Assembly: GCA_964461115.1 (NCBI GenBank)
Contig: CAYWSX010000006.1
Location: 60,892-124,891, forward strand
Origin: an uncultured Muribaculaceae bacterium
Lineage (GTDB): Bacteria; Cyanobacteriota; Vampirovibrionia; Gastranaerophilales; Gastranaerophilaceae
Reading direction: 5' to 3'
DNA: 64,000 nucleotides
Part shown: in pieces, positions 1 to 64,000 of the stretch
How the letters are laid out: each line of letters begins with the position of its first letter
Numbering within the stretch: the first letter of the stretch is position 1
Made by a program: the position numbers and the translations under genes
The notes under the pieces: generated by a model
Told to the model about the DNA's origin: nothing
Databases searched by the model: none
What the model saw: only the letters and a program-made list of their open reading frames with translations

Positions 1-1
1 A

Positions 2-112
2 GGCAAAGGATTGAACCTGCCGTTGATATTGAAACTGGCAATTGAGGCGAGAGGCTCCGAGTTTGCTGAAAAACACGGGAAACTTATCAAAGAACTTGAA
101 GAACTTTTATAA
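2..112 (+). CDS. 3' end of an unidentified CDS entering from the left edge (...GKGLNLPLILKLAIEARGSEFAEKHGKLIKELEELL*)
   Basis: Frame open from the window edge to TAA at 110-112, followed by a hairpin terminator. Too short to assign a function. Confidence 0.3.
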   Translation, partial: GKGLNLPLILKLAIEARGSEFAEKHGKLIKELEELL

Positions 113-115
113 AAC

Positions 116-143
116 AAAAAGCGGGATTAAATCCCGCTTTTTT
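116..143. terminator. Bidirectional rho-independent terminator
   Basis: A-run, stem GCGGGAT (121-127) / ATCCCGC (131-137) with loop TAA, then a T-run. Lies between convergent genes. Confidence 0.75.
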
Positions 144-147
144 ATTA

Positions 148-1308
148 TTAAACTTTAGCTTTTTCTTTTGAATGTCTTTTTGCTTGGCGTTCGGTCTCTT
201 TTTTACGCTTTTTACGGCGCATAAGGTCGACAAATGCTTCAAGACGGGTTAGGTATCCGGCTTTACCTGTTTGTTCGTCCATAATCAGCGTTAAAATCGG
301 GATTTCGCACTCTTCACGCATTGAAGGGAAGATGTTTTGCGAAATAATTTCAGGCATGCATGTGAACGGGCTTATGTGGATAATTCCGTCCTTGCCTTGC
401 TTGTTCGCAAACATTACATCAGAAACACACTCAAGAGCGTCGCCGCCGATATCGCGTCTCAAATAAGGTTTCGCCAGCCTGAAAGAGCGTTCCAGGTGAG
501 TTTCCCCCTTTTTAAATGCTTTAGGAATAATAGCGTCTTTTAAGAAGCTTGAAATTGTCAGCGTACGACGAGTTTGAACCCCCATTTTGCCGAGTTCGCG
601 CTCGATATTTTGGTTTGAGAAGTAATCTAATACCAAGAAGATTTCACCCGTTAAATCTACGTACAAAACATCTCGGTTGTTTTCGATTTTTGTTTTGCGG
701 ATTTCTTCAATGGCTTTCTTTTTAGCTTTTGCCAGTGCACGCGTGCTGTTTGCTTCATCTACGATTTTTAGTGCTCTGTTAAATGCTCTTTCTGCAGAAC
801 CTGCAACGACTTCACGTGCACGATAATATGAAAGCGCTTTTTCAAGTCTGTCTAATACAAAAACTTTGCGTACGGCAATATTTATAGCCTTTATGATAGG
901 AATAGGATTTTTTACCCCTGACAGTTCGGTTAAAAAATTGTACATACCTTTGAAACCGTCATAAAGTTGAAGTTCGATATAATTTGCTTCGTACCCCAAG
1001 TCTGCAAGTGCGTGTTTGATACTGCTTCCGTATTCTCCCAGTCTGCAAATTCCCGGCGATGTAATCATAGCAACGTAATCCGCTCCGCCTTCTATGGCCT
1101 CCACGAAATTACCTAAGATGAGTTTATAGGGCAGACAAATAGCTTCCGGGCTGTTTTTTGTGCCCAAAGAAAGAGTTTTCTTGCTGGTATACGGAGGAAC
1201 AAAAGGCTCCACCCCGATTTTTCTAAGTGCAGCAGACCAAACTATTGAAATTGTTCCCATATGTGGGAATGCAACTTTAATTTTTTGTTTTTCTTGTTTT
1301 TCGGCCAT
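148..1308 (-). CDS. Acyl-CoA dehydratase activase-related protein (DUF2229-like)
   Basis: Long ORF. N-terminal IKVAFPHMG...EAICLPYKL...GADYVAMITSPGICRLGEY pattern recalled from the DUF2229 / CoA-enzyme-activase-associated family. ATG at 1308 preferred over the TTG at 1314. Confidence 0.55.
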   Translation of the reverse strand: MAEKQEKQKIKVAFPHMGTISIVWSAALRKIGVEPFVPPYTSKKTLSLGTKNSPEAICLPYKLILGNFVEAIEGGADYVAMITSPGICRLGEYGSSIKHALADLGYEANYIELQLYDGFKGMYNFLTELSGVKNPIPIIKAINIAVRKVFVLDRLEKALSYYRAREVVAGSAERAFNRALKIVDEANSTRALAKAKKKAIEEIRKTKIENNRDVLYVDLTGEIFLVLDYFSNQNIERELGKMGVQTRRTLTISSFLKDAIIPKAFKKGETHLERSFRLAKPYLRRDIGGDALECVSDVMFANKQGKDGIIHISPFTCMPEIISQNIFPSMREECEIPILTLIMDEQTGKAGYLTRLEAFVDLMRRKKRKKETERQAKRHSKEKAKV

Positions 1309-1323
1309 AACCAACTCTATAAA

Positions 1324-1971
1324 TTACTGAACTCTCAAAACATATCCGCCGTTATCTGCGTTTTCAAGCGCATCTTCAGCGATTTTGTTTCGAAGGTTTT
1401 TAATGTATTTGTAGACATAATCTCTTGGTAAATCAAGCAATTGAGCTAAGTCTTTCGCATAAACAATAGAATTTTTGTTAGCCAAGAAGTGGTTAAATAC
1501 CATTTGTTCGCGGTCTGTTAAAGGTTTCTTGAAAGATACAGAAGCCCCGTCAACGGTTGCCGTTACTTCGATTTTGACTTCTTTTTTAGCTGTTTTTTCT
1601 GCTTTAAGAGGTTTTTTAGGTGCAACCTCTTTTTCTTTTCTTACAGCCGTTTCAATCTTAACTTCTTCCTTAATTATTGCAGGTTTTTCAATTTTTAATT
1701 CGGGTTTGAAGTCAATTTTAGCATTAGTAATTTCTTTTTCTCTTGAAAATGCTTTTTGAGCAATTGTATTAATTTTTTCAGTTCTTACTTTGTAAGTTTC
1801 TTTCACGAGTACAGGTTCTTTTTCAAGAACGATGTCTACTATATCTCTTGTTTCTTTTTCTTCGTTAATAACTTTCCCAAGTCTGGCAGCAAAATCCTCT
1901 AAAGTGATTTTTTCTAATGAGCTTCTCCATTGTCTGACTTCTTCTTTGCTCAAGTATTCTGACATTTTCAA
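1324..1971 (-). CDS. Lys/Glu-rich protein with C-terminal OmpR/PhoB-type winged-helix DNA-binding domain and no receiver domain
   Basis: C-terminus LTDREQMVFNHFLANKNSIVYAKDLAQLL...YVYKYIKNLRNKI...GGYVLRV matches the Trans_reg_C pattern (LT..E...L......vs...L.......v.v.I..LR.Ki....GyGY.l). Confidence 0.55.
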   Translation of the reverse strand: MKMSEYLSKEEVRQWRSSLEKITLEDFAARLGKVINEEKETRDIVDIVLEKEPVLVKETYKVRTEKINTIAQKAFSREKEITNAKIDFKPELKIEKPAIIKEEVKIETAVRKEKEVAPKKPLKAEKTAKKEVKIEVTATVDGASVSFKKPLTDREQMVFNHFLANKNSIVYAKDLAQLLDLPRDYVYKYIKNLRNKIAEDALENADNGGYVLRVQ

Positions 1972-2545
1972 TCTCCTTGACTAAAATTTCCAACCCCTGT
2001 TTGGTGTGGGTTTCCTTATTCCGACAACTGTAAATTTATTGTCTTTATTAGAATTTAGCATAAATTTTGCATTAAATCTCAAAATATTTAGCAATTTAAA
2101 CAAAATTTCAAAAAGGTTTACAAAACCCGATTAGTGCTTGACTAAATCAAATCTTTGTAAACGGATTTTAGGGGGTGATACTTTTTCATTATTAACTCTT
2201 TTTTGAAATTTTGCATAATTTTTACAAAACTTAAAAAATACCAAAAAGCATGTAAAAGCATGCATGGTGCATGTTTTCATGGCGCGGGAAGTTCTAAATC
2301 ATGCAATGATAAGGGATTATGTCCTCGGCTTCTGTCAAAACCCTCTGGTAGCAAGGCTTATCTCTTTGTGTCTATTTCGTAATATTTCTTCATGTTGCTA
2401 TTGTAATTGAAGTCTTTGCCGTTATAATTAAATTAAAGCCGTGTTGCGATTGATTATTCGAGGCATGGTTCGGGGAGACATATTAATAATAGGGATTTGT
2501 AGACTTTGTCTATTTTTCAAAAATTAATTTGGGAGGTTATATAAA

Positions 2546-2764
2546 GTGTTAAGAAGCAGAGATATGGGGAGAGCCGTCGCTGTTCGAAGATGGACGAATA
2601 CAGCGTTAGAGTGCTACAAAAGAGGCTGTGTTTGTGAAAGTTGTTTTTATGCTGATTTCTTTAACGGAAGTTCTCAAAAATGTCAGATGAAAGCATCAGT
2701 TTTGGAGCTTGTAAGAGTTTTAGGCAAGCCTGATATTGAACTTCAGCAATTAATAACTGATTAA
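2546..2764 (+). CDS. Small Cys-containing hypothetical protein (72 aa)
   Basis: GTG start 9 nt after GGGAGG (2531-2536). Contains CYKRGCVCESC...QKC. No family recognised. Confidence 0.5.
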   Translation: MLRSRDMGRAVAVRRWTNTALECYKRGCVCESCFYADFFNGSSQKCQMKASVLELVRVLGKPDIELQQLITD

Positions 2765-2765
2765 T

Positions 2766-3539
2766 TTATAATTTATCAAAACTTGAACGTTTTATCAGCT
2801 TTGCAGTGTTAATCAATGATACTTCTTCGATTTTGAATAAATCGGGGGTGATTGAAGCATTATTGTTAACTATACGGATATATTCAGCGGCAGAAATGCC
2901 GTCTTTATAATTTTCTGCACATTCTATATCAAAATCAAAATATTGCTCTTTGGAATTTACATCATTACTTGTGCAGGTGATGTCAACCCAGCGGGTGTTG
3001 TCGGTTTTATCATTTAACCCGATAAAAAGTTTGTATTCTGCCGTGTCGGCGCCTTCGACTACCTTGATTTCCGCCCCTTCCTTGGGCGTTATTATGAAGG
3101 GCGCCTTGAATTGCAGCTGATTTTCAACAGTGAATGTGCTGTCAGGTATTAGTTCAATCGGTATGATTTGAGCGGAGGCTTGAGCCTGAATTTCAACAGT
3201 GTTTATACCGAGCGCGCTTAAAAAATAGGTAGGTGCAGGGGATGTCGCCTTTATTAGTATTGCCTTTGCCGATTTTTTCGCCGTAATTTCCGTTATTTGA
3301 GCATATTGAATTTGATTGACTTTAAAAAACGAGAAAACTTTGCGGGCTTCAGTTTCTACGTTGTCTTCTGAAATATGCCCGACAGACGTTAGCGCAGTTG
3401 TTTCTATTGCATTTTGGAGTTTTGCGCGTGCCGCCAAAACGAGTGAAAAATCAATTGCAAATGCAGCGAAGACAAAAAATATTGTAAAAAATGCAATCAC
3501 TGAAACCAATGCGCTGGCGTTTTTGCGGCTTTTCATCAT
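2766..3539 (-). CDS. TadG-like (Flp pilus-assembly TadE/G-like N-terminal domain) membrane-anchored protein
   Basis: N-terminal TM helix followed by AIDFSLVLAARAKLQNAIETTAL, matching the Tad N-terminal pattern (..D.g.....r..LQ.A.D.AAL). ATGA overlap with the upstream gene. Confidence 0.6.
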   Translation of the reverse strand: MMKSRKNASALVSVIAFFTIFFVFAAFAIDFSLVLAARAKLQNAIETTALTSVGHISEDNVETEARKVFSFFKVNQIQYAQITEITAKKSAKAILIKATSPAPTYFLSALGINTVEIQAQASAQIIPIELIPDSTFTVENQLQFKAPFIITPKEGAEIKVVEGADTAEYKLFIGLNDKTDNTRWVDITCTSNDVNSKEQYFDFDIECAENYKDGISAAEYIRIVNNNASITPDLFKIEEVSLINTAKLIKRSSFDKL

Positions 3540-4033
3540 ATTCCGTCCTCTTCACTTTCTGCGCCGCTGTTAATTTGAGGTACAAGTGCATCGAGTTCTT
3601 CGGTTGAAATTGCCTCTTCATATCCTTCAAGCTTTGGGGCTTTAAGCGGAAATACTGAGGCTGAGCCCATGTTTATTTCACGCAGTGCCGGCAAAAAAGC
3701 GTAATTAAATCCCGGAGTGTATGTGTAGGTTGAAATAACAGCAGGATAATCTCCTACGGTGATTAATCGAGTTTGAAGGGAGCTTCTGTTCGGCAAATTA
3801 TTCTTTTCAACGTCAATTTTAATATAATTTTTGACTGCGTCTTCAAAATCCTGTTTTTCAGAGTCGGTGTTTATCGCTGCAATATAAGCAGAAACAGAGG
3901 ATTTTACGGCACTTGCCAGCACGAGATTTGCATTCAGTCCGAAGGCGAATTCGGTGAGAATTATAAGGAAAATCACCAAAAGAGGTGCAGCAAGCATAAA
4001 TTCCGTGATTTGCTGTGCTTTCAGCTTTTTCAT
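3536..4033 (-). CDS. TadE-like protein
   Basis: N-terminus KAQQITEFMLAAPLLVIFLIILTEF resembles the TadE-like domain. Translationally coupled (ATGA overlaps) on both sides. Confidence 0.55.
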   Translation of the reverse strand: MKKLKAQQITEFMLAAPLLVIFLIILTEFAFGLNANLVLASAVKSSVSAYIAAINTDSEKQDFEDAVKNYIKIDVEKNNLPNRSSLQTRLITVGDYPAVISTYTYTPGFNYAFLPALREINMGSASVFPLKAPKLEGYEEAISTEELDALVPQINSGAESEEDGI

Positions 4034-4839
4034 TGCTTTTTTCCGTTAATTCCGCTGTCAATCTGGGTTTGTTTTATAAATTTTTGCACGTCAGCCGGAA
4101 TTTGAATATTTTGCAGGCTGAACATATATTTTTTCAGATCAGCGATATTCTGCTGCTCTTCAAGCAGGTCTTTTTGCGGAATTTGTATTGAGCCCTTGAT
4201 CTCTTCAAATTTTGATTTAACCTCTTTTGAAGCCACTTTGGCGATAATTACGTCCAAATCACTGTCAGTAAGAGAGTATTTTGAGGCAATATCTTTGACT
4301 GTTGCTCCATATGGCAGGCGGTAAAGCCATAAAAGCGTCAGCACATCGGCTTTTCCGATTTGAGTCACGCCGTATTTGTGCGGAACATACATTATGTCCG
4401 CTTCGAACGGGCTGTGCCCAAGCCCCAGTGCGTGCCCGATTTCGTGCACTATTGTGTGGTAAACTTCATCTTCGTGCATGTATTTTTGGCAGACGTAGCC
4501 GTCTGAAATCCCGATTTCGATTTCTGCCGAGTAATATCTGAAATTTTCATCATGATTCCAGTTGCAATGTCCGAGAGACTCACGATTTACGCGCCTCCAG
4601 CTTAAATTTATCTGTGAATCATAGAGACTGTTTACAATCCTGAATTTTATAAAGCCGCTTGTGACTCTTTCCCACTCACGGAGAGCCCGCATAACCATTT
4701 CGCGGTATTTTTCAGATTCGTGAGCAACAGAATAAAATTTACACGGTGCAATGTAAAATTTTATGGGCATGGTATTTTCCGCCCATCTTGCAATGCGCCC
4801 TTTGTTTAAACTCTGTTGTAAATAAGTAAATTTTTTCAT
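4030..4839 (-). CDS. Matrixin-like (M10 family) zinc metalloprotease
   Basis: HTIVHEIGHALGLGHSPFEADIMY contains the HExxHxxGxxH zinc motif plus a Met-turn. First gene of a 3-gene overlapping operon. Confidence 0.75.
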   Translation of the reverse strand: MKKFTYLQQSLNKGRIARWAENTMPIKFYIAPCKFYSVAHESEKYREMVMRALREWERVTSGFIKFRIVNSLYDSQINLSWRRVNRESLGHCNWNHDENFRYYSAEIEIGISDGYVCQKYMHEDEVYHTIVHEIGHALGLGHSPFEADIMYVPHKYGVTQIGKADVLTLLWLYRLPYGATVKDIASKYSLTDSDLDVIIAKVASKEVKSKFEEIKGSIQIPQKDLLEEQQNIADLKKYMFSLQNIQIPADVQKFIKQTQIDSGINGKKQ

Positions 4840-4937
4840 AAATACGTTAAAATCAAACTTCCTTTATTAAAATTTACCATATAATCTATGCCGGTTCAAT
4901 TTGGCTTAAATAAACTCAATATTTGGTTTTGCCATGA

Positions 4938-4966
4938 TTGACAATGATCCTTGTCTGGGTTAAATT
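4938..4966 (+). promoter_or_regulatory. Sigma-70-type promoter for rplU-rpmA
   Basis: TTGACA (4938-4943), 17-nt spacer, TAAATT (4961-4966), about 80 nt upstream of rplU. Confidence 0.5.
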
Positions 4967-5047
4967 ATCAATACTTGTATTAGATAGGTTGATTGCCCCT
5001 AAATGCTTTTAAAAGCTGCAATCCCTTAAAATTGAAAGGAAATTCAC

Positions 5048-5398
5048 ATGTACGCAATAGTTGAAACAGGCGGAAAACAATACCCTATGGAAGAAGGAAG
5101 ATACATCGATATCGAACTTCTTGAAGGCGAAAAAGACGAAAAAGTTGTTTTTGATAAAATTGTTATGCTTGTAAACGGTAAAAAATCAAAAGTTGGTCAG
5201 CCTTATGTTGAAAAAGCGACAGTAGAAGGCAAAATTATGACTCACGATAAATCAAAAAAAGTTATCGTATACAAACAAAGACCTAAAAAAGGATACAGAA
5301 AAAAACAAGGTCACAGACAAGGCTTTACAAGAGTTATGATTAGCAAAATCAGAACTACAGCGGCTAAAGTAGCTAAAGAAGAAGCAGCTGCAGAATAG
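5048..5398 (+). CDS. rplU: 50S ribosomal protein L21
   Basis: MYAIVETGGKQY... canonical L21 N-terminus. Basic C-terminal extension. Confidence 0.95.
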   Translation: MYAIVETGGKQYPMEEGRYIDIELLEGEKDEKVVFDKIVMLVNGKKSKVGQPYVEKATVEGKIMTHDKSKKVIVYKQRPKKGYRKKQGHRQGFTRVMISKIRTTAAKVAKEEAAAE

Positions 5399-5431
5399 TC
5401 AAAAGAAATTAATTAATAAGGAGATAAAACA

Positions 5432-5686
5432 ATGGCTCATAAGAAGGGTGTAGGTTCATCCAAAAACGGAAGAGATTCGGAAAGTAAGCGATTAGGCGTT
5501 AAAAAATACGGCGGCGAAGCTGTTCTTGCGGGCAATATTCTTGTTCGTCAGCGCGGTACAAAAATTCACCCCGGTGTTAACGTTGGACGCGGTTCAGACG
5601 ACACATTGTTCGCAACTATCGACGGTGTTGTAAAATTCGAACCACACAGACGCGACAGAAAACAAGTAAGCGTATACGCTCAATAG
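5432..5686 (+). CDS. rpmA: 50S ribosomal protein L27
   Basis: [24 protein letters not shown]... canonical L27. AAGGAG RBS. Confidence 0.97.
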
Positions 5687-5711
5687 TTTTCGGAAGAATC
5701 AGATAAATTTT

Positions 5712-5743
5712 AAAAAACGTCCGAGTTTCGGGCGTTTTTTTTA
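5712..5743. terminator. Bidirectional rho-independent terminator
   Basis: Stem ACGTCCGA (5717-5724) / TCGGGCGT (5728-5735), 3-nt loop, flanked by an A-run and a T8 run. Confidence 0.8.
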
Positions 5744-6646
5744 TGCGGAAACTACGTTTTTTAACAGATCGGCAAAATCCGTACTCAATAATTGAGCGAA
5801 AACCTCAGGGTCAATTTGTGTTACTACAACGGCCATAAGGTCTTGCGGTAAATTATCGATAACCTTTATGAGCATATCTTCGTCAAGTTTACCCATGCCT
5901 TTAATTAATTCGGACTTATCTAAGAGTTCTAGCGGTTTTGTCAGGGTTTTGACGCTGAATTCTTCCCATAATTTAGGGTCTTCTTCGCACATGTTCATGA
6001 TAATTTGACGTTTGTATTTAGGCTTAAGCGCTTGAATTGATTCTGTAAACTGTTTTGGATTTAATTGTTCAATTGTTTCCAGCAATCCCTTGCGGTCGGT
6101 ATTTTCGTCAACAGGCTTGCCTGTAACTCCTTCAACCATCTGCATAAGTGCTTCTTTGTTTAGGCTTTGAACTTCTTTCATCAATTTTTTAGGATCGACT
6201 TTTTCTGATTCAAACCATTTGTTTAAATCGGACTCAGGTACAAGTTTTAGGAAGTCCTGCTTTGAATAACATTCAAAAAGAATTTTTGTAATTTCTTTTT
6301 TCGGCATTTCGCGGATGTACTTCATAAGAGCGTCTTGGGTAAAAAATTGGAGCCCGTTAGCAAGGTCTTTTGCAGGCAAATATTGCAATAATCTCGACAA
6401 ATCATCAGGGTTCATTTCTCGAAGGATTTTCCAGCGATTTTTGGCACTTCCCAGCTTAAATAGGCGCATGATTGCGTTAGGGTCTTTTAAGATACTGATG
6501 AGATAATCTTCGGCCGCAGTATTACCGTTAGCGGCTTCGGTTTCTACAATTTCCTGCAAACTTTGAGACCCATACGCTTGCAAACGCTGGGCATCAATGT
6601 TGATGTACCTTGACAGGTAATTTAAATCTAATTCTATTGATATCAT
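5741..6646 (-). CDS. Hypothetical all-helical protein (repeats vaguely reminiscent of MgtE-N/FliG-type helical domains)
   Basis: 301-aa ORF with coding-like composition. Repeated L..L.p.dla..l segments. No catalytic motif recognised. Confidence 0.6.
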   Translation of the reverse strand: MISIELDLNYLSRYINIDAQRLQAYGSQSLQEIVETEAANGNTAAEDYLISILKDPNAIMRLFKLGSAKNRWKILREMNPDDLSRLLQYLPAKDLANGLQFFTQDALMKYIREMPKKEITKILFECYSKQDFLKLVPESDLNKWFESEKVDPKKLMKEVQSLNKEALMQMVEGVTGKPVDENTDRKGLLETIEQLNPKQFTESIQALKPKYKRQIIMNMCEEDPKLWEEFSVKTLTKPLELLDKSELIKGMGKLDEDMLIKVIDNLPQDLMAVVVTQIDPEVFAQLLSTDFADLLKNVVSA

Positions 6647-6739
6647 GTCGTGCCTGAAATTATACCGCTCTATATTATTAAACGTTTTTTGGAGGCTTCA
6701 AGTTAAGTAAAAACGGCAAAATGCAACAAAAATTTACAA

Positions 6740-6768
6740 TAAAAAACCTCCCTGAAGGAGGTTTTAAA
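6740..6768 (-). terminator. Rho-independent terminator
   Basis: On the minus strand AACCTCC-TTCAG-GGAGGTT followed by TTTTTTATT, directly after the stop of the 6771-7547 gene. Confidence 0.75.
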
Positions 6769-6770
6769 GT

Positions 6771-7547
6771 TTATTGTCTGTAAATGGAATTTAGTATAAC
6801 CCTGTCAAAGTTTTTTCTATCTACCTCTCTTTGCGTTAGGGCTTTAAGTAAATCAAATACAGTGGCTGTTTCCGGGTTGAGTTTATAATATTTTAAAATC
6901 TCATTGCGTGTTAATGACCATTTTTCAGTTGATTTAAGCTCTCCGGAATAATAATCTTTATATAGGTAACCTTCGGCTTTTCCGATTGTTTCTGCAAGGG
7001 TTTTTATTTTCAATTTTCTGGAAATTTTAGTGCCGTCTACTTCTCTGATTGCCAGCCTCCGAAGAAGAACATATTCCGGAAAGGTAATTTGAGAAGCTTT
7101 TTGTATACCATAATGAGGTGCTTTGGATTGCAATATAGACATTCTTTTTGGTGCTTTATTAGTAGGAGTATGGTTCAATATCATTGCTGACAGTTTATCT
7201 GCATTGCCGTTATAGCTTTGTTCTGCTTTTATTAAAGCTTCTTCTAATTTTCTTGGATTGGAAAATCTGGACAAATGATAACTGTCTAAATATTGTACAG
7301 CACGCTTTCTTTCCTTCAAACTATTCACTAAAGTTGCAGGCAAGTGGGACTCTATCCATATAAGAAATTTATTTGAGCTATCTTTTGGGCGTGAACCGGT
7401 AGTTTTGCTGAGTTGCTGCAATGAATACCAGTGATAACCTGAGGATGGACCTTTGTAGCCAAATCGCTCAGCAACTGAATGTCTTATCTCTATGGCGTGT
7501 TTCATAGAGCGAACCGGCAAATATTTATTTATTCCGTTTATACTCAT
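6771..7547 (-). CDS. Hypothetical protein
   Basis: 258-aa ORF with its own terminator. No recognisable domain. Confidence 0.6.
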   Translation of the reverse strand: MSINGINKYLPVRSMKHAIEIRHSVAERFGYKGPSSGYHWYSLQQLSKTTGSRPKDSSNKFLIWIESHLPATLVNSLKERKRAVQYLDSYHLSRFSNPRKLEEALIKAEQSYNGNADKLSAMILNHTPTNKAPKRMSILQSKAPHYGIQKASQITFPEYVLLRRLAIREVDGTKISRKLKIKTLAETIGKAEGYLYKDYYSGELKSTEKWSLTRNEILKYYKLNPETATVFDLLKALTQREVDRKNFDRVILNSIYRQ

Positions 7548-7758
7548 AATCTCTCCTTAGTTTGATTCTTTTATGAATGTCCCAAAAAAAATTTCTTTGC
7601 CATATATTTTTTATATTATTTACAAAAATTAAACTGTTTTTTTATAAATCTCTACAAATTATTAATTTTTTGTTTATTTTTTAAGGTTTTCTCGAAAAAG
7701 GTGTTATAAACAAAATATAAGATTGTGAATTAAATTAAATTTGAATAAGGAGACATAA

Positions 7759-9603
<1,845 letters not shown>

Positions 9604-9617
9604 TAAATCTGTAATAC

Positions 9618-9652
9618 AAAAATGCTGAGCCTTTAAGGCTCAGCATTTTGCT
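9618..9652 (+). terminator. Rho-independent terminator of dnaK
   Basis: Stem AATGCTGAGCC (9621-9631) / GGCTCAGCATT (9637-9647), then a T-run. Confidence 0.85.
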
Positions 9653-9684
9653 TTATTCATTAGCAGCTTATATAACCACTCCCC

Positions 9685-9711
9685 GTCATCCTGAACTCGT
9701 TTCAGGATGAC
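9685..9711. repeat. Perfect 11-bp-stem hairpin/palindrome GTCATCCTGAA-CTCGT-TTCAGGATGAC
   Basis: Read directly. Preceded by CCCC. Intergenic, 35 nt downstream of the dnaK terminator. Single copy in this window. Confidence 0.8.
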
Positions 9712-9880
9712 AGTTGGTTGATATTCTTCACAATTTTCACAAAAAACAAAGCCTATAAGGTGATAAATGTATCACAATATTATGTTAAAGCCTGTCAGGC
9801 AAAATATCCCATAGTAGCTTTAAGCCTTAAAAATTTTATGATATACTCAAGGCAAAATTATCAATTATAAAGGAAAACAC

Positions 9881-11050
9881 ATGGAAACATTAGCAAATAA
9901 CGTATTTTACTGCGGTGCAAAACACCCTGACAGAGCAATTTTTGACCAGCTTATCCCTCTGCCTCAAGGAACAACTTATAATTCCTTTTTAATCATTGGG
10001 AGCGAAAAAACGGCGCTGATTGATACAATCTACCCGCCTCTTATCGTTGAATTGATTGCAACTTTGGAAAAAAATAATATTAAAGAAATCGATTACATTA
10101 TCGCCAACCACGGGGAGCAAGACCATAGCGGGGCTTTACCTGTATTAATTGAAAAATTTCCGAATGTAAAAATTGTCACAAATACAAAATGCAAAGAGCT
10201 TCTAATTGCAGAACACCATATTGAAGAAGATAGATTTATTGTGGTGCAGGATAAAGAAACACTTTCTTTGGGGGATAAAACACTGGAATTCTACCTTGCG
10301 CCGTGGGTTCATTGGCCTGACACAATGTTTACGTATTTAAAAGAAGACAAAATTCTTTTTACTTGCGATTTCTTAGGGGCACACCATACGGAAGGTGGCG
10401 TTTTTGCGGACAATTCTCCTGAACTTGAAACTTCCGCAAAAAGATACTATGCGGAAATTATGATGCCTTATAGAAATTTCAGCAAAAAATATGTTACAAC
10501 AGTTGAAGAAATCAACCCTGAAATGATTTGTCCAAGCCACGGTCCGTTGTACAAAGAACCTAAATTTATCTTGGACTTGTACAAAAAATGGACGTCTGAC
10601 GAAGTTGCAAAGAAAGTTGTTATTCCTTACGTTTCAATGTACAACAGCAGCTATGAAATGGCAGACAGACTGGCTCAAAGACTCATTAAAAACGGCATAA
10701 AAGTTGAAATGGCTGACCTTGTTCATACGGATGAGGGTGAAATTGCGATGGAAATGGTGGATGCAGCTGCAGTTGTCATGGCTTGCTCTATGGTGCTTGC
10801 GGGGCCACATCCGAAAGCGGTTTATGTTGCGTATTTGATGAACTTAATCAAGCCTAAAATGAAATTTTTCTCTATTCTTGGCTCTTACGGCTGGGGCGGA
10901 CGTCTTACCGAAACTATCGAGTCATTAATACCTATGGTTAAGGCTGAAAAACTCGAATATATTGTGATTAAAGGTAAGCCGACCGATGAAGACCTTGAAA
11001 GAGTTGATAAACTAGGTGACGAATTAGCGGAAAAAATTAACGCATTATAA
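9881..11050 (+). CDS. Flavodiiron protein (metallo-beta-lactamase-like diiron domain plus flavodoxin domain; O2/NO reductase type)
   Basis: NHGEQDHSGALP (HxExDH diiron motif) and a C-terminal flavodoxin-like domain. About 390 aa, typical of class A FDPs. Confidence 0.85.
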   Translation: METLANNVFYCGAKHPDRAIFDQLIPLPQGTTYNSFLIIGSEKTALIDTIYPPLIVELIATLEKNNIKEIDYIIANHGEQDHSGALPVLIEKFPNVKIVTNTKCKELLIAEHHIEEDRFIVVQDKETLSLGDKTLEFYLAPWVHWPDTMFTYLKEDKILFTCDFLGAHHTEGGVFADNSPELETSAKRYYAEIMMPYRNFSKKYVTTVEEINPEMICPSHGPLYKEPKFILDLYKKWTSDEVAKKVVIPYVSMYNSSYEMADRLAQRLIKNGIKVEMADLVHTDEGEIAMEMVDAAAVVMACSMVLAGPHPKAVYVAYLMNLIKPKMKFFSILGSYGWGGRLTETIESLIPMVKAEKLEYIVIKGKPTDEDLERVDKLGDELAEKINAL

Positions 11051-11053
11051 ACC

Positions 11054-11081
11054 AAAGCCCTTTTTTGATGAGGGCTTTTTA
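11054..11081 (+). terminator. Rho-independent terminator
   Basis: AAAGCCCT (11054-11061) / AGGGCTTT (11071-11078), then a T-run. Confidence 0.65.
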
Positions 11082-11110
11082 TTGACCAAAATAGCAAAAC
11101 TTGATAATAT
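11082..11110 (+). promoter_or_regulatory. Promoter of pilin-like paralog 1 (part of a conserved 5' cassette, 11082-11174)
   Basis: TTGACC (11082-11087), 17 nt, TAATAT (11105-11110). The stretch from the -35 box to the G-run is nearly identical to 17120-17211. Confidence 0.6.
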
Positions 11111-11169
11111 ATAAAAATAAGAAATTTATTATTATGGAGAAGTGTGGAAAATGGCTAAAATATTGACTT

Positions 11170-12093
11170 TTGCAGGGGGGGGGGCGACTCCTAAAAGATA
11201 AAAGTGACAAAAAATTCACTTTTTTCGGAAGTTATCTAAGTCGTATATTTTTTCCTAATTTAATCCCTCGTAAAAAAGCGTTTTCTATTGCTGAGGCAAT
11301 GATTACAATGCTCATAGTGAGTGTTGCTTTGGCAGCCATGGCGCCAGTAATGACAAAAAAGGCTCAAAATAATATGGGCGGTAATTCGAAATGGCTTTAT
11401 ACAAAAAATGGTTCTGATATCACCCGCACAGGAGGGAATGTAGGTATCGGCGTGCCTGCTAATACAAATCCTTCCGCAAAACTTCACATCAAAGACGGTA
11501 AACTATTAATTGAAAATAATTCAGCTATTTCAATTGAAATTGTTTACGATAATGACACAGCACCTGTTTTGCTGAGAAATACCAAGTACAATACGAAATT
11601 AGTAATTGGTCCGAATAATTGGGGTAATACGCTTGTTTCATATGAAAATGACAAGGTTACATCTTTTATGAATAAAAATGGAGATGTCATTGAAAGAACA
11701 GCGAGCGGGGATATAAATAAGACGATTCCTCCTGCTATGCTGGCGTTTTTTGACAGCAATTGTCCTCCCGGATGGACAAATATGGCAGATTGGGGCTGGG
11801 GTGGAAGATTTTTGAGAATAGCCGGCTGGGATAATGCTCTTGGCGTAAATACTCCTCACGGTCAGTGGCAAGATCAAGCAGTAGGCTGGCATGAACATGA
11901 TTTGAATCCTGATATACGCTCGGTAAATGTCCGCTATGGCGGTGGTGGGGGAGAGTGGAGTGTAATTCTCTCAGGAGATGTTCAATATTATGATTGGTGG
12001 GCAAGGTCAACCAGAAAAATCAAAGCTAACGGTGCAGGTGGGGCGGATAATCGTCCTCGGAATATAGCTTTAAATCTGTGCCGAAAAAATTAA
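11170..12093 (+). CDS. Type IV prepilin-like N-terminus plus tail-fibre/tail-collar-like body, paralog 1. Phase-variable; the conserved ATG at 11151 is out of frame as assembled
   Basis: ...RKKA|FSIAEAMITMLIVSVALAAMAP (F+1, E+5, hydrophobic helix). GNVGIGVPANTNPSAKLHI. PPAMLAFFDSNCPPGWT...WGGRFLR. C-terminal RPRNIALNLCRKN. ORF opens at TTG 11170 only. Confidence 0.75.
   Translation: MQGGGRLLKDKSDKKFTFFGSYLSRIFFPNLIPRKKAFSIAEAMITMLIVSVALAAMAPVMTKKAQNNMGGNSKWLYTKNGSDITRTGGNVGIGVPANTNPSAKLHIKDGKLLIENNSAISIEIVYDNDTAPVLLRNTKYNTKLVIGPNNWGNTLVSYENDKVTSFMNKNGDVIERTASGDINKTIPPAMLAFFDSNCPPGWTNMADWGWGGRFLRIAGWDNALGVNTPHGQWQDQAVGWHEHDLNPDIRSVNVRYGGGGGEWSVILSGDVQYYDWWARSTRKIKANGAGGADNRPRNIALNLCRKN
11175..11184 (+). 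repeat. G10 homopolymeric tract (putative slipped-strand phase-variation switch)
   Basis: Counted directly: gca + 10 G + cgactc. ATG 11151 + 24 nt + G10 runs into TAA at 11199-11201. G9 or G12 would restore the frame. Confidence 0.9.
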
Positions 12094-12174
12094 GCCTAAA
12101 GAAACTATTTACAAAATTCCCCCCTCATGGGTATAATAGCCATGTAATTAACCGAAAGAAATGGAGACACCATA

Positions 12175-12939
12175 ATGAACAGAATTGAAAGATTTAAAAG
12201 AGATGTTGAGGCACGTCGTGCTTTAAAAGTAATTTCAGGTATCGACAATTTTGATATCGACAGAGTTAAAAAAGTAGTTGCTGCTGCAGAGCAAGCAGGT
12301 GCAAGCGCAGTTGACGTTGCTTGCAGCGAAGAAATCGTAAATGTTGCAAGAGAAATTTCTTCTATCCCTGTATTTGTTTCATCAATCGATCCACAAGAGC
12401 TTGTACAGGCTGCTGAATGGGGCGCTGATGCTATTGAAATCGGTAACTTTGACGCTCTTTATAAAAAAGGCGTGAGAATGTCTGCAGAAGAAATTCTTTC
12501 TATCGCAAAAAGAACATTCGAACTCTTAAACGGCAGAGAAATCTATGTTTCTGCAACTGTTCCCGGACATATTGAAGTTGCAAGACAGATTTGGCTTGCT
12601 TCTGAATTGGAAAAACTCGGTGTAAATATTATCCAAACAGAAGGTGCAGCAATGATGACTTCTTCTCAAATTCAAGGCGCTAAAGGCTTGATGGAACTTG
12701 CACAGCAAAGCATTTCGAATACAATTGAACTTACAAGAAATATTACAATCCCTGTTATGACAGCTTCAGGCTTGACTACTACAACAGCTCCTATGGCATT
12801 CGCAGCAGGCGCAAGCGCTATCGGAGTAGGTTCTTGTATTAATAAACTGAACACAACTATCGAAATGGTTGCTGTTATCAGAACTTTAACAGAGCAGCTT
12901 CCTGAAAGAACTGAGAGAAGAGAATTCGCTAACGCTTAG
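12175..12939 (+). CDS. ycf23: Ycf23/DUF561 family protein
   Basis: LKVISGIDNFD..., VFVSSIDP, AIEIGNFD, IQTEG and ASGL...GASAIGVGS match my recollection of cyanobacterial/plastid Ycf23. Confidence 0.75.
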   Translation: MNRIERFKRDVEARRALKVISGIDNFDIDRVKKVVAAAEQAGASAVDVACSEEIVNVAREISSIPVFVSSIDPQELVQAAEWGADAIEIGNFDALYKKGVRMSAEEILSIAKRTFELLNGREIYVSATVPGHIEVARQIWLASELEKLGVNIIQTEGAAMMTSSQIQGAKGLMELAQQSISNTIELTRNITIPVMTASGLTTTTAPMAFAAGASAIGVGSCINKLNTTIEMVAVIRTLTEQLPERTERREFANA

Positions 12940-12955
12940 TTCAATTAATAAATTT

Positions 12956-12989
12956 AAAAGGGTCTGAAAATTATTTCAGGCTCTTTTTG
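12956..12989 (+). terminator. Rho-independent terminator
   Basis: GGGTCTGAAA / TTTCAGGCTC stem (with G-U pairs), then TTTTT. Confidence 0.55.
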
Positions 12990-13086
12990 TATTTTAGACG
13001 AGTTGAATTATATTGGTAAATAAACTTAACTTTATTTAGGGTGGTTTTCATGGTAATAATATTATTGTAGGAATGGGAATGTGCAT

Positions 13087-14145
13087 ATGGCTTTAGATAC
13101 AGATTTAATCAGAAATACTATTGAGGAAAGAGAATTACAGATTTTAAGCCCCTTGGCTGCAAAAAGCAGGCTTTCAAAAGGTCGTAAACGATCTGAAAAT
13201 CCTTGTTCGATAAGAACGGAATTTCAGCGTGACCGTGATAGAATCTTGCATTCAAAAGCTTTTCGCCGTTTGAAACACAAGACGCAGGTGTTTTTTGCGC
13301 CAAATGACGACCATTACAGAACACGTATGACTCATACTCTCGAAGTAGCGCAGGTTTCGCGTACAATTGCGCGCGCGTTGAATTTGAACGAAGATTTGGT
13401 TGAAGCTATTGCTTTGGGACATGATTTGGGGCACACGCCGTTCGGACATAGCGGGGAAAGTGCGCTGGACAGTATTATGGTCAACGGTTTCCGTCATAAC
13501 GAAAATAGTGTAAGAGTTGTGACCCTTCTTGAAGACTTGAACCTTACGGATGAGACGATTAACGGCATCTTATGCCATTCATATGCCTGGGAACCCGCTT
13601 ACACTCTTGAGGGACAGATTGTTCAGCTTGCGGACAAGATTGCATACATAAACCACGATATCGATGACTCAATCAGGGCGGGGATAATCAGACCTGAGGA
13701 TTTGCCAAAGGATTGTATGTCCTATTTTTCGCCTATCAGGCATGTGCGCTTCTCAAAAATGGTTTATAACTTGGTCGAGCACTCGATGGGCAAAGAAAAA
13801 ATTTCAATGGGTGAAGAATGCCTCGATTATATGAATAGGCTCAGAAGCTGGATGTTTGAAAATGTTTATATGGATAATGTAGCAAAAGCGGAGGAAGATA
13901 AGGCTCAACGTATGATTGAGGAGCTTTTTGAACATTATATGCAGCTGTTAAAAATATATTCTTCCAATTATGATGAAATGTTGGCTCAAAATACTGTTTG
14001 CGACTATATTTCGGGCATGACAGACAGATATATTGTTAAAAAATATACTCAAAACTTTATTCCGAAATCAATGACATCAATAGATGACGATGATTTCTTG
14101 TTCAGATATGCAAAATTGAATGGTTTAAATAATGTCAACGGCTAA
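13087..14145 (+). CDS. dgt: dGTPase-like HD-domain deoxynucleoside triphosphate triphosphohydrolase
   Basis: FQRDRDRILHSKAFRRLKHKTQVF, MTHTLEVAQVSR and GHDLGHTPFGH motifs. ATG at 13087 (GTG at 13081 also possible). Confidence 0.9.
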   Translation: MALDTDLIRNTIEERELQILSPLAAKSRLSKGRKRSENPCSIRTEFQRDRDRILHSKAFRRLKHKTQVFFAPNDDHYRTRMTHTLEVAQVSRTIARALNLNEDLVEAIALGHDLGHTPFGHSGESALDSIMVNGFRHNENSVRVVTLLEDLNLTDETINGILCHSYAWEPAYTLEGQIVQLADKIAYINHDIDDSIRAGIIRPEDLPKDCMSYFSPIRHVRFSKMVYNLVEHSMGKEKISMGEECLDYMNRLRSWMFENVYMDNVAKAEEDKAQRMIEELFEHYMQLLKIYSSNYDEMLAQNTVCDYISGMTDRYIVKKYTQNFIPKSMTSIDDDDFLFRYAKLNGLNNVNG

Positions 14146-16015
14146 TAACATAGATATAGCACAACAAATCAAAGACAAACTTGATATTGTCGATGTGATT
14201 TCAAAAACAGTGATTTTGAAGAAAAAAGGTCAAAATTATTGGGGTTTATGCCCTTTTCACAAAGAAAAATCGGCGTCTTTCAGCGTGAGCCGTTCAAAAG
14301 GTATTTATAAGTGTTTCTCATGTGGTGAGGGCGGGGACGTTTTCAGTTTTTTGATGAAAACGCAGAGCAAGACGTTTCCTGAGGTTATAAAAGATGAGGC
14401 TGCGGCTCTCGGGATAGAGCTTCCTGCGCAATTTGCGGGCTCTCCGGAAAAAAAAGAATTAAAACAACAGCTTTTGTCTGCGCTTAAAGACGCAGCAGAT
14501 TTTTATAACATGAATTTGACATCTTCTCCGAGTGCGGAAAAGGCCTTAAAATACCTTAAAGACCGAGGTCTTGAAGATGATGTTATTTCTGCGTACAAGC
14601 TCGGCTATGCGCCAAACAGCTATGATGATTTTTATAAAAGATTTGAAGGTAAGTATCCGAATAATATTCTCGAGCAGTCGGGTCTGATAATCAAGCGTGA
14701 ACGCGAAGTAGGCTTTATCGACAGGTTCCGTCACAGAATTATTATCCCGATTTTTGATGAAAACGGCAATATTGTTGCTTTTGGTGCTCGTGCACTTGAA
14801 AAAGATCAGAATCCAAAGTATCTGAACTCTCCGGAAAGCCCTGTTTACAATAAAAGTAAGGTATTATACGGACTTTATCATGCCAAAGATGCTGTTAAAG
14901 AAGAAGATGCCGCCATTATTATGGAAGGCTATTTTGATGTGATTTCTGCGCAGGCAAACGGTATTAAAAACTGCGTTGCTGCATGTGGAACATCCTTGAC
15001 ACAAGGGCATATCGGACTTATTTCGCGTTACAGCAAGTCTCGTAAAATATTTCTGGCTTTTGACACAGACGCAGCAGGTGTGAAGGCTGCACAAAGAGGT
15101 GCGGAGGTTATCAGAGAAGCGTTTACCGGATTAGGGGATATAAAACAGTTTGACGAGGTGCAAACATCTTTAAACGATGAAAAATATGCCTGCGAAATAC
15201 GTGTAATTACGCCTCCTGAAGGAAAAGACCCGGATGAATTTATTCGAGCAAACGGGGCTGAGGCTTACAAAAAATATCTGGAAAAAGCTAAATTGCTTCT
15301 GGATTTTGAGATAGATTTGGTTTTGAAAGAATACTCAAAAGACACGCCCGTAAACGAAAAGCTCAAGATTATTAAAAATCTTATCCCACTTTTAAACAGT
15401 ATTCAAAATGCGATTGCACGAAATGAGTATATGAAGGTTGCTGCAGAGAGATTGCATGTAACGGAATCTGATTTGCTCAAAGAGCTCCGTGCTGCAAGCT
15501 CTTCAGCGATTACTCCTTATGTTAAAAAAGAGGTTATTGTAAAGAAAAGTATCACTTTATCGGAAAAGGCGGAAAAAAATTTATTGTGCATGTATTTAAT
15601 AAGTAGAAGTCAGCTTCTTCCCTCTCAAATTTCAAAAATATTGCAAAACGAAGAACTTGATAACGAAACGTTAAATTATATTAAAAGTACGATTGACAAA
15701 CTCTCAAGTGAGGTAAATAATGTAGAAGAATTAATCAGTGCTCTCTATAATGCTTTTGCGGAAAATAATGAAGTTAAAAATATAATTACAGATTTAATTG
15801 AACTGGCCAAACCGTACGAAGACCTTTCGGATACGGACTTAAGGCTTGCTATCGACGAAAATCTGCAGAATATTAAAAGGTTTAAACTACGCCAAGAGCA
15901 AGAAAAGATTAGGCAGGAATACAAGCATATCGACGACGATGATGTACAAGCCGTACAAATTCAAATCGAACTTAAAGAAAAGTTAAAAAATAGGTTAAGG
16001 ACTGGAGATACTTAA
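14132..16015 (+). CDS. dnaG: DNA primase
   Basis: Zinc finger [13 protein letters not shown]...CFSCGEGGD and [12 protein letters not shown]...DTD. 14-nt overlap with dgt. Confidence 0.95.
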
Positions 16016-17088
16016 TGAGCAGAAAAAGAATGTCAGATGATTCAGTGGTTAGTGTTATCGATGAAAATGAAGAGCATACGGATGATATTATGGAAACAGG
16101 TACTTATGGTACCGAAGACCATGAGATTACAACCGACAACATAGATGCGATTATCAGTACCAGAAAAACAACCAATCCTATTATGGATGATATCTATTCT
16201 TCCGAAGCGGAAGAAGCCCCTCAAGAAATGATTATGCCGCGCGGTTTGGCAATTGATGACCCGGTAAGAATGTATTTACGTGAAATCGGTCGTATTAAAC
16301 TTTTAACAGCGGAAGAAGAAATCAATCTTGCCCGCAAAATTGTTGAAGGCGGTGCCGGCGGAGCGATTGCAAAAAGAAAACTCGTTCAGGCGAACTTGAG
16401 GCTGGTTGTAAGTATCGCTAAAAAATACGTAGGACGCGGAATGTTGTTCCTTGACCTTATTCAAGAAGGCAATCTGGGTCTAATCAGAGCGGCGGAAAAA
16501 TTTGACCACGAAAGAGGTTATAAGTTCTCAACTTACGCAACTTGGTGGATTAGGCAGGCAATTACACGTGCTATCGCCGACCAGGCAAGAACAATCAGAA
16601 TCCCTGTTCACATGGTTGAAACTATCAATAAATTGAAAAAAGTTACACGTAAGCTTGCTCAAGAGCTTTCAAGAAAACCTACCGAAGATGAACTTGCGAC
16701 TGAAATGAGTATTTCTATAAGCAAATTGCGCGAAATTATCAAAGTTGCTCAAGAGCCTCTTTCTCTTGAAACGCCTATCGGTAAAGAAGAAGATTCAAGA
16801 CTCGGTGATTTTATTGAAGATAAAGACGCTGACGCTCCTGTAAAAACAGTTGCTCACGAACTTTTAAGAGAAGATTTAGCTGAAGTTCTTTCAGGTCTTT
16901 CTCCTCGTGAAAGAGACGTTTTAAGACTCCGTTTCGGTATGGATGACGGACGCCAAAGAACATTGGAAGAAGTCGGACAGCTTTTTGGTGTTACTCGTGA
17001 ACGTATCAGACAAATCGAGGCAAAAGCCTTAAGAAAACTCAGACATCCAAACAGAAGCAAACGATTAAAAGAATATATCGAACAATAA
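16015..17088 (+). CDS. rpoD: RNA polymerase primary-type sigma-70 factor
   Basis: [32 protein letters not shown] and [25 protein letters not shown] overlap with dnaG. Confidence 0.95.
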
Positions 17089-17091
17089 TTT

Positions 17092-17119
17092 AAAAAGGGC
17101 TTTTATTAGCCCTTTTTTA
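17092..17119 (+). terminator. Rho-independent terminator of rpoD
   Basis: AAAGGGCT / AGCCCTTT stem (17094-17115), then a T-run. Confidence 0.7.
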
Positions 17120-17148
17120 TTGACCAAAATTGCAAATCTTGATAATAT
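17120..17148 (+). promoter_or_regulatory. Promoter of pilin-like paralog 2 (conserved 5' cassette, 17120-17211)
   Basis: TTGACC (17120-17125), 17 nt, TAATAT (17143-17148). Near-identical to 11082-11174. Confidence 0.6.
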
Positions 17149-17188
17149 ATAAAAATAAGAAATTTATTATTATGGAGAAGTGTGAAAA

Positions 17189-18280
17189 ATGGCTCAAATA
17201 TTGAACTTTGCGGGGGGGGGGCAAGCTCTAAAAGATAGAAGTGATAAAAAATTCACTTTTTTCGGAAAAATATTAAAGTGCTGTTTTGTTTTATATTCTT
17301 CCTCTTCTAAAAAAGGGTTTTCAATAGCGGAAGCGATGGTCACTTTGTTAATTGTTAGTGTTGCTTTGGCTGCAATGGCACCGATAATGACAAAAAAAGC
17401 ACAAAATAGTATAGGCGGGAATTCAAAATGGATGTTTACCAAAAATGGTAATGATATTTCAAGAATAACCGGAAATGTTGGTATAAATGTGCCTGCTAAT
17501 AATAATCCTGACGCAAAACTTGAAATACGCGGAGAAAATGGAATCGTCCTTACAGTAAAAGCTTCGTCAACTTCAAACAAAGATATAATTGTTGTTCAAA
17601 AGGGCGGGAGAGAGTTGGCAAAATTTGATAAAGATGGCGTTTTGTATCTCAGTCAGGCTATGAATGTAACCAATTCGACTCAAAATACTTCGTGGAATCC
17701 TGTTACAACCTGGGACGGAAATACATGGAAAAATTCACTTCAGCGGGATGGGGGATTGTCAATTAATACGAGTGCTAATCGCCGTGTTTTTAGCGCTTTT
17801 TTGAACGGCACGGAAAGAGTGTGGATAAATTCAGACGGCTCGTCTTCGTTGGCAGGTGTCCCAACCGGTATGGTGGCATTTTTTAATTTGCAAACTTGTC
17901 CTTCGGGGTGGTCGCCTATTAACTGGCAATGGAACGGAAGGTTTCCAAGATTTTCAGGCAATTACGGTATATGTAATTGGTCAGAAAGTGACGGAAATTG
18001 TGACGGAAATGGTCAGAAAGAATGGGTAACATGGAATTGGGTAGGCAGAATGGACGGAGACGCTTCTCGCCCGATATGGGGTGAGTACGGCACTGTTAGA
18101 GGCTGGGGTGCTGATGCCCAAGGTGCTTTTTACAATGCTTGGTGGACGGGGCAAAACGGACGGTCAGATAAATCGGGTGAGGCACAACACAGAATCGGTT
18201 TTAACTCAAATCGTGCGGTTCCTACGGCAAATGAAAATAAGCCAAAATCAGTCGCATTGTTAGGCTGCCAAAGAAATTAG
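17189..18280 (+). CDS. Type IV prepilin-like N-terminus plus tail-fibre/tail-collar-like body, paralog 2. G-tract in frame (ON)
   Basis: MAQILNFAGGGQALKDRSDKKFTFFG...SSKKG|FSIAEAMVTLLIVSVALAAMAP. GNVGINVPANNNPDAKLEI. PTGMVAFFNLQTCPSGWS...WNGRFPRFSG. C-terminal KPKSVALLGCQRN. Confidence 0.85.
   Translation: MAQILNFAGGGQALKDRSDKKFTFFGKILKCCFVLYSSSSKKGFSIAEAMVTLLIVSVALAAMAPIMTKKAQNSIGGNSKWMFTKNGNDISRITGNVGINVPANNNPDAKLEIRGENGIVLTVKASSTSNKDIIVVQKGGRELAKFDKDGVLYLSQAMNVTNSTQNTSWNPVTTWDGNTWKNSLQRDGGLSINTSANRRVFSAFLNGTERVWINSDGSSSLAGVPTGMVAFFNLQTCPSGWSPINWQWNGRFPRFSGNYGICNWSESDGNCDGNGQKEWVTWNWVGRMDGDASRPIWGEYGTVRGWGADAQGAFYNAWWTGQNGRSDKSGEAQHRIGFNSNRAVPTANENKPKSVALLGCQRN
17212..17221 (+). repeat. 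G10 homopolymeric tract, in frame with ATG 17189
   Basis: Counted directly: ttt gc + 10 G + caagct, read as GCG GGG GGG GGG = AGGG. Confidence 0.9.
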
Positions 18281-18358
18281 GTTTTCTTTTATTGAATTGA
18301 CTTATTTAAAATATATTGCTAGGATAGGAAAAATAACTGTTTTTTGGAGAAATATACA

Positions 18359-18877
18359 ATGCAAGATAAGGCAAAATTTTTCAGCGAAATCAAAGGTTTT
18401 TCTATTGCTGAAGCAATGATTACAATGTTAATCGTAAGTATAGCAATGGCTGCGATGGCGCCGATTATGTCGAAGAAAATCCAATCAGACGGCAAATCTT
18501 CGGCAGTTATCCCATCCGGAATGGTTTCTTTTTTCAACTTATCGACATGTCCTAACGGTTGGTCGGCAGTAAACGGATCTTGGAATAACAGGTTCATAAG
18601 AATAGCAAATGGTGCCCGTGCGGTAGGCAGCACACAAGAAGATGCAATGCTTGATGCCAGTGGTGCGATATGGGGGATTACTTCAAAAAATTGGGCTGAT
18701 GCAAATGGAGTTTTTAGGGTAACTGCCAGCCCTGGCTCTGAAGCAAGGGGACAGGGGACAACTTGGCAAGAGCGTACTTTTGAGTTTAGATTAAGTTTTG
18801 ATCCTGCACTCGCAGGTCGAATATCTAATGAAGTCAGACCAAAAAATGTGGCATTGCTTGCCTGTCAAAAAAATTAA
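18359..18877 (+). CDS. Short type IV prepilin-like plus tail-collar-like protein, paralog 3 (short leader, no G-tract)
   Basis: MQDKAKFFSEIKG|FSIAEAMITMLIVSIAMAAMAP. PSGMVSFFNLSTCPNGWS...WNNRFIR. C-terminal RPKNVALLACQKN. GGAG lies 9 nt before ATG 18359 (the ORF track starts at TTG 18344). Confidence 0.8.
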   Translation: MQDKAKFFSEIKGFSIAEAMITMLIVSIAMAAMAPIMSKKIQSDGKSSAVIPSGMVSFFNLSTCPNGWSAVNGSWNNRFIRIANGARAVGSTQEDAMLDASGAIWGITSKNWADANGVFRVTASPGSEARGQGTTWQERTFEFRLSFDPALAGRISNEVRPKNVALLACQKN

Positions 18878-18898
18878 AAGAGCGAACTGAGAACAAAA

Positions 18899-20218
18899 TT
18901 AGCTTTCGCGAATAATCAGTGCGTTAGAAACCGCTATGCCTCCTTTAATGCTCGGAGTGTTTACTATGCGGTCTTTGATGTACATAACGCTCGAGCCGCC
19001 TCCGTCGAGGTTCATTGCCCATATGCAGCCAAATTCTTTCATTAAACGTGCTGTTTCGGTAAGCGTCATTCCGACCGAGCTTTGTTCTCGTCCGTCGATA
19101 GTCATCATTATAAATTCGTTGTCTTTTGTGTAACCGATTGCGGTGCGTGGATTTCGACCTGTTATTGATAATAATTTTTGCTCTTGGACATCAACATATA
19201 CACTGCCGTCTTTAACCAGGAATGGCCCTCCGCTTACAATGTGATTGACTTCATCCCATTCGCCTGAGTTTTTTATTTCAAGCTCTATTTTACGGTTAGG
19301 TTTAAGACTTGTCAGAAAGGTTTGTTTTTCGTCTTGGAATTGGGCATTAAAAAACGGTTCTAACTTGGATTTTGGACCTGATACAACGTATCCGTTTTGG
19401 GGTATAGTTATTGAACCGTTTGAAATGCTTATAATTTTGCCGTCTTCGATGGCTATATTGGTGCCTAACTTAGGAGCAGTCGGGCTATTTTGCCCCCAAT
19501 CCTTCGTGTACACCAATACATAGGTTGAGAGCATCCTCGGCTGGTTTATATTGTCTATCGGAACCGTAAGTTTTTTGTATTTAAGGTTTGCATTAAGCTC
19601 ATATTTGTCCATAACGTATCCTTCGGATTTTATGCCGAGGGCTACACGATTGTATATCGGACCTGTGTAGATTTTTTTGTCTATCATCAATGTGCCGAGT
19701 GGAACACCTGTTTGCGGTTTAAAATAGGTTGCGTTCACCGCAGCTATAGCTTTTCCTTTTGAAGCCAAAGTCTTGATAGTTGCTTTTCTTGCTAACGTAT
19801 CGGAGGCCAAAACAGGCACGACTTCTAAATTTGGATTTAATTGTTTGTTCATCTCTACTACATTTATGCGGACATTCCCCGCTGATGAGCGTCTTACAAG
19901 CTTGATGTGCTTTACTCCCGGGCTTACTGTAAAAATTGCGCCGTTTTTATATCTTGTTTTTGTTGATTTGTCCCATCTCTCTTTTTCGGCAACCATCAAA
20001 CCCTGCTTATAAGCTTCCTCGCTTGCCTTTGATGTGAATACCTCGGTGGATACAGTACCGTAATGCACAGGGTTTGCAGCGTAAGCAAGGTAGTTATTCT
20101 GATAGTTGATATACCTCGGTGGGCTTACCAAAAAACTTAAAAGTAAGGCGTACACTGAATAAAGAAGCAGTTTCGTTTGGTTTCTATTCGTCTGTAATGC
20201 TAGTGTGTACATCGCCAA
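18899..20218 (-). CDS. Phosphodiester glycosidase family protein (DUF2233/NAGPA-like), N-terminally membrane-anchored
   Basis: C-terminal RNPRTAIGYTKDNEFIMMTIDGR...GMTLTETARLMKEFGC..AMNLDGGGSS pattern. Confidence 0.7.
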   Translation of the reverse strand: MAMYTLALQTNRNQTKLLLYSVYALLLSFLVSPPRYINYQNNYLAYAANPVHYGTVSTEVFTSKASEEAYKQGLMVAEKERWDKSTKTRYKNGAIFTVSPGVKHIKLVRRSSAGNVRINVVEMNKQLNPNLEVVPVLASDTLARKATIKTLASKGKAIAAVNATYFKPQTGVPLGTLMIDKKIYTGPIYNRVALGIKSEGYVMDKYELNANLKYKKLTVPIDNINQPRMLSTYVLVYTKDWGQNSPTAPKLGTNIAIEDGKIISISNGSITIPQNGYVVSGPKSKLEPFFNAQFQDEKQTFLTSLKPNRKIELEIKNSGEWDEVNHIVSGGPFLVKDGSVYVDVQEQKLLSITGRNPRTAIGYTKDNEFIMMTIDGREQSSVGMTLTETARLMKEFGCIWAMNLDGGGSSVMYIKDRIVNTPSIKGGIAVSNALIIRES

Positions 20219-20299
20219 AGTCTCCTACTAACATTGTAGCACGTTTCATATACTATTTCAATACAGAATGCATATTTGTGTTGTGATTATAACAAAACT

Positions 20300-21265
20300 T
20301 TACATGGCGAAATTGAGTAAATATCCTACTATGACAAAGGATACAAACAAATACGAAGCAAAAATCGCAAGCATTTCCCACTTCAGGACTTTATTAAGCA
20401 TAATCATTTCAGGAAGTGAAATAGCAGTAATACTCATGAGCATTACAAGCGTTGTCCCGAGCGGGACGCCTTTCATAAGCAAAACCTGAACTATGGGCAG
20501 AACGCTGTCATGGTTTGCGTAAACAGGGATTCCCGCAAATGCTGCAATCAGGACTGCAAAAGGATTTGAAGCACCAAGATATTTTGCAAAGAGTTCTTCA
20601 GGTATATAGCCGTGCATAAACGCCCCTACAACGAGTCCGATTAAAACATATATCCAAATATCCCTCAGGGTTGCAAACGCATAATCATGGGCGTACTGCA
20701 CGGTGGATTTTATCTTTTCTCCTGTGGATTTGCATTCGCAATGATTGTCATTTTTTTGAAATGTATTAGTTTTTATGAATTTGCCTAAGTTAAATTTGTC
20801 GCAAAGCCATCCGCCCGTTACAGAAATTACTCCTCCTGCCAAAATATATACGAATGCTGCCTTAAAACCTGCGCCAGGTGTAATCAAGAGGAGAGCTGTC
20901 GCAATTTCGCTGATTAAAGGCGAGCTTATCAAAAATGCCATGGTTATTCCGAAGGGAATACCCGCCGCAACAAATGCAATGAACAAAGGAATTGAAGAAC
21001 AGGAACAAAATGGTGTCACTACCCCCAAAAATACGGCTAAAATATATCCGAAAAACGATGACTTTCCGCTTAGATAGCTTTTAATTTTTTCAGGTGCAAG
21101 CTGTTTCCTAAAAAGTGAGACCACAAAGAGCATTACATAAATCAGCAAGAATATTTTTATTGTATCTTCTATAAAAAAGCTTACGGCAGCCCCGGTGCGG
21201 GTGCTTAGGTCAAGCCCCATTTTTACGGTTGCAAAATTTGCGAAATTTGTTATAAATTCAAGCAT
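20300..21265 (-). CDS. arsP: ArsP/DUF318-type permease (putative organoarsenical/metalloid efflux permease)
   Basis: Multi-TM protein with a TPFCSCSSIP vicinal-Cys motif. Directly abuts the arsR stop. Confidence 0.65.
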   Translation of the reverse strand: MLEFITNFANFATVKMGLDLSTRTGAAVSFFIEDTIKIFLLIYVMLFVVSLFRKQLAPEKIKSYLSGKSSFFGYILAVFLGVVTPFCSCSSIPLFIAFVAAGIPFGITMAFLISSPLISEIATALLLITPGAGFKAAFVYILAGGVISVTGGWLCDKFNLGKFIKTNTFQKNDNHCECKSTGEKIKSTVQYAHDYAFATLRDIWIYVLIGLVVGAFMHGYIPEELFAKYLGASNPFAVLIAAFAGIPVYANHDSVLPIVQVLLMKGVPLGTTLVMLMSITAISLPEMIMLNKVLKWEMLAIFASYLFVSFVIVGYLLNFAM

Positions 21266-21589
21266 TTATGTCTCCTCCGGCGTTGTAAATTTGTCATAAC
21301 AGGCTATACAATCTTTGTGTAGAAATTTCATTGCGTCACGAATTCTCTCGCAGTTGGGTTTGTATATGAGGGATTTTCCATTTTTTATGTATGTGCACAG
21401 TCCTGCTTGTGAGAGCAGTGATAGATGGAATGACAGTGTATTTTTTGGAATTTTTAATTCGTGTGCAATTTGTGTCGGGTTTATACCGTTAATACTGTTT
21501 TTCACAATAATTTTGTAAATTGCAAGCCTCGTATCTTGCGCCAGTGCGGTAAAAATTATTATAGCGTCTTCATTTTTCAATTTATTCAT
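21266..21589 (-). CDS. arsR: ArsR/SmtB family metalloregulatory transcriptional repressor
   Basis: ALAQDTRLAIYKII... wHTH with LSFHLSLLSQAGL. Cys residues at the C-terminus (CIACYD). Confidence 0.85.
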   Translation of the reverse strand: MNKLKNEDAIIIFTALAQDTRLAIYKIIVKNSINGINPTQIAHELKIPKNTLSFHLSLLSQAGLCTYIKNGKSLIYKPNCERIRDAMKFLHKDCIACYDKFTTPEET

Positions 21590-21596
21590 TCCTTAC

Positions 21597-21616
21597 AATT
21601 CTATGATTCTAGAATT
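21597..21616. promoter_or_regulatory. Inverted repeat AATTCTA-N6-TAGAATT, candidate ArsR operator
   Basis: Read directly. Begins 8 nt upstream of the arsR start codon (minus strand). Confidence 0.4.
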
Positions 21617-21770
21617 ATGGAACTATTTTGGGAAACTGTCAACCCTCCTTGATATTTTTTGTGAATATTTGTGAAAGTAATCTTTTATTACGGCTCGGTG
21701 ATTGTGGGTAGAGCGGTAAATTTGGCTTGTACAAATAGGAAAAAGTGTTGTAAAATAAATTATAAAATTT

Positions 21771-21784
21771 GTTGCATATGCAAC
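21771..21784. promoter_or_regulatory. Perfect 14-bp palindrome GTTGCATATGCAAC
   Basis: Read directly. Ends 12 nt before the ATG of the Crp/Fnr gene. Confidence 0.4.
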
Positions 21785-21796
21785 TTTTGAGGATGA

Positions 21797-22423
21797 ATGG
21801 AAAATATTGAATTATTTAAAAATATAAAGGATACAGAACTTGATAATCTTCTGGGGTTAACAGGTGCTTCAAGTAAAGTTTACAAAAAAAACTCGGTTAT
21901 TTGGCAAAAAAACAGTCCTATCAAAGATATTGGAGTAATTCTCGTTGGTGAGGTGGTTTTGAAAAGCGTTAACGGTGATATTTTTGATAAAAAAATCAGC
22001 GGTCAGCTAATAGGCGCAGATTTTGTTTGCGCGGGCTTTAAGAAGATTCCTTTTGATTATATTGCTGAAAAACAGTCGGGTGTTTTATTTATCCCTTATG
22101 AAAAAATAATTTCTCTTCATTCAGACAAGGGCGGAACAAAATTAATAAAAAATTTGTTTGAAATTATTTCCAAAAAAAATGTTGCTCTTGAATATAGAAT
22201 GAACTTTCTTGAGAAAAAAACCACTCGCGAAAAAATACTTGCATATTTGAACGCTGAAACAGAAAAAACCGGAGCCCAAACTGTTTTGATACCGTTTTCA
22301 CGTGAGGAAATGGCTTCGTATCTTTGTGCTGACAGAAGCGCATTAAGCCGTGAGCTTTCGAGACTTCATGACGAAGGCGTATTGGAATACAGAAAAAATG
22401 AGTTTACAATTTTGAAAGGATAA
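21797..22423 (+). CDS. Crp/Fnr family transcriptional regulator
   Basis: N-terminal cNMP-binding-like beta-roll and C-terminal HTH (REEMASYLCADRSALSRELSRLHDEGVL). Confidence 0.85.
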   Translation: MENIELFKNIKDTELDNLLGLTGASSKVYKKNSVIWQKNSPIKDIGVILVGEVVLKSVNGDIFDKKISGQLIGADFVCAGFKKIPFDYIAEKQSGVLFIPYEKIISLHSDKGGTKLIKNLFEIISKKNVALEYRMNFLEKKTTREKILAYLNAETEKTGAQTVLIPFSREEMASYLCADRSALSRELSRLHDEGVLEYRKNEFTILKG

Positions 22424-22426
22424 CTA

Positions 22427-22894
22427 ATGAAAAAGGCTGTTATTATTGATACTCCTATTGGTGTTTTGGCAATTGCGGAAGAAAACGAAAAAATCACAAA
22501 CTTGTTTTTAGATGCTGAAAAACTACCTGCTGAAATTAAAATTGAGGAAACTGCTCTTTTAGTTAGGGCTAAAACGCAGTTAGAAGAGTACTTTCTGGGA
22601 AAAAGAAAAAAATTCGATTTGCCTATAAATCCAAAAGGGACAGATTTTCAACAGAAAGTGTGGAAAAATCTCGTTAAAATTCCTTATGGTAAAACGTGGA
22701 CTTACAAAGAACTTGCGGAAGAGTCCGGGAATGTCAAAGCTTGCAGGGCTGTGGGTGGTGCTAATAATAAGAACCCTATTGCTATTTTTGTTCCCTGCCA
22801 CAGGGTTATAGGCGCTGACGGAAAACTTGTCGGATATGCAGGCGGACTTAGTGTTAAGCAAAAACTTTTAGAGTTGGAAGCCAAATACAATTAG
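22427..22894 (+). CDS. ogt: Methylated-DNA--protein-cysteine methyltransferase
   Basis: PCHRVIG active-site motif and YKELAE...RAVGGANNKNP. Confidence 0.92.
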   Translation: MKKAVIIDTPIGVLAIAEENEKITNLFLDAEKLPAEIKIEETALLVRAKTQLEEYFLGKRKKFDLPINPKGTDFQQKVWKNLVKIPYGKTWTYKELAEESGNVKACRAVGGANNKNPIAIFVPCHRVIGADGKLVGYAGGLSVKQKLLELEAKYN

Positions 22895-22977
22895 TAGCTT
22901 TATTGAGTGAAATGTAACAAATAACCTTATTTTGGGCAATTAATTTTTAAAAATTGTCTTTTTATAATATAAATCAG

Positions 22978-23006
22978 TTGACAGAATTAAATAATTAGGA
23001 TAATAT
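22978..23006 (+). promoter_or_regulatory. Near-consensus sigma-70 promoter of the Cys-rich protein gene
   Basis: TTGACA (22978-22983), 17 nt, TAATAT (23001-23006). Confidence 0.65.
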
Positions 23007-23014
23007 ATCACTAC

Positions 23015-23027
23015 ACCCCCGAGGGGT
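23015..23027. promoter_or_regulatory. GC-rich inverted repeat ACCCC-CGA-GGGGT, candidate CsoR operator
   Basis: Read directly, 8 nt downstream of the -10 box. Resembles the C4/G4 inverted-repeat architecture of known CsoR operators. Confidence 0.55.
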
Positions 23028-23096
23028 CATATGAAAATCGGATTGTGTTTACATAGAGTTGTAAGAATTTATTACTACATATAAAAGGAGAAATTT

Positions 23097-23405
23097 ATGA
23101 AAAAATCTTTAATCGTTACTATGGCAGCGCTTGTTGCTTTGACAGTCGGCATGAACACGGCTATTGCAAAAAGCAAAGACTGTGACTGCGCATGCAACTG
23201 CTCGAAATGTCATTGTGAGAAAAAATGCGACTGTGATTGTTGCAAAAAAGGTGACTGCAAATGTGGAGAGGACTGTAAATGTCATAAGCAAGTAAATTGT
23301 GGTTGTGATGACAAGTGCAACTGTTCTTGTACGAAGAAAAAAATCTTTACAAAGGCAGTAAAAAAAGACATTCCTTGCGAATGTGAAAAAAATCAAGCTA
23401 AATAA
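23097..23405 (+). CDS. Secreted Cys-rich metallothionein-like protein
   Basis: Signal peptide MKKSLIVTMAALVALTVGMNTAIA|K. Mature 78 aa with 21 Cys, mostly as CxC/CxxC repeats (DCDCACNCSKCHCEKKCDCDCC...). AAGGAG RBS. Confidence 0.75.
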   Translation: MKKSLIVTMAALVALTVGMNTAIAKSKDCDCACNCSKCHCEKKCDCDCCKKGDCKCGEDCKCHKQVNCGCDDKCNCSCTKKKIFTKAVKKDIPCECEKNQAK

Positions 23406-23425
23406 ATTTTATTTGCAAATTTGCC

Positions 23426-23451
23426 AAAAAGCACTCGAAAGAGTGTTTTTT
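23426..23451 (+). terminator. Rho-independent terminator
   Basis: AAAAAGCACTC-GAAA-GAGTGTTTTTT. Confidence 0.65.
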
Positions 23452-23459
23452 GGTATAAT
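23451..23459 (+). promoter_or_regulatory. Extended -10 promoter element (TGgTATAAT) for csoR
   Basis: Read directly, about 45 nt upstream of the csoR ATG. Confidence 0.4.
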
Positions 23460-23502
23460 ATTTTTGTATTCGAAGATTTATAGCTTATAAGCAGGAGAAA
23501 AA

Positions 23503-23775
23503 ATGAAAGCAGACAGAAAAAAAATTGATACACTTCTAAAAACTGCAAGGGGTCAAATTGATGGGCTATTAAAAATGATTGAAGAGGACAGACATTGCGT
23601 TGAAATCAGCACACAAATTCTGGCTGCACAATCCATATTGAAGAAAGTAAATATGGAGATATTGAACTCTCATTTGAGCCACTGTGTTAAGGAGACATTT
23701 GAACATGCCGGCGAGGCAGAAAAGAAGGCTCAAATTGATGAAATTATTTCAATTATAAACAAAATTACGAAATAA
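23503..23775 (+). CDS. csoR: CsoR/RcnR/FrmR-family metal-sensing repressor with the x-C-H-C (Cu-sensing CsoR-type) fingerprint
   Basis: 90 aa. GQIDGLLKMIEEDRHC and HLSHC (His and Cys at i, i+4). Confidence 0.85.
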   Translation: MKADRKKIDTLLKTARGQIDGLLKMIEEDRHCVEISTQILAAQSILKKVNMEILNSHLSHCVKETFEHAGEAEKKAQIDEIISIINKITK

Positions 23776-23801
23776 AAAACGCGGTGAAAACCGCGTTTTT
23801 G
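23774..23801. terminator. Bidirectional rho-independent terminator
   Basis: AAAAACGCGG-TGAAAA-CCGCGTTTTT between convergent genes. Confidence 0.8.
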
Positions 23802-23802
23802 G

Positions 23803-24111
23803 TTAATCATTGTCTTTTTTATTAAGAAGTTTTTTTACTTCTTCATGGCCTTTAGCATAAGAGCTTTCTTCTTCAGGTGCTAAAATATAAAGTATTTTTT
23901 GGAAATTTCCGGCATGAACAAGCTCATCACCGGCGACTTCAAGCAATACGGCTTTAGCTTCTTTGTTGTCAATCGACTCGGCAAGCTGCTCATATAGTTG
24001 TGTGGATTCGTATTCGGCTGCAATACTAAATCTTATGGCTCTGATTAACTCCTCTTTTGTCAAGGGTTTGTCATTTTTTTTGACCGAAAACGGACTGCAA
24101 AATTCAGGCAT
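23803..24111 (-). CDS. Small ferritin-like protein with EncFtn-type ferroxidase residue spacing
   Basis: Start set at M42 of the ORF (AGGAGG RBS at 24115-24120). AAEYESTQLYEQ...GDELVHAG gives Glu, Tyr at +7, Glu at +30 and His at +33, the spacing I recall for encapsulated ferritins. Confidence 0.55.
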   Translation of the reverse strand: MPEFCSPFSVKKNDKPLTKEELIRAIRFSIAAEYESTQLYEQLAESIDNKEAKAVLLEVAGDELVHAGNFQKILYILAPEEESSYAKGHEEVKKLLNKKDND

Positions 24112-24276
24112 ATAACCTCCTTTTTTATTTATATTCTTAAAAAATATAAAATTAAGCATTCCCCGACAGACCAAATACAAAAAAATCAAAAAACAGGCAC
24201 AAAATACTACCCAACCGGGTAGTATTTTTTTCAATTTTTGTAATATATGATTACTAGTTGTGTCGGGAGTTAGAGT

Positions 24277-25950
24277 ATGAAAATTAAATTGATGGTTTTA
24301 ATGTATACATTAGGGGTAATTTTGTTGATACTTACCATAGTATCATCAATTTATGGGCATTACATTGGAATAGATGTTTTAATATTATGCAGTTTATTGA
24401 TGATTTGGTTGAACATAAAAAAGGAAGAAGAAAAAAGGCAAAAGATTGACGAGGTAGACAACTACAAGGCTGTTATTTCAGATGTTTTTAAGTATTCTTC
24501 AGATTTAATTTTCTTGAAAGATACAAAAGGTAAATATATCACCTGTAATAAGATTTTTGCAAATAAAATGAAATTTACTGATGAATCAGCAATAGAAGGG
24601 CTTTCTGATAGAGACTTTGTATCAGAAGAAGATTTTTTACAAATAAGGAAAATTGACGATTATGTAATTAAAAATCAACTTCCTGTGAAATATATCCGCC
24701 CTATGAAAATGTTTCATGATGGAGTTTATGAGCTGAAACTTTCACCTTTTGTTCAAAAAGGCAAAGTCCAAGGCGTTTTTGGGGTTGCCAGAAATATAAA
24801 AGAAAAAATAGATTTGGAAAATTATATTCAAATGCAAAAGGCTCAGGTTGCTTCAATCCTGGATAGTATCGCTTCTATGGCATATTTAAAGGATATAAAT
24901 AACAATATTATTACTGCAAATAAAAGTTTTCTGAAATTTTTAGGCTGTAACGAAGAGGATATCAATAAGCCCGGTATATTAGACAAGTTTAAAATTATTA
25001 ATGAACAAAGTTTTCAAACTGACAGAATTATTATCGAAACTAAAATTACAAAAAGAATGGATATAGAGGTACAAGCCCCATATAGTACTTTCTGGTTTGA
25101 TACTCAAAAATCTCCCTTTTTTGATATAGAAGGTAATGTAATAGGAATAATGGTTCTTTGTACTGATATAACACAGCGAAAAAATATGGAAGAAGAGCTA
25201 ATTAAGGCAAAGGAAGATGCTTTGGCTTTAAATAATTTGAAAACTCAGATGATAGCAAATATAACACATGAAATTAAAACGCCTTTGAGTGGAATAATAG
25301 GTTTTTTGGATTTGATAGCGGAGCAAATCAATACTGAAAAATGTCGTGTTTACATTGAAAAAGCTAGGAAATTTGCACATATACTTTTGGAGTTAATTAC
25401 TACACTGCTTGAGTTTTCGCAATTGGAGTGCAAGAAAATCAAACTTGATATGAATGTATTTAATTTACAAAAAATGCTTATTGATGCTTTGGAATTTATA
25501 AATAAAAAAGCCGGTGAAAAAAATATTAAAATTGATTTTGATTATGATGAAAGTATTCCTGAAAACATATGCGGTGATAGTACTAAAATTTTCCAAGTTA
25601 TAAATAATTTATTGGATAACTCGTTAAAATTTACTGACAGGGGAAAAATATCTCTCATTACAAGGCTGGTGGATTTAAATGAAAAAGAAACCGAAATCTA
25701 TTTTGAAATTAGGGATACAGGCATTGGCATACGGGAAGAAGACAAAAATACGGTGTTTGAGCCGTTTATTCAGGGGGATTTATCTTCAACAAAAAAATAT
25801 CAAGGTACGGGGCTGGGACTTCACAATTGCAAAGGTTTTTTAGAGGCTATGGGCAGCAAAATATTCTGTGAAAGTATTGTGGGAGAAGGTACAAAAATGT
25901 TTTTTACGGTTAAGTTTTCTAATGAAGCTGTGCCGAGTATATCGTATTAG
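24277..25950 (+). CDS. Membrane-anchored PAS-domain sensor histidine kinase (orphan)
   Basis: Two N-terminal TM helices, two PAS-like regions, HisKA box ITHEIKTPLSGI and HATPase box GTGLGL. No response regulator nearby. Confidence 0.88.
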   Translation: MKIKLMVLMYTLGVILLILTIVSSIYGHYIGIDVLILCSLLMIWLNIKKEEEKRQKIDEVDNYKAVISDVFKYSSDLIFLKDTKGKYITCNKIFANKMKFTDESAIEGLSDRDFVSEEDFLQIRKIDDYVIKNQLPVKYIRPMKMFHDGVYELKLSPFVQKGKVQGVFGVARNIKEKIDLENYIQMQKAQVASILDSIASMAYLKDINNNIITANKSFLKFLGCNEEDINKPGILDKFKIINEQSFQTDRIIIETKITKRMDIEVQAPYSTFWFDTQKSPFFDIEGNVIGIMVLCTDITQRKNMEEELIKAKEDALALNNLKTQMIANITHEIKTPLSGIIGFLDLIAEQINTEKCRVYIEKARKFAHILLELITTLLEFSQLECKKIKLDMNVFNLQKMLIDALEFINKKAGEKNIKIDFDYDESIPENICGDSTKIFQVINNLLDNSLKFTDRGKISLITRLVDLNEKETEIYFEIRDTGIGIREEDKNTVFEPFIQGDLSSTKKYQGTGLGLHNCKGFLEAMGSKIFCESIVGEGTKMFFTVKFSNEAVPSISY

Positions 25951-26966
25951 ATTCCCAGTATTTTAATAATTCCGAAGCTTAAAAAGGATATAAACACAGA
26001 CGCAATAATACCTAAATACAATGGTTTTATACCGACTTTCTGCATATTTGCAAAACTTGTCTCAAGCCCGAGTCCTGCCATTGCTGCCGTCATTAAATAA
26101 GTGCAAACCAGATTTAATGTATTTATAACGGTCTCTGGTATGTTAAAAATTGAGTTTATCAATATTACGACGGTAAAAAATATTACAAACCAAGGGATTT
26201 GTATGTTTTTAATGTCGAATTTTTTTGAATTTTTTTGCGTTCTTAAAATACTTATAACAAAAGTTATCGGTATAATGTAAAGAACTCGTGTCAGTTTGAC
26301 AAGAGTGGACATGATTCCCGCTTCATCTGATACTGCAAATCCTGCGGCAACTACCTGGGCGACTTCATGAACTGATGTCCCCGCCCAAAAGGCATAAGCT
26401 GAGGTGCTTAGGTGTATAAGATTTTGCGCCAAAGGATACAGAAGCATAAACAAGGTGCCGAAAATCGTGATGATTCCTATTGAGAACGAGACATCTTCTT
26501 CCTGTTCTTTATCGTTTAAGGCGCTGACTGCGATAATCGCTGCTGCACCGCATATGGAGCATCCTGAAGCGACCAAAAGCGAAAGATTTTTGGATAGTTT
26601 CATGACTTTTCCCATCCATATAGTAAAAAACATTGTTGCGACAACAATTAACCCAATAAGGAAAATTCCCTCTAATCCAAGCTGATAAACCTCTTTGAGG
26701 CTTAGTTTGAATCCCAGTAATATAATTGCAAATCTTAAAACTTTTTTAGCACAGAATTTTATTCCCGGTCTCATCTTACGTTTTATGCCTAAAAAGTTTT
26801 TTACAAGCATTCCCAGCAAAATAGCAATAATTATTGTGCTGAGGTGTAAAAGCTTTGCTAAATATGAGTTTTGCAGACTTACGGCAAGCATTGTTATTAA
26901 AGTTACAAGAATCAAGCCTTCGGCGAGGTTTCGATGTTTTTTGATATCCTTGAATAATTTTTTCAT
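25947..26966 (-). CDS. YeiH/UPF0324 family membrane protein (putative sulfate exporter family)
   Basis: Polytopic membrane protein with YeiH-like sequence. ATG at 26966 preferred over the TTG at 27014. Confidence 0.65.
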   Translation of the reverse strand: MKKLFKDIKKHRNLAEGLILVTLITMLAVSLQNSYLAKLLHLSTIIIAILLGMLVKNFLGIKRKMRPGIKFCAKKVLRFAIILLGFKLSLKEVYQLGLEGIFLIGLIVVATMFFTIWMGKVMKLSKNLSLLVASGCSICGAAAIIAVSALNDKEQEEDVSFSIGIITIFGTLFMLLYPLAQNLIHLSTSAYAFWAGTSVHEVAQVVAAGFAVSDEAGIMSTLVKLTRVLYIIPITFVISILRTQKNSKKFDIKNIQIPWFVIFFTVVILINSIFNIPETVINTLNLVCTYLMTAAMAGLGLETSFANMQKVGIKPLYLGIIASVFISFLSFGIIKILGI

Positions 26967-27025
26967 GTTCTTTTGTCCGATTTTTATATCATCTATACAA
27001 TACAATGAACACAAAGCTCTGAAAA

Positions 27026-28426
27026 TTATATATTTTCCGTAAAATCGTTGTAATCTTTTCCGCCAACGGCTTTGTAAACATTGATTGTTGAAATTATGTA
27101 ATTAATTTTATTTGAAATTTCAGATTCTTCACTTAAGAGAAGTGCTTCTTGTGCCTTGAGGTTGTCAAGAGTTGAAGCTGCCCCGATTTTCATTTTTTTG
27201 TTTAATAATGTGTATTTTTCTGCTTCCAGCTTATTTCTTTCAACGCTTTGCGTGTAATTTTTTCTACCGGTTTTTGCAGAAGATAAAGAATCGTTTATTT
27301 CTTGAATTGAGGTCAAAATGGTTTTTTCGTATAGCTGTGAAGCTTTTTCATATTCAAGTTTGCCAAATCTTAAGTGTGCAAGCTTTCTGCCGCCTGAAAA
27401 CAGGTCAAATGAGGGTGCTATACCTGCATTTGAAAGTAAGGCATTGCCTGAAAATATTCGTCCCCAGTCGTATGCATTAAATCCTAGCTGTCCGTATATA
27501 AGAAACTTAGGCAAGAAATCTCTGCGAGCGACTTTTACGTCATAGCCTATTTTTTGAATATATTCTTCTGTTCTTAATAAGTCGGGGCGATTTTTAACAG
27601 CTTCAGTGCTTATATTGTCAGGGATATTTGGCATTTTAAGGTTTTCATAGGTGCCTGTTTCAAGTTCTTTTTTATTTCTGTCTCCCAAGAGTACCAGCAT
27701 TTGATTTTCAAGTGTTTCGCGCTTTTCTTTCAGGTTATTTAATTCCTCTTCAAAAATCGTCAATGTTTGCTTTGCGCTTATTACTTCCATAGACGGACAG
27801 AGCCCGTTTTGGAATTTTTTTTCTTCCATAACTGTTATTTTCTTTTGAAGATTGATTAATTTTTCTTGATTTTCAATTAATTTACTTACTTTAATTAAGT
27901 TAAAATAGTCAGATGCAACGGAAGATGTCAGCGAAATATAGGCTGCGCGTTCTTCTTGCTTCGCCATTTCAAGCTGCTTTTTGTAGCTTTTTGTTCTTAA
28001 ATGATTTTGCCCCCAAATATCAAGCTCGTATGTCATGGCAAGAGGGAGTGTAAAATGGTTTTGAGAGTAATTCGGAATTATAAGTTCTCCAAACTGAACA
28101 TCGCTTGAACGCAGCTCTCTTTGGAAATTACCGCTAAAACCTATTTGCGGCAGCTCTTGTGCCAATGATTGTTTTACAATTTGCTGTGTTTGCTTTGTTT
28201 TTAGAGTTGCAATTTTTAAATCTTGGTTGTTTTGGTAAGAAATTAGTAAATATTCTTTAAGTTTTTCGTCATTAAACTTAGACCACCAGTCTAAATTCAG
28301 GTATGCCAAGCGATAATCCATACTTTGAGGTTTTTTGAGTATTTTTGCCTGGACAATTCCCACGTTTGACGGATTAATTGTTAACAATGTTATAAAAAAT
28401 AATGTTATTAATTTACTCTTTTTCAT
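27026..28426 (-). CDS. Outer-membrane efflux protein (TolC/NodT family)
   Basis: Signal peptide and two tandem OEP-type coiled-coil/beta repeats. 466 aa. Confidence 0.8.
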   Translation of the reverse strand: MKKSKLITLFFITLLTINPSNVGIVQAKILKKPQSMDYRLAYLNLDWWSKFNDEKLKEYLLISYQNNQDLKIATLKTKQTQQIVKQSLAQELPQIGFSGNFQRELRSSDVQFGELIIPNYSQNHFTLPLAMTYELDIWGQNHLRTKSYKKQLEMAKQEERAAYISLTSSVASDYFNLIKVSKLIENQEKLINLQKKITVMEEKKFQNGLCPSMEVISAKQTLTIFEEELNNLKEKRETLENQMLVLLGDRNKKELETGTYENLKMPNIPDNISTEAVKNRPDLLRTEEYIQKIGYDVKVARRDFLPKFLIYGQLGFNAYDWGRIFSGNALLSNAGIAPSFDLFSGGRKLAHLRFGKLEYEKASQLYEKTILTSIQEINDSLSSAKTGRKNYTQSVERNKLEAEKYTLLNKKMKIGAASTLDNLKAQEALLLSEESEISNKINYIISTINVYKAVGGKDYNDFTENI

Positions 28427-28429
28427 ATG

Positions 28430-28453
28430 CTTGTGTTATTATAATAACACAAG
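28430..28453. promoter_or_regulatory. Perfect 24-bp palindrome CTTGTGTTATTA|TAATAACACAAG, candidate MarR operator
   Basis: Read directly. Fills most of the 36-bp gap between the divergent OMF and marR start codons. Confidence 0.6.
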
Positions 28454-28462
28454 CGAGAAAAT

Positions 28463-28921
28463 ATGCAAAAAAAAATTATTTTAGAAAGCAGAATAGGATT
28501 AAAACTGGTACAACTTGGTACTTTGGCCAGAGTTCATGCAGGGCAGATTTTTTCTGAGAAGAATTTGTCGATTACTCCTGAGCAATTTACTGTGCTGTCT
28601 ACTCTTGTTGCTGAGAATGGTTTATATGCTCGTCAAATTTCATCGATTACGTTAAAAGACCGCCCAAATATTTCCAGAATATTGAAAATTCTTGAAAAAG
28701 CCGAATTAATTACAAAAAAAGCTGATGTGAACAAAAGGAAGATTTATAAAGTTTTTATTACGGAGAAGGGGAAAGCTATATACGAAGAAGCTCTTCCTGT
28801 GATTATAAGTCTTTGGAATCAGATAATGGTAGATATAGACGAATCGACAATCAATCTTCTTATTCCCGCTTTAGAAAAAATGAAAGAAAATTTACAAGAT
28901 AAGGTTAATATGCAAATTTAG
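28463..28921 (+). CDS. MarR family transcriptional regulator
   Basis: wHTH pattern LTPEQFTVLSTL...ARQISSITLKDRPNISRILKILEKAELI. Confidence 0.85.
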   Translation: MQKKIILESRIGLKLVQLGTLARVHAGQIFSEKNLSITPEQFTVLSTLVAENGLYARQISSITLKDRPNISRILKILEKAELITKKADVNKRKIYKVFITEKGKAIYEEALPVIISLWNQIMVDIDESTINLLIPALEKMKENLQDKVNMQI

Positions 28922-28929
28922 AGGTTCCA

Positions 28930-30048
28930 ATGAGTGAAGATGAAAAAAGTAAAGCCGAATTAAATATTGATAATCATGAAGCCGGCAGCCGTCCGCTTCA
29001 TGACAGACGTGCTGCCGATAGGCGCAGAAAGCCGCGTATGCAAAAGAAACGAGTTGTAGTTCCGATAGTTTCCGCAATTTTACTTATTTTATTCGGGATT
29101 TATGCGGCTATATACTCGACCCGTTTTCAAACAACCGATGATGCTTTTGTGGAAGGGCATATCATAAGTGTAGCACCGAAAGTTGCGGGTCCGATTGAAA
29201 AGCTGTTTGTGGATGATAACGAACTTGTAAAGGAAGGGCAAATAATTGCTAAAATTATTCCCGACGATTATGAGACAAAGCTCCATTCTGCAGAAGCAAA
29301 GCTTGATGAGGCAAAAGCTCAGTTAAAAGTTATTCAAAATCAGATTGCTGAAGGTACATCTAATGTGCACCAGACCTATGAGGATGTCACATCGGCAAAA
29401 TCCAAACTGGACTTTGCGCAAAAGGATTACAAACGTTATTCTTCAATGTATAAAGAAGGCATTGTCTCAAAACAGGACTACGACAGCAGTTCGACAGGGC
29501 TGACTGTGTCGCAGGCAAGTCACAAGGCTTCTTCAGAAAAGGCAAAAGCTGCAAAATCAGTCTTAGCTTCAAATGAGGCAAAAGCTGAAGCAAAAAAAGC
29601 TGAAATTAAGAAACTGGAAGCAGAGCTGGAACAGGCGAAACTGGATTTATCTTATACAAATATTTATGCTCCTGAGGCTGGCATGATAGCTTCGAGAAAT
29701 GTGGAAAAAGGCAACTATGTTCAGGTTGCTCAGCCTCTTCTTGCAATAGTTCCCGAAAAAATATGGATTGTTGCGAATTTTAAGGAAGTTCAACTGGCTA
29801 ATATGAAAAAAGGTCAAGCCGTGTCAATAAAAGTCGATGCGTATCCGGGTAAAAAATTTAAAGGCAAAGTAGACAGTATACAGCGCGCAACAGGTGCCAA
29901 ATCCAGTCTTTTTCCACCTGAAAACGCAGTCGGCAGCTATGTGAAAATTGTGCAGCGAGTGCCTGTTAAAATTTTGTTTGAAGAAGATTATTCAAAATAC
30001 AATATTGTTCCCGGAATGTCGGTTGTGCCGACAGTGAGGGTTAAATAG
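28930..30048 (+). CDS. HlyD/EmrA-type membrane fusion protein
   Basis: N-terminal TM helix, biotinyl-lipoyl-like hairpin, long coiled coil and C-terminal beta-barrel (VKILFEE...PGMSV). Confidence 0.85.
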   Translation: MSEDEKSKAELNIDNHEAGSRPLHDRRAADRRRKPRMQKKRVVVPIVSAILLILFGIYAAIYSTRFQTTDDAFVEGHIISVAPKVAGPIEKLFVDDNELVKEGQIIAKIIPDDYETKLHSAEAKLDEAKAQLKVIQNQIAEGTSNVHQTYEDVTSAKSKLDFAQKDYKRYSSMYKEGIVSKQDYDSSSTGLTVSQASHKASSEKAKAAKSVLASNEAKAEAKKAEIKKLEAELEQAKLDLSYTNIYAPEAGMIASRNVEKGNYVQVAQPLLAIVPEKIWIVANFKEVQLANMKKGQAVSIKVDAYPGKKFKGKVDSIQRATGAKSSLFPPENAVGSYVKIVQRVPVKILFEEDYSKYNIVPGMSVVPTVRVK

Positions 30049-30070
30049 ATTCAATAGTCGAATATTAAAA

Positions 30071-33000
30071 TCAAATCCCATAGCGGCAGAGATATTTATA
30101 GTCACAAACATTACATTCAAAGCCGCTATTTTCCTTGAGCTTATAATCGTTTTCCAAATATTTTACTGCTGCATGGATATCGTTTTCCAGTGCAGTTTGG
30201 ATAATATTTTCATCCTCAAGAGGGATTTCTAAACTTTTTCCATCTGTTTTGGTATTTAAAAGAATTGCTTTTTTTATTATCAGGGCTTCATTTTCACAAG
30301 CTTTTTTGTAAATATAAAGCTGTTTAAAATAATTTTCTTTAAAAAATTCAATATTTTCGTTTGTCTTGAAGTCAATAATAGTAAAGGTTTTGTCGGAATT
30401 CTCGACAAGTAAGTCAATATCGCCATTAAATTCAATATTTTTTCCTGCGAACACATAGTTAAAGCTGACAGATTTTTCAACTTGTGGATTTTGGACTTTG
30501 GTCGGAGCAAAATTGCTGCTTAGAAAAGCGTCATAGTGTTGAACAATTTTTTCTTCCTCTGCTGAATCAAGCTGCATTGGCGCGAGGTATTTTAATACGT
30601 CTTGACGGCTCAATTCTCTTTTGTATACAAAACTGTTGTAAATAAGTTTGTGTACAATGCTGCCTGTTTCAAACCCGTCTTTTTCGACTGTAAGAGGCGG
30701 GAATTTATACTTGTATTTGAGCAAAAACCTATTTTCACATTTATTTAGAGTATTTAGCATGCTAAACGAGAATTTATAGTTTTCGGCAGGGGTTTTTAAT
30801 TCGAGACATGTTTGCAGGGGATTTGAGTGAAATGGTTTTCTCCCGAAGCTTATCGTTTTTACAGGCTGTTTTTCGACACAAATTTTCCCTTCGTTAATTT
30901 CCTCTTTTAATACAAAATCAGGGAAATCCTTGGTGTAATAGGCAGGTTTATTATGAGACGAGGGTTTAAACGTGATTATATTTAAATATTTTTCAGCACG
31001 TGATACAGCAACGTAAAATAGCCTTATATTTTCGTTCAATTCTCGTGGTTTTTTCCAGATTTCGTCATATACAAGCTTTTTCGGCGATTTTTTTTCATTC
31101 AATTTTGAAACTATTAGCCCGAACCCCGGTTTTTCTCCGTACTGTAGGTCAAAAATTATGTTTTCATCACTTTTTTTGAGCTTATCTGTTATGTTCGATA
31201 CAAAAATATATGGAAATTCGAGCCCTTTACTTGCATGTATTGTCAAAAGCTGTACGGCATCAATTTCAAAAGTTGTGACGGATGGAAGCTCAAAGTCGCG
31301 CTCTTCTTCAATTTTGTCAAAATAGTCTAAAAAGCCTGAAACGCTTGCATAGCCTTTTTTCTGTGCAAAATCCGAAATTATTTTTTCAAATATTCTTAAA
31401 TTTTGTTCTGCTTTGCAAGTTTCGATTTTGTCTAAGTCACTTGTAATTGGTATGTTTTGCTCCATTTTATAAAAAGTTTGCAAAAGGTTCAGTTTTTGTT
31501 TTTCTTTTAACACTGATGACAGAGTCGAGAAAATTTTCTTTAAATCTTTATTTTCGAGAAAGTTGTTTTCATAAAGTTTGATTGCTTTTTCACAGAAATT
31601 CAATTTTTTATCATTTGTTTTTATATTTATATCAAAATTATAATCCAAATCTTTTTTTAGTTTGTAAATTTGGCTTTGTGTTAAATTTGCGGATAAAATC
31701 CTCACAAGGGCGATTTCATCGTATGGATTTTTCACAAGTCTCAACAGACATATCGCGTTTTTCACGACGGGATGAGTAAAAAAGCTTTTATTTGTTTTCT
31801 TTACGGCAGGTATCCCGTAGCTTGTTAAAATTTCTTCAATAAGCTCAGCCTGGCTGTGAGACTTAACAAGTACTGCAAAGTCTTTGTAGAAAACGTTTTC
31901 AGTGGTTTTTAGTTTTTGAATCTCACTTGCAATATACTTCGCCTCGATTTCTTTTAGGTTTTGTGCATTTTCAAAATCAGTAATTTCGGTATTTTTGACA
32001 TACTTGTTCTCAGCTTCAAAAGGCTCATAAGGTGCAGGATTTGCCGTTAATTGCTCGTCCAAATTTAAACTGTTTACAGTCGTATAATTCACCGCATTGA
32101 GTACATGCGGCGTAGAACGATAGTTTGTCTCAAGCTTTATTTCAGGGTATTTTTCACCGTATTTCTTTTCAATGAATTTATGTAAAACCTCCAAGTTTTC
32201 CATTTGAGCGAACCGGAATCCGTAAATTGATTGCTTTCTGTCTCCGACGAAAGTAATGTTGGGCTGATTTTCATCCAGCAGGAGCTTTATAAGTTCCAGC
32301 TGAGAGCCGTTAGTATCCTGAAATTCGTCAATAATCAGGTGGCGGAAGTGCTTTTGATAATACGTGCAAATTACAGGATTGTTTTTCATAATTAGTATTG
32401 TTTTGTTGATTAAATCATCAAAGTCCGCTGTATTACGTTCTTCCAGCTCTTTTTGATAAACAGCATAAATTAGTGCAATTGTTTTTGTTAAATAAATCTC
32501 AATTTCGCCGTACTTGTCGGTATTTTCAGGGAATCCATGCGCAAATTCCCAGGCTTCGGGCTTTGATTTTCCATTTTTGTCTAAAATTACGCCTTTGGCA
32601 GAAAGCCCGTCAAAGGCCTCTTTATGTTCAAATTTGCAAAAATCGTCCTGGTATGCTTTCAAATGAGTATCCCAGCCCAGGATAAAATCCTCTCGACTGG
32701 TTTTGATAAAAGGTAGTGTTTTCAATGTTTTTGAGAAATATTCTGAAGAATAAAGTGTTTTGTCTAAAAATTCTTTAGGTGTAAGTCCGAGCGATTTAAC
32801 TTTTTTTATTACTTTAAAAATATCTTCAAAAATACTGTCTAGTGCTGCTACAGCTGTCAGTTTTTTAAGATTTTGTACTGACAAAAGCTCTTTTTCAAGA
32901 CCCAAATTTTCTGCAATTTTGTCAATATCGATAAGTTCTGAAAACTCATTATATTTAAGACTTTTGAGGATATTTTGGTATATTTCGGATAATGCTGACT

Positions 33001-33385
33001 CATCTGCGAGTTCAAAGTCAGAGGACAAATTTGCCTCAATAGAATGCTTTCTCAGGATTTTGCTGCAAAAACCATGAAACGTTGAAATCCAGAGCTCTTC
33101 ACCTTGTGCAGGCAGGTTATTTGCGGCGAGTTCGTTTATAATCCTTGTTTTCATTTCGTTTGCGGCTTTATCAGTGAATGTAATAACCAAGATTCGTGAA
33201 ACAGGATTCTCAATTTCTGCGTCAATTAAGTCAAACGCCAGCTTTGCAAAGCGTTTTGAAATTATTTTAGTTTTGCCGGTTCCCGCGCCGGCAACAATTT
33301 TAGTGCATGAATAAAGAGGATTTTGAACGGCCTGTTTTTGTGCATTGTTAAGGTTTTCGAGGATTTTTTCGGTTGCATTAATCAT
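30071..33385 (-). CDS. addA: AddA-like UvrD/PcrA-family helicase with C-terminal PD-(D/E)XK nuclease
   Basis: Walker A AGAGTGKT, DEFQDT, and C-terminal CxxCxxxxxC (CNVCDYKYLC). Start set at M31 of the ORF (GAGGAGAAG RBS). Confidence 0.85.
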   Translation of the reverse strand: MINATEKILENLNNAQKQAVQNPLYSCTKIVAGAGTGKTKIISKRFAKLAFDLIDAEIENPVSRILVITFTDKAANEMKTRIINELAANNLPAQGEELWISTFHGFCSKILRKHSIEANLSSDFELADESALSEIYQNILKSLKYNEFSELIDIDKIAENLGLEKELLSVQNLKKLTAVAALDSIFEDIFKVIKKVKSLGLTPKEFLDKTLYSSEYFSKTLKTLPFIKTSREDFILGWDTHLKAYQDDFCKFEHKEAFDGLSAKGVILDKNGKSKPEAWEFAHGFPENTDKYGEIEIYLTKTIALIYAVYQKELEERNTADFDDLINKTILIMKNNPVICTYYQKHFRHLIIDEFQDTNGSQLELIKLLLDENQPNITFVGDRKQSIYGFRFAQMENLEVLHKFIEKKYGEKYPEIKLETNYRSTPHVLNAVNYTTVNSLNLDEQLTANPAPYEPFEAENKYVKNTEITDFENAQNLKEIEAKYIASEIQKLKTTENVFYKDFAVLVKSHSQAELIEEILTSYGIPAVKKTNKSFFTHPVVKNAICLLRLVKNPYDEIALVRILSANLTQSQIYKLKKDLDYNFDINIKTNDKKLNFCEKAIKLYENNFLENKDLKKIFSTLSSVLKEKQKLNLLQTFYKMEQNIPITSDLDKIETCKAEQNLRIFEKIISDFAQKKGYASVSGFLDYFDKIEEERDFELPSVTTFEIDAVQLLTIHASKGLEFPYIFVSNITDKLKKSDENIIFDLQYGEKPGFGLIVSKLNEKKSPKKLVYDEIWKKPRELNENIRLFYVAVSRAEKYLNIITFKPSSHNKPAYYTKDFPDFVLKEEINEGKICVEKQPVKTISFGRKPFHSNPLQTCLELKTPAENYKFSFSMLNTLNKCENRFLLKYKYKFPPLTVEKDGFETGSIVHKLIYNSFVYKRELSRQDVLKYLAPMQLDSAEEEKIVQHYDAFLSSNFAPTKVQNPQVEKSVSFNYVFAGKNIEFNGDIDLLVENSDKTFTIIDFKTNENIEFFKENYFKQLYIYKKACENEALIIKKAILLNTKTDGKSLEIPLEDENIIQTALENDIHAAVKYLENDYKLKENSGFECNVCDYKYLCRYGI

Positions 33386-36302
33386 CGTCTTCTCCTCTTT
33401 TTTTGTCACAAAGAATTTTATATGAGCAATTCGCGCAGTTTCTTTCATTACTTGTTTGCCCAAAATGTTTTTCAAGTCTGATTTTATCCAAAATGGTTGT
33501 TTTCAGATTTGAGGTAATTTGCGGTAAAAATTCTTCAAGTTTTTCTTTTGCTATATAGTCTGCTAAAAACCCGTCATACTTATTTTTAGCACGAATATAC
33601 AACATTCCGAGTTCGCTCACTTTTTCTTTGATTGCGGCAAACTCATCAGCATTTTGTGATGCCATATAATAAATCGGCATTTGGTAGTCGAAGCCTGATT
33701 CTTTATCCTTACTTTCTTTCCCTGTTTTTGTCAGGAATTTGACGCCGTTTTCGCTGATATAGTAGTCTAGTCCCTCGCTGCTTTTGCCTGACTTGAAATC
33801 GACAATTTTGTATTCGTCATTGAATCTGTATATTGCGTCAACTCTTCCTTCAAAAATGATATTAGAAATTTCCTCTGTTTTAAATTCAAAACTTTTTTCG
33901 CAAATTACTTCATCGGGAATTTTAGTAAAAAAGTTGTTGTTTTCCATCTCTTCTATCGCACTCAGGAATTGCATTTTCATCTCTTCAAGCGAAAGAGGGT
34001 CAGAAGCTTTTATCAGCTCCGTATCTTTTTCTTTAAATCCTGCAAGAAAAGCATTTTCAGTATTATTGTATGCAGAGAAAAGCTTCTCTGTAAGTTCTGC
34101 AAGCGTTTTTGCCGAGTACTCGCTTAAATAATTTCTGTTAAAGTTTTCCATTATCGCGTGAACAATATTTCCGTAATTTGCTTCGAAAGTGCTTGTTTCT
34201 TTTAATTTAAGCAGATGTTTTAAGTAGAATTTTACGGGGCAAACTTGAAATGCGGATATTGATGATTTGCTCATTGAAATTATTTCATTTTCTTCTAAAA
34301 TTTGAGTCTTCGAATTTGAATTTTTACTTGAAATCTCGATTAAACTTTCATCAGCATCGATTGTTAAAACTTTTTGCGGGATTGTATTTTCGGAATCTAT
34401 TCCGGTCAAAAATTGATAGAAAGTTGAAGGCTGCACTGATTTTTTGTCTTCGTAGGTGTGTGTTGATAAAATTAACTGTTCAGAGGCAGTAAACATAGAT
34501 TTTGCAAACGAAACGGCTGATTTTTTCAATAAATTTTTGTCTTCAGAAATTAACGTCTCATAACTCTTGCGTATCTCTTTTAGCTTTCCTGAGATTTTAA
34601 TATTCGCGTCAAAAGAGATGAATTGTGTGTGTGAATTCTTTTCTGTGTCCGTATTTTCAGTTAGGCAGGGCATATATACGATTTTGCGTAAGGTTTTTGA
34701 TTCGTCATTCTTGCCCAGAAATTTTACACAATTTTTTTCTTGATTTTCAATTTCAAGGTTTTTATTTAAGAGTTCGATAACAGTCTGCAGGGGCGGATTT
34801 TGCTTCGTAAGAGTGCAGGAAAGGCTTATAAGCGGGTTAAGCTGTGAGAATATTCTTGCCGTAAGATTGTTAAAGTTTTCTGACTTTTCATTAAACTTTG
34901 AAGCTGTAAACGCAATTATGTCAGTAATTTTTCCGCCATTGTAGAATTCAAAAATTTGTTCAAACGTTTTAAGTTCAGAAATAAGTTTTTGACGGTCGTT
35001 TTCATTTAAAATATTCAAATGATTTTTTACTGTATAAAACAAAGATAAATCGCTGCGGTTTTCTTTGATTTCGCTGAACTTGTCTTTTAAAAACTGATTT
35101 TCAAGGGTTTCTGAAATAATATTTTCCAGTAGAAGATTAATTTTGCTGAAAATACTTTCCAGTTTGGATTTTGACTGAATTTTGAATGTATTCACGTTGT
35201 TTTCAAAAATATTTTCAGTTCCGAGTTTTGTAAAATTTTCACAAAGTGAAAAGTATCTGGTTAGTTTAACTATGAAGTTTTGAAAACTTTCATCGACGGA
35301 TTTAGTGTTTGTCGGAATATTTTTTGAGATAAAAATATCTTTAAATAGCTCTTGCGAAGCCTTATTCGGGAGAATAACCGAAAAATCTGAGAATTCATAC
35401 TTTTTTGCATTAATTTTGGAAATAATGTCTTCAGCAATAAATTCTGCCTCCTCTTTTCTGTCAGAAAATGCAAGGTACTTAATTTTTTCGGACTTAGAAA
35501 GATTTCCTGTGGTTTTATTTGCAGAAAATTTTTCAAAAAGCGCAAAAGCTCTTTCTGCAATATCATTCTTGATTGGGATTTCGCATTGATTGTCATCAAA
35601 ATAGTTGATGAAGTGAATTCTTGTATCGGAAACTAAATCAAAAAGTTCTATTTCTGAATCAGAAAGATTCTGCATTTCATCGACGAGAATAATTGAAAAT
35701 TTTTGCTTTATTTTTCTTGCATATTCAGGATAGCTTTTTAAAAGTTCTAATGTGTATTTTGGCAGTTCTCTTTTATCGATAAAATTCAGCCCTTTTAAAA
35801 TCTCCAGGTAGGACGAAAAGCTTTCTGCAATAATTTCAAGCCTCTTTTTATCTGATAGAGTTATTTCAGCTTGTGATAATGCATTTTGGAAATCTTTTGG
35901 TGAAATATCAGCATTCAAAAATTCACCGAAAATTTTGTAGAGTTCTTTAGAAAATGAATCCGATTTTGTAAGGTTGAAAAGTGCTTCATTGGTGCTAAAA
36001 GTATTTTTGATAATTAATTTTATAATATAATATGCGGAAAACTCGTTTAAAGTCTTGCAGGTATTAACTTGAGGTGATTTTCGCAGAAGATACTCATAAA
36101 AACCCTGAAATGAGTATGTTTTTTGAGTTTTGGAATCTAACAGGGTGCGAAGATTTTTTTCGGATGACAAAACAACCGAATTTTCGGCTGCTTGCGATTT
36201 TATCAATGAATATTTTTCATCAGAATGAAGATAATGTACAATCTTTTTCAACGATTTTCCCCTGTATTTAATAATTATATTAGATAGGGCTATAAAATTC
36301 AA
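33378..36302 (-). CDS. addB: AddB-like helicase-nuclease subunit (degenerate helicase domain plus Fe-S type nuclease domain)
   Basis: No Walker A. C-terminal CANCSYKILC (CxxCxxxxxC) plus upstream Cys (FQVCPVKFY). Immediately upstream of addA. Exact start uncertain (non-ATG). Confidence 0.75.
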   Translation of the reverse strand: MNFIALSNIIIKYRGKSLKKIVHYLHSDEKYSLIKSQAAENSVVLSSEKNLRTLLDSKTQKTYSFQGFYEYLLRKSPQVNTCKTLNEFSAYYIIKLIIKNTFSTNEALFNLTKSDSFSKELYKIFGEFLNADISPKDFQNALSQAEITLSDKKRLEIIAESFSSYLEILKGLNFIDKRELPKYTLELLKSYPEYARKIKQKFSIILVDEMQNLSDSEIELFDLVSDTRIHFINYFDDNQCEIPIKNDIAERAFALFEKFSANKTTGNLSKSEKIKYLAFSDRKEEAEFIAEDIISKINAKKYEFSDFSVILPNKASQELFKDIFISKNIPTNTKSVDESFQNFIVKLTRYFSLCENFTKLGTENIFENNVNTFKIQSKSKLESIFSKINLLLENIISETLENQFLKDKFSEIKENRSDLSLFYTVKNHLNILNENDRQKLISELKTFEQIFEFYNGGKITDIIAFTASKFNEKSENFNNLTARIFSQLNPLISLSCTLTKQNPPLQTVIELLNKNLEIENQEKNCVKFLGKNDESKTLRKIVYMPCLTENTDTEKNSHTQFISFDANIKISGKLKEIRKSYETLISEDKNLLKKSAVSFAKSMFTASEQLILSTHTYEDKKSVQPSTFYQFLTGIDSENTIPQKVLTIDADESLIEISSKNSNSKTQILEENEIISMSKSSISAFQVCPVKFYLKHLLKLKETSTFEANYGNIVHAIMENFNRNYLSEYSAKTLAELTEKLFSAYNNTENAFLAGFKEKDTELIKASDPLSLEEMKMQFLSAIEEMENNNFFTKIPDEVICEKSFEFKTEEISNIIFEGRVDAIYRFNDEYKIVDFKSGKSSEGLDYYISENGVKFLTKTGKESKDKESGFDYQMPIYYMASQNADEFAAIKEKVSELGMLYIRAKNKYDGFLADYIAKEKLEEFLPQITSNLKTTILDKIRLEKHFGQTSNERNCANCSYKILCDKKRGEDDD

Positions 36303-36388
36303 ATTTCTACATAAACAGGGCGTTTTCAGTTTACAAAAAGGGTCGTGAATGATATGCTTTAACCAAAAGATTTTGTTGGAGGAACATT

Positions 36389-37666
36389 ATGAAAAGATTT
36401 TTAGCTGCATTTTTTGCAGTTTTCATGATAATTGGAAATGCATTGAGCGTTACGGCCGCAGAAATTACAGATTTGCCTGCTGATTTTTGGGCAAGCAAAG
36501 AAGCTGCATATTGTATCCGAGAAGGTATTATAGGCTTGTATGAAGACAACACTTTCAGACCTGCAACAGAGGTAAAAAGAGCTGAGTTTAACTCAATGCT
36601 TTTGAGAACTCTCGGGCATCAGCCGGCTGAAATTAAAGACTCCAAAAACTTTAAAGATTTAAATGCGGAGAACCCGTATTATAGCGATATCATGAAGTCG
36701 GAAGAACTAGGGCTTTTGTATGGTTACCCTGATAAGACTTTCAAGCCGGAAGGGCTTATAACAAAAATAGAAGTAGCGTCTATCATAAGCCATATAACAA
36801 AAAGCTCTGTGAAGGATGTGAATATTCTAAATCAATTTACTGATGCAAATTTAATCCCTGATTGGGCGAAAAACCAATATGCAAAATCGATAGAACTTGG
36901 TATTTATGTAAATTATCCTGAACCTTCACAGCTTTTGCCTGAAAAAGTTTTAGACAGAGCCGAAGCAGCTGTATTGTTCTACAAATTAAGGCAGGCAATG
37001 GGTGAAGTTAAAGAAGAATATGTTGCAAAAGAAATAATAATGGGGACAGAGCACCTTCGCGTTTATCCCGGAGCAAAAAGCAATCAAGTGACGGTAACAA
37101 ATTACCGAAAAATTATTAGAACGGGCAACGTTGTTCAAGCAAATTTTGCAAGAAATTTTAATTCAAAAGCATCCGAAGTTGGGCAGCCTGTTATCATGAC
37201 TTTTATTAGCGATGTTAAGACTGAAGAGGGCTCGCTTATTATTCCTAAAGGTTCAACGCTTGTTGGAGCGGTAGATACACTCGTTCCGCAAAGAAAAATG
37301 AATAAAAATGCAAAAGTTACACTTGTATTCCATGAACTTACATTTCCGTCAGGACAAAAACTGCCGATGAGTGGAAAAGTTCTCGATAATAACGGGATTT
37401 TGACGGCAAGTAAACTTCAAACATTCGGTAAAGTTGCGGGATACACACTTGGCGGAGCTGCAGTTGGAGCAGGCGCGGGTGTTGCTGTTGCCGCTATTCC
37501 TAATCCGAAAAATTACGGTACAGGTGTTGCCATCGGGATTCCTGTTGCAGCCGGTATCGGTTTGGCGACGGGTTTATTGACTCCGGGGCTTGCGTATAAG
37601 GCTGATATCAAGGATGCTTTATATATCGAATTGACAGAAGATTTAGTTCTTGAAGAAAATCTTTAA
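36389..37666 (+). CDS. SLH-domain envelope protein with C-terminal Gly-rich (glycine-zipper-like) hydrophobic segment
   Basis: Signal peptide. Three SLH-like repeats (DLPADFWA..., FKDLNAENPYY..., FTDANLIPDWA...). GGAAVGAGAGVAVAA...GIPVAAGIGLATG. Confidence 0.8.
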   Translation: MKRFLAAFFAVFMIIGNALSVTAAEITDLPADFWASKEAAYCIREGIIGLYEDNTFRPATEVKRAEFNSMLLRTLGHQPAEIKDSKNFKDLNAENPYYSDIMKSEELGLLYGYPDKTFKPEGLITKIEVASIISHITKSSVKDVNILNQFTDANLIPDWAKNQYAKSIELGIYVNYPEPSQLLPEKVLDRAEAAVLFYKLRQAMGEVKEEYVAKEIIMGTEHLRVYPGAKSNQVTVTNYRKIIRTGNVVQANFARNFNSKASEVGQPVIMTFISDVKTEEGSLIIPKGSTLVGAVDTLVPQRKMNKNAKVTLVFHELTFPSGQKLPMSGKVLDNNGILTASKLQTFGKVAGYTLGGAAVGAGAGVAVAAIPNPKNYGTGVAIGIPVAAGIGLATGLLTPGLAYKADIKDALYIELTEDLVLEENL

Positions 37667-37677
37667 TTCGCATAATT

Positions 37678-37950
37678 TTAATTATCCTGCTGTTGAGAAT
37701 GCTCTTCAGCAGGATTTTGATTATTGCATTCAAAAAATTCACAGTGGCATTTGCAGTCAATTACGGCATAGGTCGCCGAAAATGCTGCACAGGCTCCTAT
37801 TAAAATATACGTGAGCCTGCATAAGATACTGTCCGCGCCGAAAGCGTAGCTTATTATATCGAAGTTAAATAGTCCGACAATGCCCCAATTTACCCCGCCC
37901 ATCATTGCCACGGCGAATATAATGTGTTTTGTAATTAACTTTTTATCCAT
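37678..37950 (-). CDS. DUF378 family membrane protein with Cys/His-containing C-terminal tail
   Basis: GGVNWGIVGLFNFDIISYAFG motif. ATG at 37950 preferred over the upstream TTG. Confidence 0.7.
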   Translation of the reverse strand: MDKKLITKHIIFAVAMMGGVNWGIVGLFNFDIISYAFGADSILCRLTYILIGACAAFSATYAVIDCKCHCEFFECNNQNPAEEHSQQQDN

Positions 37951-38010
37951 ATAAAAATAAAATAATAGCAACAATCATCTTTTTCATTACCGTTGCCCCG
38001 CCAAAGAAGG

Positions 38011-39135
38011 TTAGTCGATAGTGTATGCTTTTTTGTAGTACATTATTGAGCCCCATAAAATAAGTACTATATTTGGCGCCCAGGCTGCTAAAAATGCCGG
38101 AATATCTCCTGATTCTCCCAACGAAATCGAAAGTGCCCTAATTAAATAATATGCAAATATAATCAAAATACAGAATAAAAATCCGCGGTTATATCTGACT
38201 CGAGGAGGGGTTATTGCCAACGGCACACCTATTATTACAAAAACAATAGTTGTGAAAGGCAATGCCAGCTTGTCATAAAGCTGAATTTTAGCTTTTGCGA
38301 GTTCTTTTTGGTCGTCGTATTTTCTATGTTCAAGATATTTCATTAAAGCAATAAAATTATATTGTTGTGCTTCGTCCTTTGATATTTCGTCTTTTAAATC
38401 GAGCCCAAAATCTATAACCGTATCTGCAAACCAAGTAGTGTTAAGGATTGTCCCGTTATTCGAGATTGTGTAAGCTGCACCTTTTTGAAATTCCCAGCCT
38501 TCAGGTGATGCGCCGCCTGTTTTGGATTGGAGAAGCTTTATCGTGTCGTGATCAGACATGTCCAGAACGGTTACATTATGCAGCGTGCGGTCTTTGCAGT
38601 GTTGAACATAAAAAAGTCTTTTTAAATTTTCATCATTCGTTAATTCTTTGAATGTGAAATTAGTTTTGTCTTCAGGTATATTTTTCTGTCCTAACGACCA
38701 TACGGCAAGTGTTTTAGACTGCTTAGTCGTGACAGGTACGATTGTTTCATTAATAATAAAACTTGCAATCGCCATAACTATCCCAAAAATGAAAATAGGC
38801 TTTGCAATACGATTTATCGAAATTCCGCAAGCACGCATGACGGTGAGTTCTGACGCTAAACTCAAATTGTTAAGGGTCATAACTGTAGCAAAAAGCGTTC
38901 CCATTGGAATGGTCATAACAATTACAGACGGCAAATTTAAAATAATAATCATCAATGCGATATGAAACGGAATGCCGTAAAGTGAAATTTGCTTAATCAA
39001 TGTAATAAAAGTATCTGACGCAAACACAATAGAGGTAAATATTACAACCCCCATAATGAAAATTTCTATTGCCTGTTTCAAGATATATTTATCAAGGGTC
39101 GGCAATTTTTTAAATTTATTTAGATACTTTTTCAT
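38011..39135 (-). CDS. LptF/LptG (YjgP/YjgQ) family LPS export permease
   Basis: Typical N-terminus LDKYILKQ..., six TM segments and a central periplasmic domain. Confidence 0.85.
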   Translation of the reverse strand: MKKYLNKFKKLPTLDKYILKQAIEIFIMGVVIFTSIVFASDTFITLIKQISLYGIPFHIALMIIILNLPSVIVMTIPMGTLFATVMTLNNLSLASELTVMRACGISINRIAKPIFIFGIVMAIASFIINETIVPVTTKQSKTLAVWSLGQKNIPEDKTNFTFKELTNDENLKRLFYVQHCKDRTLHNVTVLDMSDHDTIKLLQSKTGGASPEGWEFQKGAAYTISNNGTILNTTWFADTVIDFGLDLKDEISKDEAQQYNFIALMKYLEHRKYDDQKELAKAKIQLYDKLALPFTTIVFVIIGVPLAITPPRVRYNRGFLFCILIIFAYYLIRALSISLGESGDIPAFLAAWAPNIVLILWGSIMYYKKAYTID

Positions 39136-39164
39136 AGAACTATTTTAAACCAAAAACGCTTTAA

Positions 39165-40052
39165 TTAAACCTTTATTTTTCTTAAAATGCCGTTATTTTC
39201 CTGCAATAATTTTTCGGCAGCGTCGGCGTCTGCGTGGAGCCATAGCATTACAACGGATTTTTTTACATTAAAATCTGTTTGCTGAAGAGTTTTAAGAGCT
39301 GTTTTTTCATCGACTTGTGCAAGCTCCATAACGATATTTACAGCACGTTTTTTCAACTTTTCGTTTGTTGCCTTAACGTCAATCATATAATTTTTATAAG
39401 TTTTACCGATTTTAACCATTGCGCCTGTTGTAAGCATGTTGAGCACCATTTTTTGCGCTGTTCCGCTTTTCATCCTGGTTGAGCCTGAAATAGCTTCCTC
39501 TTTTACTATCGGGCAAATAAACACGTCTGCGTATTCTTTCATGGCTGCATCTTTGTTGCATGCAATCGCAACGGTTTTAATTTTTTGATATTGCGCGTTT
39601 TTAAGGATTGAAATAACGTATTTTGCATTTCCGCTCGCAGAAATCGCGACAACCACATCATTTTTGTTTGCACCCGAGCGAATTAAATCGGCAATTCCTC
39701 CGTCTGCACTGTCTTCGGCACCTTCAATTGCATTTCTTAATGCGCTATCACCACCCGCGATAAATCCTTGCACCATAGAAGACTCAACCCCGAAAGTAGG
39801 CGGGCACTCTGACGCATCTAATACACCAAGTCGTCCTGACGTCCCTGCGCCGAAATAAAAAAGCCTGCCGCCTTGCAAAAATTTTTCAGAAATAAGGTCA
39901 ATTGCTTTTGCAATTTGTTTTTTTTCTTTGCCAACGGCCATGGCGACCTGCTTGTCTTCATTGTTAATCATCTCAACAAGTTTTAAGGTCGGCACGATAT
40001 CGATATTAGCCGTTTTTTTGTTTAGCCCTTCAGTTATACTATTTTGTTTCAT
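39165..40052 (-). CDS. murQ: N-acetylmuramic acid 6-phosphate etherase
   Basis: SIS domain GRLFYFGAGTSGRLGVLDASECPPTFG. Confidence 0.92.
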   Translation of the reverse strand: MKQNSITEGLNKKTANIDIVPTLKLVEMINNEDKQVAMAVGKEKKQIAKAIDLISEKFLQGGRLFYFGAGTSGRLGVLDASECPPTFGVESSMVQGFIAGGDSALRNAIEGAEDSADGGIADLIRSGANKNDVVVAISASGNAKYVISILKNAQYQKIKTVAIACNKDAAMKEYADVFICPIVKEEAISGSTRMKSGTAQKMVLNMLTTGAMVKIGKTYKNYMIDVKATNEKLKKRAVNIVMELAQVDEKTALKTLQQTDFNVKKSVVMLWLHADADAAEKLLQENNGILRKIKV

Positions 40053-40071
40053 AACTTGATTTTAGCACAAT

Positions 40072-41394
40072 CTAATTATTTGAAGGAGTGGATTTGTGGC
40101 TGTTTTTTTTGTAAAAATATGTAATTAGGCCAAAAACGGCAGCAGCAGTTATGCTTATCCCGGTTATTTGTTTTTTACTGAGTTTTTTCAATTCATTTTT
40201 AGCTTTGTCTGCTGTTTTTTTCAATTGAGTTGACGCATTTTCTGTTTCATTATCCAGTTTTCTAAATTGTTCGCTCAAAACCTCGCCTTCATTCCTCAAT
40301 TTAGTTTTTTCTTCGGCATAACTATTGTAGGCAGAAGTAATTTTGCCAAATGCCTCTTCATTTTCTTTGAAAAAAGCCTTGTGTTGTTCAAAGTCAGACA
40401 GTTTAATATTTTTCGGCAATTCAAATCTTTGTGGATAAGCTTTGGCAGCTCGAACCTCCAATGTAATTGGTGGGTAGTTGCCATAGTTATCTCTTGGCAA
40501 AAGTTCCGGCAATGCATTATAGCCTACATAAGGATGAGCCCCTATGAGTGAATTTACTTTTGGTATGATTTGCTGTATTTCTGATTCTGTTGGGGTTTTA
40601 TTGACTTGTCTTAATAAGTCTTTGAATCGTGGCTCATCAAAGGCCTTGCGAATTTCTGTCCAATTGTGGTTTCTGATATCTTCAAACAATACTTCTAAAT
40701 TTTGGTTGTGAGGACTTGTAAAGATTATTTTGATATTGGAATTAGGAGTAGCCAATGTATTTAGGATATTTTTGACTTTTGAAATGTCTTCAGCATTATT
40801 TGCCGTTGGGTCTAAATATTTGGCAAAGTTTTCAAAGTGGAGCAAGGTTTTCTTACCTGTTTTTGCGTTTTGTTCATTTGCAGCGGAAATTGCTTCATTA
40901 ATTTGTGCAAAAAATTGGTTTGAATTTTCTACTGCACTGATTTTTTTAAAATCGTAGTATTTATAGAAGTCCAGACTATCTATGTTCGAATTTTTCGCAT
41001 GCATGTCTATAAAATCTATGAAGGTAGTTGCTAATTCTTTATTTTCCGAGTTTATAATGAAAAAGTTATTATATGGGGATTGTCGGAAAGCACCAAAAAC
41101 TTCCTCCGCGCTTTTGCATAGATTTGCAAATTCAGGCTTAGAATCTTTTGCATTATTTATTATTGCGGAATATTCACGAACTAATTCCGGTAGTTTTAAT
41201 CCTGCCAGGTCGTTACTTAATTTCTTTTCAAGCGAAATAGATCTGTTGGTTAATACCTGATTCTGATTGCGTAATGACTTTTCAGATATTTCAACCGAAT
41301 CGGATTTTGAAGGTTGGCTGCCTCGAAAGGAGACACTATTGGTATTTTGTCTTGCCGATATAGGTAGAACTTGGGTGTTTAAACTAATTTTCAT
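40072..41394 (-). CDS. Hypothetical protein with coiled-coil and C-terminal TM anchor
   Basis: 440-aa ORF. N-terminal RQNTNSVSFRG motif. C-terminal ITGISITAAAVFGLITYFY helix. 11-nt overlap with the upstream gene. Confidence 0.65.
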   Translation of the reverse strand: MKISLNTQVLPISARQNTNSVSFRGSQPSKSDSVEISEKSLRNQNQVLTNRSISLEKKLSNDLAGLKLPELVREYSAIINNAKDSKPEFANLCKSAEEVFGAFRQSPYNNFFIINSENKELATTFIDFIDMHAKNSNIDSLDFYKYYDFKKISAVENSNQFFAQINEAISAANEQNAKTGKKTLLHFENFAKYLDPTANNAEDISKVKNILNTLATPNSNIKIIFTSPHNQNLEVLFEDIRNHNWTEIRKAFDEPRFKDLLRQVNKTPTESEIQQIIPKVNSLIGAHPYVGYNALPELLPRDNYGNYPPITLEVRAAKAYPQRFELPKNIKLSDFEQHKAFFKENEEAFGKITSAYNSYAEEKTKLRNEGEVLSEQFRKLDNETENASTQLKKTADKAKNELKKLSKKQITGISITAAAVFGLITYFYKKNSHKSTPSNN

Positions 41395-42136
41395 CCATAT
41401 TCTCCTTTGCTTCTTGGGTTTCTAAATAATAAGTATATAATTCAGGAAAAAGTTTTTTTGCAGTTTCAATTTCATTATTATTTATTAAGCTGTGAAAAAC
41501 CATAGAATAATACTTTTGCTGTTGTCTGCCTGTTAGATCCTCTTGGAAATATTTAAGAATATTATCAATGTCATTGATATTCTTATGAATTTTATCGATA
41601 TAATCTTTAAATTCATAAGGAGACCCTAATATTACTGCAGCATTTTTAGAAATGTTTTTTGGAGAAGTAATCACTTCTTTTTGCTCATCTGTGATCTTGT
41701 ACACTATTTCAAAACCACCCTGTTCATCTATGTATAAAAAACCTTGTTCGCGCCTAACAGGAAATCCATAGCTGGAGTGAGAACCGAATGTCTGTATCGG
41801 CAAAAGCATTCCTCTGTTTTCAGGCTTGTGTAAATAGTCATATGTTCTATCAGGATTCAAGCCTGTTATACCCGTAGCGTTTGTTATTATATGTTTGTCT
41901 ACGCTATAATTAAAATCTATTTTCCAGCCATACGGTACATTTTTGATCTTTTTATTTTCGTATTTAAATCCTCCTAACCCCAAATATTGATATGGATAAT
42001 CCGGAAGAAAGCTCTCTGGCAATTCACTATAATAATCGCCTTTAAAAGCGATTGGTGTATTTGAGCGGACTAATCGGTTACTAGTTTTACATAAAATGTT
42101 TGGATACGTTGTGTTTATTCTTTGAGTTGAAACCAT
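41384..42136 (-). CDS. Hypothetical protein
   Basis: ORF with GAGG 7 nt before ATG 42136 (alternative ATG at 42148). N-terminal RSNTPIAFKG motif shared with the downstream gene. Confidence 0.65.
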   Translation of the reverse strand: MVSTQRINTTYPNILCKTSNRLVRSNTPIAFKGDYYSELPESFLPDYPYQYLGLGGFKYENKKIKNVPYGWKIDFNYSVDKHIITNATGITGLNPDRTYDYLHKPENRGMLLPIQTFGSHSSYGFPVRREQGFLYIDEQGGFEIVYKITDEQKEVITSPKNISKNAAVILGSPYEFKDYIDKIHKNINDIDNILKYFQEDLTGRQQQKYYSMVFHSLINNNEIETAKKLFPELYTYYLETQEAKENMDEN

Positions 42137-42239
42137 TTTATACCTCATGTCTTTGTGTAAATTATATGGCTATTATAAAAATCATAAAGAATTATTTTGT
42201 TAGTTTGCAGGAGATATTTTTACATTTCTTATAAAAAGA

Positions 42240-42270
42240 AAAAAGGGGTTTTTGAAAACCCCTTTTTATT
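42240..42270. terminator. Bidirectional rho-independent terminator (terminates nrdJ)
   Basis: AAAAGGGGTTT-TTGAA-AACCCCTTTTT. Confidence 0.85.
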
Positions 42271-42286
42271 TGAAATCAGATGGAAC

Positions 42287-44254
42287 TTACGAACATCCTG
42301 AGTAGCCGCAATTTAAGCAGATAAAGCAGCCTTCACCGTATCCGAGAACTTTGCCGCATTCAGGGCATTTATGCTCTTGACCTTGGTTGTCTTCCTCTTC
42401 AACAGCCTTGATTTCAGGAAGTGTTTTGTCGTCTTTCTTCTCAAGGTTCATAGGCTGGAACTGTCTGGAGTTGTTTCTGTAAACAGTTATACCTTTGAGG
42501 TTGTTGTCGTAAGCTAAAATATAAGAATCAGCTACATCTTCGCGAGTTGCATTTTCTTCAAAGTTAACTGTTTTTGAAACAGCGTTGTCTGTGTGAAGCT
42601 GGAATGCGGCTTGCATTTTAACGTGCCAATAAGGCGAAACATCATGCGCGCAAGCAAAGATTTTTTTAGCTTCTTCGGGAACTTCTGCACAGTGTGCCAA
42701 AGTACCGTCGATAGAGATTTTGGTCATCAACTCTTCGTTGTAGAATCCATGTTCAATAGCATATTCTTTAAAAATAGGGTTCACTTCAACCAGTTTTGTT
42801 CCGTCCATTACGTCACGGATGAAAACTAGTCCGAACAAAGGCTCAACGCCGCCTGAAGCGCTTGCAATCATTGAAATTGTTCCTGTTGGAGCAATACAAG
42901 TTGTTGTCGCGTTTCTGATACCGTGCTGTTTGATTTGAGCGTCTAAGTCAGCCCACATATCGTCAGAAATCAGTCCCGCTGATTTACCTTGGTATTTTTT
43001 AGTCAAGAAATCTTGTCCGTCGTATATGCTGCCTTTAAAGTTGTTAAAGCTGCCGCGTTCTTTTGCAAGTTCGATTGATTTTACTTTTGAATGGTAATCA
43101 ATAAACTCCATAATTTGCGAAGCAAGTTTTGTTCCCTCTTCTGAGCTGTAAGAAAGACCTAATTGCATAAGCATGTCAGCCCATCCCATTACACCAAGAC
43201 CGATTTTTCTGTTGTTTTGTACCATTTCAGAAATTTGCGGAAGTGGGTAGTTGTTCACAGCGATAACGTTGTCAAGGAAGTGAATAGCCATTTTTGTAGT
43301 TTCAGCTAACTTTTCCCAATCAACACTAAAGTTTCCTTTTTCACCTTTGAGCATAATTCCAAGGTTGATTGAACCAAGGTTGCACGCTTCGTAGGAAAGA
43401 AGAGGAACTTCGCCGCAAGGGTTTGTAGACTCGATAGGACCTACAAGCGGTGTAGGGTTGTCGTAGTTCATTTTGTCGATGAAAACGATACCCGGCTCGC
43501 CGTTTTTCCATGCGCCTTCGACGATTAAATCGAATACAGCTTTTGCACTTAATTTACCGACAGGATTTTTAGAATTAGGGTGAATTAAGTTGTAATCTCT
43601 ACCTTCTTTTAATGCTTCCATAAACTCATCTGTAATAGCAACGGAAATATTGAAGTTGTTTAATTTAAAGTTGTCTGATTTACAGTTGATAAAGTCTAAA
43701 ATATCCGGGTGGTCAACTCTTAAAATACCCATGTTCGCGCCGCGTCTTGTTCCGCCTTGTTTTACGGCTTCAGTTGCTGCGTTAAATACTTCCATAAAGC
43801 TTACAGGACCTGACGAAACGCCCATTGTTGAACGTACAACATCATTTTTCGGTCTCAATTTTGAGAACGAGAAGCCTGTTCCGCCGCCTGATTTGTGGAT
43901 TAATGCAGTATTTTTAACTGTTTCAAAAATTCCTTCCAAGCTGTCTTCAACAGGAAGTACAAAACATGCTGCTAATTGTCCGAGTTCACGCCCTGCATTC
44001 ATTAATGTCGGTGAGTTGGGCATAAAGTAGCGGTTTGTTATTGTTTCATAAAATTCTTTTGTTAATGCTTCAACTTGAGCGTCAGAAGCCCCGAATTTTT
44101 TGTCCGCACCTGCTAAAAATGAAGCCACACGATAGAACATATCCTGCGGTGTTTCGACAGGTACACCGTCTTTATCGCGTTTAAGATATCTTTTCTCTAA
44201 TACCTTAACGGCGTTTTCAGATAAACTGATTTTTTCTTGCAAATCCACACTCAT
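42287..44254 (-). CDS. nrdJ: Class II (adenosylcobalamin-dependent) ribonucleotide reductase with C-terminal Zn-ribbon
   Basis: FMPNSPTLMNAG, NPCGE(V)PL and a C-terminal CPECG...CLNCG. Confidence 0.9.
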   Translation of the reverse strand: MSVDLQEKISLSENAVKVLEKRYLKRDKDGVPVETPQDMFYRVASFLAGADKKFGASDAQVEALTKEFYETITNRYFMPNSPTLMNAGRELGQLAACFVLPVEDSLEGIFETVKNTALIHKSGGGTGFSFSKLRPKNDVVRSTMGVSSGPVSFMEVFNAATEAVKQGGTRRGANMGILRVDHPDILDFINCKSDNFKLNNFNISVAITDEFMEALKEGRDYNLIHPNSKNPVGKLSAKAVFDLIVEGAWKNGEPGIVFIDKMNYDNPTPLVGPIESTNPCGEVPLLSYEACNLGSINLGIMLKGEKGNFSVDWEKLAETTKMAIHFLDNVIAVNNYPLPQISEMVQNNRKIGLGVMGWADMLMQLGLSYSSEEGTKLASQIMEFIDYHSKVKSIELAKERGSFNNFKGSIYDGQDFLTKKYQGKSAGLISDDMWADLDAQIKQHGIRNATTTCIAPTGTISMIASASGGVEPLFGLVFIRDVMDGTKLVEVNPIFKEYAIEHGFYNEELMTKISIDGTLAHCAEVPEEAKKIFACAHDVSPYWHVKMQAAFQLHTDNAVSKTVNFEENATREDVADSYILAYDNNLKGITVYRNNSRQFQPMNLEKKDDKTLPEIKAVEEEDNQGQEHKCPECGKVLGYGEGCFICLNCGYSGCS

Positions 44255-44540
44255 GGATAAAACCTCCTCCTAAAATTGATGTTCTAACATTATACTGTAA
44301 ACCTCTAAAAAAAATTAGTAATTTTTTGTAAACTTTAAATGATGAATTTTTTGACATTATTAAAATTTTGTCATGTTGTTTTCGGGGCTGTGTCATGGGG
44401 CATGTTAACTGCATTTTGGTAATTCTCTTTACAATATTTTTAAAATGTAATTTTAATTACTTTTTGTTTTATGTATAATAAGTTTAGTTGATAATTTTCA
44501 ACATTTTTATCCGAAACATTTGGGGAATAGAGGTTTTACC

Positions 44541-44729
44541 ATGAAAACATTAATTAAAGAAAATGATTTTGCAAATCAGAATATAGAAAGCGTAATAAAG
44601 AAGTTAAATTCATATATTTCACACCCTGACAACAGAAGCAAGATTTTAACACGTGCTTCAATGCCTAATGAAAGTGAAACTCTGGCTGAATGGCAAGATG
44701 AACTCGTGACTTCAGATTTTCGCTGGTAA
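44541..44729 (+). CDS. Possible small hypothetical protein (62 aa)
   Basis: ATG 7 nt after AGAGG. No homology recognised. Flanked by GCATG-rich DNA. Confidence 0.3.
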   Translation: MKTLIKENDFANQNIESVIKKLNSYISHPDNRSKILTRASMPNESETLAEWQDELVTSDFRW

Positions 44730-44963
44730 TTTTCTATATAAGATTTATTAACTTTCGTTAAGCATGCAAAACGCATGCACAGCATGAATTTCGGGAAAAT
44801 GCCCGAAAATATTAAATATTGTAAATTTAACACTAAATATCTTAAAAGCCATGCCCGGCATGCATTTTGCCGTTGCAGGCATGGTTTTATGAAAAACAAT
44901 CCTAGCCCGCATTAGCGCCGTATGTTTATTATTATTTTATTGGATTGAAATTTATGGAATAAA

Positions 44964-45542
44964 ATGATAAACGACTGTTTTGTAGGGCACAATGCTAATA
45001 ACATCACGGATTTGAGGGCAGAAAAACTTTATAGGGAAGCGGAAGATGATTTTCGTCATTTTTCAAAACCCTGTGAGGCTCTTGAAAAGCTCGACAGAGC
45101 GATAAAATATTCTCCGGGCTTTGCGAAAGGACTGCGCTTTAAAGGCGATATTCTTCTTTTATCGGGCAAATTTAAAGAGGCTCTGGATCTTTATAAAACG
45201 GCAGAAAATCTTTCGGGAGAAAACCCTCAAATTTGTACATGCATCGCAAATTCGTACTTGATGTTGGAAGAATATACTAAGGCAATGGTGTATGTTGAAA
45301 AAGGTCTGAATTGTGAGAAAAAACCTTTTGGCGGAACTTATAAAGCTCTTTTTGACTTGAAAACAACAATATTAATAAATCAGCAAAAGTATGAAGAAGC
45401 TGAAAAAACCCTTGAAAACGCAAGATACAACCTTTATACTTCTGAATTGGACGAATTACGTGGAAAAAAATTAAGTTTAATTAAACAAAAAAAAGAAATG
45501 TTAAACAAAATTAAACGTTCTTATTTGAAAATTATTAAATAA
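44964..45542 (+). CDS. TPR-repeat protein
   Basis: Three to four TPR-like units (ALEKLDRAIKYSPGFAKGLRFKGDILLLSGKFKEALDLYKTA...). Confidence 0.7.
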   Translation: MINDCFVGHNANNITDLRAEKLYREAEDDFRHFSKPCEALEKLDRAIKYSPGFAKGLRFKGDILLLSGKFKEALDLYKTAENLSGENPQICTCIANSYLMLEEYTKAMVYVEKGLNCEKKPFGGTYKALFDLKTTILINQQKYEEAEKTLENARYNLYTSELDELRGKKLSLIKQKKEMLNKIKRSYLKIIK

Positions 45543-45759
45543 AAACCAATGTCTGAAATCTATGCTATGTTTGATAAATAGCTGTTTTTAGATTTTGCAT
45601 ATGCTGTTTTACGTCATAATTGACCAGGAAAAATACCCGGGTGGGTGATACAAATCTAAGGACTTTTAACGTCTTATTGTAAGTAAATTATTTCATAAAA
45701 GTCGTTTAAAGACCTTTTGCGCAAATTAATAGGAATATACAATAAAAACAAAGGTATTT

Positions 45760-46434
45760 ATGCAAAATTTAAAAGAAGCTTTCGGAAAAAGAATAAAAGA
45801 ATTGAGAAAATCAAGAAATATGACGCAAGAGGAACTTGCGGAATTTCTGTCATTGAATCCTCGCCAGCTGACAAGAATCGAAGCCGGAGAAAATTTTCCA
45901 TCTGCGGAATCATTGGCAAAACTTTGTTGCGCGTTGGATATTGATATGAAATATTTATTTGATTTTGAATGGAACAAGGAAATTACTCTTCTTTCAACAG
46001 GTACAGACGATTTACCTGTTATAAAATTGGTAGAAAAAAATAACAAAATGAATCTTAAAACGCCAAAAGACAAAGTATTTGAAGATGCGGGCATTGGCAA
46101 AGAAATTCCTGCGGCCGGCTCTGAAGCGGCGATGATTAATATGGCAAAGCGCTTGAATAAACCTCTTACGGTTGAGCATTTTAACGATAAAAAGAGAAAA
46201 TACGTTAAAACCTATTATCCTAACGGGAAGTCTGAAGTGACTATATCTGAAAAAAATATTCAAGCTGAAAATATTCAGAATTATGTTAAAAATAAAATGA
46301 AAGACTATTCGGTTGATGTTGAAAAACTTGATTTTATCAAGCTTGCGGTTGATTCTTTAGACAGCAATGAAGCATTGAATGAATTGAAAATTTTCTTAAA
46401 AGGCATGGAGCTTGCTAAGAAATTTTCAAAATAA
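45760..46434 (+). CDS. XRE-family HTH protein with uncharacterised C-terminal domain
   Basis: FGKRIKELRKSRNMTQEELAEFLSLNPRQLTRIEAGENFPSAESLAKL. Confidence 0.8.
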   Translation: MQNLKEAFGKRIKELRKSRNMTQEELAEFLSLNPRQLTRIEAGENFPSAESLAKLCCALDIDMKYLFDFEWNKEITLLSTGTDDLPVIKLVEKNNKMNLKTPKDKVFEDAGIGKEIPAAGSEAAMINMAKRLNKPLTVEHFNDKKRKYVKTYYPNGKSEVTISEKNIQAENIQNYVKNKMKDYSVDVEKLDFIKLAVDSLDSNEALNELKIFLKGMELAKKFSK

Positions 46435-46448
46435 TTTTGTATAAATAA

Positions 46449-47309
46449 TTAAGCCGTAAAGCTGTTAGTGACAGTGTACATATATTCCAAAAACTGTTTG
46501 TAATAAATAAGATGAGATTCCCCGTTTATAATAACGTCACATTCGTTTTTCTGAGGCTGAACGTATTTTTCTGACGCAATTTGAATGTATTCCCAATGTT
46601 TAAGGGCATTGTCATCATCTTGGTTTCTTTCGGCTGCGCGGTTGAGGAACCAGCGCTTTTGAAGTGCTTTATCAATGTCTACGAAAATTTTTATGTCAAA
46701 AACATCTTTGATATCTTTGTAAACCGATGCGATACCTTCAACAACAATAATTTTTTTGGATTTTTTTTCAATTGCATTCGGAAGACTTATTCCTGTTCCG
46801 TTTACGAGATATTGAGGTATTTTTATATCTTCACCGGATTTTAATTTAATTAAATCTTCTTTTAGTAAATTAAGCTGGAAACTTTCAGGTGAATCGACAT
46901 CATAGCCGTGGTCTCTCAATGCATCGAAACTGCCGTATTTTTTAATTAATTCTGAAATATCATTAAAATAATGGTCTGCGCTGACAATTTCTATAGGCAT
47001 GTTAAACTTTTCAATTGCGTTAATTATAGTATTGCAAATTGTGGTTTTACCGCTTGCGCTTTCTCCCGTGAGTGCAATCATAATCCGTTCGTTCGGATTG
47101 TCAATTAATCTGCGCGAAAATTTTGAAATGAAGTCAGGTTTAACTTCTTTAAAAATCGGAAGTTCACTTTTTCTGTCATGCGCAATGATTTTTTTAAGTT
47201 TAGATTGCAGATAAAATGCAAGAAACTCCCGTCCTGTCTTAGTTGAAAAGTCAGGTTTTTGAAATTTAAGGTTTTCGGCTTGTTGTTCTTTTTCAATCAA
47301 ACTAATCAT
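46449..47309 (-). CDS. Uridine kinase/phosphoribulokinase-family P-loop kinase with roughly 85-aa N-terminal extension
   Basis: Walker A LTGESASGKTT. DHYF and VVEGI motifs typical of the Udk/PRK family. Confidence 0.7.
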   Translation of the reverse strand: MISLIEKEQQAENLKFQKPDFSTKTGREFLAFYLQSKLKKIIAHDRKSELPIFKEVKPDFISKFSRRLIDNPNERIMIALTGESASGKTTICNTIINAIEKFNMPIEIVSADHYFNDISELIKKYGSFDALRDHGYDVDSPESFQLNLLKEDLIKLKSGEDIKIPQYLVNGTGISLPNAIEKKSKKIIVVEGIASVYKDIKDVFDIKIFVDIDKALQKRWFLNRAAERNQDDDNALKHWEYIQIASEKYVQPQKNECDVIINGESHLIYYKQFLEYMYTVTNSFTA

Positions 47310-47424
47310 ATGTTTCTCATAATACTGCTAAAGATTTTTATTTGCTATTCATGTATAAAAAGTGTTACAAAGTATTTCTTTTCACGCTATAATCTTAGTT
47401 ATAATTGACAGAAGAGGAATGAAA

Positions 47425-48654
47425 ATGATTATACCAAGTATTGATTTAATGAACGGAAAAGCCGTACAGCTTAAGCAAGGTAAGGAAAAAGTCCTTGAGC
47501 GTGAAGATGTTCTCGAATTGGCAAAATATTATGCAAGATTTGGCGAAGTTGCAGTTATTGACCTCGACGCCGCTATGGGAAAAGGCGATAACGAAGCGCT
47601 GATTGCAAAAATTTGCAAAATAGCGAAGTGCCGTGTGGGCGGAGGTATTCGGGATACTGATAAAGCGAAGAGGATTCTTGCTAACGGTGCGAAAAAAATT
47701 ATTATCGGAACAGCGGCAAATGAAGAATTCTTGTCCAAGCTGCCTTGTGACAAGGTGATTGTTGCCCTTGATGCAAAAAACGGGAAAGTAACAACTGAAG
47801 GCTGGACAAAAGAGCTTTCTGAGACGCCTGAAGATTTTGTAAAAAGATTTGATAACCTTTGTTCGGGTTATTTATATACAATAGTTGAAAAAGAAGGAAT
47901 GATGGGCGGAACAGACATTGACGCTATCGAGAAAATTCAAAAAATTACTAAAAAAGATATAACCGCGGCAGGCGGTATTTCAACGATTGATGAGATTGTG
48001 AAACTGAATCGAATGAACATCTCAACTCAGCTCGGTATGTGCATTTATACAGGCGCTGTGGATTTGGTTGAGGCTTTTTGTGCGGTTCTGGACTTTGATA
48101 AACAAGACGGCATGATTCCGACAATTGTGCAGGATTGTAAATCAAAACAGGTCTTAATGCTTGCTTATTCGAATGAAGAGGCGGTGAAAAAGACGCTCAA
48201 AGACGGATTAGGAACATATTACAGCCGTTCAAGAAACGAACTTTGGACAAAAGGTCTGACTTCAGGACACACGCAAGAGCTTGTTTCCGCGCGTTTTGAC
48301 TGTGATTTCGATACTTTGCTTTATACCGTCAATCAAAGCGGAAATGCTTGTCACTTAGATAGATTTTCTTGTTTTGAAAGTAAGGATTTTTGCTTGGATG
48401 ACTTGTATTCATTGCTTTTGGACAGAAAAGCAAAATTGCCTGAAAAATCTTTTACAACAAAGCTTTTCAAAGACAGAGCCTATTTAAATGCAAAAATTAT
48501 GGAAGAAGCCGGCGAAGTCATTGATTTTGAAAACGGTGAAGATGAATTGCAGTGGGAAGTTGCGGATTTAACGTACTTTGTTTTGACCTTAATGGCAGCG
48601 CAAAACATTACGCCTCAAGAAGTTTTAGCAAATCTTGCCTCAAGGACGAAATAA
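47425..48654 (+). CDS. hisA/hisIE: Trifunctional HisA-like isomerase / PR-AMP cyclohydrolase / PR-ATP pyrophosphatase fusion
   Basis: N-terminal IIPSIDLMNGKAVQL...IDLDAA...VGGGIR (HisA/F fold). Middle IPTIVQD...YYSRSR.ELW.KG..SGH (HisI). C-terminal LFKD....AKIMEEAGEV (HisE). AGAGGA RBS. Confidence 0.85.
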   Translation: MIIPSIDLMNGKAVQLKQGKEKVLEREDVLELAKYYARFGEVAVIDLDAAMGKGDNEALIAKICKIAKCRVGGGIRDTDKAKRILANGAKKIIIGTAANEEFLSKLPCDKVIVALDAKNGKVTTEGWTKELSETPEDFVKRFDNLCSGYLYTIVEKEGMMGGTDIDAIEKIQKITKKDITAAGGISTIDEIVKLNRMNISTQLGMCIYTGAVDLVEAFCAVLDFDKQDGMIPTIVQDCKSKQVLMLAYSNEEAVKKTLKDGLGTYYSRSRNELWTKGLTSGHTQELVSARFDCDFDTLLYTVNQSGNACHLDRFSCFESKDFCLDDLYSLLLDRKAKLPEKSFTTKLFKDRAYLNAKIMEEAGEVIDFENGEDELQWEVADLTYFVLTLMAAQNITPQEVLANLASRTK

Positions 48655-49892
48655 TGAAAATAATCGATTATAAAAATTTAACAAAAGATTTTTTCTCAAA
48701 AATCGAGTTTGAGACTCTCGAGAGTGTGGATAAAATTATTACTGCCGTAAAAAAAGACGGTGATATTGCAGTGAAAAAATATTCTGAGCAGTTCGGGGAT
48801 GGCAAACTCGAGAATTTTGAGGTTACGCAAAGTGAAATACAAAATGCATTAAATTCTGTAGATGAAAATATTTTAGAGGCGATAAAATATGCTGTTTCGA
48901 CTGTAAAAAAGTTCAGTGAAGAGCAGCTGGCATGCTTAAAAAATCTCGATACCGAAATTAACGGGGTTTCATTGGGACATAAGGTTATTCCGATTGAAAC
49001 TGCGGGATGTTATATCCCGGGCGGGAATTATCCGCTGCCAAGCAGTGCGATTATGAACATTGTTCCTGCCAAAGTTGCGGGTGTAAAAAAAGTTATCGCA
49101 GTTTCTCCGAAAATGCAGCCGGCAACTATCGCTGCGGCATATTTAGCGGGTGCGGATAAAATTTATAAAATAGGCGGTGTGCAAGCTGTTGCTGCCCTTG
49201 CATATGGCACCGAAAGTGTTGAAAAAGTCGATATAATAACAGGACCGGGAAATAAATTTGTAACTGCGGCAAAAAAAGCTGTGTATGGTGAATGCGGGAT
49301 TGATTTTCTTGCGGGTCCCAGCGAAGTTTTAATTGTGGCAGATGATAGTGCAAATCCTGATTTCGTCGCGGCTGATATGCTTGCTCAATGTGAGCATGAC
49401 AAAGATGCCAGAGCTTATTTAGTTACTTTTTCGAAAGATTTTGCTGAAGAGGTAAATGAGTCTGCATTAAAATTTCTTTCTACACTTCAAACAAAAGAAA
49501 TTGCAAAAACTGCTTTTGAAAAGTCTTTTGGGGTTATAGTCGACAATGAAATGCAGGCAATTGAACTTGCAAATAAAAAAGCACCTGAGCATTTGGAAAT
49601 ATGTCTTGAAGATTTATCGAATTTGGATGAGTTTACGAATTACGGTTCACTTTTTGTCGGAAACTATTCAGCAGAGGTTTTTGGGGACTATGTAAGCGGC
49701 ACAAATCACGTTTTGCCTACAAATCAGGTTGCAAAATATTCGGGCGGCTTGAGCGTGTTTAATTTTGTAAAAATTCAGACTTATCAAAACATGGATTCAA
49801 AAACTGCCTCTGATGCCGCAAAGTACGCGTCAAATATTGCTGAAGCGGAAGGGCTTTACGCTCATAAGCTTGCTTCGGATTTGAGAAAATAA
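48654..49892 (+). CDS. hisD: Histidinol dehydrogenase
   Basis: YIPGG.YPLPSS, AGPSE and QCEHD motifs. TAATG overlap with the upstream gene. The N-terminal 34 aa of the track ORF are rejected. Confidence 0.93.
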   Translation: MKIIDYKNLTKDFFSKIEFETLESVDKIITAVKKDGDIAVKKYSEQFGDGKLENFEVTQSEIQNALNSVDENILEAIKYAVSTVKKFSEEQLACLKNLDTEINGVSLGHKVIPIETAGCYIPGGNYPLPSSAIMNIVPAKVAGVKKVIAVSPKMQPATIAAAYLAGADKIYKIGGVQAVAALAYGTESVEKVDIITGPGNKFVTAAKKAVYGECGIDFLAGPSEVLIVADDSANPDFVAADMLAQCEHDKDARAYLVTFSKDFAEEVNESALKFLSTLQTKEIAKTAFEKSFGVIVDNEMQAIELANKKAPEHLEICLEDLSNLDEFTNYGSLFVGNYSAEVFGDYVSGTNHVLPTNQVAKYSGGLSVFNFVKIQTYQNMDSKTASDAAKYASNIAEAEGLYAHKLASDLRK

Positions 49893-49995
49893 TTTTATTG
49901 TAAATTTTTGTAAAAGAAAATTATATTAGTACTGCATATTCCGCAAATAATCATGTTTTTCAACCTTTTAAACAGTATACAAGAAGAGGACTATC

Positions 49996-52900
49996 ATGGG
50001 CTTTTTTGGCGTTTTAAATAACATAAGAGCAAACCGAGACAACTTTAAAAAGTGGGAAAAAGAGGAAGCGGACAATGACGCCCGCCGTCAGGAGCTTTAT
50101 AAAAACAATAAAATGACTGAAGAAGAGCTGGCTCAAAAAAAGAAGCTGGCTGAAACTATTATTGATACGATTTCAGTAATGGACCAAAAATCTGAGGATG
50201 TTGCTGAAGATGTGGAAACGGTAACGCAGCCGATAGTGTCTATGTCCATGACGCTAAGCGGGCTTGCTGCATTTTTACTTGGTTCTGCCTACGGAAAGAA
50301 AAAGTTTAGAGAACGAGGAGCAAAGCTTGATGTAATAAGAAAGCAAATAAACCAAGAACAGCTGGAGCAGATTAGAGAGCTCAATATTTCCGAGGGTAAA
50401 AATAAAAGGTTTAATACTAATGAAGTTTTTTCTCCTAAGAAAAATAAAAAGAGCATACAAATACCAAAAGAGCTTGAATCACTGGTTGCAAAGATTAGAC
50501 GAGAATATGCCGCTGTTACAAAATCATATAAGAAATATGTTGTCGGAATTCCTGTGGGCATTGTTGCTACTGCAATAGGCGGCTTTGTCGCGTCTGTTCT
50601 TTACACCACGAAATTGCAGGTAGGAAGCTCTCGTATAGCGCGTTTTCAAGCAAGAGAAGACCTTGAAAATCCAAAAAACTTTGTTATGTATACAGATGAG
50701 CAAATTGAGCATGCAAAAAAAGAAATCCAAAACAAACCTGAAAAGAAAAAAGGCTTTTGGGCAAAATTAACCAATAAGGAAGATGGTGAAAAAACAGGTT
50801 TAATCTCTTCTGTGGGGAATTTGAAAGACCTTGCGGTTAATAAGAGCCGATATGACAAATGGAAAGCTAAAAATGACAAGCGGGACCCTCGTATCAAGCG
50901 CACATTGACTCCTGAAGAACTTCAAGAGGCTAAAAATGACAAGGTTGTAATACAACGTTTAACAAAAAAAGTAAACAACAAAGCTGAAGAATACTCTGAG
51001 AATATGGAAACAGCCGCGACTGTTATTATAGGCAGTTCTTTGCTTGGAGGGCCTATTTTAGGGGGAAGTGTCGGCTGGATTTTGAATAAATTAGGCTTGG
51101 GTGATAAACTTGCAAGAAAAGTGATAGCTAAGTATGCAGATGAGGATACAGCAAAAATATATGATGAAATACTAAAATTAGACCCGAAAGTTGAAGCGAA
51201 TAAATTCAAGATAAAAGAATTAAAATCTGAGTTAAGGCAGGCTATAGAAATGTCGGGTGAAGGCCCTGAAGATAAAGTAAGACGATTTACCGGAATTATT
51301 GATGATGCACAAGCGGAACTCAAACTTGCAAAAGAAAATAACAATTCGGAAAGAGTTAAAGAGCTTACTCAAAAAATAGACCGAAAATTAGCTGCTTTGA
51401 ATAACATTAATCCTATTGCTATGCCGGATAAAGAAATCAAGGAACTTAGAAGATTTCAAAAAGGTTCGGTTAAATCAGAAATGATCGATGGCGTTAAGAA
51501 ATTTGCAGCGCATGTTTCTTCGACTAAATTAGGCAGAAGTATGGCTATAGCCGGAATAACAGGCATGTTAACTACGGTGATAGGTGCCTATATTGCATTA
51601 AAGCTGCAAAAACAAGCGGGGCGTGCAGGAAGATTCGCAGCAAAACAAGATTTTAAGGAAAATCCGCAGGAATTTATAAATTATTCAGAAGAAGAATTAA
51701 ATTCCGTAAAACATATAACGGCGCCTGAAAAGACTCGCACTCAGAGGTTTAAAGAATACATGTCTTTCCTTCCTCGCGTATTCAAGCAGTATAGGGAGTA
51801 TCGCGCATATAAAAAAGGTGAATTTAAGCAAGAAAAAGCGTTGCGTGAAGAACTCATAAATCTTGAAGTGACGCCTGAACAGCTTCGCGAAGGCAAAAAT
51901 CTTCAAAGAAAATTATTTAATACTTTCGAAAAAATAGATGACAAATCGCAGGAATACTCTGAAAATATGGAAGCCGCAACAGATATTTCGCAGCAATTGT
52001 TGTGGATGGGTAATTATGCTGCTATTATGGCGCCGATTATAGGTACGTCATTAGCTGTTGCATCAGGTAAAATTACAGGTCCGCAGCTTGGAATCAGAGT
52101 AGCAGACTTTTTATCAAGATTCTCGTTCATTGCTAAGTCCAAATTTTTCCAAAAATACGTGACTCAAGTATCTGAAAAAATAGAAGAAACCGTGCAGAGC
52201 CAAGTTATACGAAATTATGGAAATAATGAAGAAAGTCACTTGGCACAAACGCTAAAAGATATGACAGGCGGCGAAAAAGGTAAAAAATTACAATCGTTTG
52301 TAAATCATGCGAGCGAGCCTCTTTTGGTTATGCTTCAAGAAGGTATAAATAAACATCTGCCAAAGCTCCGAGGTGCTATTGAAAAAGCCGATAAAAAATC
52401 ATTAGAATCTCTGATTAAAAAGCTACAAGCTTTACCGGAAGTTGATTCGAAAACAATAACGGAGGCATTAAAAGGAAAAACTTTGGCTGATTTGAGTGAT
52501 TCTAAACTGATTGGTGATCTTTTAAATAGCGTTGGGCTGAAGGGTAAGTTTACTGAAGCTGAAATTAAAGTCTATACAGATGTAGTAAGTAAGGCAAAGG
52601 CTCTTATTCCTAAAGAAGTAGAAAGTTTATTAGCTTCGCCGATTCCACTGTCGAAATCAACAATAGAAACTTTAAACAAGGCTGTTGGAGGCTTTAAAAC
52701 GTCTGAAGTGGAAAAAATTTCCTCTGAGCTGGAAGTATTCTTGTCACATCAAAAAGATGCAGTTCAACTTATGAAAACTTTGGAAAGAGTGAACAAGAAT
52801 ATCCCTGTTGGGGTAATTAACGACGCGGTTAAGAAAATACTTGACATTGCAATCAAAGAACCTCAAAAATTCGCCAAAATGCTTGAAAATCCTCAAGAAT

Positions 52901-53193
52901 TTAAAAATATATTAATGACTAAAAATCTTTCTATGCTCCTTTTAGCGAGCGGCATTTCTTGGGGTGTCTTTACAACGGCAGTTACGTTTGCTATTCAGTC
53001 TTACTTCGCAAAATTGCAGATTGAAGCTGGCAGATTGGGCGTAATGAAGGCTATGGACGAACTCAGTGACCCGACTATTTACGCAGATGAAACCCCTAAA
53101 GAAATTCAAGCCGGCGGTGAGTCTCGTTATATTCCATCGGCTCAGCCTAATGCCTCAATAGCAGGAAATATTCAAAACTTGTTGAAAAAATAA
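49996..53193 (+). CDS. Large (1065 aa) hypothetical membrane protein built from three internal repeat modules
   Basis: Three copies of [..EELxxxK...(E)YSENME(T/A)A + TM ... TM + KLQ...GR..RF.A..D..NP..F..Y]. About six predicted TM helices, with coiled-coil-like spacers. Confidence 0.75.
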   Translation: MGFFGVLNNIRANRDNFKKWEKEEADNDARRQELYKNNKMTEEELAQKKKLAETIIDTISVMDQKSEDVAEDVETVTQPIVSMSMTLSGLAAFLLGSAYGKKKFRERGAKLDVIRKQINQEQLEQIRELNISEGKNKRFNTNEVFSPKKNKKSIQIPKELESLVAKIRREYAAVTKSYKKYVVGIPVGIVATAIGGFVASVLYTTKLQVGSSRIARFQAREDLENPKNFVMYTDEQIEHAKKEIQNKPEKKKGFWAKLTNKEDGEKTGLISSVGNLKDLAVNKSRYDKWKAKNDKRDPRIKRTLTPEELQEAKNDKVVIQRLTKKVNNKAEEYSENMETAATVIIGSSLLGGPILGGSVGWILNKLGLGDKLARKVIAKYADEDTAKIYDEILKLDPKVEANKFKIKELKSELRQAIEMSGEGPEDKVRRFTGIIDDAQAELKLAKENNNSERVKELTQKIDRKLAALNNINPIAMPDKEIKELRRFQKGSVKSEMIDGVKKFAAHVSSTKLGRSMAIAGITGMLTTVIGAYIALKLQKQAGRAGRFAAKQDFKENPQEFINYSEEELNSVKHITAPEKTRTQRFKEYMSFLPRVFKQYREYRAYKKGEFKQEKALREELINLEVTPEQLREGKNLQRKLFNTFEKIDDKSQEYSENMEAATDISQQLLWMGNYAAIMAPIIGTSLAVASGKITGPQLGIRVADFLSRFSFIAKSKFFQKYVTQVSEKIEETVQSQVIRNYGNNEESHLAQTLKDMTGGEKGKKLQSFVNHASEPLLVMLQEGINKHLPKLRGAIEKADKKSLESLIKKLQALPEVDSKTITEALKGKTLADLSDSKLIGDLLNSVGLKGKFTEAEIKVYTDVVSKAKALIPKEVESLLASPIPLSKSTIETLNKAVGGFKTSEVEKISSELEVFLSHQKDAVQLMKTLERVNKNIPVGVINDAVKKILDIAIKEPQKFAKMLENPQEFKNILMTKNLSMLLLASGISWGVFTTAVTFAIQSYFAKLQIEAGRLGVMKAMDELSDPTIYADETPKEIQAGGESRYIPSAQPNASIAGNIQNLLKK

Positions 53194-53907
53194 TTAAGAA
53201 CAAAGTTTGCATTCAGGATTTTTTGCAATGTTTATTGTTTTAAATTCGTTTGTTAAAAAATTCACCGTCAAAAGTTTGTTTTCAAGAGAAGTGCCGATTT
53301 GAAGTAAATATTTTACCGCCTCAAGCGTCTGAATCGACGCAATTGCTGAAACGACAGGGCTTATAACACCTTTAGGGACATAATTTTCTGTATCAGTGTT
53401 GTTTAAAATGCATTCAAGGCAGGCTGTTTTTGGGGGAATAATTGTTGTTACCTGACCGTAGAATTCTGTCACACCTGCATGTATCAACGGCAGGTTTTCA
53501 AGTACTGCAATTTCATTTAACAAAAATTTTGATTCATAAGAATCGAAGCAATCCAAAATCAGATTATAGCCTGAAATTATCTCTTGATAGTTATTTTTGT
53601 CTAAATTAAGTTCAAATTTTTCAATTTTTGTTGAGGGATTAAACTCCGCTACCCACTCAGAGGCTGAATCGGCTTTGCTTTTGCCTGTATTTTTGTTTTT
53701 GTGGATATATTGGCGGTTTAGGTTGCTTTCTTCAACGACATCTTTGTCCAAAATGCCTATTTTGCCTATTCCTAACGCTGCCAGGTTTGCAATAACAGTA
53801 GAACCCAGCCCTCCGGCTCCGCAAACCAAAATACTTGCGCTAAAAAGCTTTTTCTGGCCTTCTTCGCCAATTTCTTTTACAAGAATGTTTCTGCTGTATC
53901 TTTCCAA
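53194..53907 (-). CDS. ThiF/MoeB/HesA-family E1-like adenylyltransferase
   Basis: GAGGLGS nucleotide-binding loop and two CxxC pairs (CLEC..., CKLC). Confidence 0.85.
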   Translation of the reverse strand: MERYSRNILVKEIGEEGQKKLFSASILVCGAGGLGSTVIANLAALGIGKIGILDKDVVEESNLNRQYIHKNKNTGKSKADSASEWVAEFNPSTKIEKFELNLDKNNYQEIISGYNLILDCFDSYESKFLLNEIAVLENLPLIHAGVTEFYGQVTTIIPPKTACLECILNNTDTENYVPKGVISPVVSAIASIQTLEAVKYLLQIGTSLENKLLTVNFLTNEFKTINIAKNPECKLCS

Positions 53908-53929
53908 AATTTAACTTTCTACAAAATTA

Positions 53930-54946
53930 TCAAAAGGTTTTTATGAGTTTAATTATAGAATAAATTGCCGTTGAAACCAATATGCAGGCAGGAATTGTTA
54001 AAACCCAAGCCGTAACAATGTTTCCGACTACTCTCCATTTGACACTTCCGGCGTTAATTGTGGAACCGACGCCCATTATTGCAGTCGAAATAACGTGAGT
54101 TGTACTCAAAGGGATACCGAAGTGAGAAGCCGTCAAGATAAGTGTTGCTGCTGATGATTCCGCAGCAAAAGCGTTGATTGGCTTAAGTCTTATAATTTTA
54201 TGCCCCATTGTGCGAATAATTTTCCAGCCGCCCGACATGGTTCCTGCTGCAAGCATAATTGCGCAGATTAAAATTACATAAACAGGGATATCAAATCCGC
54301 CGTCGGGATTTTTGCTTAAAACTCCACCTGCCAAGAGTGACAAAGTGATAATCCCCATTGTTTTTTGCGCGTCGTTTGAGCCATGGCTCAATGCTATTAA
54401 GCCCGCTGAGAAAAATTGGAGTTTTCTGAATCTTTTGTTAACGACTTGAGGATTGGAAAAGTAAAAAATTCTTAGAAGTGTCAGCATAAGTAAGAAACCT
54501 GTGCAAAATCCCAGCATAGGAGAGGCAAACATAGGGATGATTACTTTTTCGACTAAACTTACAACATGTACACAGCCGAAACCCGCTTTTGCCACAGCAG
54601 CACCGATTAGCCCGCCGATAAGCGCATGAGAGGAGCTTGAAGGCAGCCCCAGCCACCAGGTAAGCAAATTCCATATGATTGCGGCTAGAAGTGCGCTTAA
54701 AACAACCGTAAGCGTAATCATATCGGCATTAACTATACCTGAGCCGATTGTTTTTGCGACGTGTGTTCCTGTTAATGCCCCAATAAATTCCAGCACCGCC
54801 CCGAAAAGGACAGCTTGCTTTGGTGAAAGTACTTTTGTTGAAACTACTGTTGCGACAGCGTTTGCGCAGTCATGAAATCCGTTAATATATTCGAACGCCA
54901 GAGCCGTTATAACTACGGCTATTAATAATAAAATTGTTATTGTCAT
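53930..54946 (-). CDS. pit: PiT-family inorganic phosphate transporter
   Basis: NGFHDCANAVATVVST and GSNDAQKTMGII PHO4 motifs. Confidence 0.92.
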   Translation of the reverse strand: MTITILLLIAVVITALAFEYINGFHDCANAVATVVSTKVLSPKQAVLFGAVLEFIGALTGTHVAKTIGSGIVNADMITLTVVLSALLAAIIWNLLTWWLGLPSSSSHALIGGLIGAAVAKAGFGCVHVVSLVEKVIIPMFASPMLGFCTGFLLMLTLLRIFYFSNPQVVNKRFRKLQFFSAGLIALSHGSNDAQKTMGIITLSLLAGGVLSKNPDGGFDIPVYVILICAIMLAAGTMSGGWKIIRTMGHKIIRLKPINAFAAESSAATLILTASHFGIPLSTTHVISTAIMGVGSTINAGSVKWRVVGNIVTAWVLTIPACILVSTAIYSIIKLIKTF

Positions 54947-54965
54947 TTTCCACTCACTTCAACAT

Positions 54966-55607
54966 TTAGCTTTGCTTAAGAACAATGTTCAAAATCGCGT
55001 CAGATACCGCATAGCAGGAATCTAATGCGTTTTCTATTTCTTTATAAATGTCGCGGTATTTGATTACATCGATTGCATCATACTGCCCAGAGAACAAGTC
55101 GTCGATTGCTTTATGTAGGATTTCATCCCCATGAGATTCGATTTCTTTCATGACAATATTTGCTTTTGTAATTACGTTGAGGTCACTGACTTTTTTGAAT
55201 TTGGAGATAATGTCTTTTAATTCGGAAGTCGCGTTAACCAAGGTTTTTGCTTGTTCGCAGATTTCGTTAGTATATGTAGTGATTCTGTATACTTTAAGAT
55301 TTACGCAAGCTTTTGTAATTTTTTTATTAATTCTGTGCAAAAGAGCCGCGATATGCTGGATATCTTCTCTTTCGATAGGGGTGATAAAGCTTTTATTTAA
55401 CTGTTTCAATGTTAATTTAAAAGAGCGATTTCCCTTCTTCTTTAGTTTTAGAGCTTTTTCGACATGTTCTTCTGTAAGTGCAGTGTGCATAATTTCTTCG
55501 TATAAAGTTGCGGATTGGCTGCAAACCTCGGCGCTGTTTTGGAAAAGCTCGAAAAACATTTTGTCTTCAGGCGGCATTATGTATGATAATAAATTAAATT
55601 TTGGCAT
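54966..55607 (-). CDS. DUF47 (PhoU-like) phosphate-transport-associated protein
   Basis: Typical partner of pit. Start set at MPKFNLL with an AAGGAG RBS (55614-55619). Confidence 0.8.
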   Translation of the reverse strand: MPKFNLLSYIMPPEDKMFFELFQNSAEVCSQSATLYEEIMHTALTEEHVEKALKLKKKGNRSFKLTLKQLNKSFITPIEREDIQHIAALLHRINKKITKACVNLKVYRITTYTNEICEQAKTLVNATSELKDIISKFKKVSDLNVITKANIVMKEIESHGDEILHKAIDDLFSGQYDAIDVIKYRDIYKEIENALDSCYAVSDAILNIVLKQS

Positions 55608-55735
55608 ATTTTTCTCCTTTATCTCAAATATACCGTAAAAGAAAAACATAGCAATATTTTTTTAATAAAACTTTAAGGGAATGTTTTTTAATTTATTTTA
55701 GTAAAAAATATATATGATAAAAAGGGAGAAAAACT

Positions 55736-56050
55736 ATGTATAATTGTGTATTTACGCCGATAGATAAAATAGAGTACAAAAAATACGGTATTGCAGTGAA
55801 CAAACTTATTGAAGACGGATTGAATTCCCTAACATTAATGGCATTTGATAAAAATCAAGAAATTCCCACTCATACCGCACCTGTTGAGGTCTGTGTCATG
55901 GTGCTTGAAGGAGTTGTCGAATTTACTTTAAATAACGATGACAAGGAAAAGCTTGAGCTTCAAAAAGGAAGCATGTTTATTATGAAGCGTGAAACGCCGC
56001 ATTCGGTTTTTGCTAAAACTATGGCAAAGATGATGCTGATAAAGCTGTGA
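55736..56050 (+). CDS. Cupin-domain protein
   Basis: 104 aa. HTAPVEVCVMVLEGVVEF...PHSV cupin-like pattern. Confidence 0.6.
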   Translation: MYNCVFTPIDKIEYKKYGIAVNKLIEDGLNSLTLMAFDKNQEIPTHTAPVEVCVMVLEGVVEFTLNNDDKEKLELQKGSMFIMKRETPHSVFAKTMAKMMLIKL

Positions 56051-56621
56051 TTTTATCGTATTCTTTTTTAATCTCTTGAATATCCTGCCACATAAGCCAT
56101 TTTGGGCTGCCTTTTTCACGGGAATCGTTTCTTAAAAGATATGACGGATGAAAAATCGGCATCATTTTTTCGCCGTTCGGACCGTCAAACCATTGTCCTC
56201 GAATTCTTGTTATTCCAAGAGTGGTACTCATCATAGACTGTACAGCAACTCGTCCGCAAAGCAGAATAATTTTCGGCTTTAAAATTTTAAGCTGCGCGTC
56301 AAGATATTCGCGGCATGCTTCTTTTTCTTCCGGGAGCGGATCACGGTTGTCAGGTGGGCGGCATTTAAGAGTGTTGCAGATGTAAATATCTTTTTTCCGA
56401 GAAAGTCCTACTGACGTAAAAATTTTGTCCAAAAGCTGCCCTGCTTTACCCACAAACGGCTCGCCTTTTTGATCCTCCCAATATCCCGGTGCTTCACCGA
56501 TAAGAACCATATTATGGTTTGGCATGCCTGAAGAAAATACGAGATTTGTACGTGTTTTTCCGAGAGAACATTTTTGACAATCCTTGCATTTTGCTTCTAT
56601 TTCTCTTAATTCAGCTTCCAT
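56019..56621 (-). CDS. udg: Family 4 uracil-DNA glycosylase (Fe-S type)
   Basis: CxxCxxC...GEAPG...EPFVGKAGQLLD and HPS motif. Confidence 0.9.
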   Translation of the reverse strand: MEAELREIEAKCKDCQKCSLGKTRTNLVFSSGMPNHNMVLIGEAPGYWEDQKGEPFVGKAGQLLDKIFTSVGLSRKKDIYICNTLKCRPPDNRDPLPEEKEACREYLDAQLKILKPKIILLCGRVAVQSMMSTTLGITRIRGQWFDGPNGEKMMPIFHPSYLLRNDSREKGSPKWLMWQDIQEIKKEYDKITALSASSLP

Positions 56622-56782
56622 AAAACACTCCTTATGTTTTTTAGAACAAATCCAAATAAATTTTGTGTTTTTATTATATCACAATGAATTTTACATCAAA
56701 ATGTTGATATTGTTTGACTAAGCACCAAAAAATTGATAGCATGTAACATGTGAATATTCTATATCGGGTAATAAAGTAGAAA

Positions 56783-57628
56783 ATGTCTGACAATACTAAA
56801 AAATTTGCTTTTTCTGTGGCTGAAGCGATGATTACAATTTTAATTGTAAGCGTTGCACTTGCTGCAATGGCTCCTATTATGACAAAAAAGAGCCAGAATA
56901 CAGCTTCAGGCAACTCAAAATGGATGTTTACCAGAAACGGTAACGATATTACGCGTGTTACAGGAAACGTCGGTATCGGAAATTCTGTAAGCACTAATCC
57001 TTCTGCCAGACTGGAGATTAGAAATGATACCAGTGACGGTGCTGTAAGAATATACAGGGGAAATACAATGGTAGTCCAAGTTGGCGCAAGCGGAGATATA
57101 TATGTAAATGATAACCGCACTTCAGGCAATGATTCAATTGCCACGGCTCAAAACGGTACTTGGCGCAACGCATTAAGAAGAGATGGCGGGCTTTATGTCA
57201 ACGCCGCAACCAGAACCCAGCGTGCACTCAGTATTAATTCACCGAATGGCGAAACAGCTTGGGTTAATGCAGATGGAAGTTCTTCATTCGGAGTTCCGTC
57301 AGGTATGGTTGCTTTTTTTGCCAGAGCGGCAGGCTGCCCTACGGGGTGGACAAATTTGACCGAGTGGGGCTGGGGCGGATTGTATTTCAGGGTAGCTGAT
57401 GGAGCCAATCCATATAATGTTTATCAAGATTCACAAAATAAATGGCATTCTCACCAATTCCGTAACCAGATGACATGGGATAATATGAATTACAGAAACC
57501 AGACAATAGGGCGCGGTGATAACGGAGATTTGCTGGGACCTTACTATAACGAAGCTGCAATCTTACCCGAAGGCGGCAACGAGGCTCGTCCACGAACCGT
57601 TCCTTTGTACGGGTGTGTTAGAAACTAA
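56783..57628 (+). CDS. Type IV prepilin-like N-terminus plus tail-fibre/tail-collar-like body, paralog 4 (short leader, no G-tract)
   Basis: MSDNTKKFA|FSVAEAMITILIVSVALAAMAP. GNVGIGNSVSTNPSARLEI. PSGMVAFFARAAGCPTGWT...WGG. C-terminal RPRTVPLYGCVRN. Confidence 0.8.
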   Translation: MSDNTKKFAFSVAEAMITILIVSVALAAMAPIMTKKSQNTASGNSKWMFTRNGNDITRVTGNVGIGNSVSTNPSARLEIRNDTSDGAVRIYRGNTMVVQVGASGDIYVNDNRTSGNDSIATAQNGTWRNALRRDGGLYVNAATRTQRALSINSPNGETAWVNADGSSSFGVPSGMVAFFARAAGCPTGWTNLTEWGWGGLYFRVADGANPYNVYQDSQNKWHSHQFRNQMTWDNMNYRNQTIGRGDNGDLLGPYYNEAAILPEGGNEARPRTVPLYGCVRN

Positions 57629-57638
57629 AACTAATATC

Positions 57639-57667
57639 TTGCACCTTATTCATAAATTTGTTAATAT
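57639..57667 (+). promoter_or_regulatory. Promoter of pilin-like paralog 5
   Basis: TTGCAC (57639-57644), 17 nt, TAATAT (57662-57667), followed by the conserved ATGGAGAAGT(A/G)TGGAAAATGGCT leader. Confidence 0.5.
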
Positions 57668-57726
57668 ATGAAAATAGAAAATTTTATTTCATGGAGAAGT
57701 ATGGAAAATGGCTAGATTATTGACTT

Positions 57727-58416
57727 ATGCAGGGGGGGGGGCGAATCCTAAGGGATAAGAGTGATGAAAAATTCACTTTTTCCGGAAATTTGAATGGAGG
57801 CAGCTTCAATTTTAATTTCTTTTGCTCTAAAAAAGCTTTTTCTATCGCTGAAGCGATGATTACTTTGCTGATTGTAAGTATGGCGCTTGCTGCAATGGCT
57901 CCGATGGTTTCTAAACAAGTTAAAGGTGTCAATAATTCGATTGATAAAGATGCGTTAAAAAACGAAATAATAAAAGAGCTTCAGAAAGATTTGGTTCCCA
58001 AAGGGTCTGTTATGTTTGTTTCTAAAATTGAGGAATATAAGGGCAATAACGCTTGTCCTCAGGGCTGGCGTAATGCAGGTTCCGCATGGGATGGACGATA
58101 TCCGCGCATGACGACCGATTTCAATGCAATAGGGGTATTGGCTGATGAGTCTTTGCCAAATATTACAGGCTGGCTGCATGATTGGACAAATAATTTTATG
58201 GTAACACATGCCAACGGCGCTTATGTAGTAGGGGCTTCTGATCAAAATGAGCGGACTGCGGATGTTCAAGGTTCGCAAGACCCTTATGCCAACAATCATG
58301 GGCAGATTAGCGGAATTTTGCAGTTTGATGCTTCAAAATCGAATCCTATTTATGGGCGTTCAGGTAATGAGGTTCTTCCCAAAACAGTCCATTTAGCTGC
58401 ATGTGTGAAAAACTAG
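57727..58416 (+). CDS. Type IV prepilin-like plus tail-collar-like protein, paralog 5. Phase-variable; the conserved ATG at 57708 is out of frame as assembled
   Basis: ...CSKKA|FSIAEAMITLLIVSMALAAMAP. NACPQGWRNAGSAWDGRYPR. C-terminal LPKTVHLAACVKN. ORF opens at ATG 57727, 2 nt before the G-run. Confidence 0.75.
   Translation: MQGGGRILRDKSDEKFTFSGNLNGGSFNFNFFCSKKAFSIAEAMITLLIVSMALAAMAPMVSKQVKGVNNSIDKDALKNEIIKELQKDLVPKGSVMFVSKIEEYKGNNACPQGWRNAGSAWDGRYPRMTTDFNAIGVLADESLPNITGWLHDWTNNFMVTHANGAYVVGASDQNERTADVQGSQDPYANNHGQISGILQFDASKSNPIYGRSGNEVLPKTVHLAACVKN
57732..57741 (+). repeat. G10 homopolymeric tract (putative phase-variation switch)
   Basis: Counted directly. ATG 57708 + 24 nt + G10 runs into TAA at 57756-57758. 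G9 or G12 restores the frame. Confidence 0.9.
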
Positions 58417-59207
58417 TGTAACTGTTCCCTTTGATAAGCCCATGCAGAGTGGTTATGAATGCTTTCGAAGGCTTCGCATTCAACTTCAAAATATTTTATA
58501 ATTTTATTTTCTTTTAACTTTAAAATTACGTCGCGAATTACATCTTCAACGAATTTAGGGTTTTCGTATGCTCTTTCGGTAACAAATTTTTCATCTTCGC
58601 GTTTTAAAATCGGATAAAGTTCGCATGAGCCGCAGCTTTCAGCAAGTTCAATTAAGTCTTCAAGCCAAATATGGTCTTTTTCGTCGTATCCCACGATAAT
58701 TTTAATCATTGCGCGCTGATTGTGCGCACTGTATTTTGAAATTTCTTTTGAACAAGGACAAAGTGTTGTCACGGGTACTTTTACGCCCAGTAGAAATTCG
58801 TAATTATTTTTCTTTAAATTGCCCTCAAAAGAACACTCATAGCCCATTACAGACTCAGATTTACTCACGGGTGCTTGTTTTTTCAAAAAATATTTGAATG
58901 TGAATCTAACGTGAGCACTTTTGGCTTCTAATCTGTCCTGAAAATCTTTCAAAATTCCTTTAATATCAATCCCAAGCAAGTCTTTTGCTCGCCATTCATC
59001 CATTATTTCCATAAATCTCGACATGTGTGTGCCTTTGTAGTCGCGAGGCAATGCCACGCTCATTCTGGCTTTTGCTGAAACAGTCTGGTTGGACTCATTT
59101 TTGCGTTGAATTACAAGCGGAATTTCGACGTCTTTTACGCCTACTTTTTGGATATCAATTCCACGAGTATCTATCAAATTTTGTATGTCTTTTAAAAATT
59201 TACTCAT
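58413..59207 (-). CDS. folE2: GTP cyclohydrolase FolE2/MptA (type IB)
   Basis: KGTHMSRF and CPCSKEIS..SAHNQR motifs. Start set at MSKFLKD (M30 of the track ORF). Confidence 0.9.
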   Translation of the reverse strand: MSKFLKDIQNLIDTRGIDIQKVGVKDVEIPLVIQRKNESNQTVSAKARMSVALPRDYKGTHMSRFMEIMDEWRAKDLLGIDIKGILKDFQDRLEAKSAHVRFTFKYFLKKQAPVSKSESVMGYECSFEGNLKKNNYEFLLGVKVPVTTLCPCSKEISKYSAHNQRAMIKIIVGYDEKDHIWLEDLIELAESCGSCELYPILKREDEKFVTERAYENPKFVEDVIRDVILKLKENKIIKYFEVECEAFESIHNHSAWAYQREQLH

Positions 59208-59532
59208 TGTCCGTTTCTTCTGTTTCTTGCGATTGTGCTTCGAGGTTTTGCAAAAGTTTTTTAGCCGCTTTGCGCTGTATCTCAGGCGGGGCAACTCTCA
59301 ATGTTTCCATAGCTTTAATTAAGATAGGATCGTTGTCATACCAGCGGTTACCCTTGTTATGGAATTCGGTGACCATCTCATAAACTTTTTCTATGACATC
59401 TTTAGCGATTTCCTCTTGAAGTTTTATGATAAAATCAGTCGCGCCTGCTTGCTTGTCAGCGGGCTGCAATTGTAAAAGCTCAAGTGCTTCTTTTAATACA
59501 GGGTCTTTGTCGTACCAGCGTTGATTTGCCAT
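59200..59532 (-). CDS. Small hypothetical protein with tandem (N)RWYD(K/N)DP repeat
   Basis: NQRWYDKDPVLKEALELLQLQP and GNRWYDNDPILIKAMETLRVAP. AAGGAAAG RBS. Overlaps the folE2 start by 8 nt. Confidence 0.65.
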   Translation of the reverse strand: MANQRWYDKDPVLKEALELLQLQPADKQAGATDFIIKLQEEIAKDVIEKVYEMVTEFHNKGNRWYDNDPILIKAMETLRVAPPEIQRKAAKKLLQNLEAQSQETEETDNE

Positions 59533-59542
59533 TTTTCTTTCC

Positions 59543-60163
59543 TTATATTTTTTCGTCAATAATTTTTTTAACCTGCGCAAAAACTTCTTCAATCGAAAGG
59601 TTTGCGTCGATAACGCTTACTCTTTGAGGCTCTTGCTTTGCGATTTCAAGGTAGCCGCTTCTTACTCTTTCGTGAAAAGCTTTTCCTGCGCTTTCCATGC
59701 GGTCTTTTTCAGCTCCGACGCGAGTTTGCGCAACCTCTGCCGAAACATCGAAAATGAAAGTCAAATCAGGCTTAATGCCTTGCGTAGCAATGTTGTTGAG
59801 GTAATTAATTCGCTCAATATCTTCTCCGCGCCCGTATCCTTGATATGCAACAGACGAGTCCGTGTGACGGTCGCATAAAACGATTTGACCTGTTTCAATT
59901 GCCGGTTTTACCAATTTTGCAACGTGCTGTGCGCGATCTGCCAGAAACAAAAAAGCCTCCGCGGTTGGTGCGATGTCTGCGTCATAATGAAGAATAAGCT
60001 CTCTGAGCTTTTGCCCGAGACCGATTGAGCCGGGTTCGCGAGTAACAATAGTATTTTCACCTTTTTCTTCAAGATATTTTGCAAGCAGATTAAGCTGTGT
60101 TGTCTTTCCGCAGCCGTCTCCACCTTCAAACGTTATAAAAAGTCCCTTTGTTGTGTTTTCCAT
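59543..60163 (-). CDS. tmk: Thymidylate kinase
   Basis: FITFEGGDGCGKTTQ P-loop and DRH..S motif. Confidence 0.95.
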   Translation of the reverse strand: MENTTKGLFITFEGGDGCGKTTQLNLLAKYLEEKGENTIVTREPGSIGLGQKLRELILHYDADIAPTAEAFLFLADRAQHVAKLVKPAIETGQIVLCDRHTDSSVAYQGYGRGEDIERINYLNNIATQGIKPDLTFIFDVSAEVAQTRVGAEKDRMESAGKAFHERVRSGYLEIAKQEPQRVSVIDANLSIEEVFAQVKKIIDEKI

Positions 60164-61428
60164 TAAATTCTGTCAACTCCCATGTATGGTCTTAAAACTT
60201 CAGGGATAAGGATAGAGCCGTCTTCTTGCTGGAAGTTTTCAACGATTGCCGCAAAAGTTCTACCGACTGCAAGCCCCGAACCGTTTAACGTGTGCACATA
60301 TTCAGGCTTACCGGTTTCTTTGCTGCGGTATTTAATGTTTGCGCGGCGCGCTTGGTAATCGCCAAAGTTAGAACAGCTCGAAATTTCTTTATAGTCGTTG
60401 TATGAAGGCATCCAAACTTCAAGGTCATAGCATTTATTAGCCGAAAACCCGATATCGCCTGTGCAGAGCGCAACACGGCGGTAAGGAAGTCCCAAGAGTT
60501 CGAGAACTTTTTCTGCATTTTCAGTAAGTTTTTCATGTTCGTCTTTTGAATTTTCAGGGGTGCAGAGTTTTACAAGTTCAACTTTGTTGAATTGGTGCAC
60601 TCTGATAAGTCCGCGAGTGTCTTTGCCCGCAGAACCGGCTTCACGTCTAAAGCACGGAGTGTATGCTGTCATATATTTCGGCAAATCATCTTCAGTAAGA
60701 ATTTCGCCCGCATAAATGTTAGTTACAGGTACTTCCGCAGTCGGAATCAGGTACAAATCTTCTTCTTCGCATTTATACATGTCTTCTTTAAACTTAGGCA
60801 GCTGACCTGTTCCGCGCATAGCGTCCGAGTTTACAAGAACAGGCGGAAGAATCTCTTCGTAGCCGTGCTCTGTTGTGTGAAGGTTCAAAAAGAAGTTTAT
60901 AATCGCACGTTCAAGCCTTGCGCCCATCCCACGATAGAGAGTAAATCTTGATTGAGCAAGCTTTACGCCGCGTTCAAAATCTACGAGGTTCTTTTCTGTG
61001 CAAATGTCCCAGTGCGCTTTAAGTTCAAAATTCGCTTTTGTCGGTTCGCCCACGGTTTTTATAATTACGTTGTTCTCTTCTGAAAGCCCGACAGGAGTTG
61101 TTTCGTCAGGTGTATTCGGGATATGAAGCAGAAGATTTGTCTGCGATTCATTCAGTGCCGCTTCTTTTTCTTCAAGAGTTTTGATATCTTCGCCGAGTTT
61201 TCGAACTTCTTCTTGAATAGCGTCAGTGTTTTCACCATTTTTCTTCATCATTCCGATTTTTTGAGAATCATTTTTTCTTTTTGCTCTCAACTCATCAGCT
61301 TCAAACTGGATTTTTCTTCTATCCGCGTCTATTTTTAAAACCTCGTCAATTGACAGGTCGGGGTTGCGTCTTTTTAAAAGCTCGTTAACCTTTTCGGGAT
61401 TTTCCCTAATGATTTTTATATCAAGCAT
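60163..61428 (-). CDS. serS: Seryl-tRNA synthetase
   Basis: N-terminal coiled-coil arm and class II motifs (FRREAGS..., GSGLAVGRT). Confidence 0.97.
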
Positions 61429-61511
61429 ATCTCGCCTCTTTTCCTACTGATAAACCAATCATACAACAAGTATATGATTGGTTCAACAGAGAAAAATGAC
61501 TATATTGTAAT

Positions 61512-62045
61512 TTAGTTTCCAAGGTGTAAATTGGTTGCGCCTAATTTGTCAATTAAAAATTCTTCTGAAAATGTTGTTAATTCTCTTTCTGAAGGATTTT
61601 TAGCTAAGCGATTTGTAGGAATTGCGTTGCTTTCCACCATATCCGTAAAAAATCCTATTGGTTTTTGTGGCTGTTCGCCTCTTTTTGTATATAAAAGTGT
61701 ATGGTGTTGACCGCAATTTATATCGAATGGGTTCTTGTGGTAGTGTTTCACGGTTCTCTCAACATTTTGGCCGTTAAATTTGAAATAAGTTCTTATTTCA
61801 CTATAGTATCTATCTGGTCTGAGTAAAAAATCGAATACCCTATTCAGAGCCCCTTTTCGGTTGACTTTCATCCATTTGCCAACGACTTTTACGTACCTGT
61901 CATCCTCTTTGGCATAGGTTACCGTCGATCCGTTTGATAGCGTTTTGCTTTGCCCAACCTTTTTTGCTAATCGTTTCATTGTCCTATTTGTTCCAATAGT
62001 TTCAAGGTTATTAGCAGCAGCTTCTAAAATTCTATTAACTCTCAT
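61512..62045 (-). CDS. Hypothetical protein
   Basis: 177-aa ORF preceded by an AAAGGAGG RBS. No domain recognised. Confidence 0.6.
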   Translation of the reverse strand: MRVNRILEAAANNLETIGTNRTMKRLAKKVGQSKTLSNGSTVTYAKEDDRYVKVVGKWMKVNRKGALNRVFDFLLRPDRYYSEIRTYFKFNGQNVERTVKHYHKNPFDINCGQHHTLLYTKRGEQPQKPIGFFTDMVESNAIPTNRLAKNPSERELTTFSEEFLIDKLGATNLHLGN

Positions 62046-62152
62046 TTTTCCTCCTTTTGGTGTTGGCCGGTCTGATTGTGAAAAAGCCCCTAAAAAAACA
62101 ATTTGATAGCAGAATAAGGTTGAATTTACAAAAATTAATACAATGTTGAAAA

Positions 62153-63799
62153 TTATCTTTCAATTTTTTTAATTTTACGTTTCAGATATTTTTTGGCGGT
62201 TTCTACAGCTTCAATTTCGTCCAAAAATATATGGTGATGTCCGATTTGCGTTTCGATGCCGTGGTCTTGAAGCTGTTTTTGGATTTCTTCGTTTTTTATG
62301 ACGATAAAAAGTTTAATTTTTTGTGATTTAAGTCGGACGATAATATCTTCGAGAGCGAAAATTGCTGAAATGTCCAGTCTGGCATTTGATTCGTAATTTA
62401 AAATCAAATATTTTGTACCCAATAATTCGTCGAACTTAGACACAACTTGAGTTGCTGACCCAAAGAAAAACTGCCCGTCAATGTGTACAACACGGATTTT
62501 GTAACGGTAATCTTTGACCAAATTTCTTTCTAATTCTTGAATTTCAGGATCGTCAACCTCTTTGACTTCAACACTTGTTTGGGCTGCGATACGTTTTGCG
62601 TACAAAAGGGCTGCAAGAACAATACCTACACCGATTGCGAAGATTAAATCGTGGAAAACCGTAAGTAAAAATACTGCGATGACCACAATCAAGTCGTCTT
62701 TCGGTGCATATTTTATAACCTTGATAAATTTTGTATCGATAATATCGTAGCCGATTTTTATCAAAATCCCCGCCAAGACTGCGAGGGGGATTTTTTCGGC
62801 ATAAACAGAAAGGTGAAAAATAATTGCAAGGAGTACACCTGCGTGTACAAATGCTGCAAATCTTGTTGTAGCGCCGGTTTTAACCGCTGCGGCGCTTCGC
62901 ATGGTCGCTCCTGAGCCGATATTTGCGCCGAATAATCCGCAAATCATATTGCCGACCCCATGCGCCATTATTACGCGTTTTGTGTTGTGCTTGTCCCGCA
63001 GTAAAGAGTCTAAAACAAGTGTAGTTAAGAGTGTTTCGACAGAACAAATAATTGCAAGAATTATCGCGCTTGGCGAAATTTTAACAAACTCGATTATCGA
63101 AAGAGAAGGCATTGAAATTTGCGGCAGTTGCATGTGGATTGCACCTATTCTTTCAACCGGAAGGTGCATTGCGACGGATATCCAAGTGGCAAATACCAAA
63201 GCAAGAAGTTGTGACGGAATTACCCTGTTTATCGCTTTCGGAGTGTAAAAAATTATTGCCAAAGTCAAAACAGACAGTGCGATTGATTCGGGTAAAACGC
63301 TTGATAGCAGCTGCGGCAGGCTTTGGATGGTCATCAGTGGTGAGGCAAACATTTTGTGTCCCAACACAGGAGCTATCTGTAAAATAATCAGTATTGTTCC
63401 GACGCCGTTCATAAACCCTGAAATGACAGGGTATGGAACGAATTTAACCAACTCTGATGATTTTGTTAAAGACAAAATAAGCTGAAATAAGCCTGTGAGA
63501 AAAAGTACAGCAAGTATCAGTTCAGGCTTGCCTGCATGAAGCGCGGCTACCGAGGCGAGAACAATCGTGGTAGGGCCTGTTGGACCTGAAATTAGCGGGA
63601 ATCTACAACCCAGAATCCCCACAGTCAACGATAGAATTATTGCGCCCCAAATACCGGCTGAAGCGCCTAAGCCTGTTGCTACGCCAAATGCAAGCGCCTG
63701 CGGCAGGGCTATTATTGCAGCTATAATTCCGCCCAGGATGTCGCCTTTCGTCGTATTTAAAAAGTTTTTTATTTGTGGTTTACTAATCGTGTTGAGCAT
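62153..63799 (-). CDS. SulP-family anion transporter with C-terminal STAS domain
   Basis: Polytopic N-terminal domain with SulP-like motifs. STAS-like C-terminus (IRVVHIDGQFFFGSA...). Confidence 0.88.
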   Translation of the reverse strand: MLNTISKPQIKNFLNTTKGDILGGIIAAIIALPQALAFGVATGLGASAGIWGAIILSLTVGILGCRFPLISGPTGPTTIVLASVAALHAGKPELILAVLFLTGLFQLILSLTKSSELVKFVPYPVISGFMNGVGTILIILQIAPVLGHKMFASPLMTIQSLPQLLSSVLPESIALSVLTLAIIFYTPKAINRVIPSQLLALVFATWISVAMHLPVERIGAIHMQLPQISMPSLSIIEFVKISPSAIILAIICSVETLLTTLVLDSLLRDKHNTKRVIMAHGVGNMICGLFGANIGSGATMRSAAAVKTGATTRFAAFVHAGVLLAIIFHLSVYAEKIPLAVLAGILIKIGYDIIDTKFIKVIKYAPKDDLIVVIAVFLLTVFHDLIFAIGVGIVLAALLYAKRIAAQTSVEVKEVDDPEIQELERNLVKDYRYKIRVVHIDGQFFFGSATQVVSKFDELLGTKYLILNYESNARLDISAIFALEDIIVRLKSQKIKLFIVIKNEEIQKQLQDHGIETQIGHHHIFLDEIEAVETAKKYLKRKIKKIER

Positions 63800-63820
63800 A
63801 AATTAATAATATCATATAAA

Positions 63821-64000
63821 ATGAACATTTTTGTAACAGGAACAGACACTGACATAGGAAAAACATTTATTACTGCGGGTTTGGCCGCATTAATGCAATC
63901 CTTGGGATACAAAACAGGGGTTTTCAAACCTTTTCAAAGCGGTGCTGAAGAAAAAAACGGTTTTCTTATTGCGCCGGATATTGCTTATGTCAAAAAAGTC
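63821..64000 (+). CDS. bioD: Dethiobiotin synthase, N-terminal fragment (runs off the window)
   Basis: MNIFVTGTDTDIGKTFITAGL P-loop typical of BioD. Confidence 0.8.
   Translation, partial: MNIFVTGTDTDIGKTFITAGLAALMQSLGYKTGVFKPFQSGAEEKNGFLIAPDIAYVKKV

Follow-up and report, generated by a model that had tools for sequence, protein, structure and literature searches.

A poly-G tract as a putative slipped-strand phase switch in a pilin/tail-fibre-like gene family of gut Gastranaerophilaceae

Introduction

Phase variation by homopolymer slippage is textbook knowledge for a few pathogens. Campylobacter jejuni and Helicobacter pylori possess poly-G/C contingency loci that undergo phase variation through their homopolymeric tracts, and Cj1295 is reportedly one example in C. 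jejuni. In Neisseria, pilC1 and pilC2, which encode a pilus-associated adhesin, carry a poly-G tract within the sequence for the signal peptide, and the opa genes (ca. 11 paralogs) carry CTCTT repeats in the leader-peptide coding region.

In this study, we analysed a 64-kb stretch of DNA (referred to as the window) with a GC content of 37% from an uncultured gut bacterium, a relative of Gastranaerophilaceae, in which G10 tracts occur at the 5' ends of pilin-like paralogs. These tracts and their relatives resemble the loci of C. jejuni and H. pylori in that runs of G8–G13 lie in the 5' coding part of many surface-related genes of AT-rich genomes, with some genes ON and others OFF and a bimodal distribution of run lengths. 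They differ in occurring in another phylum (Melainabacteria, uncultured gut commensals), and the tract lies here in a 5' module that is conserved and apparently portable, always eight codons from the start and, as far as seen, in one gene family. As in pilC1 and pilC2, a G run in the leader or signal peptide would gate the translation of a pilus-associated binding protein, with paralogs switching independently. There is, however, no sequence homology with PilC, and the switched protein itself has a pilin-type N-terminus here, whereas PilC is not pilin-like. The opa genes likewise form a surface multigene family with the repeat inside a conserved 5' leader, and independent ON/OFF switching leads to combinatorial expression; the opa repeat is a pentamer in genes for beta-barrel outer-membrane proteins, whereas a homopolymer in pilin/tail-fibre chimeras is found here.

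A fusion gene consisting of a shufflon PilV N-terminus and a phage tail collar is targeted by programmed inversions (PMC9881135). Such R64-type shufflon genes share with the present family a type-IV-pilin-type N-terminus, a variable receptor-binding C-terminus related to tail fibres or collars, and variation within the population. Unlike in the shufflon, where variation arises by recombinase-mediated DNA inversion, it would arise here from homopolymer length; no recombinase or inverted cassettes were found among the neighbours of the family genes in the window, and a Pfam search of the window proteins gave no match to PF04917 (PilV). Our literature search found no paper on such phase variation in Melainabacteria or Gastranaerophilales. 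The mechanism is known, and the lineage and the gene family are new for it.

Results

A G10 tract separates a conserved start codon from an intact body

The original prediction placed a run of exactly 10 G, proposed as a slipped-strand switch, at 11175–11184 on the forward strand in the 5' end of paralog 1, and reading of the sequence agreed with it. Translation from the conserved ATG-GCT at 11151 yielded, as claimed, a dead-end ORF of 16 codons (MAKILTFAGGGATPKR; 11151–11201, + strand) that stops at TAA 11199–11201. The body of the gene (P0021 at NCBI) is in the +1 frame and forms an intact ORF of 307 codons from TTG 11170 to 12093 (+ strand), again as predicted. This ORF comprises the remainder of the leader up to 11280, a pilin-like segment with FSIAEAM and a hydrophobic helix (11281–11355) and, from ca. 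11725, a tail-fibre-like C-terminal domain (IPPAMLAFF...CPPGW...NRPRNIALNLCRKN), all on the + strand. Removal of one G was expected to fuse start and body; it gave MAKILTFAGGGRLLKDKSDKKFTFFG..., and this product is colinear with a paralog that is in frame (17189–18280). G12 had the same effect, and both G9 and G12 produce a protein of 313 aa. Since G10 and G11 terminate after 5 and 3 codons, respectively, a one-unit change toggles the frame.

Recurrence of the tract in three paralogs was also found, with the other two G10 runs at 17212–17221 and 57732–57741 at the homologous codon position; all three runs follow the conserved Shine-Dalgarno (SD)-ATG by eight codons. In paralog 2 (P0001, 363 aa; 17189–18280, + strand), the run is preceded by GC instead of GCA. 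Here the last base of the Ala codon belongs to the run (GC+G10 vs GCA+G10), and G10 is therefore in frame (ON) in this gene. In paralog 3 (57708–58416, + strand), G10 puts the ATG at 57708 out of frame, and translation ends at TAA 57756–57758, after five codons as in paralog 1; its body ORF (P0037, 229 aa; 57727–58416, + strand) is intact and would be ON at G9 or G12. The window also holds two tract-less family members with short leaders, one at 18359–18877 (+ strand) having the leader MQDKAKFFSEIKG before FSIAEAM and its own promoter-like site (18297–18325), and the other (P0006; 56783–57628, + strand) having the leader MSDNTKKFA before FSVAEAM and lying directly upstream of paralog 3. At least three further tract paralogs, one ON and two OFF, are present elsewhere in the same genome.

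The view that such runs are unexpected in AT-rich DNA held in both shuffling and run-length counts. One hundred dinucleotide-preserving shuffles gave a mean of 0.21 G8 matches, as compared to nine overlapping matches at three loci observed. The three G10 tracts are the sole G or C runs longer than six in the 64-kb window, where the next-longest G run is five and the longest C run is six; A and T homopolymers in the window include A9 at 28467–28475 and runs of A8 and T8. GGG accounts for only 15% of the Gly codons in the 45 window ORFs; at the four remaining sites where Gly-Gly-Gly is encoded, the codons are mixed.

Three other roles for this region were considered and set aside. Selection of Gly-Gly-Gly at the protein level alone was rejected on the basis of GGG codon usage and of relatives with GEG, GWG, GRG or no Gly at this site. 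A G-quadruplex or other structural role was dropped, as a single run does not form an intramolecular quadruplex and it is the length that varies, not the sequence context. Recoding of TGA 11164, a conserved triplet in the frame of the body, was rejected because TGA terminates 4 of the 45 ORFs, with TAA and TAG terminating the others.

The tract is carried by a conserved 5' module. From 110 nt upstream through the leader to FTFFG, the paralogs are 76–89% identical, while the gene bodies are 42–54% identical and the upstream 110 nt shows 59–63% identity with paralog 3. The distance from the tract to the pilin motif is constant (96 nt). In the alignment of the paralogs, substitutions on either side of the tract, when read in the proposed frames, leave the residue unchanged or exchange it for a similar one (K/Q/R, I/L, F/Y, GCA/GCG, GAC/GAT and K/R). 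An Rfam search of the window gave no match to an RNA family.

Upstream signals and the start codon of paralog 1

A hairpin followed by a U-run at 11054–11081 (+ strand; MFE -12.3 kcal/mol, z = -3.5), the putative terminator of the upstream flavodiiron-type gene, is located directly before the -35 hexamer, and paralog 1 therefore appears to be its own transcription unit. An equivalent hairpin after rpoD (z = -4.0) precedes paralog 2. Scanning and alignment of the paralogs identified a promoter-like site, TTGACC-17-TAATAT with a TG extension, at 11082–11110 (+ strand), which is kept in paralog 2 (17120–17148) and has the form TTGCAC-17-TAATAT in paralog 3 (57639–57667). The SD sequence GGAG is found at 11136–11139 (+ strand), 11 nt before ATG 11151, and likewise at 17174 in paralog 2 and 57693 in paralog 3. 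In relatives, GGAG is 7–8 nt before the equivalent ATG; among the spacings in the window, 11 nt is one of the longest, which counts against the model. Between the tract and the pilin motif of paralog 1, in-frame ATG, GTG and TTG are all absent, so that the gene depends on an upstream start, and we infer that ATG 11151 is the start in use.

In each of the three OFF paralogs of the strain that were verified in DNA, the body frame contains a start-capable codon 5 nt ahead of the tract (TTG 11170, ATG 57727, and GTG in L083), and the OFF state may therefore be leaky, with this SD-less NTG possibly acting as a leaky or alternative start. If translation started there, the leader would be six residues shorter and the level perhaps lower, so that the tract would modulate expression without abolishing it; in some transcripts, the frame might also be regained when RNA polymerase slips on G10. 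NCBI and the gene callers annotate these NTG starts, and initiation without an SD may be common since a recognisable SD was found in only about half of the mechanically called window ORFs. On the other hand, no SD-like motif occurs within 4–13 nt of TTG 11170 or ATG 57727, whereas the conserved ATG has GGAG. The NTG is also an automatic consequence of the final T of codon 7 and the initial G of codon 8, and the equivalent TTG in related species is directly followed by TAG. Moreover, the eight codons before the tract are conserved in length (24 nt) and character across diverged species, which would make no sense unless they were translated together with the body. We consider such modulation unlikely and favour an ON/OFF switch of translation from the conserved ATG.

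The OFF copies P0021, P0014, P0067 and P0003 are annotated from arbitrary TTG, GTG or internal starts. Such start annotation would conceal the true N-terminus of the family and the switch.

Tract length and reading frame in related genomes

The flanking genes in the window are 75–93% identical to those of Candidatus Gastranaerophilaceae MAGs. The layout of SD, ATG, eight codons and poly-G is also seen in three or more further Gastranaerophilales MAGs, with tracts of 9–13. All 12 genes of the fused architecture in four genomes have ATG at -24 (-23 in paralog 2) and tracts of 9–13; five are ON and seven are OFF, their bodies are intact (208–352 aa), and 10 of the 12 retain the conserved C-terminal motif. 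Both wrong frames meet a stop within 0–5 codons in these genes, and a one-unit change of the tract toggles between the full-length ORF and early termination in 12/12. In 345 kb of related loci, run lengths were bimodal, with a smooth decay from 1 to 7, none of 8 and 16 runs of 9–13. The tracts are all located at the 5' ends of the pilin-like family.

Near-identical tandem paralogs differ in the tract alone: L016a is ON with G10 and L016b OFF with G9, and L008a is ON with G10 and L008b OFF with G11. In a species whose flanking proteins are 79–91% identical, positional orthologues occupy the slots of paralog 1 (L005; G11, OFF) and paralog 2 (L052; G11, ON). In MAG JAZUBS01, the length of tracts interrupted by a substitution (e.g. 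GGGGAGGGGG, GGGTGGGGGG and GGGCGGGGG+A) remains in frame, and 6/6 interrupted tracts are ON as compared to 5/12 uninterrupted ones (Fisher p = 0.038). The protein sequence of the long leader is conserved also where the G run is missing, and the leader is therefore translated. Together, MAGs JAZTWQ01 and JAZUBS01 hold at least 16 uninterrupted tracts of nine or more G. In JAZTWQ01, many tracts are found 400–700 nt ahead of a pilin gene with an SD and an ATG of its own, and the simple frame-fusion model leaves these spaced tracts unexplained.

At the same locus, tract length was uniform. For paralog 3, the NCBI assembly and the Logan assemblies of SRR10912416 and SRR10912417 all give G10; for paralog 1 and P0067, so do the NCBI assembly and the Logan assembly of SRR10912417. 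Where loci were recovered in the assemblies of these two runs, there was no length polymorphism between the NCBI and Logan run assemblies. Searches for contigs that encode P0001, P0003, P0007 or an M50-truncated form of paralog 2 found none. The DNA-verified tracts in the source genome are all exactly G10 (4/4), which counts against switching. The tandem paralogs (G9 vs G10 and G10 vs G11) and the positional orthologues with G11 in another species may serve as a proxy for polymorphism. A search of metagenome contigs with the pattern GGAGAAGTNTGNAAAATGGCT gave nine matches, all by chance, and none with poly-G or a family gene. The contigs of P0010, P0011 and P0002 encode short leaders, lack the tract and are uninformative on polymorphism.

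The identical G10 in the NCBI and Logan run assemblies could mean that paralogs 1 and 3 are plain pseudogenes in which a single indel in an error-prone run destroyed the frame, without any adaptive or reversible switching. Consistent with this, the G9 'ON' proteins of both paralogs were not found in a collection of 15 billion public proteins, and the ON fraction of uninterrupted tracts overall (10/21) does not differ significantly from 1/3, the value expected if frames were random. Decay of this kind is nevertheless very improbable in view of the OFF genes themselves. The bodies of 7/7 fused OFF genes in three genomes are open over 208–310 aa, and 6/7 have the conserved C-terminal motif. Every OFF tract is at most two bases from the in-frame length, and only L050 is more than one base away. 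Homopolymers have stayed uninterrupted at orthologous positions in species whose flanking proteins differ by 10–20%, and interrupted tracts are always in frame. Least probable of all is a miscount in sequencing or assembly, with a true length of G9 or a variable one that puts paralog 1 in frame: 10-G homopolymers are hard for most platforms and the NCBI MAG and Logan contigs may share the same reads, but two different assemblers agree on G10 (in two runs for paralog 3, and in one for paralog 1 and P0067), a uniform miscount would disrupt the frame of paralog 2, which is open with G10, and relatives from the assemblies of other projects show the same mixture of in-frame and out-of-frame tracts.

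Tracts of 9–13, mixed states, intact OFF bodies, interrupted tracts in frame and positional orthologues thus lend comparative support to the slipped-strand ON/OFF reading. G10 is probably the mutable element of a phase switch by slipped-strand mispairing in the leader-coding region of a surface-protein multigene family.

Pilin-type N-terminus and tail-fibre-like C-terminus

The designation 'pilin-like' in the original prediction is appropriate for the N-terminus and not for the C-terminal domain, which is phage-tail-fibre-like. The pilin motif has the form KK[G/A] followed by FS[IV]AEAMITLLIVSVALAAMAP, in which the family alignments show no variation at F, S, A and E; paralog 2 has Gly at position -1, where paralogs 1 and 3 have Ala. 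Phe at +1, Glu at +5 and the subsequent stretch of ca. 20 hydrophobic residues are present. The three proteins match PF07963 (N_methyl) at the same place with 17.9, 19.4 and 14.8 bits, below the cut-off of 21.2, and paralog 2 alone matches TIGR02532 (13.2 vs a cut-off of 16.3); these low scores count against the model. The leader of the tract-bearing paralogs is 43 aa, outside the pilin norm of ca. 5–30 positively charged aa, while tract-less paralogs have leaders of 9–20 aa. No prepilin peptidase or pilus assembly genes were found within the 64-kb window; another Gastranaerophilales genome encodes pilA, pilB, pilC, pilT and pilD (PMC5877343). The leader would be removed by a prepilin peptidase.

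A family profile built without the Collar-positive members matched the 'Short tail fiber' of PDB 9cuy_c (E = 3.9e-16). The relatives P0003, P0091 and P0118 gave weak Collar matches (E = 6e-6 to 1e-4), of which only that of P0118 passes the cut-off, and the relative P0019 matches Gp10_C. Individually, the window proteins gave no significant tail-fibre match in Pfam searches with thresholds or, for paralogs 1 and 2, in single-sequence PDB searches. The motifs lvPxGxv...P.GW, DAIRNITG and FDASR.VP..ENRPK are shared with the phage short tail fibre (9cuy chain c) and PF07484 Collar. Unlike in the phage, the domain is encoded here in a chromosomal, non-prophage context (the neighbours are dnaK, dnaG, rpoD and folE2) and has a pilin-type membrane helix attached to it in place of a fibre shaft. 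An AlphaFold2 model of paralog 2 from a 20-sequence alignment was poor (mean pLDDT 55, pTM 0.26). The family proteins are presumed to be adhesins.

Discussion

The proposed switch would operate as described below. Each tract gene would be a separate transcription unit with a terminator, a TTGACC-17-TAATAT promoter, GGAG and ATG. Eight codons past the ATG, one G gained or lost from the poly-G during replication would bring a 200–350-codon body into the ribosome's reading frame or take it out again, and both wrong frames would run into a stop within 0–5 codons. In the present assembly, paralogs 1 and 3 would be OFF and paralog 2 ON, with paralog 1 turning ON at G9 or G12. The predicted product has a leader of ca. 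43 aa, a type-IV-pilin-like cleavage/methylation motif with a hydrophobic helix and a short-tail-fibre receptor-binding/collar domain. Length changes would occur at a high rate within populations; in general, slippage becomes more frequent when mismatch repair (mutS and mutL) is missing. As the switchable products are pilin/tail-fibre proteins, cell lineages would probably differ in the subset of pilus-borne or envelope-anchored binding modules that they display, and the outcome may be bet-hedging against changes of host, phage or niche.

A broader reading is offered tentatively, since we regard it as rather doubtful. The promoter, SD, ATG, eight codons, G(n) and leader may together form a portable 'phase-variable expression cassette' that has spread by gene conversion or recombination among dozens of pilin/tail-fibre-like genes in gut Gastranaerophilaceae. 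In JAZTWQ01, the cassette would be a phase-variable upstream ORF 0.4–0.7 kb away that acts by translation-dependent polarity and not by frame fusion. If this reading is true, uncultured commensals would hold a large combinatorial repertoire of phage-derived receptor-binding modules on their pili.

The unusual combination of a pilin N-terminus with a short-tail-fibre-like domain suggests that phage-derived receptor-binding modules sit at the tip of the pili or decorate them. Melainabacteria/Gastranaerophilales are widespread, uncultured gut relatives of cyanobacteria. The multi-locus hypothesis can be checked on existing metagenomic reads, and tract lengths in individual samples could report the selection on the surface of these bacteria in vivo by host, phage and niche.

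Tracts and reading frames of the three paralogs

The window has a G+C content of 37% and contains exactly three runs of more than five Gs, each of ten (G10), at 11175-11184, 17212-17221 and 57732-57741, with no run of more than six Cs. Overlapping G8 matches numbered 9 against a mean of 0.21 expected from dinucleotide-preserving shuffles. The runs lie at the same codon position of three pilin-like genes, paralogs 1, 2 and 3 (ATG at 11151, 17189 and 57708). Paralog 1 reads ATG GCT AAA ATA TTG ACT TTT GCA, then GGG GGG GGG GCG ACT CCT AAA AGA TAA, giving MAKILTFAGGGATPKR and a stop at 11199-11201. The sole long ORF there (11170-12093, 307 codons) is in the +1 frame and starts from a TTG located 5 nt ahead of the run; in silico removal of one G fused MAKILTFAGGG to RLLKDKSDKKFTFFG... 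Paralog 3 carries the same GCA+G10 and stops at TAA 57756-57758, and paralog 2, with GC+G10 (GCG GGG GGG GGG CAA), has an open frame of 363 codons. Verified on DNA, the G10 tract is therefore OFF (body out of frame) in paralogs 1 and 3 and ON (body in frame) in paralog 2. Direct reading, translation and the shuffle test thus bore out the original prediction, which had claimed the G10 run, the ATG frame ending at TAA, the 307-codon body opening at TTG 11170, its fusion upon loss of one G, the improbability of such a run and its recurrence in three paralogs.

Paralogs 1 and 2 directly follow the hairpin/U-run terminators of a flavodiiron-type gene (z = -3.5) and of rpoD (z = -4.0), respectively, and both have a promoter-like TTGACC-17-TAATAT with a TG extension (placed at 17120-17148 in paralog 2 by alignment), GGAG and the start ATGGCT; the promoter-like site of paralog 3 is TTGCAC-17-TAATAT. 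The 110 nt upstream are 83% identical between paralogs 1 and 2, and 59-63% identical between these and paralog 3. Identity among the paralogs is 76-89% for the ATG-to-tract and tract-to-FTFFG segments and 42-54% for the gene bodies, and the tract is 96 nt from the pilin motif in all three. In the proposed frames, the aligned differences before the tract (K/Q/R, I/L, T/N, F/Y, GCA/GCG) and after it (R/Q, K/R, GAC/GAT) are conservative or synonymous. Paralog 1 has no in-frame ATG, GTG or TTG from the tract to the pilin motif, so translation must begin at the tract or ahead of it to give a complete pre-protein.

A conserved 10-codon ORF was also observed at 11134-11166, 17172-17204 and 57691-57723 (MEKCGKWLKY, MEKCEKWLKY and MEKYGKWLDY). 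Its ATG overlaps GGAG, and it ends in TGA in all three paralogs. In paralogs 1 and 3 it shares the frame of the body, and in paralog 2 it occupies a third frame relative to the main start. In L080 (P0019), a contig of the Logan assemblies of individual sequencing runs, an upstream ATG opens the equivalent frame, in which the gene is read; its G run has decayed to GGGGGGAGG.

Protein family and source lineage

In all three paralogs, a hydrophobic helix comes directly after KK[G/A]·FS[IV]AEAM. Their PF07963 scores (14.8-19.4 bits) are just under the curated cut-off of 21.2, and Phe+1 and Glu+5 of the N-terminal methylation motif are invariant throughout the family. The C-terminal domains (11725-12093, 17858-18280 and 57994-58416) gave no Pfam hit. 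A profile of 27 family members, from which those hitting Pfam Collar were left out, matched PDB 9cuy chain c ('Short tail fiber'; E = 3.9e-16) with the common motifs lvPxGxv..P.GW, DAIRNITG and FDASR.VP..ENRPK, and other members matched Phage Tail Collar or T4 Gp10_C. Because a methylation-type motif is combined with a tail-fibre profile match, each gene is predicted to encode a chimera in which a pilin-type N-terminus is joined to a phage-tail-fibre-like putative binding domain. The context of these domains is chromosomal and not a prophage: ordinary chromosomal genes flank paralogs 1 and 2 (dnaK, flavodiiron protein, DUF561, dGTPase, dnaG, rpoD, NAGPA), UDG, folE2, tmk and serS flank paralog 3, and no recombinase or prophage genes were found among the neighbours of the three. 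Two family members at 18359-18877 and 56783-57628 have a short leader and no tract.

A profile search of 1.84 billion representatives returned 529 relatives at E <= 1e-10, and the family occurs mainly in Candidatus Gastranaerophilales and Gastranaerophilaceae MAGs. The window proteins share 75-93% identity with those of these MAGs and lie in the same gene order (dnaK-FDP-[pilin]-HD-dnaG; dnaG-rpoD-[pilin]-NAGPA; UDG-[pilin]-folE2-tmk-serS), so the window belongs to a gut Gastranaerophilaceae relative (Melainabacteria). OEP, LptF/G and SLH proteins mark the organism as diderm; its stop-codon usage is that of the standard genetic code. The contig L020 (CAZVBZ010000004.1), labelled 'uncultured Muribaculaceae', is syntenic with 49996-61428 (UDG, pilin, folE2, tmk, serS) at 81-89% protein identity, and is probably a mis-binned or mislabelled Gastranaerophilaceae contig. 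Two ORFs of the window, of 1065 aa (49996-53193, plus strand) and 440 aa (40072-41394, minus strand), have no Pfam match; the former has a homologue at the syntenic place in L020 with 40-56% identity in two segments.

Tracts in related genomes

In 345 kb of related loci, the lengths of G/C runs fall smoothly to 7, with zero of 8 and 16 of 9-13, all of the latter at 5' ends of family genes. The fused architecture seen in the window was found in 12 genes of four genomes. Their ATG, with a good SD, precedes the tract by exactly 24 nt (by 23 nt in paralog 2), the tract length is 9, 10, 11 or 13, the bodies are open for 208-352 aa (10 of the 12 ending in the ...NRP..[AV]L..C.K. motif), and both wrong frames stop within 0-5 codons. 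Five genes are ON and seven OFF, and every OFF tract is at most 2 bases from an in-frame length (1 base in all except L050). Near-identical tandem paralogs have different tracts: L016a (G10) is ON and L016b (G9) OFF, and L008a (G10) is ON and L008b (G11) OFF.

In six paralogs of the MAG JAZUBS01, substitutions break the run (e.g. GGGGAGGGGG, GGGTGGGGGG, GGGCGGGGG+A, GAGGGGG). All six interrupted tracts have an in-frame length and are ON, versus 5/12 uninterrupted fused tracts (Fisher p = 0.038). Frameshifts are therefore tied to uninterrupted runs, as expected of slippage and not of random decay. Many relatives without a G run conserve the long leader at the protein level, which implies that the leader is translated and that the homopolymer is superimposed on a Gly-rich spot.

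Positional orthologues form an evolutionary series. At the slot of paralog 1, the MAG JAZTWQ01 has G11 (OFF), JAZUBS01 an interrupted tract (ON), and CALVAP01 (a further MAG) and ENA contigs a short leader lacking a tract; at the slot of paralog 2, JAZTWQ01 has ATGGCT...G11 (ON). Uninterrupted tracts at equal slots, though flanking proteins differ by 10-20% between species, argue for maintenance of the tracts by selection.

In about ten JAZTWQ01 paralogs (L005, L006, L015, L017, L045, L052, L056, L057, L058 and L060), 400-700 nt separate the G-tract cassette from a downstream pilin gene with its own SD and ATGATG (MMNLKPARA·FSVAEAM). When ON, the cassette ORF runs for 70-160 aa and then stops or reads through into the pilin; it may act by polarity on the long leader or may encode an independent small protein. 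Some JAZTWQ01 pilin genes (L003, L004, L005, L014, L039, L045, L056) have the short leader MNLKP..A split by insertions of ~45 codons reading KKERREQ...APQGLAPQ...WLNLTP, with an apparent NLK/NLKP duplication; these resemble small repeat elements that entered the leader-coding region in frame. One hairpin was noted at L058 2683-2725. In CALVAP01, a different pilin-like gene (..KLG·FSLAETLITLVIIG; L009 4670-5434, minus strand) has C13 on the coding strand (run 5378-5390), in frame, in a leader encoding CPPPPC. This looks like an independent case, suggesting that pilin-leader homopolymers arose more than once in the order.

Tract states in the source genome

Beyond the window, P0067 has GTC+G10 and is OFF (NCBI and Logan DNA), P0007 (..VFAGGGE..) is ON as read from its protein N-terminus, and we infer OFF for P0003 (MSGGGQ..), which has a GTG-start call like P0067. 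The ON fraction, 2/6 with the state of P0003 inferred, would be typical of a contingency family. The Logan assemblies also give G10, for paralog 3 in SRR10912416 and SRR10912417 and for paralog 1 and P0067 in SRR10912417, and G9 versions were not found in a 15-billion-protein collection; an assembly miscount is thus unlikely. The NCBI assembly and the two Logan runs, the only data in which the organism occurs, showed no length polymorphism at the same locus.

In the three OFF paralogs verified on DNA, the body frame has an NTG codon (TTG, ATG or GTG) with no SD 5 nt ahead of the run, because codon 7 ends in T and codon 8 starts with G. The OFF state could be leaky via weak initiation at this NTG or via transcriptional slippage. 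Public annotation and gene calling assign arbitrary starts to the OFF paralogs: TTG (P0021, 307 aa; 11170), an internal Met (P0014, 261 aa), ATG (P0037; 57727) and GTG ('MSGGG...'; P0067, at position 52 of L083, and P0003). Such annotation hides the conserved N-terminus and the frameshift.

Discussion

The slipped-strand ON/OFF switch proposed in the original prediction gained support from the tract lengths, the mixture of states and the interrupted tracts in relatives, and this comparative evidence makes it a probable function of the poly-G tract. The mechanism is of a known kind: homopolymeric-tract contingency loci are known from Campylobacter, Helicobacter and Neisseria, and the loci of the window are mechanistically similar to them. 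The two closest analogies are Neisseria pilC, which encodes a pilus adhesin and carries a G run in its signal-peptide region, and the Neisseria opa family, with a repeat in the conserved leader of many paralogs. In architecture, the window proteins resemble shufflon PilV adhesins and a PilV-N/tail-collar fusion that programmed inversions are reported to target (PMC9881135), but variation would arise by slippage in the window genes and by inversion in the latter. A literature search for phase variation in Melainabacteria or Gastranaerophilales found no paper. The finding can readily be checked against metagenomic reads, and it bears on a lineage that is uncultured and a protein family that is unusual.

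Follow-up and report, generated by a model that had tools for sequence, protein, structure and literature searches.

In the 64-kb window, i.e. the whole stretch of 64,000 nucleotides analysed here, a run of ten G residues at 17212-17221 lies in the leader region of a pilin-like gene (paralog 2), and it is probable, with a good margin of confidence, that we see here one of several copies of a slipped-strand contingency switch. According to the mechanism that we propose, replication slippage would add a G to the run or remove one, which would bring the conserved ATG into frame with the long open reading frame (ORF) or take it out of frame, and each gene would toggle independently between the full-length prepilin and a short peptide (13 to 17 aa). 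The leader that carries the run would be removed by a prepilin peptidase; as the run is located in this removable part, in-frame changes of its length (e.g. G9 to G12) would leave the mature protein unchanged. Pilus-borne receptor-binding proteins would then be present in mixed sets across the population. Length change at high frequency, processing of the leader and display on a pilus are the steps that we infer from the sequence.

The organism is a gut bacterium of the Gastranaerophilales (Melainabacteria/Vampirovibrionia), the nearest named relatives of its RpoD being 'Candidatus Gastranaerophilales bacterium' (82%) and a 'Clostridium sp.' MAG (84%). Gastranaerophilales are common in human and animal gut communities and are uncultured. 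In the window, the genes discussed here are surrounded by ordinary genes of a diderm anaerobe's chromosome, among them dnaK, dnaG, rpoD and lptF/G and the genes for a flavodiiron protein, an SLH protein and a B12-dependent ribonucleotide reductase. The window holds five paralogs of the pilin-like family, three of which contain a G10 run (Table 1).

Table 1 Features of the five pilin-like paralogs, in positions of the 64-kb window
Feature	Position	Strand	Description
Paralog 1	11151-12093	+	ATG 11151, 24 nt (GCA), G10 11175-11184; OFF, TAA 11199-11201
Promoter-like site, paralog 1	11082-11110	+	same element as in paralog 2
G10 run, paralog 1	11175-11184	+	out of frame
Promoter-like site, paralog 2	17120-17148	+	TTGACC, 17 nt, TAATAT; TG before the -10 hexamer (extended -10)
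Ribosome-binding region and start, paralog 2	17172-17191	+	GGAG 17174-17177; ATG 17189-17191
Pre-tract segment, paralog 2	17189-17211	+	23 nt; ends in GC, not GCA
G10 run, paralog 2	17212-17221	+	in frame; third base of Ala plus Gly-Gly-Gly; preceded by GC
Long leader, paralog 2	17189-17317	+	43 codons; ends in KKG ahead of the FSIAEAM motif
Small inverted repeat, leader of paralog 2	17237-17260	+	AGAAGTGA-N8-TCACTTTT; conserved; in the most conserved part of the leader
Mature pilin-like protein, paralog 2	17318-18280	+	320 aa plus stop; N-terminal hydrophobic helix, tail-fibre-like C-terminal domain
Paralog 3	18359-18877	+	same family, no G run; 13-aa leader MQDKAKFFSEIKG followed by F; promoter-like site 18297-18325
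Paralog 4 (P0006)	56783-57628	+	same family, no G run; short leader MSDNTKKFA followed by F
Paralog 5	57708-58416	+	ATG 57708, 24 nt (GCA), G10 57732-57741; OFF, TAA 57756-57758
G10 run, paralog 5	57732-57741	+	out of frame

Reading frames at the poly-G runs

In paralog 2 the run consists of exactly ten G preceded by GC, and ATG 17189, 23 nt and G10 together read MAQILNFAGGGQALKDRSDKKFTFFG..., a frame that is open to the stop at 18280 and encodes 363 aa. The product corresponds to the NCBI protein P0001, which is full length there. In paralogs 1 and 5 the segment ahead of the run comprises 24 nt and ends in GCA, placing the same G10 out of frame; as assembled, each yields 16 aa from the conserved ATG, with a stop 5 codons past the run. 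The position of the run, the 23 versus 24 nt ahead of it and the 363-aa product had been described in the initial annotation, together with the count that one of the three run-bearing genes of the window can be translated from the conserved start (one ON, two OFF), and our analysis bears this out. A three-way alignment of the 5' regions shows that the three runs are positionally homologous and that the sole alignment gap between paralog 2 and paralogs 1 and 5 is 1 nt immediately 5' of the run. The offset of paralog 2 may equally be read as GCA plus G9 with an A-to-G change that lengthened the G9 run.

When the run length was varied in silico from G7 to G14 at four loci, the long ORF was obtained only at every third length. 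Paralog 2 is ON at G7, G10 or G13, paralog 1 would be ON at G9 or G12 (313 or 314 aa), and so would paralog 5 (235 or 236 aa). At all four loci both wrong frames stop 2 to 5 codons past the run, giving peptides of 13 to 17 aa. The two loci of the related species L015 obey the same rule between G8 and G14, their wrong frames giving 13 to 25 aa. In silico, one unit of length therefore takes these genes from full length to an early stop and back while the ORF of the OFF state stays intact, as is characteristic of a contingency locus.

In this genome a conserved TGA, situated 8 nt 5' of the run, closes the frame of the long ORF at each of the three OFF loci. In the 5' direction the long ORF of the OFF genes reaches past the run as far as TTG 11170 in paralog 1 and ATG 57727 in paralog 5, which is why ORF lists and gene callers give products of 307 aa and 229 aa, respectively. 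We rejected these two codons as true starts: they have no Shine-Dalgarno sequence, follow the in-frame TGA by 3 nt and are absent from the fourth locus, L004. An in-frame TTG is also found 3' of the run in paralog 5 (57790) and in L004 (214), and this could allow leaky expression of both genes that is independent of the run.

Relatives and the persistence of the OFF state

L015 (JGI 3300010163) belongs to a related species and is syntenic with the window, its RpoD being 92% identical and its DnaG, HD, DUF561 and NAGPA proteins 79 to 87% identical to those of the window. It has a pilin-like gene with the same 5' module at both sites that match paralog 1 and paralogs 2/3. After the flavodiiron gene the run is G12 and the gene is OFF (ON would need G11 or G14), and after rpoD it is G11 and the gene is ON, encoding 189 aa; both lengths come from a single metagenome assembly. 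The ON/OFF states thus match at the syntenic sites of window and L015, i.e. OFF downstream of the flavodiiron gene and ON downstream of rpoD. Taken together, run length varies between paralogs and between the two species (G10 four times, G11, G12) within conserved flanks. The mature parts of the syntenic copies are only 30 to 43% identical compared with 79 to 92% for the flanking genes, which indicates fast diversification. More distant relatives differ at the run itself: L003 has an interrupted run, GGGGGGAGG, and L010 encodes Gly-Gly-Gly as GGC GGT GGG, the kind of decay or locking that would be expected of a switch. As L010 keeps the three glycines with non-slippery codons, conservation may be partly at the level of the peptide.

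We weighed four alternatives, i.e. pseudogenes, slippage at the RNA level, miscalled homopolymers and expression of one variant at a time, each of which is less consistent with the data than a slipped-strand switch. The first holds that the frameshifts are fixed: L004 and paralogs 1 and 5 would have become pseudogenes recently or be permanently silenced, paralog 2, rescued by a 1-nt change, would be the working copy, and the run would switch too rarely to be of use. Pseudogenes are frequent in gene families for surface proteins, and G10 is identical in every assembly of the strain, at the level of the consensus. Nevertheless, we consider fixed frameshifts unlikely: every OFF copy retains an intact ORF of 192 to 304 codons 3' of the run, the length of the leader is exactly kept, promoter and start are conserved, and drift would not maintain uninterrupted runs of G10 to G12 in DNA of 37% G+C. 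Moreover, the corresponding locus of L015 is OFF with an unbroken run of G12, so that a design capable of being OFF has persisted across species. The initial annotation had read the runs as phase-variable, and the intact ORFs of the OFF genes, the closed wrong frames, the conserved module and the G12/G11 pair of L015 support that reading.

All four loci of this genome set have a run of G10. We count this against a switch, as a stable run or homogenisation between copies could explain it.

The expression module and its leader

Each run-bearing gene starts with the same module, in the order promoter, short AT-rich untranslated region, GGAG, ATG, 23 or 24 nt, poly-G and long leader. The promoter predicted from the sequence is of the σ70 type, and in an alignment of seven modules from three organisms its core, TTG...TGnTAATATA, is invariant (7 of 7 loci), as are the start codon and the position of the run. 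A 10-codon upstream ORF (17172-17204) overlaps the start region of paralog 2. In the three paralogs of the window the run occupies codons 9 to 11 of the 43-codon leader, and the distance from the run to the Phe at +1 is exactly 96 nt at 4 of 4 loci of this genome set, while the sequence of this 96-nt part is only 49 to 67% identical among the four.

The position of the run determines at which level a switch would operate. The run is situated approximately 64 nt downstream of the -10 hexamer and 3' of the ATG, which is why a promoter-spacer switch was rejected and the switch would be translational. A riboswitch or otherwise structured leader was considered as well and dropped, since the leader RNAs fold no better than their shuffled counterparts (z = 0.08, -0.96 and -0.10, i.e. 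no extra stability) and neither an Rfam family nor a tRNA was found in the window.

The same folding result bears on the second alternative, in which slippage of RNA polymerase or ribosomal frameshifting would provide a constant low output of full-length protein from all loci, and ON and OFF could not be told from the assembled frame. Transcriptional slippage is possible at long homopolymers, and early stops in both wrong frames fit decoding at the RNA level just as they fit slippage at the DNA level. Documented slippage sites in bacteria are mostly A or T runs, though, no structure that might stimulate frameshifting emerged from the folding, and the differences in run length and frame between paralogs and species would be left unexplained, making this alternative improbable to a similar, if anything slightly greater, degree than fixed frameshifts.

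Rarity and reproducibility of the runs

The three G10 runs are not chance features of the window. Its G+C content is 37%, and a census of its G runs gives 70 G4 and 10 G5 runs, none from G6 to G9, and then the three G10 runs at 11175-11184, 17212-17221 and 57732-57741; C runs longer than 6 are missing from the 64 kb altogether. A search of the window for G8 returns 9 overlapping matches where 0.21 would be expected, a number not reached in any of 100 shuffled sequences. Nor is GGG a preferred codon, as it accounts for only 15% of the Gly codons here, and in housekeeping ORFs each of the four other Gly-Gly-Gly stretches is encoded by mixed codons. In the window, in L004 and in L015 the runs are uninterrupted, exceed the length of about seven bases, lie in the 5' part of the ORF and are far above background.

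The run length was reproduced in other assemblies of the strain. Paralog 1 also has G10 in the independent Logan assembly SRR10912417, and paralog 5 has G10 in both Logan assemblies, SRR10912416 and SRR10912417, which are consensus assemblies of two runs of one project. As the Logan contig around rpoD ends in the repeated promoter, ahead of the run of paralog 2, agreement across assemblies refers to paralogs 1 and 5. At this consensus level the run is G10 in every assembly of the strain, with no variation between them, and this too counts against a switch.

These data speak to the third alternative, according to which the homopolymers were miscalled during sequencing or assembly and all genes are really in frame. 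G runs of ten or more are error-prone on several platforms, and the G11 and G12 runs of L015 stem from one metagenome assembly. Against this, the NCBI assembly and the Logan assemblies of two runs agree on G10, the public gene calls match the assembled frames (P0014 truncated, P0260 called from ATG 57727, P0001 full length), and paralog 2 is in frame through a flanking base, i.e. GC instead of GCA, rather than through the length of its run. We therefore regard an artefact as very unlikely.

Further loci and the question of coordination

Run-bearing leaders are not confined to the window. A fourth locus, L004, which holds the P0005 gene and comes from this assembly or from a sister one, shares the module with 24 nt and G10 and, like paralogs 1 and 5, is OFF by one surplus G. 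Including P0003 and P0007 there are at least six leader-bearing genes, three of them in the window. P0007 lies beyond the window on the same contig (128,560 bp), and its gene call begins in frame at a leader start (MKVLEIKVFAGGGELCHNRSDKKFTFF); for P0003 and P0007 a G run is deduced from the leader peptide, which is the same and contains GGG. With P0007 in frame and paralog 2 ON, at least two genes look ON in the consensus. Scans for the DNA of the conserved leader ATGGAGAAGTNTGNAAAATGGCT gave a single chance match in genome contigs (Ignisphaera MAG) and a single match in metagenome contigs, in an unrelated coding region, and no relative was found in viral contigs.

In the initial annotation, one ON gene out of three had been read as fitting a population that expresses one variant at a time. 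One of the three run-bearing window genes is ON, and the rpoD-downstream gene is ON and the flavodiiron-downstream gene OFF in this genome as well as in L015, but coordinated expression with the offset of 23 versus 24 nt as its design is the least credible alternative, given at least six leader-bearing genes of which P0007, on the same contig, also appears ON, unlinked loci with a promoter each, no shared regulator or recombination site that we could find, and two run-less paralogs that would be expressed regardless. As the assembly is a consensus, mutual exclusivity cannot be read from it. It is simpler to expect that each locus switches stochastically and independently of the others.

A pilin-like N-terminus and a tail-fibre-like head

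All five paralogs of the window (5 of 5) share a Gly or Ala followed by FS(I/V)AEAM and a hydrophobic helix. This corresponds to a prepilin-type N-terminus with Gly or Ala at -1, Phe at +1, Glu at +5 and about 20 hydrophobic residues, which in paralog 2 reads KKG followed by FSIAEAMVTLLIVSVALAAMAPIM; the match to Pfam N_methyl is below threshold (19.4 vs 21.2 bits). The leader of the genes with a run is basic and comprises 43 aa, as compared to 8 to 13 aa in the run-less paralogs. For a prepilin, a leader of 43 aa is unusually long. No genes for pilus machinery were found within the 64-kb window; pilB/C/D/T have been reported in a Gastranaerophilales genome (PMC5877343).

The other end of the protein resembles phage tail fibres. 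The family profile matches the 'Short tail fiber' of PDB entry 9cuy with E = 6.5e-13 over profile positions 161-310, and the two share the motifs VPxGxVxxF...CPxGW, QxDAIRNITG and ENRPK near the C-terminus. PHROG tail-fibre and tail-collar families match paralogs 1, 3 and 5, P0003 and L015_B; paralog 2 taken alone has no match. Pfam Collar (sub-threshold) and Gp10_C (weak) are matched by P0003 and P0019. An AlphaFold2 model of P0001, built from 17 sequences, has a confidence too low throughout to judge the fold (mean pLDDT 49.6, pTM 0.24), and in this same low-confidence model the N-terminal helix is predicted at residues 46-62. The C-terminal β-propeller of PilC/PilY1 has no Pfam match in the family. 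Judged by these similarities, the architecture is that of a putative modular pilin, i.e. a pilin-like N-terminus joined to a tail-fibre-like head, and the products look like exposed, diversifying proteins.

A word-based search returned 20 matches to the family among 5.8 billion proteins, and a profile search returned 507 clusters at 50% identity (E ≤ 1e-10). The pilin motif is present in 147 of the 187 family proteins retrieved, and among these 147 leader length is bimodal, with either 5 to 15 or 25 to 55 aa. GGG or GGGG occurs near residues 2 to 20 in 13 of the long leaders; others read GEG, GKG or EGA at this position. The occurrence of GGG, GGGG, GEG and GKG leaders in many of the 50%-identity clusters suggests an old design that is widely distributed in the group.

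Comparison with known systems

Switching by poly-G runs is an established mechanism in pathogens; for this lineage and protein family it has not been described so far, and a literature search found no link between phase variation and Gastranaerophilales. In mechanism, the closest system is pilC1/pilC2 of Neisseria gonorrhoeae and N. meningitidis, where frameshifts in a homo-G run in the signal-peptide region switch a pilus adhesin (PMC5354566). Both there and here poly-G lies in the part that encodes an N-terminal signal, removed in Neisseria and predicted to be removed here, and at least two paralogs exist, with only a subset ON in any one strain (PMC5354566). The proteins themselves are non-homologous, PilC/PilY1 being a large tip protein that is not a pilin and has a Sec-type signal peptide and the present family being pilin-like with a class III leader. 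Here, furthermore, at least six copies share a conserved cassette of promoter and leader, and the organism belongs to the Melainabacteria instead of the Proteobacteria.

In genome style, the poly-G/C loci of Campylobacter jejuni are closest, with a modal length of 9 and a mutability that rises with length (PMC3401435; PMC4965091). Like the window, C. jejuni combines a low G+C content with rare runs of about 9 to 11 G that are confined to surface-related genes; ON/OFF switching is intragenic there and would be so here, and the modal length and the rise in mutability match the G9 that would be ON and the lengths of G10 to G12 found here. The C. jejuni loci are mostly genes for glycosyltransferases, restriction-modification and flagellar modification with unrelated 5' ends, whereas here several paralogs of one structural family carry the same conserved 5' module. 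For C. jejuni, measured switching rates are available; in the present case switching is predicted from the sequence.

Two further systems resemble the family in its protein architecture. PilB and PilC of Streptococcus sanguinis combine a pilin N-terminal module with a binding module and confer adhesive specificity on the pilus (PMC8179133, PMC9934059). Like these proteins, the present family is predicted to have a pilin N-terminus fused to a further module; in contrast to them, this module resembles a phage tail fibre/collar domain and the leader has about 43 aa. Poly-G switching is not known for pilB or pilC of S. sanguinis. The shufflon protein PilV, including a fusion of PilV to a phage tail collar, is varied by programmed inversion (PMC9881135). 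As would hold for the present family, it is a minor type IV pilin with a variable C-terminal receptor-binding part, and a programmed DNA change diversifies the population. Site-specific inversion, however, swaps C-terminal segments within one gene, whereas here separate, complete genes would be turned ON and OFF by frameshifting, and no recombinase or inverted repeats are involved.

Implications

The wider proposition is that a clade of uncultured gut Melainabacteria carries a portable phase-variable cassette in front of at least six scattered and rapidly diversifying modular pilins whose heads derive from receptor-binding domains of phage tail fibres, and here we find our own judgement evenly balanced. 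If it is true and switching is independent, six loci would provide up to 64 combinations at the pilus tip. A contingency-locus system would then be described for the first time in the sister lineage of the cyanobacteria, extending poly-G contingency genes from a few genera of pathogens to a commensal lineage related to cyanobacteria. A set of pilin-like proteins with tail-fibre-like heads that are switched stochastically would suggest that surface recognition is under fluctuating selection, candidates for its source being host immunity, phage receptors and attachment targets. The loci can be traced in existing metagenomic reads without culture.

Finally, there is a consequence for annotation, in that gene callers truncate or mis-start genes of this type, as seen for P0014, P0005 and P0260. 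P0014 represents the OFF paralog 1 and is called from inside the N-terminal helix. At least 10 family proteins are called from inside this helix in the same manner, a pattern that contig ends could also explain.

Small elements flanking the G run

In paralogs 1, 2 and 5, as well as in L004, a fourth locus with a G10 run, the leader contains a small inverted repeat, AAAAGTGA-N8-TCACTTTT, which is followed by further T residues and is located 15 nt downstream of the G run. No other DNA in the leader is as well conserved (80 to 91% identity), and the repeat is the sole element retained in centroid folds; leaders of L015, a syntenic contig of a related species, do not contain it. In the OFF frame, the stop codon coincides with the point at which the inverted repeat starts. 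The inverted repeat might be a weak attenuator that is exposed when the ribosome stops early, or, alternatively, its conservation might merely reflect the peptide KSDKKFTFF.

The three window modules additionally harbor an upstream ORF of 10 codons, MEK[C/Y][G/E]KWL[K/D]Y*, that overlaps the conserved start codon and whose TGA closes the frame used by the long ORF in the OFF genes. This ORF is missing from L004 and L015.

Positions of the two elements (L004 in its own coordinates)
Element	Paralog 1	Paralog 2	Paralog 5	L004
Inverted repeat	11200-11223	17237-17260	~57757-57781	~172-195
Upstream ORF	11134-11166	17172-17204	57691-57723	

Gene calls for the OFF genes

Public calls for the OFF genes (11170-12093 and 57727-58416; L004 214-1167) are truncated or begin at unsupported codons, i.e. 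within the N-terminal helix (P0014, paralog 1), at an internal TTG (P0005, L004) or at ATG 57727 (P0260, paralog 5), and the annotation of the pilin-like family is therefore systematically misleading.

Arrangement and divergence of the pilin-like genes

All five pilin-like paralogs of the window are encoded on the + strand, which puts the G run of each of the three genes bearing one on the coding strand. Paralogs 1 and 2 are single-gene units, each located downstream of an unrelated housekeeping gene and its terminator-like hairpin; paralogs 3 and 5 are immediately preceded by another paralog. Two pilin-like genes follow rpoD in the window (paralogs 2 and 3), whereas L015 has one. Syntenic pilin-like proteins of the two species (window 11281-12093 and 17318-18877 versus L015 517-1149 and 7306-7758) share only 30 to 43% identity; for the flanking housekeeping proteins the values are 79 to 92%. 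Elsewhere in the window, a 1065-aa ORF (49996-53193, + strand) gave no match in Pfam or NCBIfam, and two ORFs on the - strand (40072-41394 and 41384-42148) gave none in Pfam.

Other homopolymer runs

In a more distant relative from ENA metagenomes (L010 3001-3932) a T6 run (gcttttttaat) directly before the CPxGW motif is the site of a frameshift that breaks a pilin-like gene into ORFs of 118 and 184 aa, and the split is identical across four independent contigs (L010 and L011-L013). Finally, in the Logan assembly SRR10912417, which appears to be from the same strain, an HTH_3-family gene has a G7 run (L009 2211-2217) 4 nt ahead of its ATG; this run may be no more than a strong ribosome-binding site, or it may be a further length-variable element.

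Follow-up and report, generated by a model that had tools for sequence, protein, structure and literature searches.

The window, i.e., the whole 64-kb stretch of DNA that was analyzed, contains two small genes that follow one another on the same strand. The first encodes a Cys-rich precursor with a predicted export signal, and the second encodes a member of the CsoR/RcnR family of repressors. The features that belong to them are collected in Table 1.

Table 1. Features of the Cys-rich gene and of the regulator gene behind it (positions are those of the window).
Feature	Position	Strand	Remarks
Sigma-70-type promoter of the Cys-rich gene	22978-23006	+	-35 TTGACA at 22978-22983, 17-nt spacer, -10 TAATAT at 23001-23006
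Candidate type-2 CsoR-family operator	23008-23034	.	core ACCCCCGAGGGGT at 23015-23027; overlaps the expected transcription start
Ribosome-binding site AAGGAG	23085-23090	+	ATG 6 nt further on; read from the sequence
Cys-rich ORF	23097-23405	+	codes for a 102-aa precursor
Predicted signal peptide MKKSLIVTMAALVALTVGMNTAIA	23097-23168	+	24 codons; Sec-type, without twin-arginine motif or lipobox
Metallothionein-like mature domain and stop codon	23169-23405	+	78 aa, 21 Cys, 2 His, 19 Lys
Hairpin resembling an intrinsic terminator, at the end of the Cys-rich transcript	23422-23455	+	stem AAAAAGCACTC / GAGTGTTTTTT; terminator scan
Extended -10 promoter of the regulator gene	23451-23459	+	TGgTATAAT, directly past the hairpin; no operator seen here
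CsoR/RcnR-family repressor gene	23503-23775	+	90 aa; PF02583
Bidirectional terminator hairpin common to csoR and a convergent ferritin-like gene	23775-23800	.	terminator scan

The promoter of the Cys-rich gene scores 10/12 in a consensus scan, and the core of the candidate operator begins exactly 8 nt past the -10 box. The core is the sole match in the 64-kb window, even when one mismatch is allowed (0.24 expected), and its flanks, TCAcTAc / gTAtaTGA (TCACTAC/CATATGA), extend it into an imperfect palindrome. Read as C5-GA-G4 with these flanks, it has the form by which type-2 operators of the CsoR family are defined, and it resembles the copZA operators of S. lividans, TACCCCCTAGGGGTA (PMC3902906). 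The promoter and the inverted repeat had been picked out by the first-pass annotation; both were confirmed, and their arrangement, with the same 8-nt gap, recurs in 10 loci belonging to at least five diverged lineages. In these 10 loci, TTGACA, a spacer of 16 or 17 nt and TAnnnT are kept 5' of the orthologues, and the distance from the -10 box to a core of the form AC(3-5)-N(2-5)-G(3-5)T is always 8 nt. A shorter variant of the operator, CACCCTAGGGGGTG, follows a TTGACA-17-TATAAT promoter in L014 and L026. Each locus has one such site: neither the 64-kb window nor the 10-16-kb related loci gave a second operator, whether for autoregulation of csoR or for other targets. The leader of 70 nt has no RNA structure beyond the operator hairpin itself (z = 0.15), and the reading of this leader as a riboswitch or attenuator was dropped for that reason. 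Taken together, the sequences support a CsoR-type operator that overlaps the strong promoter of a gene for a putatively exported Cys-rich protein, and both the pairing and the operator geometry are kept across the family.

As for the precursor, its gene is preceded by AAAGGAG in all relatives, and at its N-terminus two Lys precede a hydrophobic core that spans 15 residues by inspection, with A-I-A occupying positions -3 to -1. The layout is MKK / SLIVTMAALVALTVG / MNTAIA, with KS past the predicted cleavage site. These are the features of a Sec/SPase I signal by the rules that were applied, i.e., a positive n-region, an h-region of 10-15 residues, small residues at -3/-1, and neither a twin-arginine motif nor a lipobox. 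The call is based on these n/h/c-region rules and on conservation across the family; it places the predicted cleavage after Ala24. A lipoprotein was considered and rejected for the window protein, given the missing lipobox.

Could the hydrophobic N-terminus instead be a membrane anchor, or even be non-functional, so that the Cys-rich domain would function membrane-bound or, as ordinary bacterial metallothioneins do, in the cytosol? The rule-based nature of the cleavage call leaves some room for this reading, and so do two Lys of the window protein, at +1 and +3, which are unfavorable for Sec export and can make it slower. We consider it highly improbable, because all of the ∼15 members of the family keep MKK, a hydrophobic core of 12-16 residues and AxA or small residues at -3/-1 while the rest of the sequence drifts, a pattern characteristic of cleaved Sec signals; moreover, the residues past the site are neutral or acidic in the other members.

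The predicted mature protein (8.7 kDa, pI 8.45) is 27% Cys (21/78), and its only aromatic residue is one Phe: Tyr and Trp are absent, as is Met. The Cys residues are arranged in 12 CxC, 2 CxxC and 1 CC motifs. Such a protein falls within the operational description of a metallothionein, namely, a mass below 10 kDa with 15-35% Cys, and CxC/CxxC/CC motifs with few or no aromatic residues. The first-pass annotation had described the same ORF, the Sec-type signal, and a mature part with 21 Cys and 2 His; this description held when the composition was recounted and the signal was judged by the rules given above. The AlphaFold model has a mean pLDDT of 48, with no confident apo-fold and no helical bundle. 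This result fits a thionein that folds around its metal, although the fit is weak because the underlying alignment is shallow (13 sequences).

The family to which this protein belongs came to light only with exhaustive HMMER and profile searches. A word-indexed search with the single sequence against 5.8 billion proteins returned one relative only; HMMER against 1.84 billion representatives returned ∼8 clusters, and a profile search 16. The first-pass annotation had proposed a homology search for secreted CxC-repeat proteins, and the outcome is a family of ∼15 clusters confined to assemblies of Gastranaerophilales/Melainabacteria. The related loci were found via a DNA pattern that encodes the CxCxCCxKGxCxC core in degenerate form, while a single-protein search of the GTDB genomes gave no related loci. 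Applied to metagenome contigs, the pattern found almost exclusively low-complexity DNA of the (TGC)n type, along with three true members (L037, L064 and L074). Searches of family databases were negative: Pfam gave no family at E <= 0.01 for the window protein and no metallothionein family at E <= 10 for 13 members, NCBIfam gave no match to the Cys-rich protein, and among PDB sequences there was only a chance match to follistatin (E 7.7); no knottin, EGF or defensin family was matched.

Within the family, which keeps 13-17 Cys in all members, 13 Cys are invariant (C38, C40, C44, C46, C48, C49, C54, C56, C60, C62, C70, C76 and C78), and C68, C74, C94, C96 and H63 are conserved at ∼90%. In comparison with the closest relative, P0001 (72-74% identical), not one of the 21 Cys is lost, even though TGT and TGC have been exchanged at 11 of these positions. 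Codon counts are given here in place of dN/dS because the synonymous sites are saturated between these two sequences. At the level of sequence comparison, every Cys is under purifying selection, and the module is real and selected.

The regulator matches PF02583 over all 78 of the 78 profile positions (E 5e-24; 84.9 bits, cut-off 22.8), and its C32, H57 and C61 align to C36, H61 and C65 of Mycobacterium tuberculosis CsoR. This agrees with the first-pass annotation, which had placed here a csoR gene with the x-C-H-C fingerprint. The protein starts with MKADRKK; its second residue is Lys and not His, and the sole His before C32 is His31. The InrS-type H-C-H-C set with an N-terminal His is therefore lacking in the window regulator. 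It is present in most orthologues, which start with MH.. (His2) in all lineages but those of the window and of L001/L002. His57 is invariant across all orthologous regulators. In Cu(I) CsoRs, a second-shell hydrogen-bond network of Tyr35 and Glu81 couples Cu binding to DNA release; of this pair, the window regulator has the Glu (Glu80), whereas its Tyr position is occupied by His31. L001 does have Tyr at this position; the remaining relatives have Asp or Glu.

Among solved structures, the closest are those of Cu(I) CsoRs (4m1p, 4e-13; 2hh7, 7e-12), with InrS further away (5fmn, 3e-6). The top NCBIfam match of the window regulator is RicR, with 61 bits, far under the cut-off of 175 bits. Between the two genes, a hairpin equivalent to that in Table 1 is found at the same place in L001, L003, L010 and L014, and TGnTAT(A/T)AT occurs at the same position in these four loci and in L026. 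Judging from this conserved terminator hairpin and the separate extended -10 promoter, csoR is not simply co-transcribed with the Cys-rich gene.

How constant is the partnership? A CsoR-family gene lies within 1.2 kb of the Cys-rich gene in 12 of the 13 distinct loci, in spite of different flanking genes. L017 has neither regulator nor operator nearby. In a sister clade (L004, L005, L016, L020, L030 and L033), a leaky-looking hairpin stands behind the Cys-rich gene, and next in the same operon comes a gene for a DmeF-type CDF transporter. The transporter scores 275 bits against NF033827, for which the curated NCBI cut-off for Co/Ni efflux is 250, and in these DmeF-containing loci the regulator gene is convergent. 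The regulator of this clade is 64% identical to that of the window. Neither copA or another P-type ATPase, nor another Cu gene, nor dmeF is found in the 64-kb window. The window does encode LptF/G, an OEP/TolC-like protein and an SLH protein, which together indicate a cell with an outer membrane and a periplasm. A RiPP or bacteriocin precursor was also considered for the Cys-rich gene and rejected: no locus has radical-SAM, lanthipeptide or transporter genes nearby, and the partner that is conserved is a repressor of the metal type.

A protein with so many Cys might also work without any metal. It could be a disulfide-rich protein of the envelope or a secreted one: either a cross-linked structural component, of which the small cysteine-rich outer-membrane protein of chlamydiae is an example, or an antimicrobial peptide. 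The link to the regulator would then reflect envelope or thiol stress. Many bacteria have an oxidizing periplasm, and Cys-rich proteins that are exported usually carry disulfides; furthermore, the Cys count in the family ranges from 18 to 24, even and odd, and the window protein is basic, as are many antimicrobial peptides. We nevertheless regard this explanation as improbable. The dominant CxC/CC spacing makes local disulfides difficult and is typical of thiolate clusters, the number of Cys in the window protein is odd, there is no confident predicted fold and no match to knottin, EGF or defensin families, and the conserved, tight coupling to a repressor of the metal-sensor type and to a metal exporter would be unexpected for a structural protein. 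In addition, the hosts are known from gut assemblies and are taken to be strict anaerobes.

Another observation concerns the gene directly upstream. In three lineages it encodes an enzyme for the repair of DNA alkylation or base damage, each time from an unrelated family: MGMT in the window, HhH-GPD in L001, and an AlkD-like protein (PF08713) in the L004-type loci. In L020, a gene for a CoA-disulfide reductase/rhodanese, of a kind typical of CstR regulons, is divergent. These neighbors could point to electrophiles instead of metals, and the Cys-rich protein would then be a periplasmic protein whose many thiols trap electrophiles, alkylating agents or reactive sulfur species, controlled by a CsoR-family sensor that reacts through its two Cys in the manner of CstR and not by binding metal. 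The idea is helped by FrmR and CstR, which belong to the CsoR family but are not metal sensors (PMC5016687, PMC8643695). It appears quite improbable to us: the His57 common to all the regulators is a trait of metal sensors, and the link to DmeF argues for a metal. CstR is without this His, and FrmR needs Pro2 and has no second Cys. The repair genes, for their part, have an upstream context of their own (a crp-like gene), and the promoter of the Cys-rich gene lies between it and them; L003, L010, L017 and L020 do not have this link.

The reading that we prefer, with a probability of about 0.6, is that of a two-gene metal-stress module in a bacterium of the Gastranaerophilales (Melainabacteria), operating through CsoR-type repression, induction by metal, Sec export and periplasmic sequestration. 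From its sequence, it looks like an exported metallothionein-like sequestration system under the control of a CsoR-type repressor, i.e., a natural periplasmic "metal sponge". Sequence comparison gives the components, how they are conserved and paired, and the selection that acts on each Cys; the steps from repression and derepression to export, reduced thiols and metal binding are inferred. According to this model, the CsoR-family protein would be made constitutively and, as a tetramer, would bind the operator over the transcription start and silence the Cys-rich gene. As the cytosolic level of a thiophilic metal goes up, the metal would bind to C32, H57 and C61 and take the repressor off the DNA, and a short monocistronic mRNA would be made at a high rate. 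The precursor would then cross the inner membrane via Sec, unfolded and metal-free, and be cut after Ala24. In the anoxic periplasm of a diderm gut anaerobe, the 21 thiols would stay reduced; if the organism has a Dsb-type oxidase, they would instead be oxidized there. Kept reduced, they would wrap several metal ions in thiolate clusters, ∼7 divalent ions or ∼10-12 Cu(I) by analogy with 20-Cys metallothioneins. The result would be a high-capacity periplasmic sink that lowers the entry of metal into the cytoplasm and takes up what efflux pumps deliver. In the sister clade, the pump that feeds this sink would be the DmeF-type CDF of the same operon.

A further question is which metal. The first-pass annotation had proposed Cu. 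The x-C-H-C fingerprint that it named holds, and Cu(I) CsoRs are the closest solved structures. The fingerprint and the operator, however, do not discriminate for Cu, because InrS, the Ni sensor of cyanobacteria, uses the same C-H-C ligands and also binds a consensus CsoR/CstR inverted repeat (PMC3320959, PMC7055735). The clues are in conflict: on one side, there is a regulator that resembles Cu sensors and has no N-terminal His; on the other, there are His2-bearing orthologues beside a CDF of the Co/Ni type. Judged from these sequences, the identity of the metal is not secure. If the model is right, Cu(I) is our first candidate, somewhat short of even odds; Ni/Co is a tentative second with a lesser chance, and Zn/Cd is less probable again.

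With Ni or Co, the same architecture would resemble InrS or DmeR: the regulator would sense Ni(II) or Co(II), the Cys-rich protein would be the periplasmic acceptor of the metal pumped by DmeF, and in the lineage of the window dmeF would have moved elsewhere or the protein would work alone. The DmeF-type CDF behind the Cys-rich gene in the six sister-clade loci points in this direction, as do the H-C-H-C sets of most lineages' regulators, which are like that of InrS (PMC7055735); InrS itself senses Ni despite its CsoR-like ligands and a repeat of the CsoR/CstR type (PMC3320959). As a whole we hold this version to be unlikely. The window and DmeF-linked regulators are nearer to Cu(I) CsoRs (∼53 bits) than to InrS (∼30 bits), the window regulator has Lys2 in place of His2, and DmeR is H-C-H-H, unlike these regulators. 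To our knowledge, no natural thiolate-only metallothionein buffers Ni or Co in vivo. Then again, InrS is a cyanobacterial protein, and Melainabacteria are the sister group of Cyanobacteria.

Why would such a module be of interest? Metallothioneins are rare in bacteria, and the buffering of metals in the periplasm is thought to be the task of Met/His proteins (CusF, PcoE, CopC), of oxidases, or of the folded, Tat-exported Csp1. The exported metallothionein-like protein described here looks like a kind not yet described in bacteria. If the model is true, a Sec-exported CxC-repeat thionein under a CsoR-type switch would be a new solution to periplasmic metal buffering, and it would mean that thiolate clusters can also serve beyond the cytoplasm wherever the envelope stays reduced. 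In the fullest version of this proposal, which we rate as an even bet, this would be the first natural periplasmic metallothionein: Sec-exported, thiolate-only, specific to the uncultured gut Melainabacteria (Gastranaerophilales), switched by a cytosolic sensor of the CsoR type while acting outside the cytoplasm, serving an anaerobe as the substitute for the O2-dependent periplasmic defenses against copper and, in some lineages, acting as the dedicated periplasmic acceptor of a CDF exporter.

There are other rewards. The family offers a handle on metal handling in the Gastranaerophilales, a lineage of human and animal guts without cultured physiology, and it is a natural experiment on the metal selectivity of CsoR and InrS, given that orthologues with 64% identity differ in His2 and in the attached Co/Ni exporter. 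Being small (a promoter, an operator, a 309-bp gene and a 273-bp regulator gene), the module might also serve as a part for periplasmic metal capture.

Among known systems, RicR-MymT of Mycobacterium tuberculosis is a case in which a CsoR-family repressor is known to control a metallothionein. What is alike is the plan proposed here: a CsoR-family member represses the gene of a small, Cys-rich protein that sequesters metal, and metal lifts the repression. MymT, however, has 53 aa and is cytosolic, with no signal peptide, whereas the window protein has an export signal and a mature part of 78 aa; no sequence similarity between the two was detected with Pfam or PDB sequences. In E. coli, RcnR-RcnA-RcnB is a regulon of the CsoR/RcnR family in which a periplasmic accessory protein works together with a metal exporter. 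RcnB differs in that it is not Cys-rich and is unrelated in sequence to the window protein, and RcnR uses an operator of type 1, TACT-G6-N-AGTA (PMC3902906).

Closer to the sister clade are InrS-nrsD of Synechocystis and DmeR-DmeF of rhizobia, which combine a CsoR/RcnR-family repressor, a repeat of the CsoR type and a Ni/Co exporter (PMC3320959, PMC7055735). That clade shares with them the DmeF-type CDF, here in the operon of the Cys-rich gene, and regulators of the H-C-H-C kind. What sets these systems apart is that they have no exported Cys-rich protein, and the window in turn is without dmeF and its regulator without the N-terminal His. Classical metallothioneins, whether vertebrate MT1/2 or bacterial SmtA/BmtA (Metallothio_Pro), are alike in size, in having ∼20 Cys in CxC/CxxC/CC motifs, in near-zero aromatic residues and in Lys-rich spacers. 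They differ in that homology is not detectable even at E <= 10 and in the signal peptide conserved here, known bacterial metallothioneins being counted with the metal pool of the cytosol (PMC7558416).

The last comparison is with Csp1 of methanotrophs. The hallmarks of the Csp family are not found in the window protein, which has no RR motif, no helical bundle in the AlphaFold model, and no match in Pfam or NCBIfam. Csp1 is a pre-folded tetramer of four-helix bundles exported by Tat, whereas the window protein has a Sec signal, CxC repeats and no predicted helices or fold, and the two are not homologous. What the two would have in common is their role: Csp1 is an exported, Cys-rich, high-capacity binder of Cu(I) in the periplasm of Gram-negative cells (PMC7558416, PMC11672702), and by analogy the window protein is proposed to bind its metal in the same compartment.

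The Cys-rich gene (see the table) encodes a metallothionein-like protein that is predicted to be exported, and the open reading frame, its signal layout, and its residue counts are all as the first-pass annotation had described them. Residues 1–24 (MKKSLIVTMAALVALTVGMNTAIA) are laid out like a Sec signal peptide, with two Lys, a hydrophobic core of 15 residues, and Ala at −3/−1; they include neither a twin arginine nor a lipobox. The mature part, of 78 residues (8.7 kDa, pI 8.45), contains 21 Cys (27%), 2 His, 19 Lys, one Phe, and no Tyr, Trp, or Met, and its cysteines form 12 CxC, two CxxC, and one CC motif. Genes for LptF/G, an OEP/TolC-type protein, and an SLH protein in the window show that the cell is diderm, with a periplasm. 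AlphaFold2, run on a 13-sequence alignment, gave no fold (mean pLDDT 48, pTM 0.26), which is consistent, as weak evidence, with a protein that would fold only around metal. A disulfide-bonded structural or antimicrobial protein is an unlikely alternative: CxC/CC spacing dominates, the number of Cys is odd, there is neither a predicted fold nor a knottin/defensin match, and the coupling to a metal-type sensor and exporter is conserved.

Features of the Cys-rich gene, its regulator, and the genes around them (window coordinates unless a related locus, L, is named)
Feature	Coordinates	Strand	Remarks
ArsP_1-family permease	20300-21265	-	CxC/CSC motifs; sub-threshold matches to SaoE and the SO_0444 Cu/Zn efflux family
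ArsR/SmtB-type regulator	21266-21589	-	Forms a pair with the permease; both lie 1.5 kb upstream
MGMT/Ogt repair gene	22427-22894		Upstream of Cys-rich gene
HhH-GPD glycosylase	L001:7206-7817		Upstream of Cys-rich gene
AlkD-like (PF08713)	L004:4217-4885; L016:2034-2642; L030:695-1351		Upstream of Cys-rich gene
Promoter of Cys-rich gene	TTGACA 22978-22983; TAATAT 23001-23006	+	17-nt spacer; score 10/12
Inverted repeat ACCCCCGAGGGGT	23015-23027		Candidate CsoR-type operator; 8 nt past −10 box
Cys-rich ORF	23097-23405	+	102 aa
Terminator-like hairpin	23422-23455		3' of Cys-rich gene; runs directly into regulator promoter
Extended −10 promoter of regulator, TGgTATAAT	23451-23459		Read from sequence
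Regulator (csoR), full-length CsoR/RcnR family	23503-23775		PF02583, E 5e-24
Bidirectional terminator	23775-23800		Between csoR and ferritin-like gene
Ferritin-like/rubrerythrin-fold gene	23803-24234	-	Convergent with csoR
CoA-disulfide-reductase-like flavoprotein, C-terminal rhodanese domain	L020:4150-5781	-	Divergent from Cys-rich gene

No match to the protein was found in Pfam, NCBIfam, or solved structures, metallothioneins included, and 13 family members gave none against metallothionein families even at E ≤ 10. A word-indexed search of 5.8 billion proteins returned one relative, P0001 (72% identical by BLASTP, 73–74% in MAFFT alignments), while HMMER, run exhaustively over 1.84 billion cluster representatives, revealed a small family of 88–121 aa, enlarged to 16 clusters by a profile search. 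When the conserved core CxCxCCxKGxCxC, written as a degenerate DNA pattern, was sought in one genome per GTDB species, the family occurred only in assemblies labeled Gastranaerophilales, Gastranaerophilaceae, or Melainabacteria and in one unlabeled gut MAG; a metagenome scan added three further copies amid much low-complexity noise. A Gastranaerophilales genome is accordingly the most likely source of the window. All family members share one signal-peptide layout on a drifting sequence, a conservation pattern that makes it unlikely that the N-terminus is an anchor or non-functional. Thirteen Cys are invariant across the family, and four more, with His63, are ~90% conserved. Of 99 codons aligned with P0001, 46 are identical, while 27 differ synonymously and 26 non-synonymously. 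Synonymous sites are saturated and 11 Cys codons have changed from TGT to TGC or the reverse, yet none of the 21 Cys is lost; the gene therefore codes for protein, with strong selection on its cysteines.

Two other groups were met. One, distant, bears signal peptides and CxC repeats of KCxCxPCECEDCKCAEKC (P0006, at L006:5001-5267, and P0019) and occurs in a higher-GC organism, with no CsoR gene or operator nearby, so that Melainabacteria may not be the only bacteria with exported proteins of thionein type. The other, from the motif scan, is an unrelated family of 46–52 aa with 16 Cys and no signal peptide (MSETTCPCCANGxCACPPCQDGECKCPCCANGNCPCPENCPNCDCC). MAGs of Armatimonadota (Fimbriimonadaceae, Chthonomonas) and a few bins labeled otherwise carry it in highly conserved form (L009, L011–L013, L015, L019, L022–L024, L027, L029, L032, L034, and L035; e.g., L013:5265-5405, minus strand). 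Its members look like cytosolic metallothioneins, and no CsoR-family gene was detected in the 8 kb of each locus.

As for expression, the promoter and the C-run/G-run inverted repeat noticed in the first reading are both present. From its position, ACCCCCGAGGGGT covers the expected transcription start, and no other site of its type occurs in 64 kb, even when one mismatch is tolerated (0.24 expected). It matches the published definition of type-2 CsoR-family operators, namely two short G/C tracts with 2–4 bases between them and AT-rich inverted repeats outside, and resembles the S. lividans copZA operators TACCCCCTAGGGGTA (PMC3902906). The 70-nt leader of the Cys-rich mRNA shows no structure apart from this palindrome. 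The Cys-rich gene and the regulator are separate transcription units, and there is no operator at the regulator's own promoter, so that the regulator looks constitutively expressed, perhaps with added read-through.

This arrangement recurs while its surroundings change. At 12 of 13 distinct loci (the exception is L017), the Cys-rich gene has a CsoR-family gene no more than 1.2 kb away, yet the flanking genes vary: L003 has LpxK/MlaD, L004 has PilD/sigma factor, and both the window and L001 have a PAS kinase. The order TTGACA, 16 or 17 nt, TAnnnT, exactly 8 nt, and AC(3-5)N(2-5)G(3-5)T is found at 10 loci, which represent at least five diverged lineages, and between and around these blocks the sequence varies freely; each 8–16-kb locus has one such site. 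This phylogenetic footprint is much stronger evidence for the operator than the single-window statistic. In L014 and L026 a shorter variant, CACCCTAGGGGGTG, follows TTGACA-17-TATAAT farther upstream, and the leader between this operator-like site and the Cys-rich gene carries a 47-bp tandem repeat (L014:1246-1608, 6.3 copies; L026:3090-3260, fewer; consensus GTGGGGTGCAAAAATAACCATCATCCCTAAAAGCAACCGAGCGTCGT) with a CCC...GGGG pair per unit. L014 also has, upstream of the Cys-rich gene, a short, seemingly truncated BlaI/CopY-family ORF (435-740; best match CopY/TcrY, 42 bits, far below cut-off).

Another question is which metal is involved. The regulator is, as first annotated, a CsoR-type protein with the x-C-H-C fingerprint; in an alignment with M. 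tuberculosis CsoR, its C32, H57, and C61 coincide with C36, H61, and C65, the residues that bind Cu(I) there. Among solved structures, Cu(I) CsoRs come nearest to it (53 and 49 bits), and its best NCBIfam match is RicR, far below cut-off. Thioneins rich in CxC classically bind Cu(I) or Zn/Cd. Together with the fingerprint, these features argue for copper. However, the same architecture could serve Ni/Co. At six related loci, a hairpin, ATATGGGGCATTTTGCCCCATAT, and then a CDF exporter gene come after the Cys-rich gene. The exporter scores above the curated NCBI cut-off for DmeF, which exports Co/Ni (275 vs 250 bits), and the regulator is convergent behind it. The DmeF-linked regulator is 64% identical to that of the window and equally CsoR-like by PDB ranking, so that the two are orthologues. 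Moreover, regulators begin with MH(x)(H), the H-C-H-C pattern, in all lineages but the window and L001/L002; the window protein starts MKADRKK, and its closest His2-bearing relative MHADKKK. This pattern has been assigned to the Ni(II) sensor InrS (His21, Cys53, His78, and Cys82; PMC7055735), which has CsoR-like ligands and spectra and recognizes a consensus CsoR/CstR inverted repeat, although the metal it senses is Ni rather than Cu (PMC3320959). Fingerprint and operator type cannot name the metal. Against Ni/Co, the window regulator is x-C-H-C and is farther from InrS (31 bits) than from the Cu(I) CsoRs. Neither copA, other P-type ATPases, nor dmeF occurs within the 64-kb window. Given a metal role, we put Cu(I) at about 0.4, with Ni/Co somewhat less likely and Zn/Cd less likely still. 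The periplasmic Cu buffer under CsoR control first proposed thus stands in its architecture, while the DmeF link, the H-C-H-C relatives, and the InrS precedent leave copper not established.

The protein might instead use its many thiols to scavenge electrophiles or reactive sulfur species, a reading kept alive by one unexplained observation: the gene directly 5' encodes a DNA-alkylation/base-damage repair enzyme, from three unrelated families in three lineages. This neighborhood may be coincidence, or it may reflect a functional link to electrophile stress. In addition, L020 has a divergent CoA-disulfide-reductase/rhodanese gene, a domain pair typical of the persulfide-handling enzymes of CstR regulons. 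Nevertheless, His57 is invariant among the regulators, as in metal sensors, and the DmeF link points to metal.

Other neighbors deserve mention. The ArsR/SmtB-type and ArsP_1 pair, kept in L001, may be another module for metal(loid) efflux in this neighborhood. The ferritin-like gene matches encapsulin-associated EncB/ferritin-like cargo families below cut-offs (77 vs 90 bits), and no encapsulin shell gene was noticed nearby; because its relatives are called at 101–102 aa, the ORF of 143 aa, opened at a TTG, probably extends too far, and the real start is probably near 24111. Compared at 21590-21796, 22427-22894, and 25947-27014, the window and L001 are otherwise syntenic with local differences in gene content: a hybrid-cluster protein (Prismane) gene, absent from the window, separates the arsR-like gene from the crp-like one in L001; MGMT in the window takes the place of HhH-GPD in L001; and a YeiH-family putative sulfate exporter, next to the PAS kinase on one side and the OEP gene on the other, is additional in the window.

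From the observed parts, their conservation, and their co-occurrence, we infer binding, derepression, export, redox state, and metal stoichiometry as follows. The apo-repressor on 23008-23034 would block the strong promoter until cytosolic metal releases it, giving a monocistronic mRNA. The precursor would pass unfolded and metal-free through Sec and be cleaved by signal peptidase after Ala24. In the anoxic periplasm its 21 thiols would stay reduced and fold around several metal ions, so that the protein would buffer this compartment and take metal from exporters.

The Cys-rich protein is a new protein family, apparently confined to an uncultured gut lineage, and the system seems to be a new, exported version of metal-derepressed sequestration by a thionein. 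Reviews count bacterial metallothioneins in the cytosolic pool (PMC7558416), and our full-text literature search for periplasmic, secreted, exported, or extracytoplasmic metallothioneins found no bacterial case, although Pseudomonas PmtA is reported to lie on the cell surface (PMC11237414). The protein fits the compositional definition of metallothioneins, but no test showed homology to known metallothionein families. In its logic, a CsoR-family repressor controlling a metallothionein, the system is like RicR-MymT, but MymT is cytosolic and unrelated. In its predicted location it resembles Csp1, a Cys-rich protein that is exported and stores Cu(I), but Csp1 is a Tat-exported four-helix bundle (PMC7558416, PMC11672702), a family to which the Cys-rich protein does not belong.

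Follow-up and report, generated by a model that had tools for sequence, protein, structure and literature searches.

A poly-G run in the leader-coding region of a prepilin-like gene of the Gastranaerophilaceae: a candidate slipped-strand ON/OFF switch

Organisation of the locus

We analysed a 64-kb stretch of DNA (the window) that holds five paralogous genes, P1 to P5, whose products share the motif [KR]-K-[AG]/F-S-[IV]-A-E-A-M (the slash marks the predicted cleavage site) with a hydrophobic stretch after it. In P3 and P4 the leader is short and lacks a G run. P1 (ATG 11151), P2 (ATG 17189) and P5 (ATG 57708) have leaders of ~43 residues, with a G run at codons 9–12. The features of P5, together with the corresponding runs of P1 and P2, are listed below.

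57639 to 57667, forward strand: putative sigma-70 promoter, with -35 TTGCAC (57639–44), a 17-nt spacer, a TGn extended -10 and -10 TAATAT (57662–67)
57691 to 57723, forward strand: mini-frame of 10 codons, MEKYGKWLDY and stop (TGA 57721–57723), overlapping the Shine-Dalgarno sequence and the main ATG
57693 to 57696, forward strand: Shine-Dalgarno sequence GGAG, 11 nt upstream of ATG 57708, dG -6.4 kcal/mol
57708 to 57758, forward strand: canonical ATG with its 16-codon dead-end frame at G10, MARLLTYAGGGANPKG and stop (TAA 57756–57758)
57727 to 57729, forward strand: alternative ATG, 2 nt upstream of the G run, which shares the frame of the gene body at G10
57727 to 58416, forward strand: P5 ORF as assembled, 229 residues, prepilin-like, with a tail-fibre-like C-terminal domain
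57732 to 57741, forward strand: G10 homopolymer, putative mutable tract, leader Gly codons 9–11/12 of the 57708 frame
57790 to 57792, forward strand: in-frame TTG after the run, preceded by GGAA as a weak SD-like sequence (dG -3.5); it would give a 16-residue leader
57835 to 57909, forward strand: prepilin-type motif KKA/FSIAEAM and hydrophobic N-terminal helix, predicted to be cleaved between 57837 and 57838, with Glu at position +5
57991 to 58413, forward strand: C-terminal domain probably related to phage short tail fibre and tail collar proteins, with a conserved Cys pair (CPxGW...C-x-K-x)
11175 to 11184, forward strand: G10 of P1, main ATG 11151 out of frame, TTG 11170 in frame
17212 to 17221, forward strand: G10 of P2 (GC+G10), main ATG 17189 in frame (ON), 363 residues with the full 43-residue leader

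The arrangement GGAG-N11-ATG is common to P5, P1, P2 and the run-less paralog P3. P5 reads ATG 57708, 24 nt and then the G10 run, and the frame of this ATG ends at the TAA. The alternative ATG 57727 arises where the main frame reads TAT-GCA (Tyr-Ala). The mini-frame (ATGGAGAAG..., from 57691) shares the frame of 57727, and a single codon (CTT) separates its TGA from that ATG. The positions given in a preliminary description of this DNA for the G run, ATG 57708 and its TAA, ATG 57727, and the mini-frame and its TGA are all exact, and the TTG that it placed at the equivalent position of P1 is present at 11170.

Upstream of P1 and P2, alignment places the sequence TTGACC-N17-TAATAT at the position that matches the P5 promoter. 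A promoter scan picked up the P1 copy, with its TG extension, and did not flag the P5 promoter because the -35 element of the latter matches at only three of six positions. We accept the P5 promoter as a putative one only through its homology with the P1 match.

The 5′ cassette (promoter, UTR and the initial 79 nt of leader sequence) is the part best conserved between paralogs, with 81–96% identity compared to 51–58% for the gene body, which suggests gene conversion or an added constraint on this region. Codon positions in the conserved leader segment were analysed as well, with too few substitutions to be informative. An RNA element was considered as the source of the conservation and ruled out: the 5′ region matched no Rfam family (the best, RsaOG, scored at noise level with 20 bits against a cutoff of 50), its predicted RNA fold is not significant (z = -0.44), and it contains no local repeats.

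Reading frames and the length of the run

The run length was varied in silico from G7 to G13, and a change of one nucleotide flips P5 between a full-length ORF and early termination. At G9 and G12, ATG 57708 opens an ORF of 235 and 236 residues, respectively, that continues through to 58416. At G7, G10 and G13 the ORF opens at ATG 57727 instead and is 228–230 residues long, and at G8 and G11 neither start is in frame. Thus, three formally different outcomes result, with 57708 in frame at G9, 57727 at G10 and neither at G8 or G11. The assembled sequence has G10, so that the SD-driven ATG is out of frame and its translation stops after 16 codons; this confirms the preliminary view that the conserved ATG is OFF, and likewise supported is the reading of the G run as a tract that sets the frame from within the 5′ coding region.

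The paralogs occupy different states. P1 and P5 (both GCA+G10) have one G too many. P2 (GC+G10) is in frame, and its protein of 363 residues is recorded in an NCBI-derived collection as P0001. A fourth copy of the class to which P1, P2 and P5 belong (class A) lies on another contig of the same organism (L055, protein P0022); it shows the layout of ATG, 24 nt and G10, and is also out of frame.

The leader and its translation

P1 and P2 contain no in-frame ATG, GTG or TTG from the run to the cleavage site. Translation therefore begins upstream of the run, and the run is coding. A pilin start downstream of the run, which would leave the run in a uORF, is thus ruled out for these two genes, and is possible only for P5, by way of TTG 57790, a codon unique to this paralog.

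Beyond the conserved segment, the leader has a variable part of 17 codons with 56–62% nucleotide identity, which has the same length and is open in all paralogs; its other two frames contain several stops. An in-frame reading is also found in homologous leaders whose runs are short or interrupted (GGAGGGGCGGCA, GGAGGGGCA), and in long leaders from other assemblies that carry one or two glycines (…NILGA…, …ILGGA…). Interrupted runs such as GTAGGAGGGGCGGCA and CTAGGAGGGGCA, also in frame in homologous leaders, represent locked-ON versions. Given the start position in P1 and P2, the open variable part and the in-frame homologues, the G run is therefore to be read as an expanded stretch of Gly codons within a translated leader, and we conclude from these comparisons that the leader is real and translated. 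A protein search with a leader profile returned only short or truncated proteins, among which were leaders without a G run and no new class-A alleles.

The protein family

The C-terminal parts belong to a rare family, with about 20 proteins in 5.8 billion. Relatives come almost only from Gastranaerophilales/Gastranaerophilaceae MAGs, which places the window in that group of gut Melainabacteria. The prepilin-type motif KKA/FSIAEAMITLLIVSMALAAMAP can be read directly in the sequence, and Phe38, Ser39, Ala41, Glu42 and Ala43 are invariant across 21 family members. Profile scores stay below the cutoffs: against Pfam N_methyl, P5 scores 14.8 bits and the best paralog 19.4 (cutoff 21.2), TIGR02532 gives 13.2 (cutoff 16.3), and NCBIfam matches to ComGC/pseudopilin N-termini are weak and below threshold. 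An AF2 model predicts a helix at residues 40–56, in a model that is poor as a whole (pLDDT 57). The leader, 43 residues from 57708 at G9 and 37 from 57727, is longer than that of a typical prepilin (<30 residues).

The C-terminal domain of P5 alone has no match in Pfam. The family profile, when compared with the PDB, matches a short tail fibre (9cuy, E=8e-9) and also T4 gp12 (1ocy), and the Pfam families Collar and Gp10_C are matched by the family members P0003 and P0019 (P0019 with Gp10_C at 27.2 bits, cutoff 27). The window has no adjacent pilus genes, and the 10 large window ORFs that were scanned are unrelated. We regard P5 as a predicted prepilin-like protein with a tail-fibre-like C-terminal domain, although its HMM scores stay below threshold and its leader exceeds the usual length.

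G runs in the window and among relatives

The window is 37% G+C and contains ten G5 runs, no run of G6 to G9, and three runs of G10. Matches to G8 number 9, compared to 0.21 expected from shuffled sequences; runs as long as that of P5 are far beyond chance. All three G10 runs lie ~105 nt upstream of the KK[AG]/FSIAEAM motif, in leaders of the prepilin-like family.

Among 44 related loci of the Gastranaerophilaceae we found 16 runs of G9 to G13, all on the gene strand, and no C runs. A census of ON and OFF states comprised 19 loci: 13 of these 16 runs, the three window runs, L055, the locus L056 of another species, and one further run. The census counts nine ON and ten OFF loci, whose downstream ORFs are intact. 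Where a start could be assigned (ten census loci), the run lies 8–13 codons after the ATG, mostly with a preceding SD and in a pilin-like leader. Two loci carry tandem genes in opposite states, with G10 ON beside G9 OFF in L016 and G10 ON beside G11 OFF in L008. At the level of sequence, such side-by-side ON and OFF copies are the signature of homopolymer contingency loci. Anatomical features that mark an SSR contingency locus are found here: a homopolymer in the 5′ coding region, a frame switch upon a change of ±1, over-representation of the tract, and ON and OFF lengths at intact homologues. L056 adjoins secretin/RcpC genes.

At the P5 locus itself, the G10 run is identical in two independent Logan assemblies (SRR10912416 and SRR10912417), as is that of P1; G10 at P5 is thus no one-off assembly error. 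The P2 region is unassembled in Logan because contigs built with k=31 break at the repeated cassette. No run-length polymorphism was seen at the P5 locus in the window sequence and the two Logan assemblies, which apparently derive from one study and all have G10. When metagenomes were scanned with the conserved leader DNA (AGTGAYRAAAAATTCACTTTTT), the seven matches were all unrelated chance ones, and none had a G run.

This uniformity would be in line with an absence of switching, either because P5 (and P1) is a decaying, frameshifted pseudogene, or because G10 is a short-read consensus error in a homopolymer whose real length is G9. Homopolymers are error-prone, and the run-length data at P5 all come from the assemblies of one study. 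The downstream frame of 224 codons is nevertheless fully intact, and three assemblies agree on G10. P2 is in frame with a G10 of its own, so that a systematic +1 error does not apply. The same architecture recurs with both ON and OFF lengths in several independent MAGs, and long G runs are confined to this prepilin-like gene family. We consider the absence of switching very unlikely.

Long homopolymers are known slippage sites, and the G10 state could also be rescued with no change in the DNA, by slippage of RNA polymerase or by ribosomal frameshifting on GGG GGG GGG G, in which case the tract would set a constitutive low expression level and would not be a heritable switch. The run lies early in the ORF, where even a shifted minority of transcripts would yield the full-length product. 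Nothing in the sequence points to such a rescue in particular, a stimulatory structure being absent as judged from the insignificant fold of the 5′ region, and bacterial transcriptional slippage is, to our knowledge, documented mainly for A/T runs. Such a rescue would also leave the ON and OFF lengths among the relatives unexplained, and we view it as highly improbable.

The second start codon

ATG 57727 is the start of a recorded protein (P0021, in the NCBI and Logan collections). A clear SD precedes most genes of the window, and the calculated duplex energies separate the candidate starts: the main ATGs reach a dG of -6.4 kcal/mol, as against -1.5 at the alternative starts and +0.2 at the mini-frame ATG 57691, which abuts the GGAG that serves 57708. 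Class A also includes P0003 and P0007, two further paralogs of the same genome; our comparison of starts covered the class-A genes with DNA, P1, P2, P5 and L055. In all four, an NTG begins 4–5 nt before the run (TTG in P1 and P2, ATG in P5, GTG in L055), with a TGA 6 nt upstream of it. No NTG is found at that place in L056, which is ON, and in none of seven OFF loci of other Gastranaerophilaceae does the body frame offer a start ahead of the run; in these seven, an xTA codon and the first G form a TAG that abuts the run. Among homologous switches, the second start is thus not conserved, being present in four of four paralogs here and absent from L056 and the seven OFF loci.

The pre-run NTG arises from T[T/A/G]T-G, that is, from Phe, Tyr or Cys followed by Ala or Val, where three of the four possible middle bases give a start codon. 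Offset-frame codon junctions in the window genes yield an NTG in 8.0% and an ATG in 2.6% of cases; with some two codons free in the stretch from the TGA to the run, chance would provide an ATG in ~5% and any start in ~15%. As the paralogs share one ancestry, the pre-run NTG is effectively a single event, and, given its origin from these codon pairs, its presence is statistically unremarkable.

The class-A OFF genes with known DNA (P1, P5 and L055) are all in the +1 (G10) state and none is in the -1 state. P0003, judged from its N-terminus MSGGGQ, is probably a fourth OFF gene in the +1 state; counting it, the split between +1 and -1 is 4:0 (p about 0.06). A functional second start would predict just this bias, and it is among the observations that bring to mind a three-state switch of the licA type, a documented precedent (PMC2212159). 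In such a switch, G9 would give strong expression from 57708, G10 a weaker ON state from 57727 (or from TTG or GTG in the paralogs), and G8 and G11 would be OFF. The alternative start might be fed by ribosomes that end at the mini-frame TGA 57721, and the outcome would be either graded expression or a leader that lacks its first 8 residues. The frames at G9 and G10 work as this reading states; the NTG and its upstream TGA occur in all four class-A genes with DNA, the NTG having been kept through two changes of the middle base; and P0021 is recorded from 57727.

In mechanistic terms, bacteria could initiate here without an SD, or by termination-reinitiation with the stop codon 3 nt away, but neither 57727 nor 57691 has an SD in a genome that uses them, and ribosomes loaded at 57708 would be expected to interfere with a start only 19 nt downstream. 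The absence of an alternative start from the seven OFF loci and from L056, and a chance expectation of 5–15%, also speak against a three-state design. Moreover, as the leader is presumably cleaved, the mature protein would be identical from either start; the choice of start would therefore affect the amount and not the product. We judge the three-state switch, the main rival reading, to be unlikely.

The preliminary description proposed that the run may toggle between two N-termini, and thereby act as something other than a simple ON/OFF switch. The frames permit this (G9 with 57708, G10 with 57727) and the three length classes differ formally, but 57727 has no SD and OFF loci elsewhere do without an alternative start. 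Its suggestion that the mini-frame feeds re-initiation is not supported: the mini-frame has no SD of its own (dG +0.2), and, while present in P1 and P2, it is missing from the alternative frame of L055. Read in the mini-frame, the substitutions between paralogs are radical (K>D, G>E, C>Y); in the main frame, these changes are conservative ones (K>R, I>L, K>Q). Thus, the mini-frame is probably incidental, and ATG 57727 is probably a by-product of the main frame rather than a second designed start.

Proposed mechanism and implications

We favour, and regard as rather probable, the reading that slipped-strand mispairing in the leader-coding region makes P5 an ON/OFF switch, for which G9 is ON and the assembled G10 is OFF or very leaky. 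The G10 run would encode Gly-Gly-Gly in the leader and act as a contingency tract for slipped-strand mispairing. At G9 (or G12), ribosomes recruited by GGAG-N11-ATG 57708 would read the whole prepilin, whereas at G10 they would stop after 16 codons at TAA 57756, which would turn the canonical start OFF; at G8 or G11 nothing would be in frame. Prepilin peptidase would presumably remove the leader at KKA/F. As 57727 lacks a ribosome-binding site and lies 19 nt after the strong start at 57708, it would supply the same mature protein in small, leaky amounts at best.

A broader and rather speculative extension, to which we give little weight, is that a promoter-plus-leader cassette with poly-G serves throughout the lineage in the stochastic, combinatorial expression of pilin/tail-fibre adhesins, and that here a second NTG, 5 nt before the run and just after a TGA, adds a third heritable state (high, low and off). 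On this view, the unusually long and conserved leader might also serve some purpose beyond targeting.

Gastranaerophilales are uncultured, non-photosynthetic relatives of cyanobacteria from human and animal guts, and their surface biology is almost unknown. A poly-G-switched family of pilin-like proteins with tail-fibre-like heads would provide candidate variable adhesins, or decoys for phages or the immune system, and its ON/OFF pattern could be read straight from metagenomic reads. Gene callers pick any in-frame NTG (P0021 as 'MQGGG...', P0022 and P0003 as 'MSGGG...') or truncate the protein (P0014), and such annotation conceals the real leader and the switch. If true, the dual start would extend the licA type of graded switch to a homopolymer, on evidence that is thin. 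Full-text literature searches turned up nothing on repeat-mediated phase variation, or on this pilin-like family, in Melainabacteria/Gastranaerophilales.

Comparison with known systems

The proteins resemble type IV prepilins and pseudopilins (PF07963, TIGR02532) in a basic leader that ends in K-K-[AG] and is followed by F-S-[IV]-A-E, with Glu at +5, in a hydrophobic helix of about 20 residues, and in a C-terminal Cys pair. They differ in the length of the leader (37–43 residues compared with the usual 5–30), in position -1, which is often Ala, in family HMM scores below the curated cutoffs, and in a tail-fibre-like C-terminal domain in place of the pilin β-sheet domain.

In Campylobacter jejuni, tracts of G8 to G11 are reportedly confined to surface-structure genes of an AT-rich genome, and are said to vary mostly between G9 and G10, with many loci per genome that are ON or OFF independently. 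Compared by anatomy alone, the general poly-G contingency design is the same; the genes there concern capsule, LOS and flagellar glycosylation, whereas those described here encode prepilin-like proteins.

In licA (lic1) of H. influenzae, start codons in two of three frames (alpha/beta and gamma) lie upstream of a CAAT repeat, and both give expression, so that two classes of repeat number are in frame and one is OFF (PMC2212159). The preliminary description proposed exactly this logic for P5, which likewise has starts in two frames upstream of its tract. The repeat is a tetranucleotide in licA and a homopolymer in P5, and while both licA starts are linked to a phenotype, the putative second start of P5 has no SD and is limited to the paralogs of one genome.

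The closest analogue is the poly-G tract of Neisseria pilC, which reportedly lies in the signal-peptide region. According to PMC5953494 (citing Jonsson et al. 1991), pilC1 and pilC2 undergo phase variation through genic poly-G tracts of G9–20. The likeness to P5 is that a pilus-associated gene carries a G tract within its 5′ coding part, and that the length of this tract sets the frame and hence the ON or OFF state. Switching has been shown experimentally in Neisseria, whereas we infer it for P5. PilC is a large tip adhesin exported by the Sec pathway, in contrast to the prepilin-like P5, and in the P5 family, which belongs to a gut lineage related to the Cyanobacteria, each genome has several paralogs with a conserved 5′ cassette in common.

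Architecture and genomic setting of the paralogs

All five paralogs in the window consist of a prepilin-like N-terminus joined to a C-terminal domain resembling phage short-tail-fibre/collar proteins, and all contain a conserved pair of cysteines (CPxGW ... C-x-K-x end).

Pilin-like paralogs (window positions)
11170-12093, paralog
17189-18280, paralog
18344-18877, paralog
56783-57628, paralog
57727-58416, paralog

The paralogs are dispersed, singly or in pairs, among the housekeeping genes dnaG, rpoD, UDG, folE2, tmk and serS, and do not belong to a pilus operon. At L056, a related locus from another species, genes for a secretin (T2SS-T3SS_pil_N/Secretin) and RcpC/SAF adjoin a poly-G pilin-like gene in divergent orientation (L056:1-1603), a neighbourhood that points tentatively to export of the pilin-like family by Tad/type IV-like machinery.

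A shared 5' cassette

The paralogs with a G10 run share a 5' cassette comprising the putative promoter, 5' UTR, Shine-Dalgarno (SD) sequence and the initial 79 nt of leader sequence, within which the G run lies.

Copies of the 5' cassette
Window 11076-11230, cassette copy
Window 17114-17268, cassette copy
Window 57633-57787, cassette copy
L055:1-110, cassette copy of the fourth G10 paralog, on another contig of the same organism
L056:2940-3060, cassette copy in another species

Identity between paralogs is 81-96% in the cassette, compared to 68-76% in the prepilin helix and 51-58% in the gene bodies, and the cassette is still discernible in L056. This pattern suggests that the cassette undergoes gene conversion or is under an additional constraint.

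The repetition of the cassette also affects the Logan assemblies. Contigs of the Logan assembly SRR10912417 (k=31) stop exactly within the cassette (end of L059, starts of L057 and L047) and, as a result, the segment with the G run of P2 is absent from those assemblies. The stored protein records are likewise inconsistent, with P0021 starting at MQGGG, P0022 and P0003 at MSGGG, and P0014 truncated at MLIVS, because contigs break in the cassette and gene callers choose varying starts.

Additional start codons in P5

Two further potential starts accompany the conserved ATG (57708) of P5.

Additional start codons (window positions)
57790-57792, in-frame TTG 3' of the G run, in P5 only, with a weak GGAA upstream (dG -3.5)
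57701-57715, third-frame ATG (57701) of P5, located 4 nt 3' of GGAG, with 4 codons followed by TAG

Initiation at TTG 57790 is predicted to yield a conventional 16-aa prepilin leader that is independent of the G run, making this codon a possible source of leaky P5 expression whatever the tract state. ATG 57701, whose position is occupied by GTG in P1 and P2, is a possible competitor of 57708 for its SD.

Related loci outside the window

Homologous leaders from other assemblies, at L060:466-520 and L061:354-410, have a G tract that is either interrupted or short (GTAGGAGGGGCGGCA; CTAGGAGGGGCA). Both leaders are in frame and seem to be alleles locked ON, with mutability lost.

At eight loci of other Gastranaerophilaceae (L005, L006, L017, L036, L039, L041, L042 and L043), a pilin gene with its own start (MNLKP.RAFS) follows 400-700 nt downstream of a poly-G small ORF reading MKKNKTAKTRNLL-Gn-FGSS.KSPECQKISV..., and the intervening spacer contains palindromes (ATGCCGAACTCGTTTCGGCAT) and repeats that encode APQGL. 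At L041, L043 and L006, the small ORF and the pilin gene form an in-frame fusion.

The OFF frames were compared at these eight loci and at L008:1282/2141, L016:1417/2392, L037 and L038. The G run is always preceded by the codon GTA or CTA, whose TA combines with the first G to give TAG in one of the OFF frames. The second OFF frame is closed by a stop codon that lies 19-61 nt 5' of the run (in most of these loci, 19 or 28 nt), and the interval from this stop to the run contains no start codon. Thus, both OFF frames are sealed in these relatives, in contrast to the window's genome.
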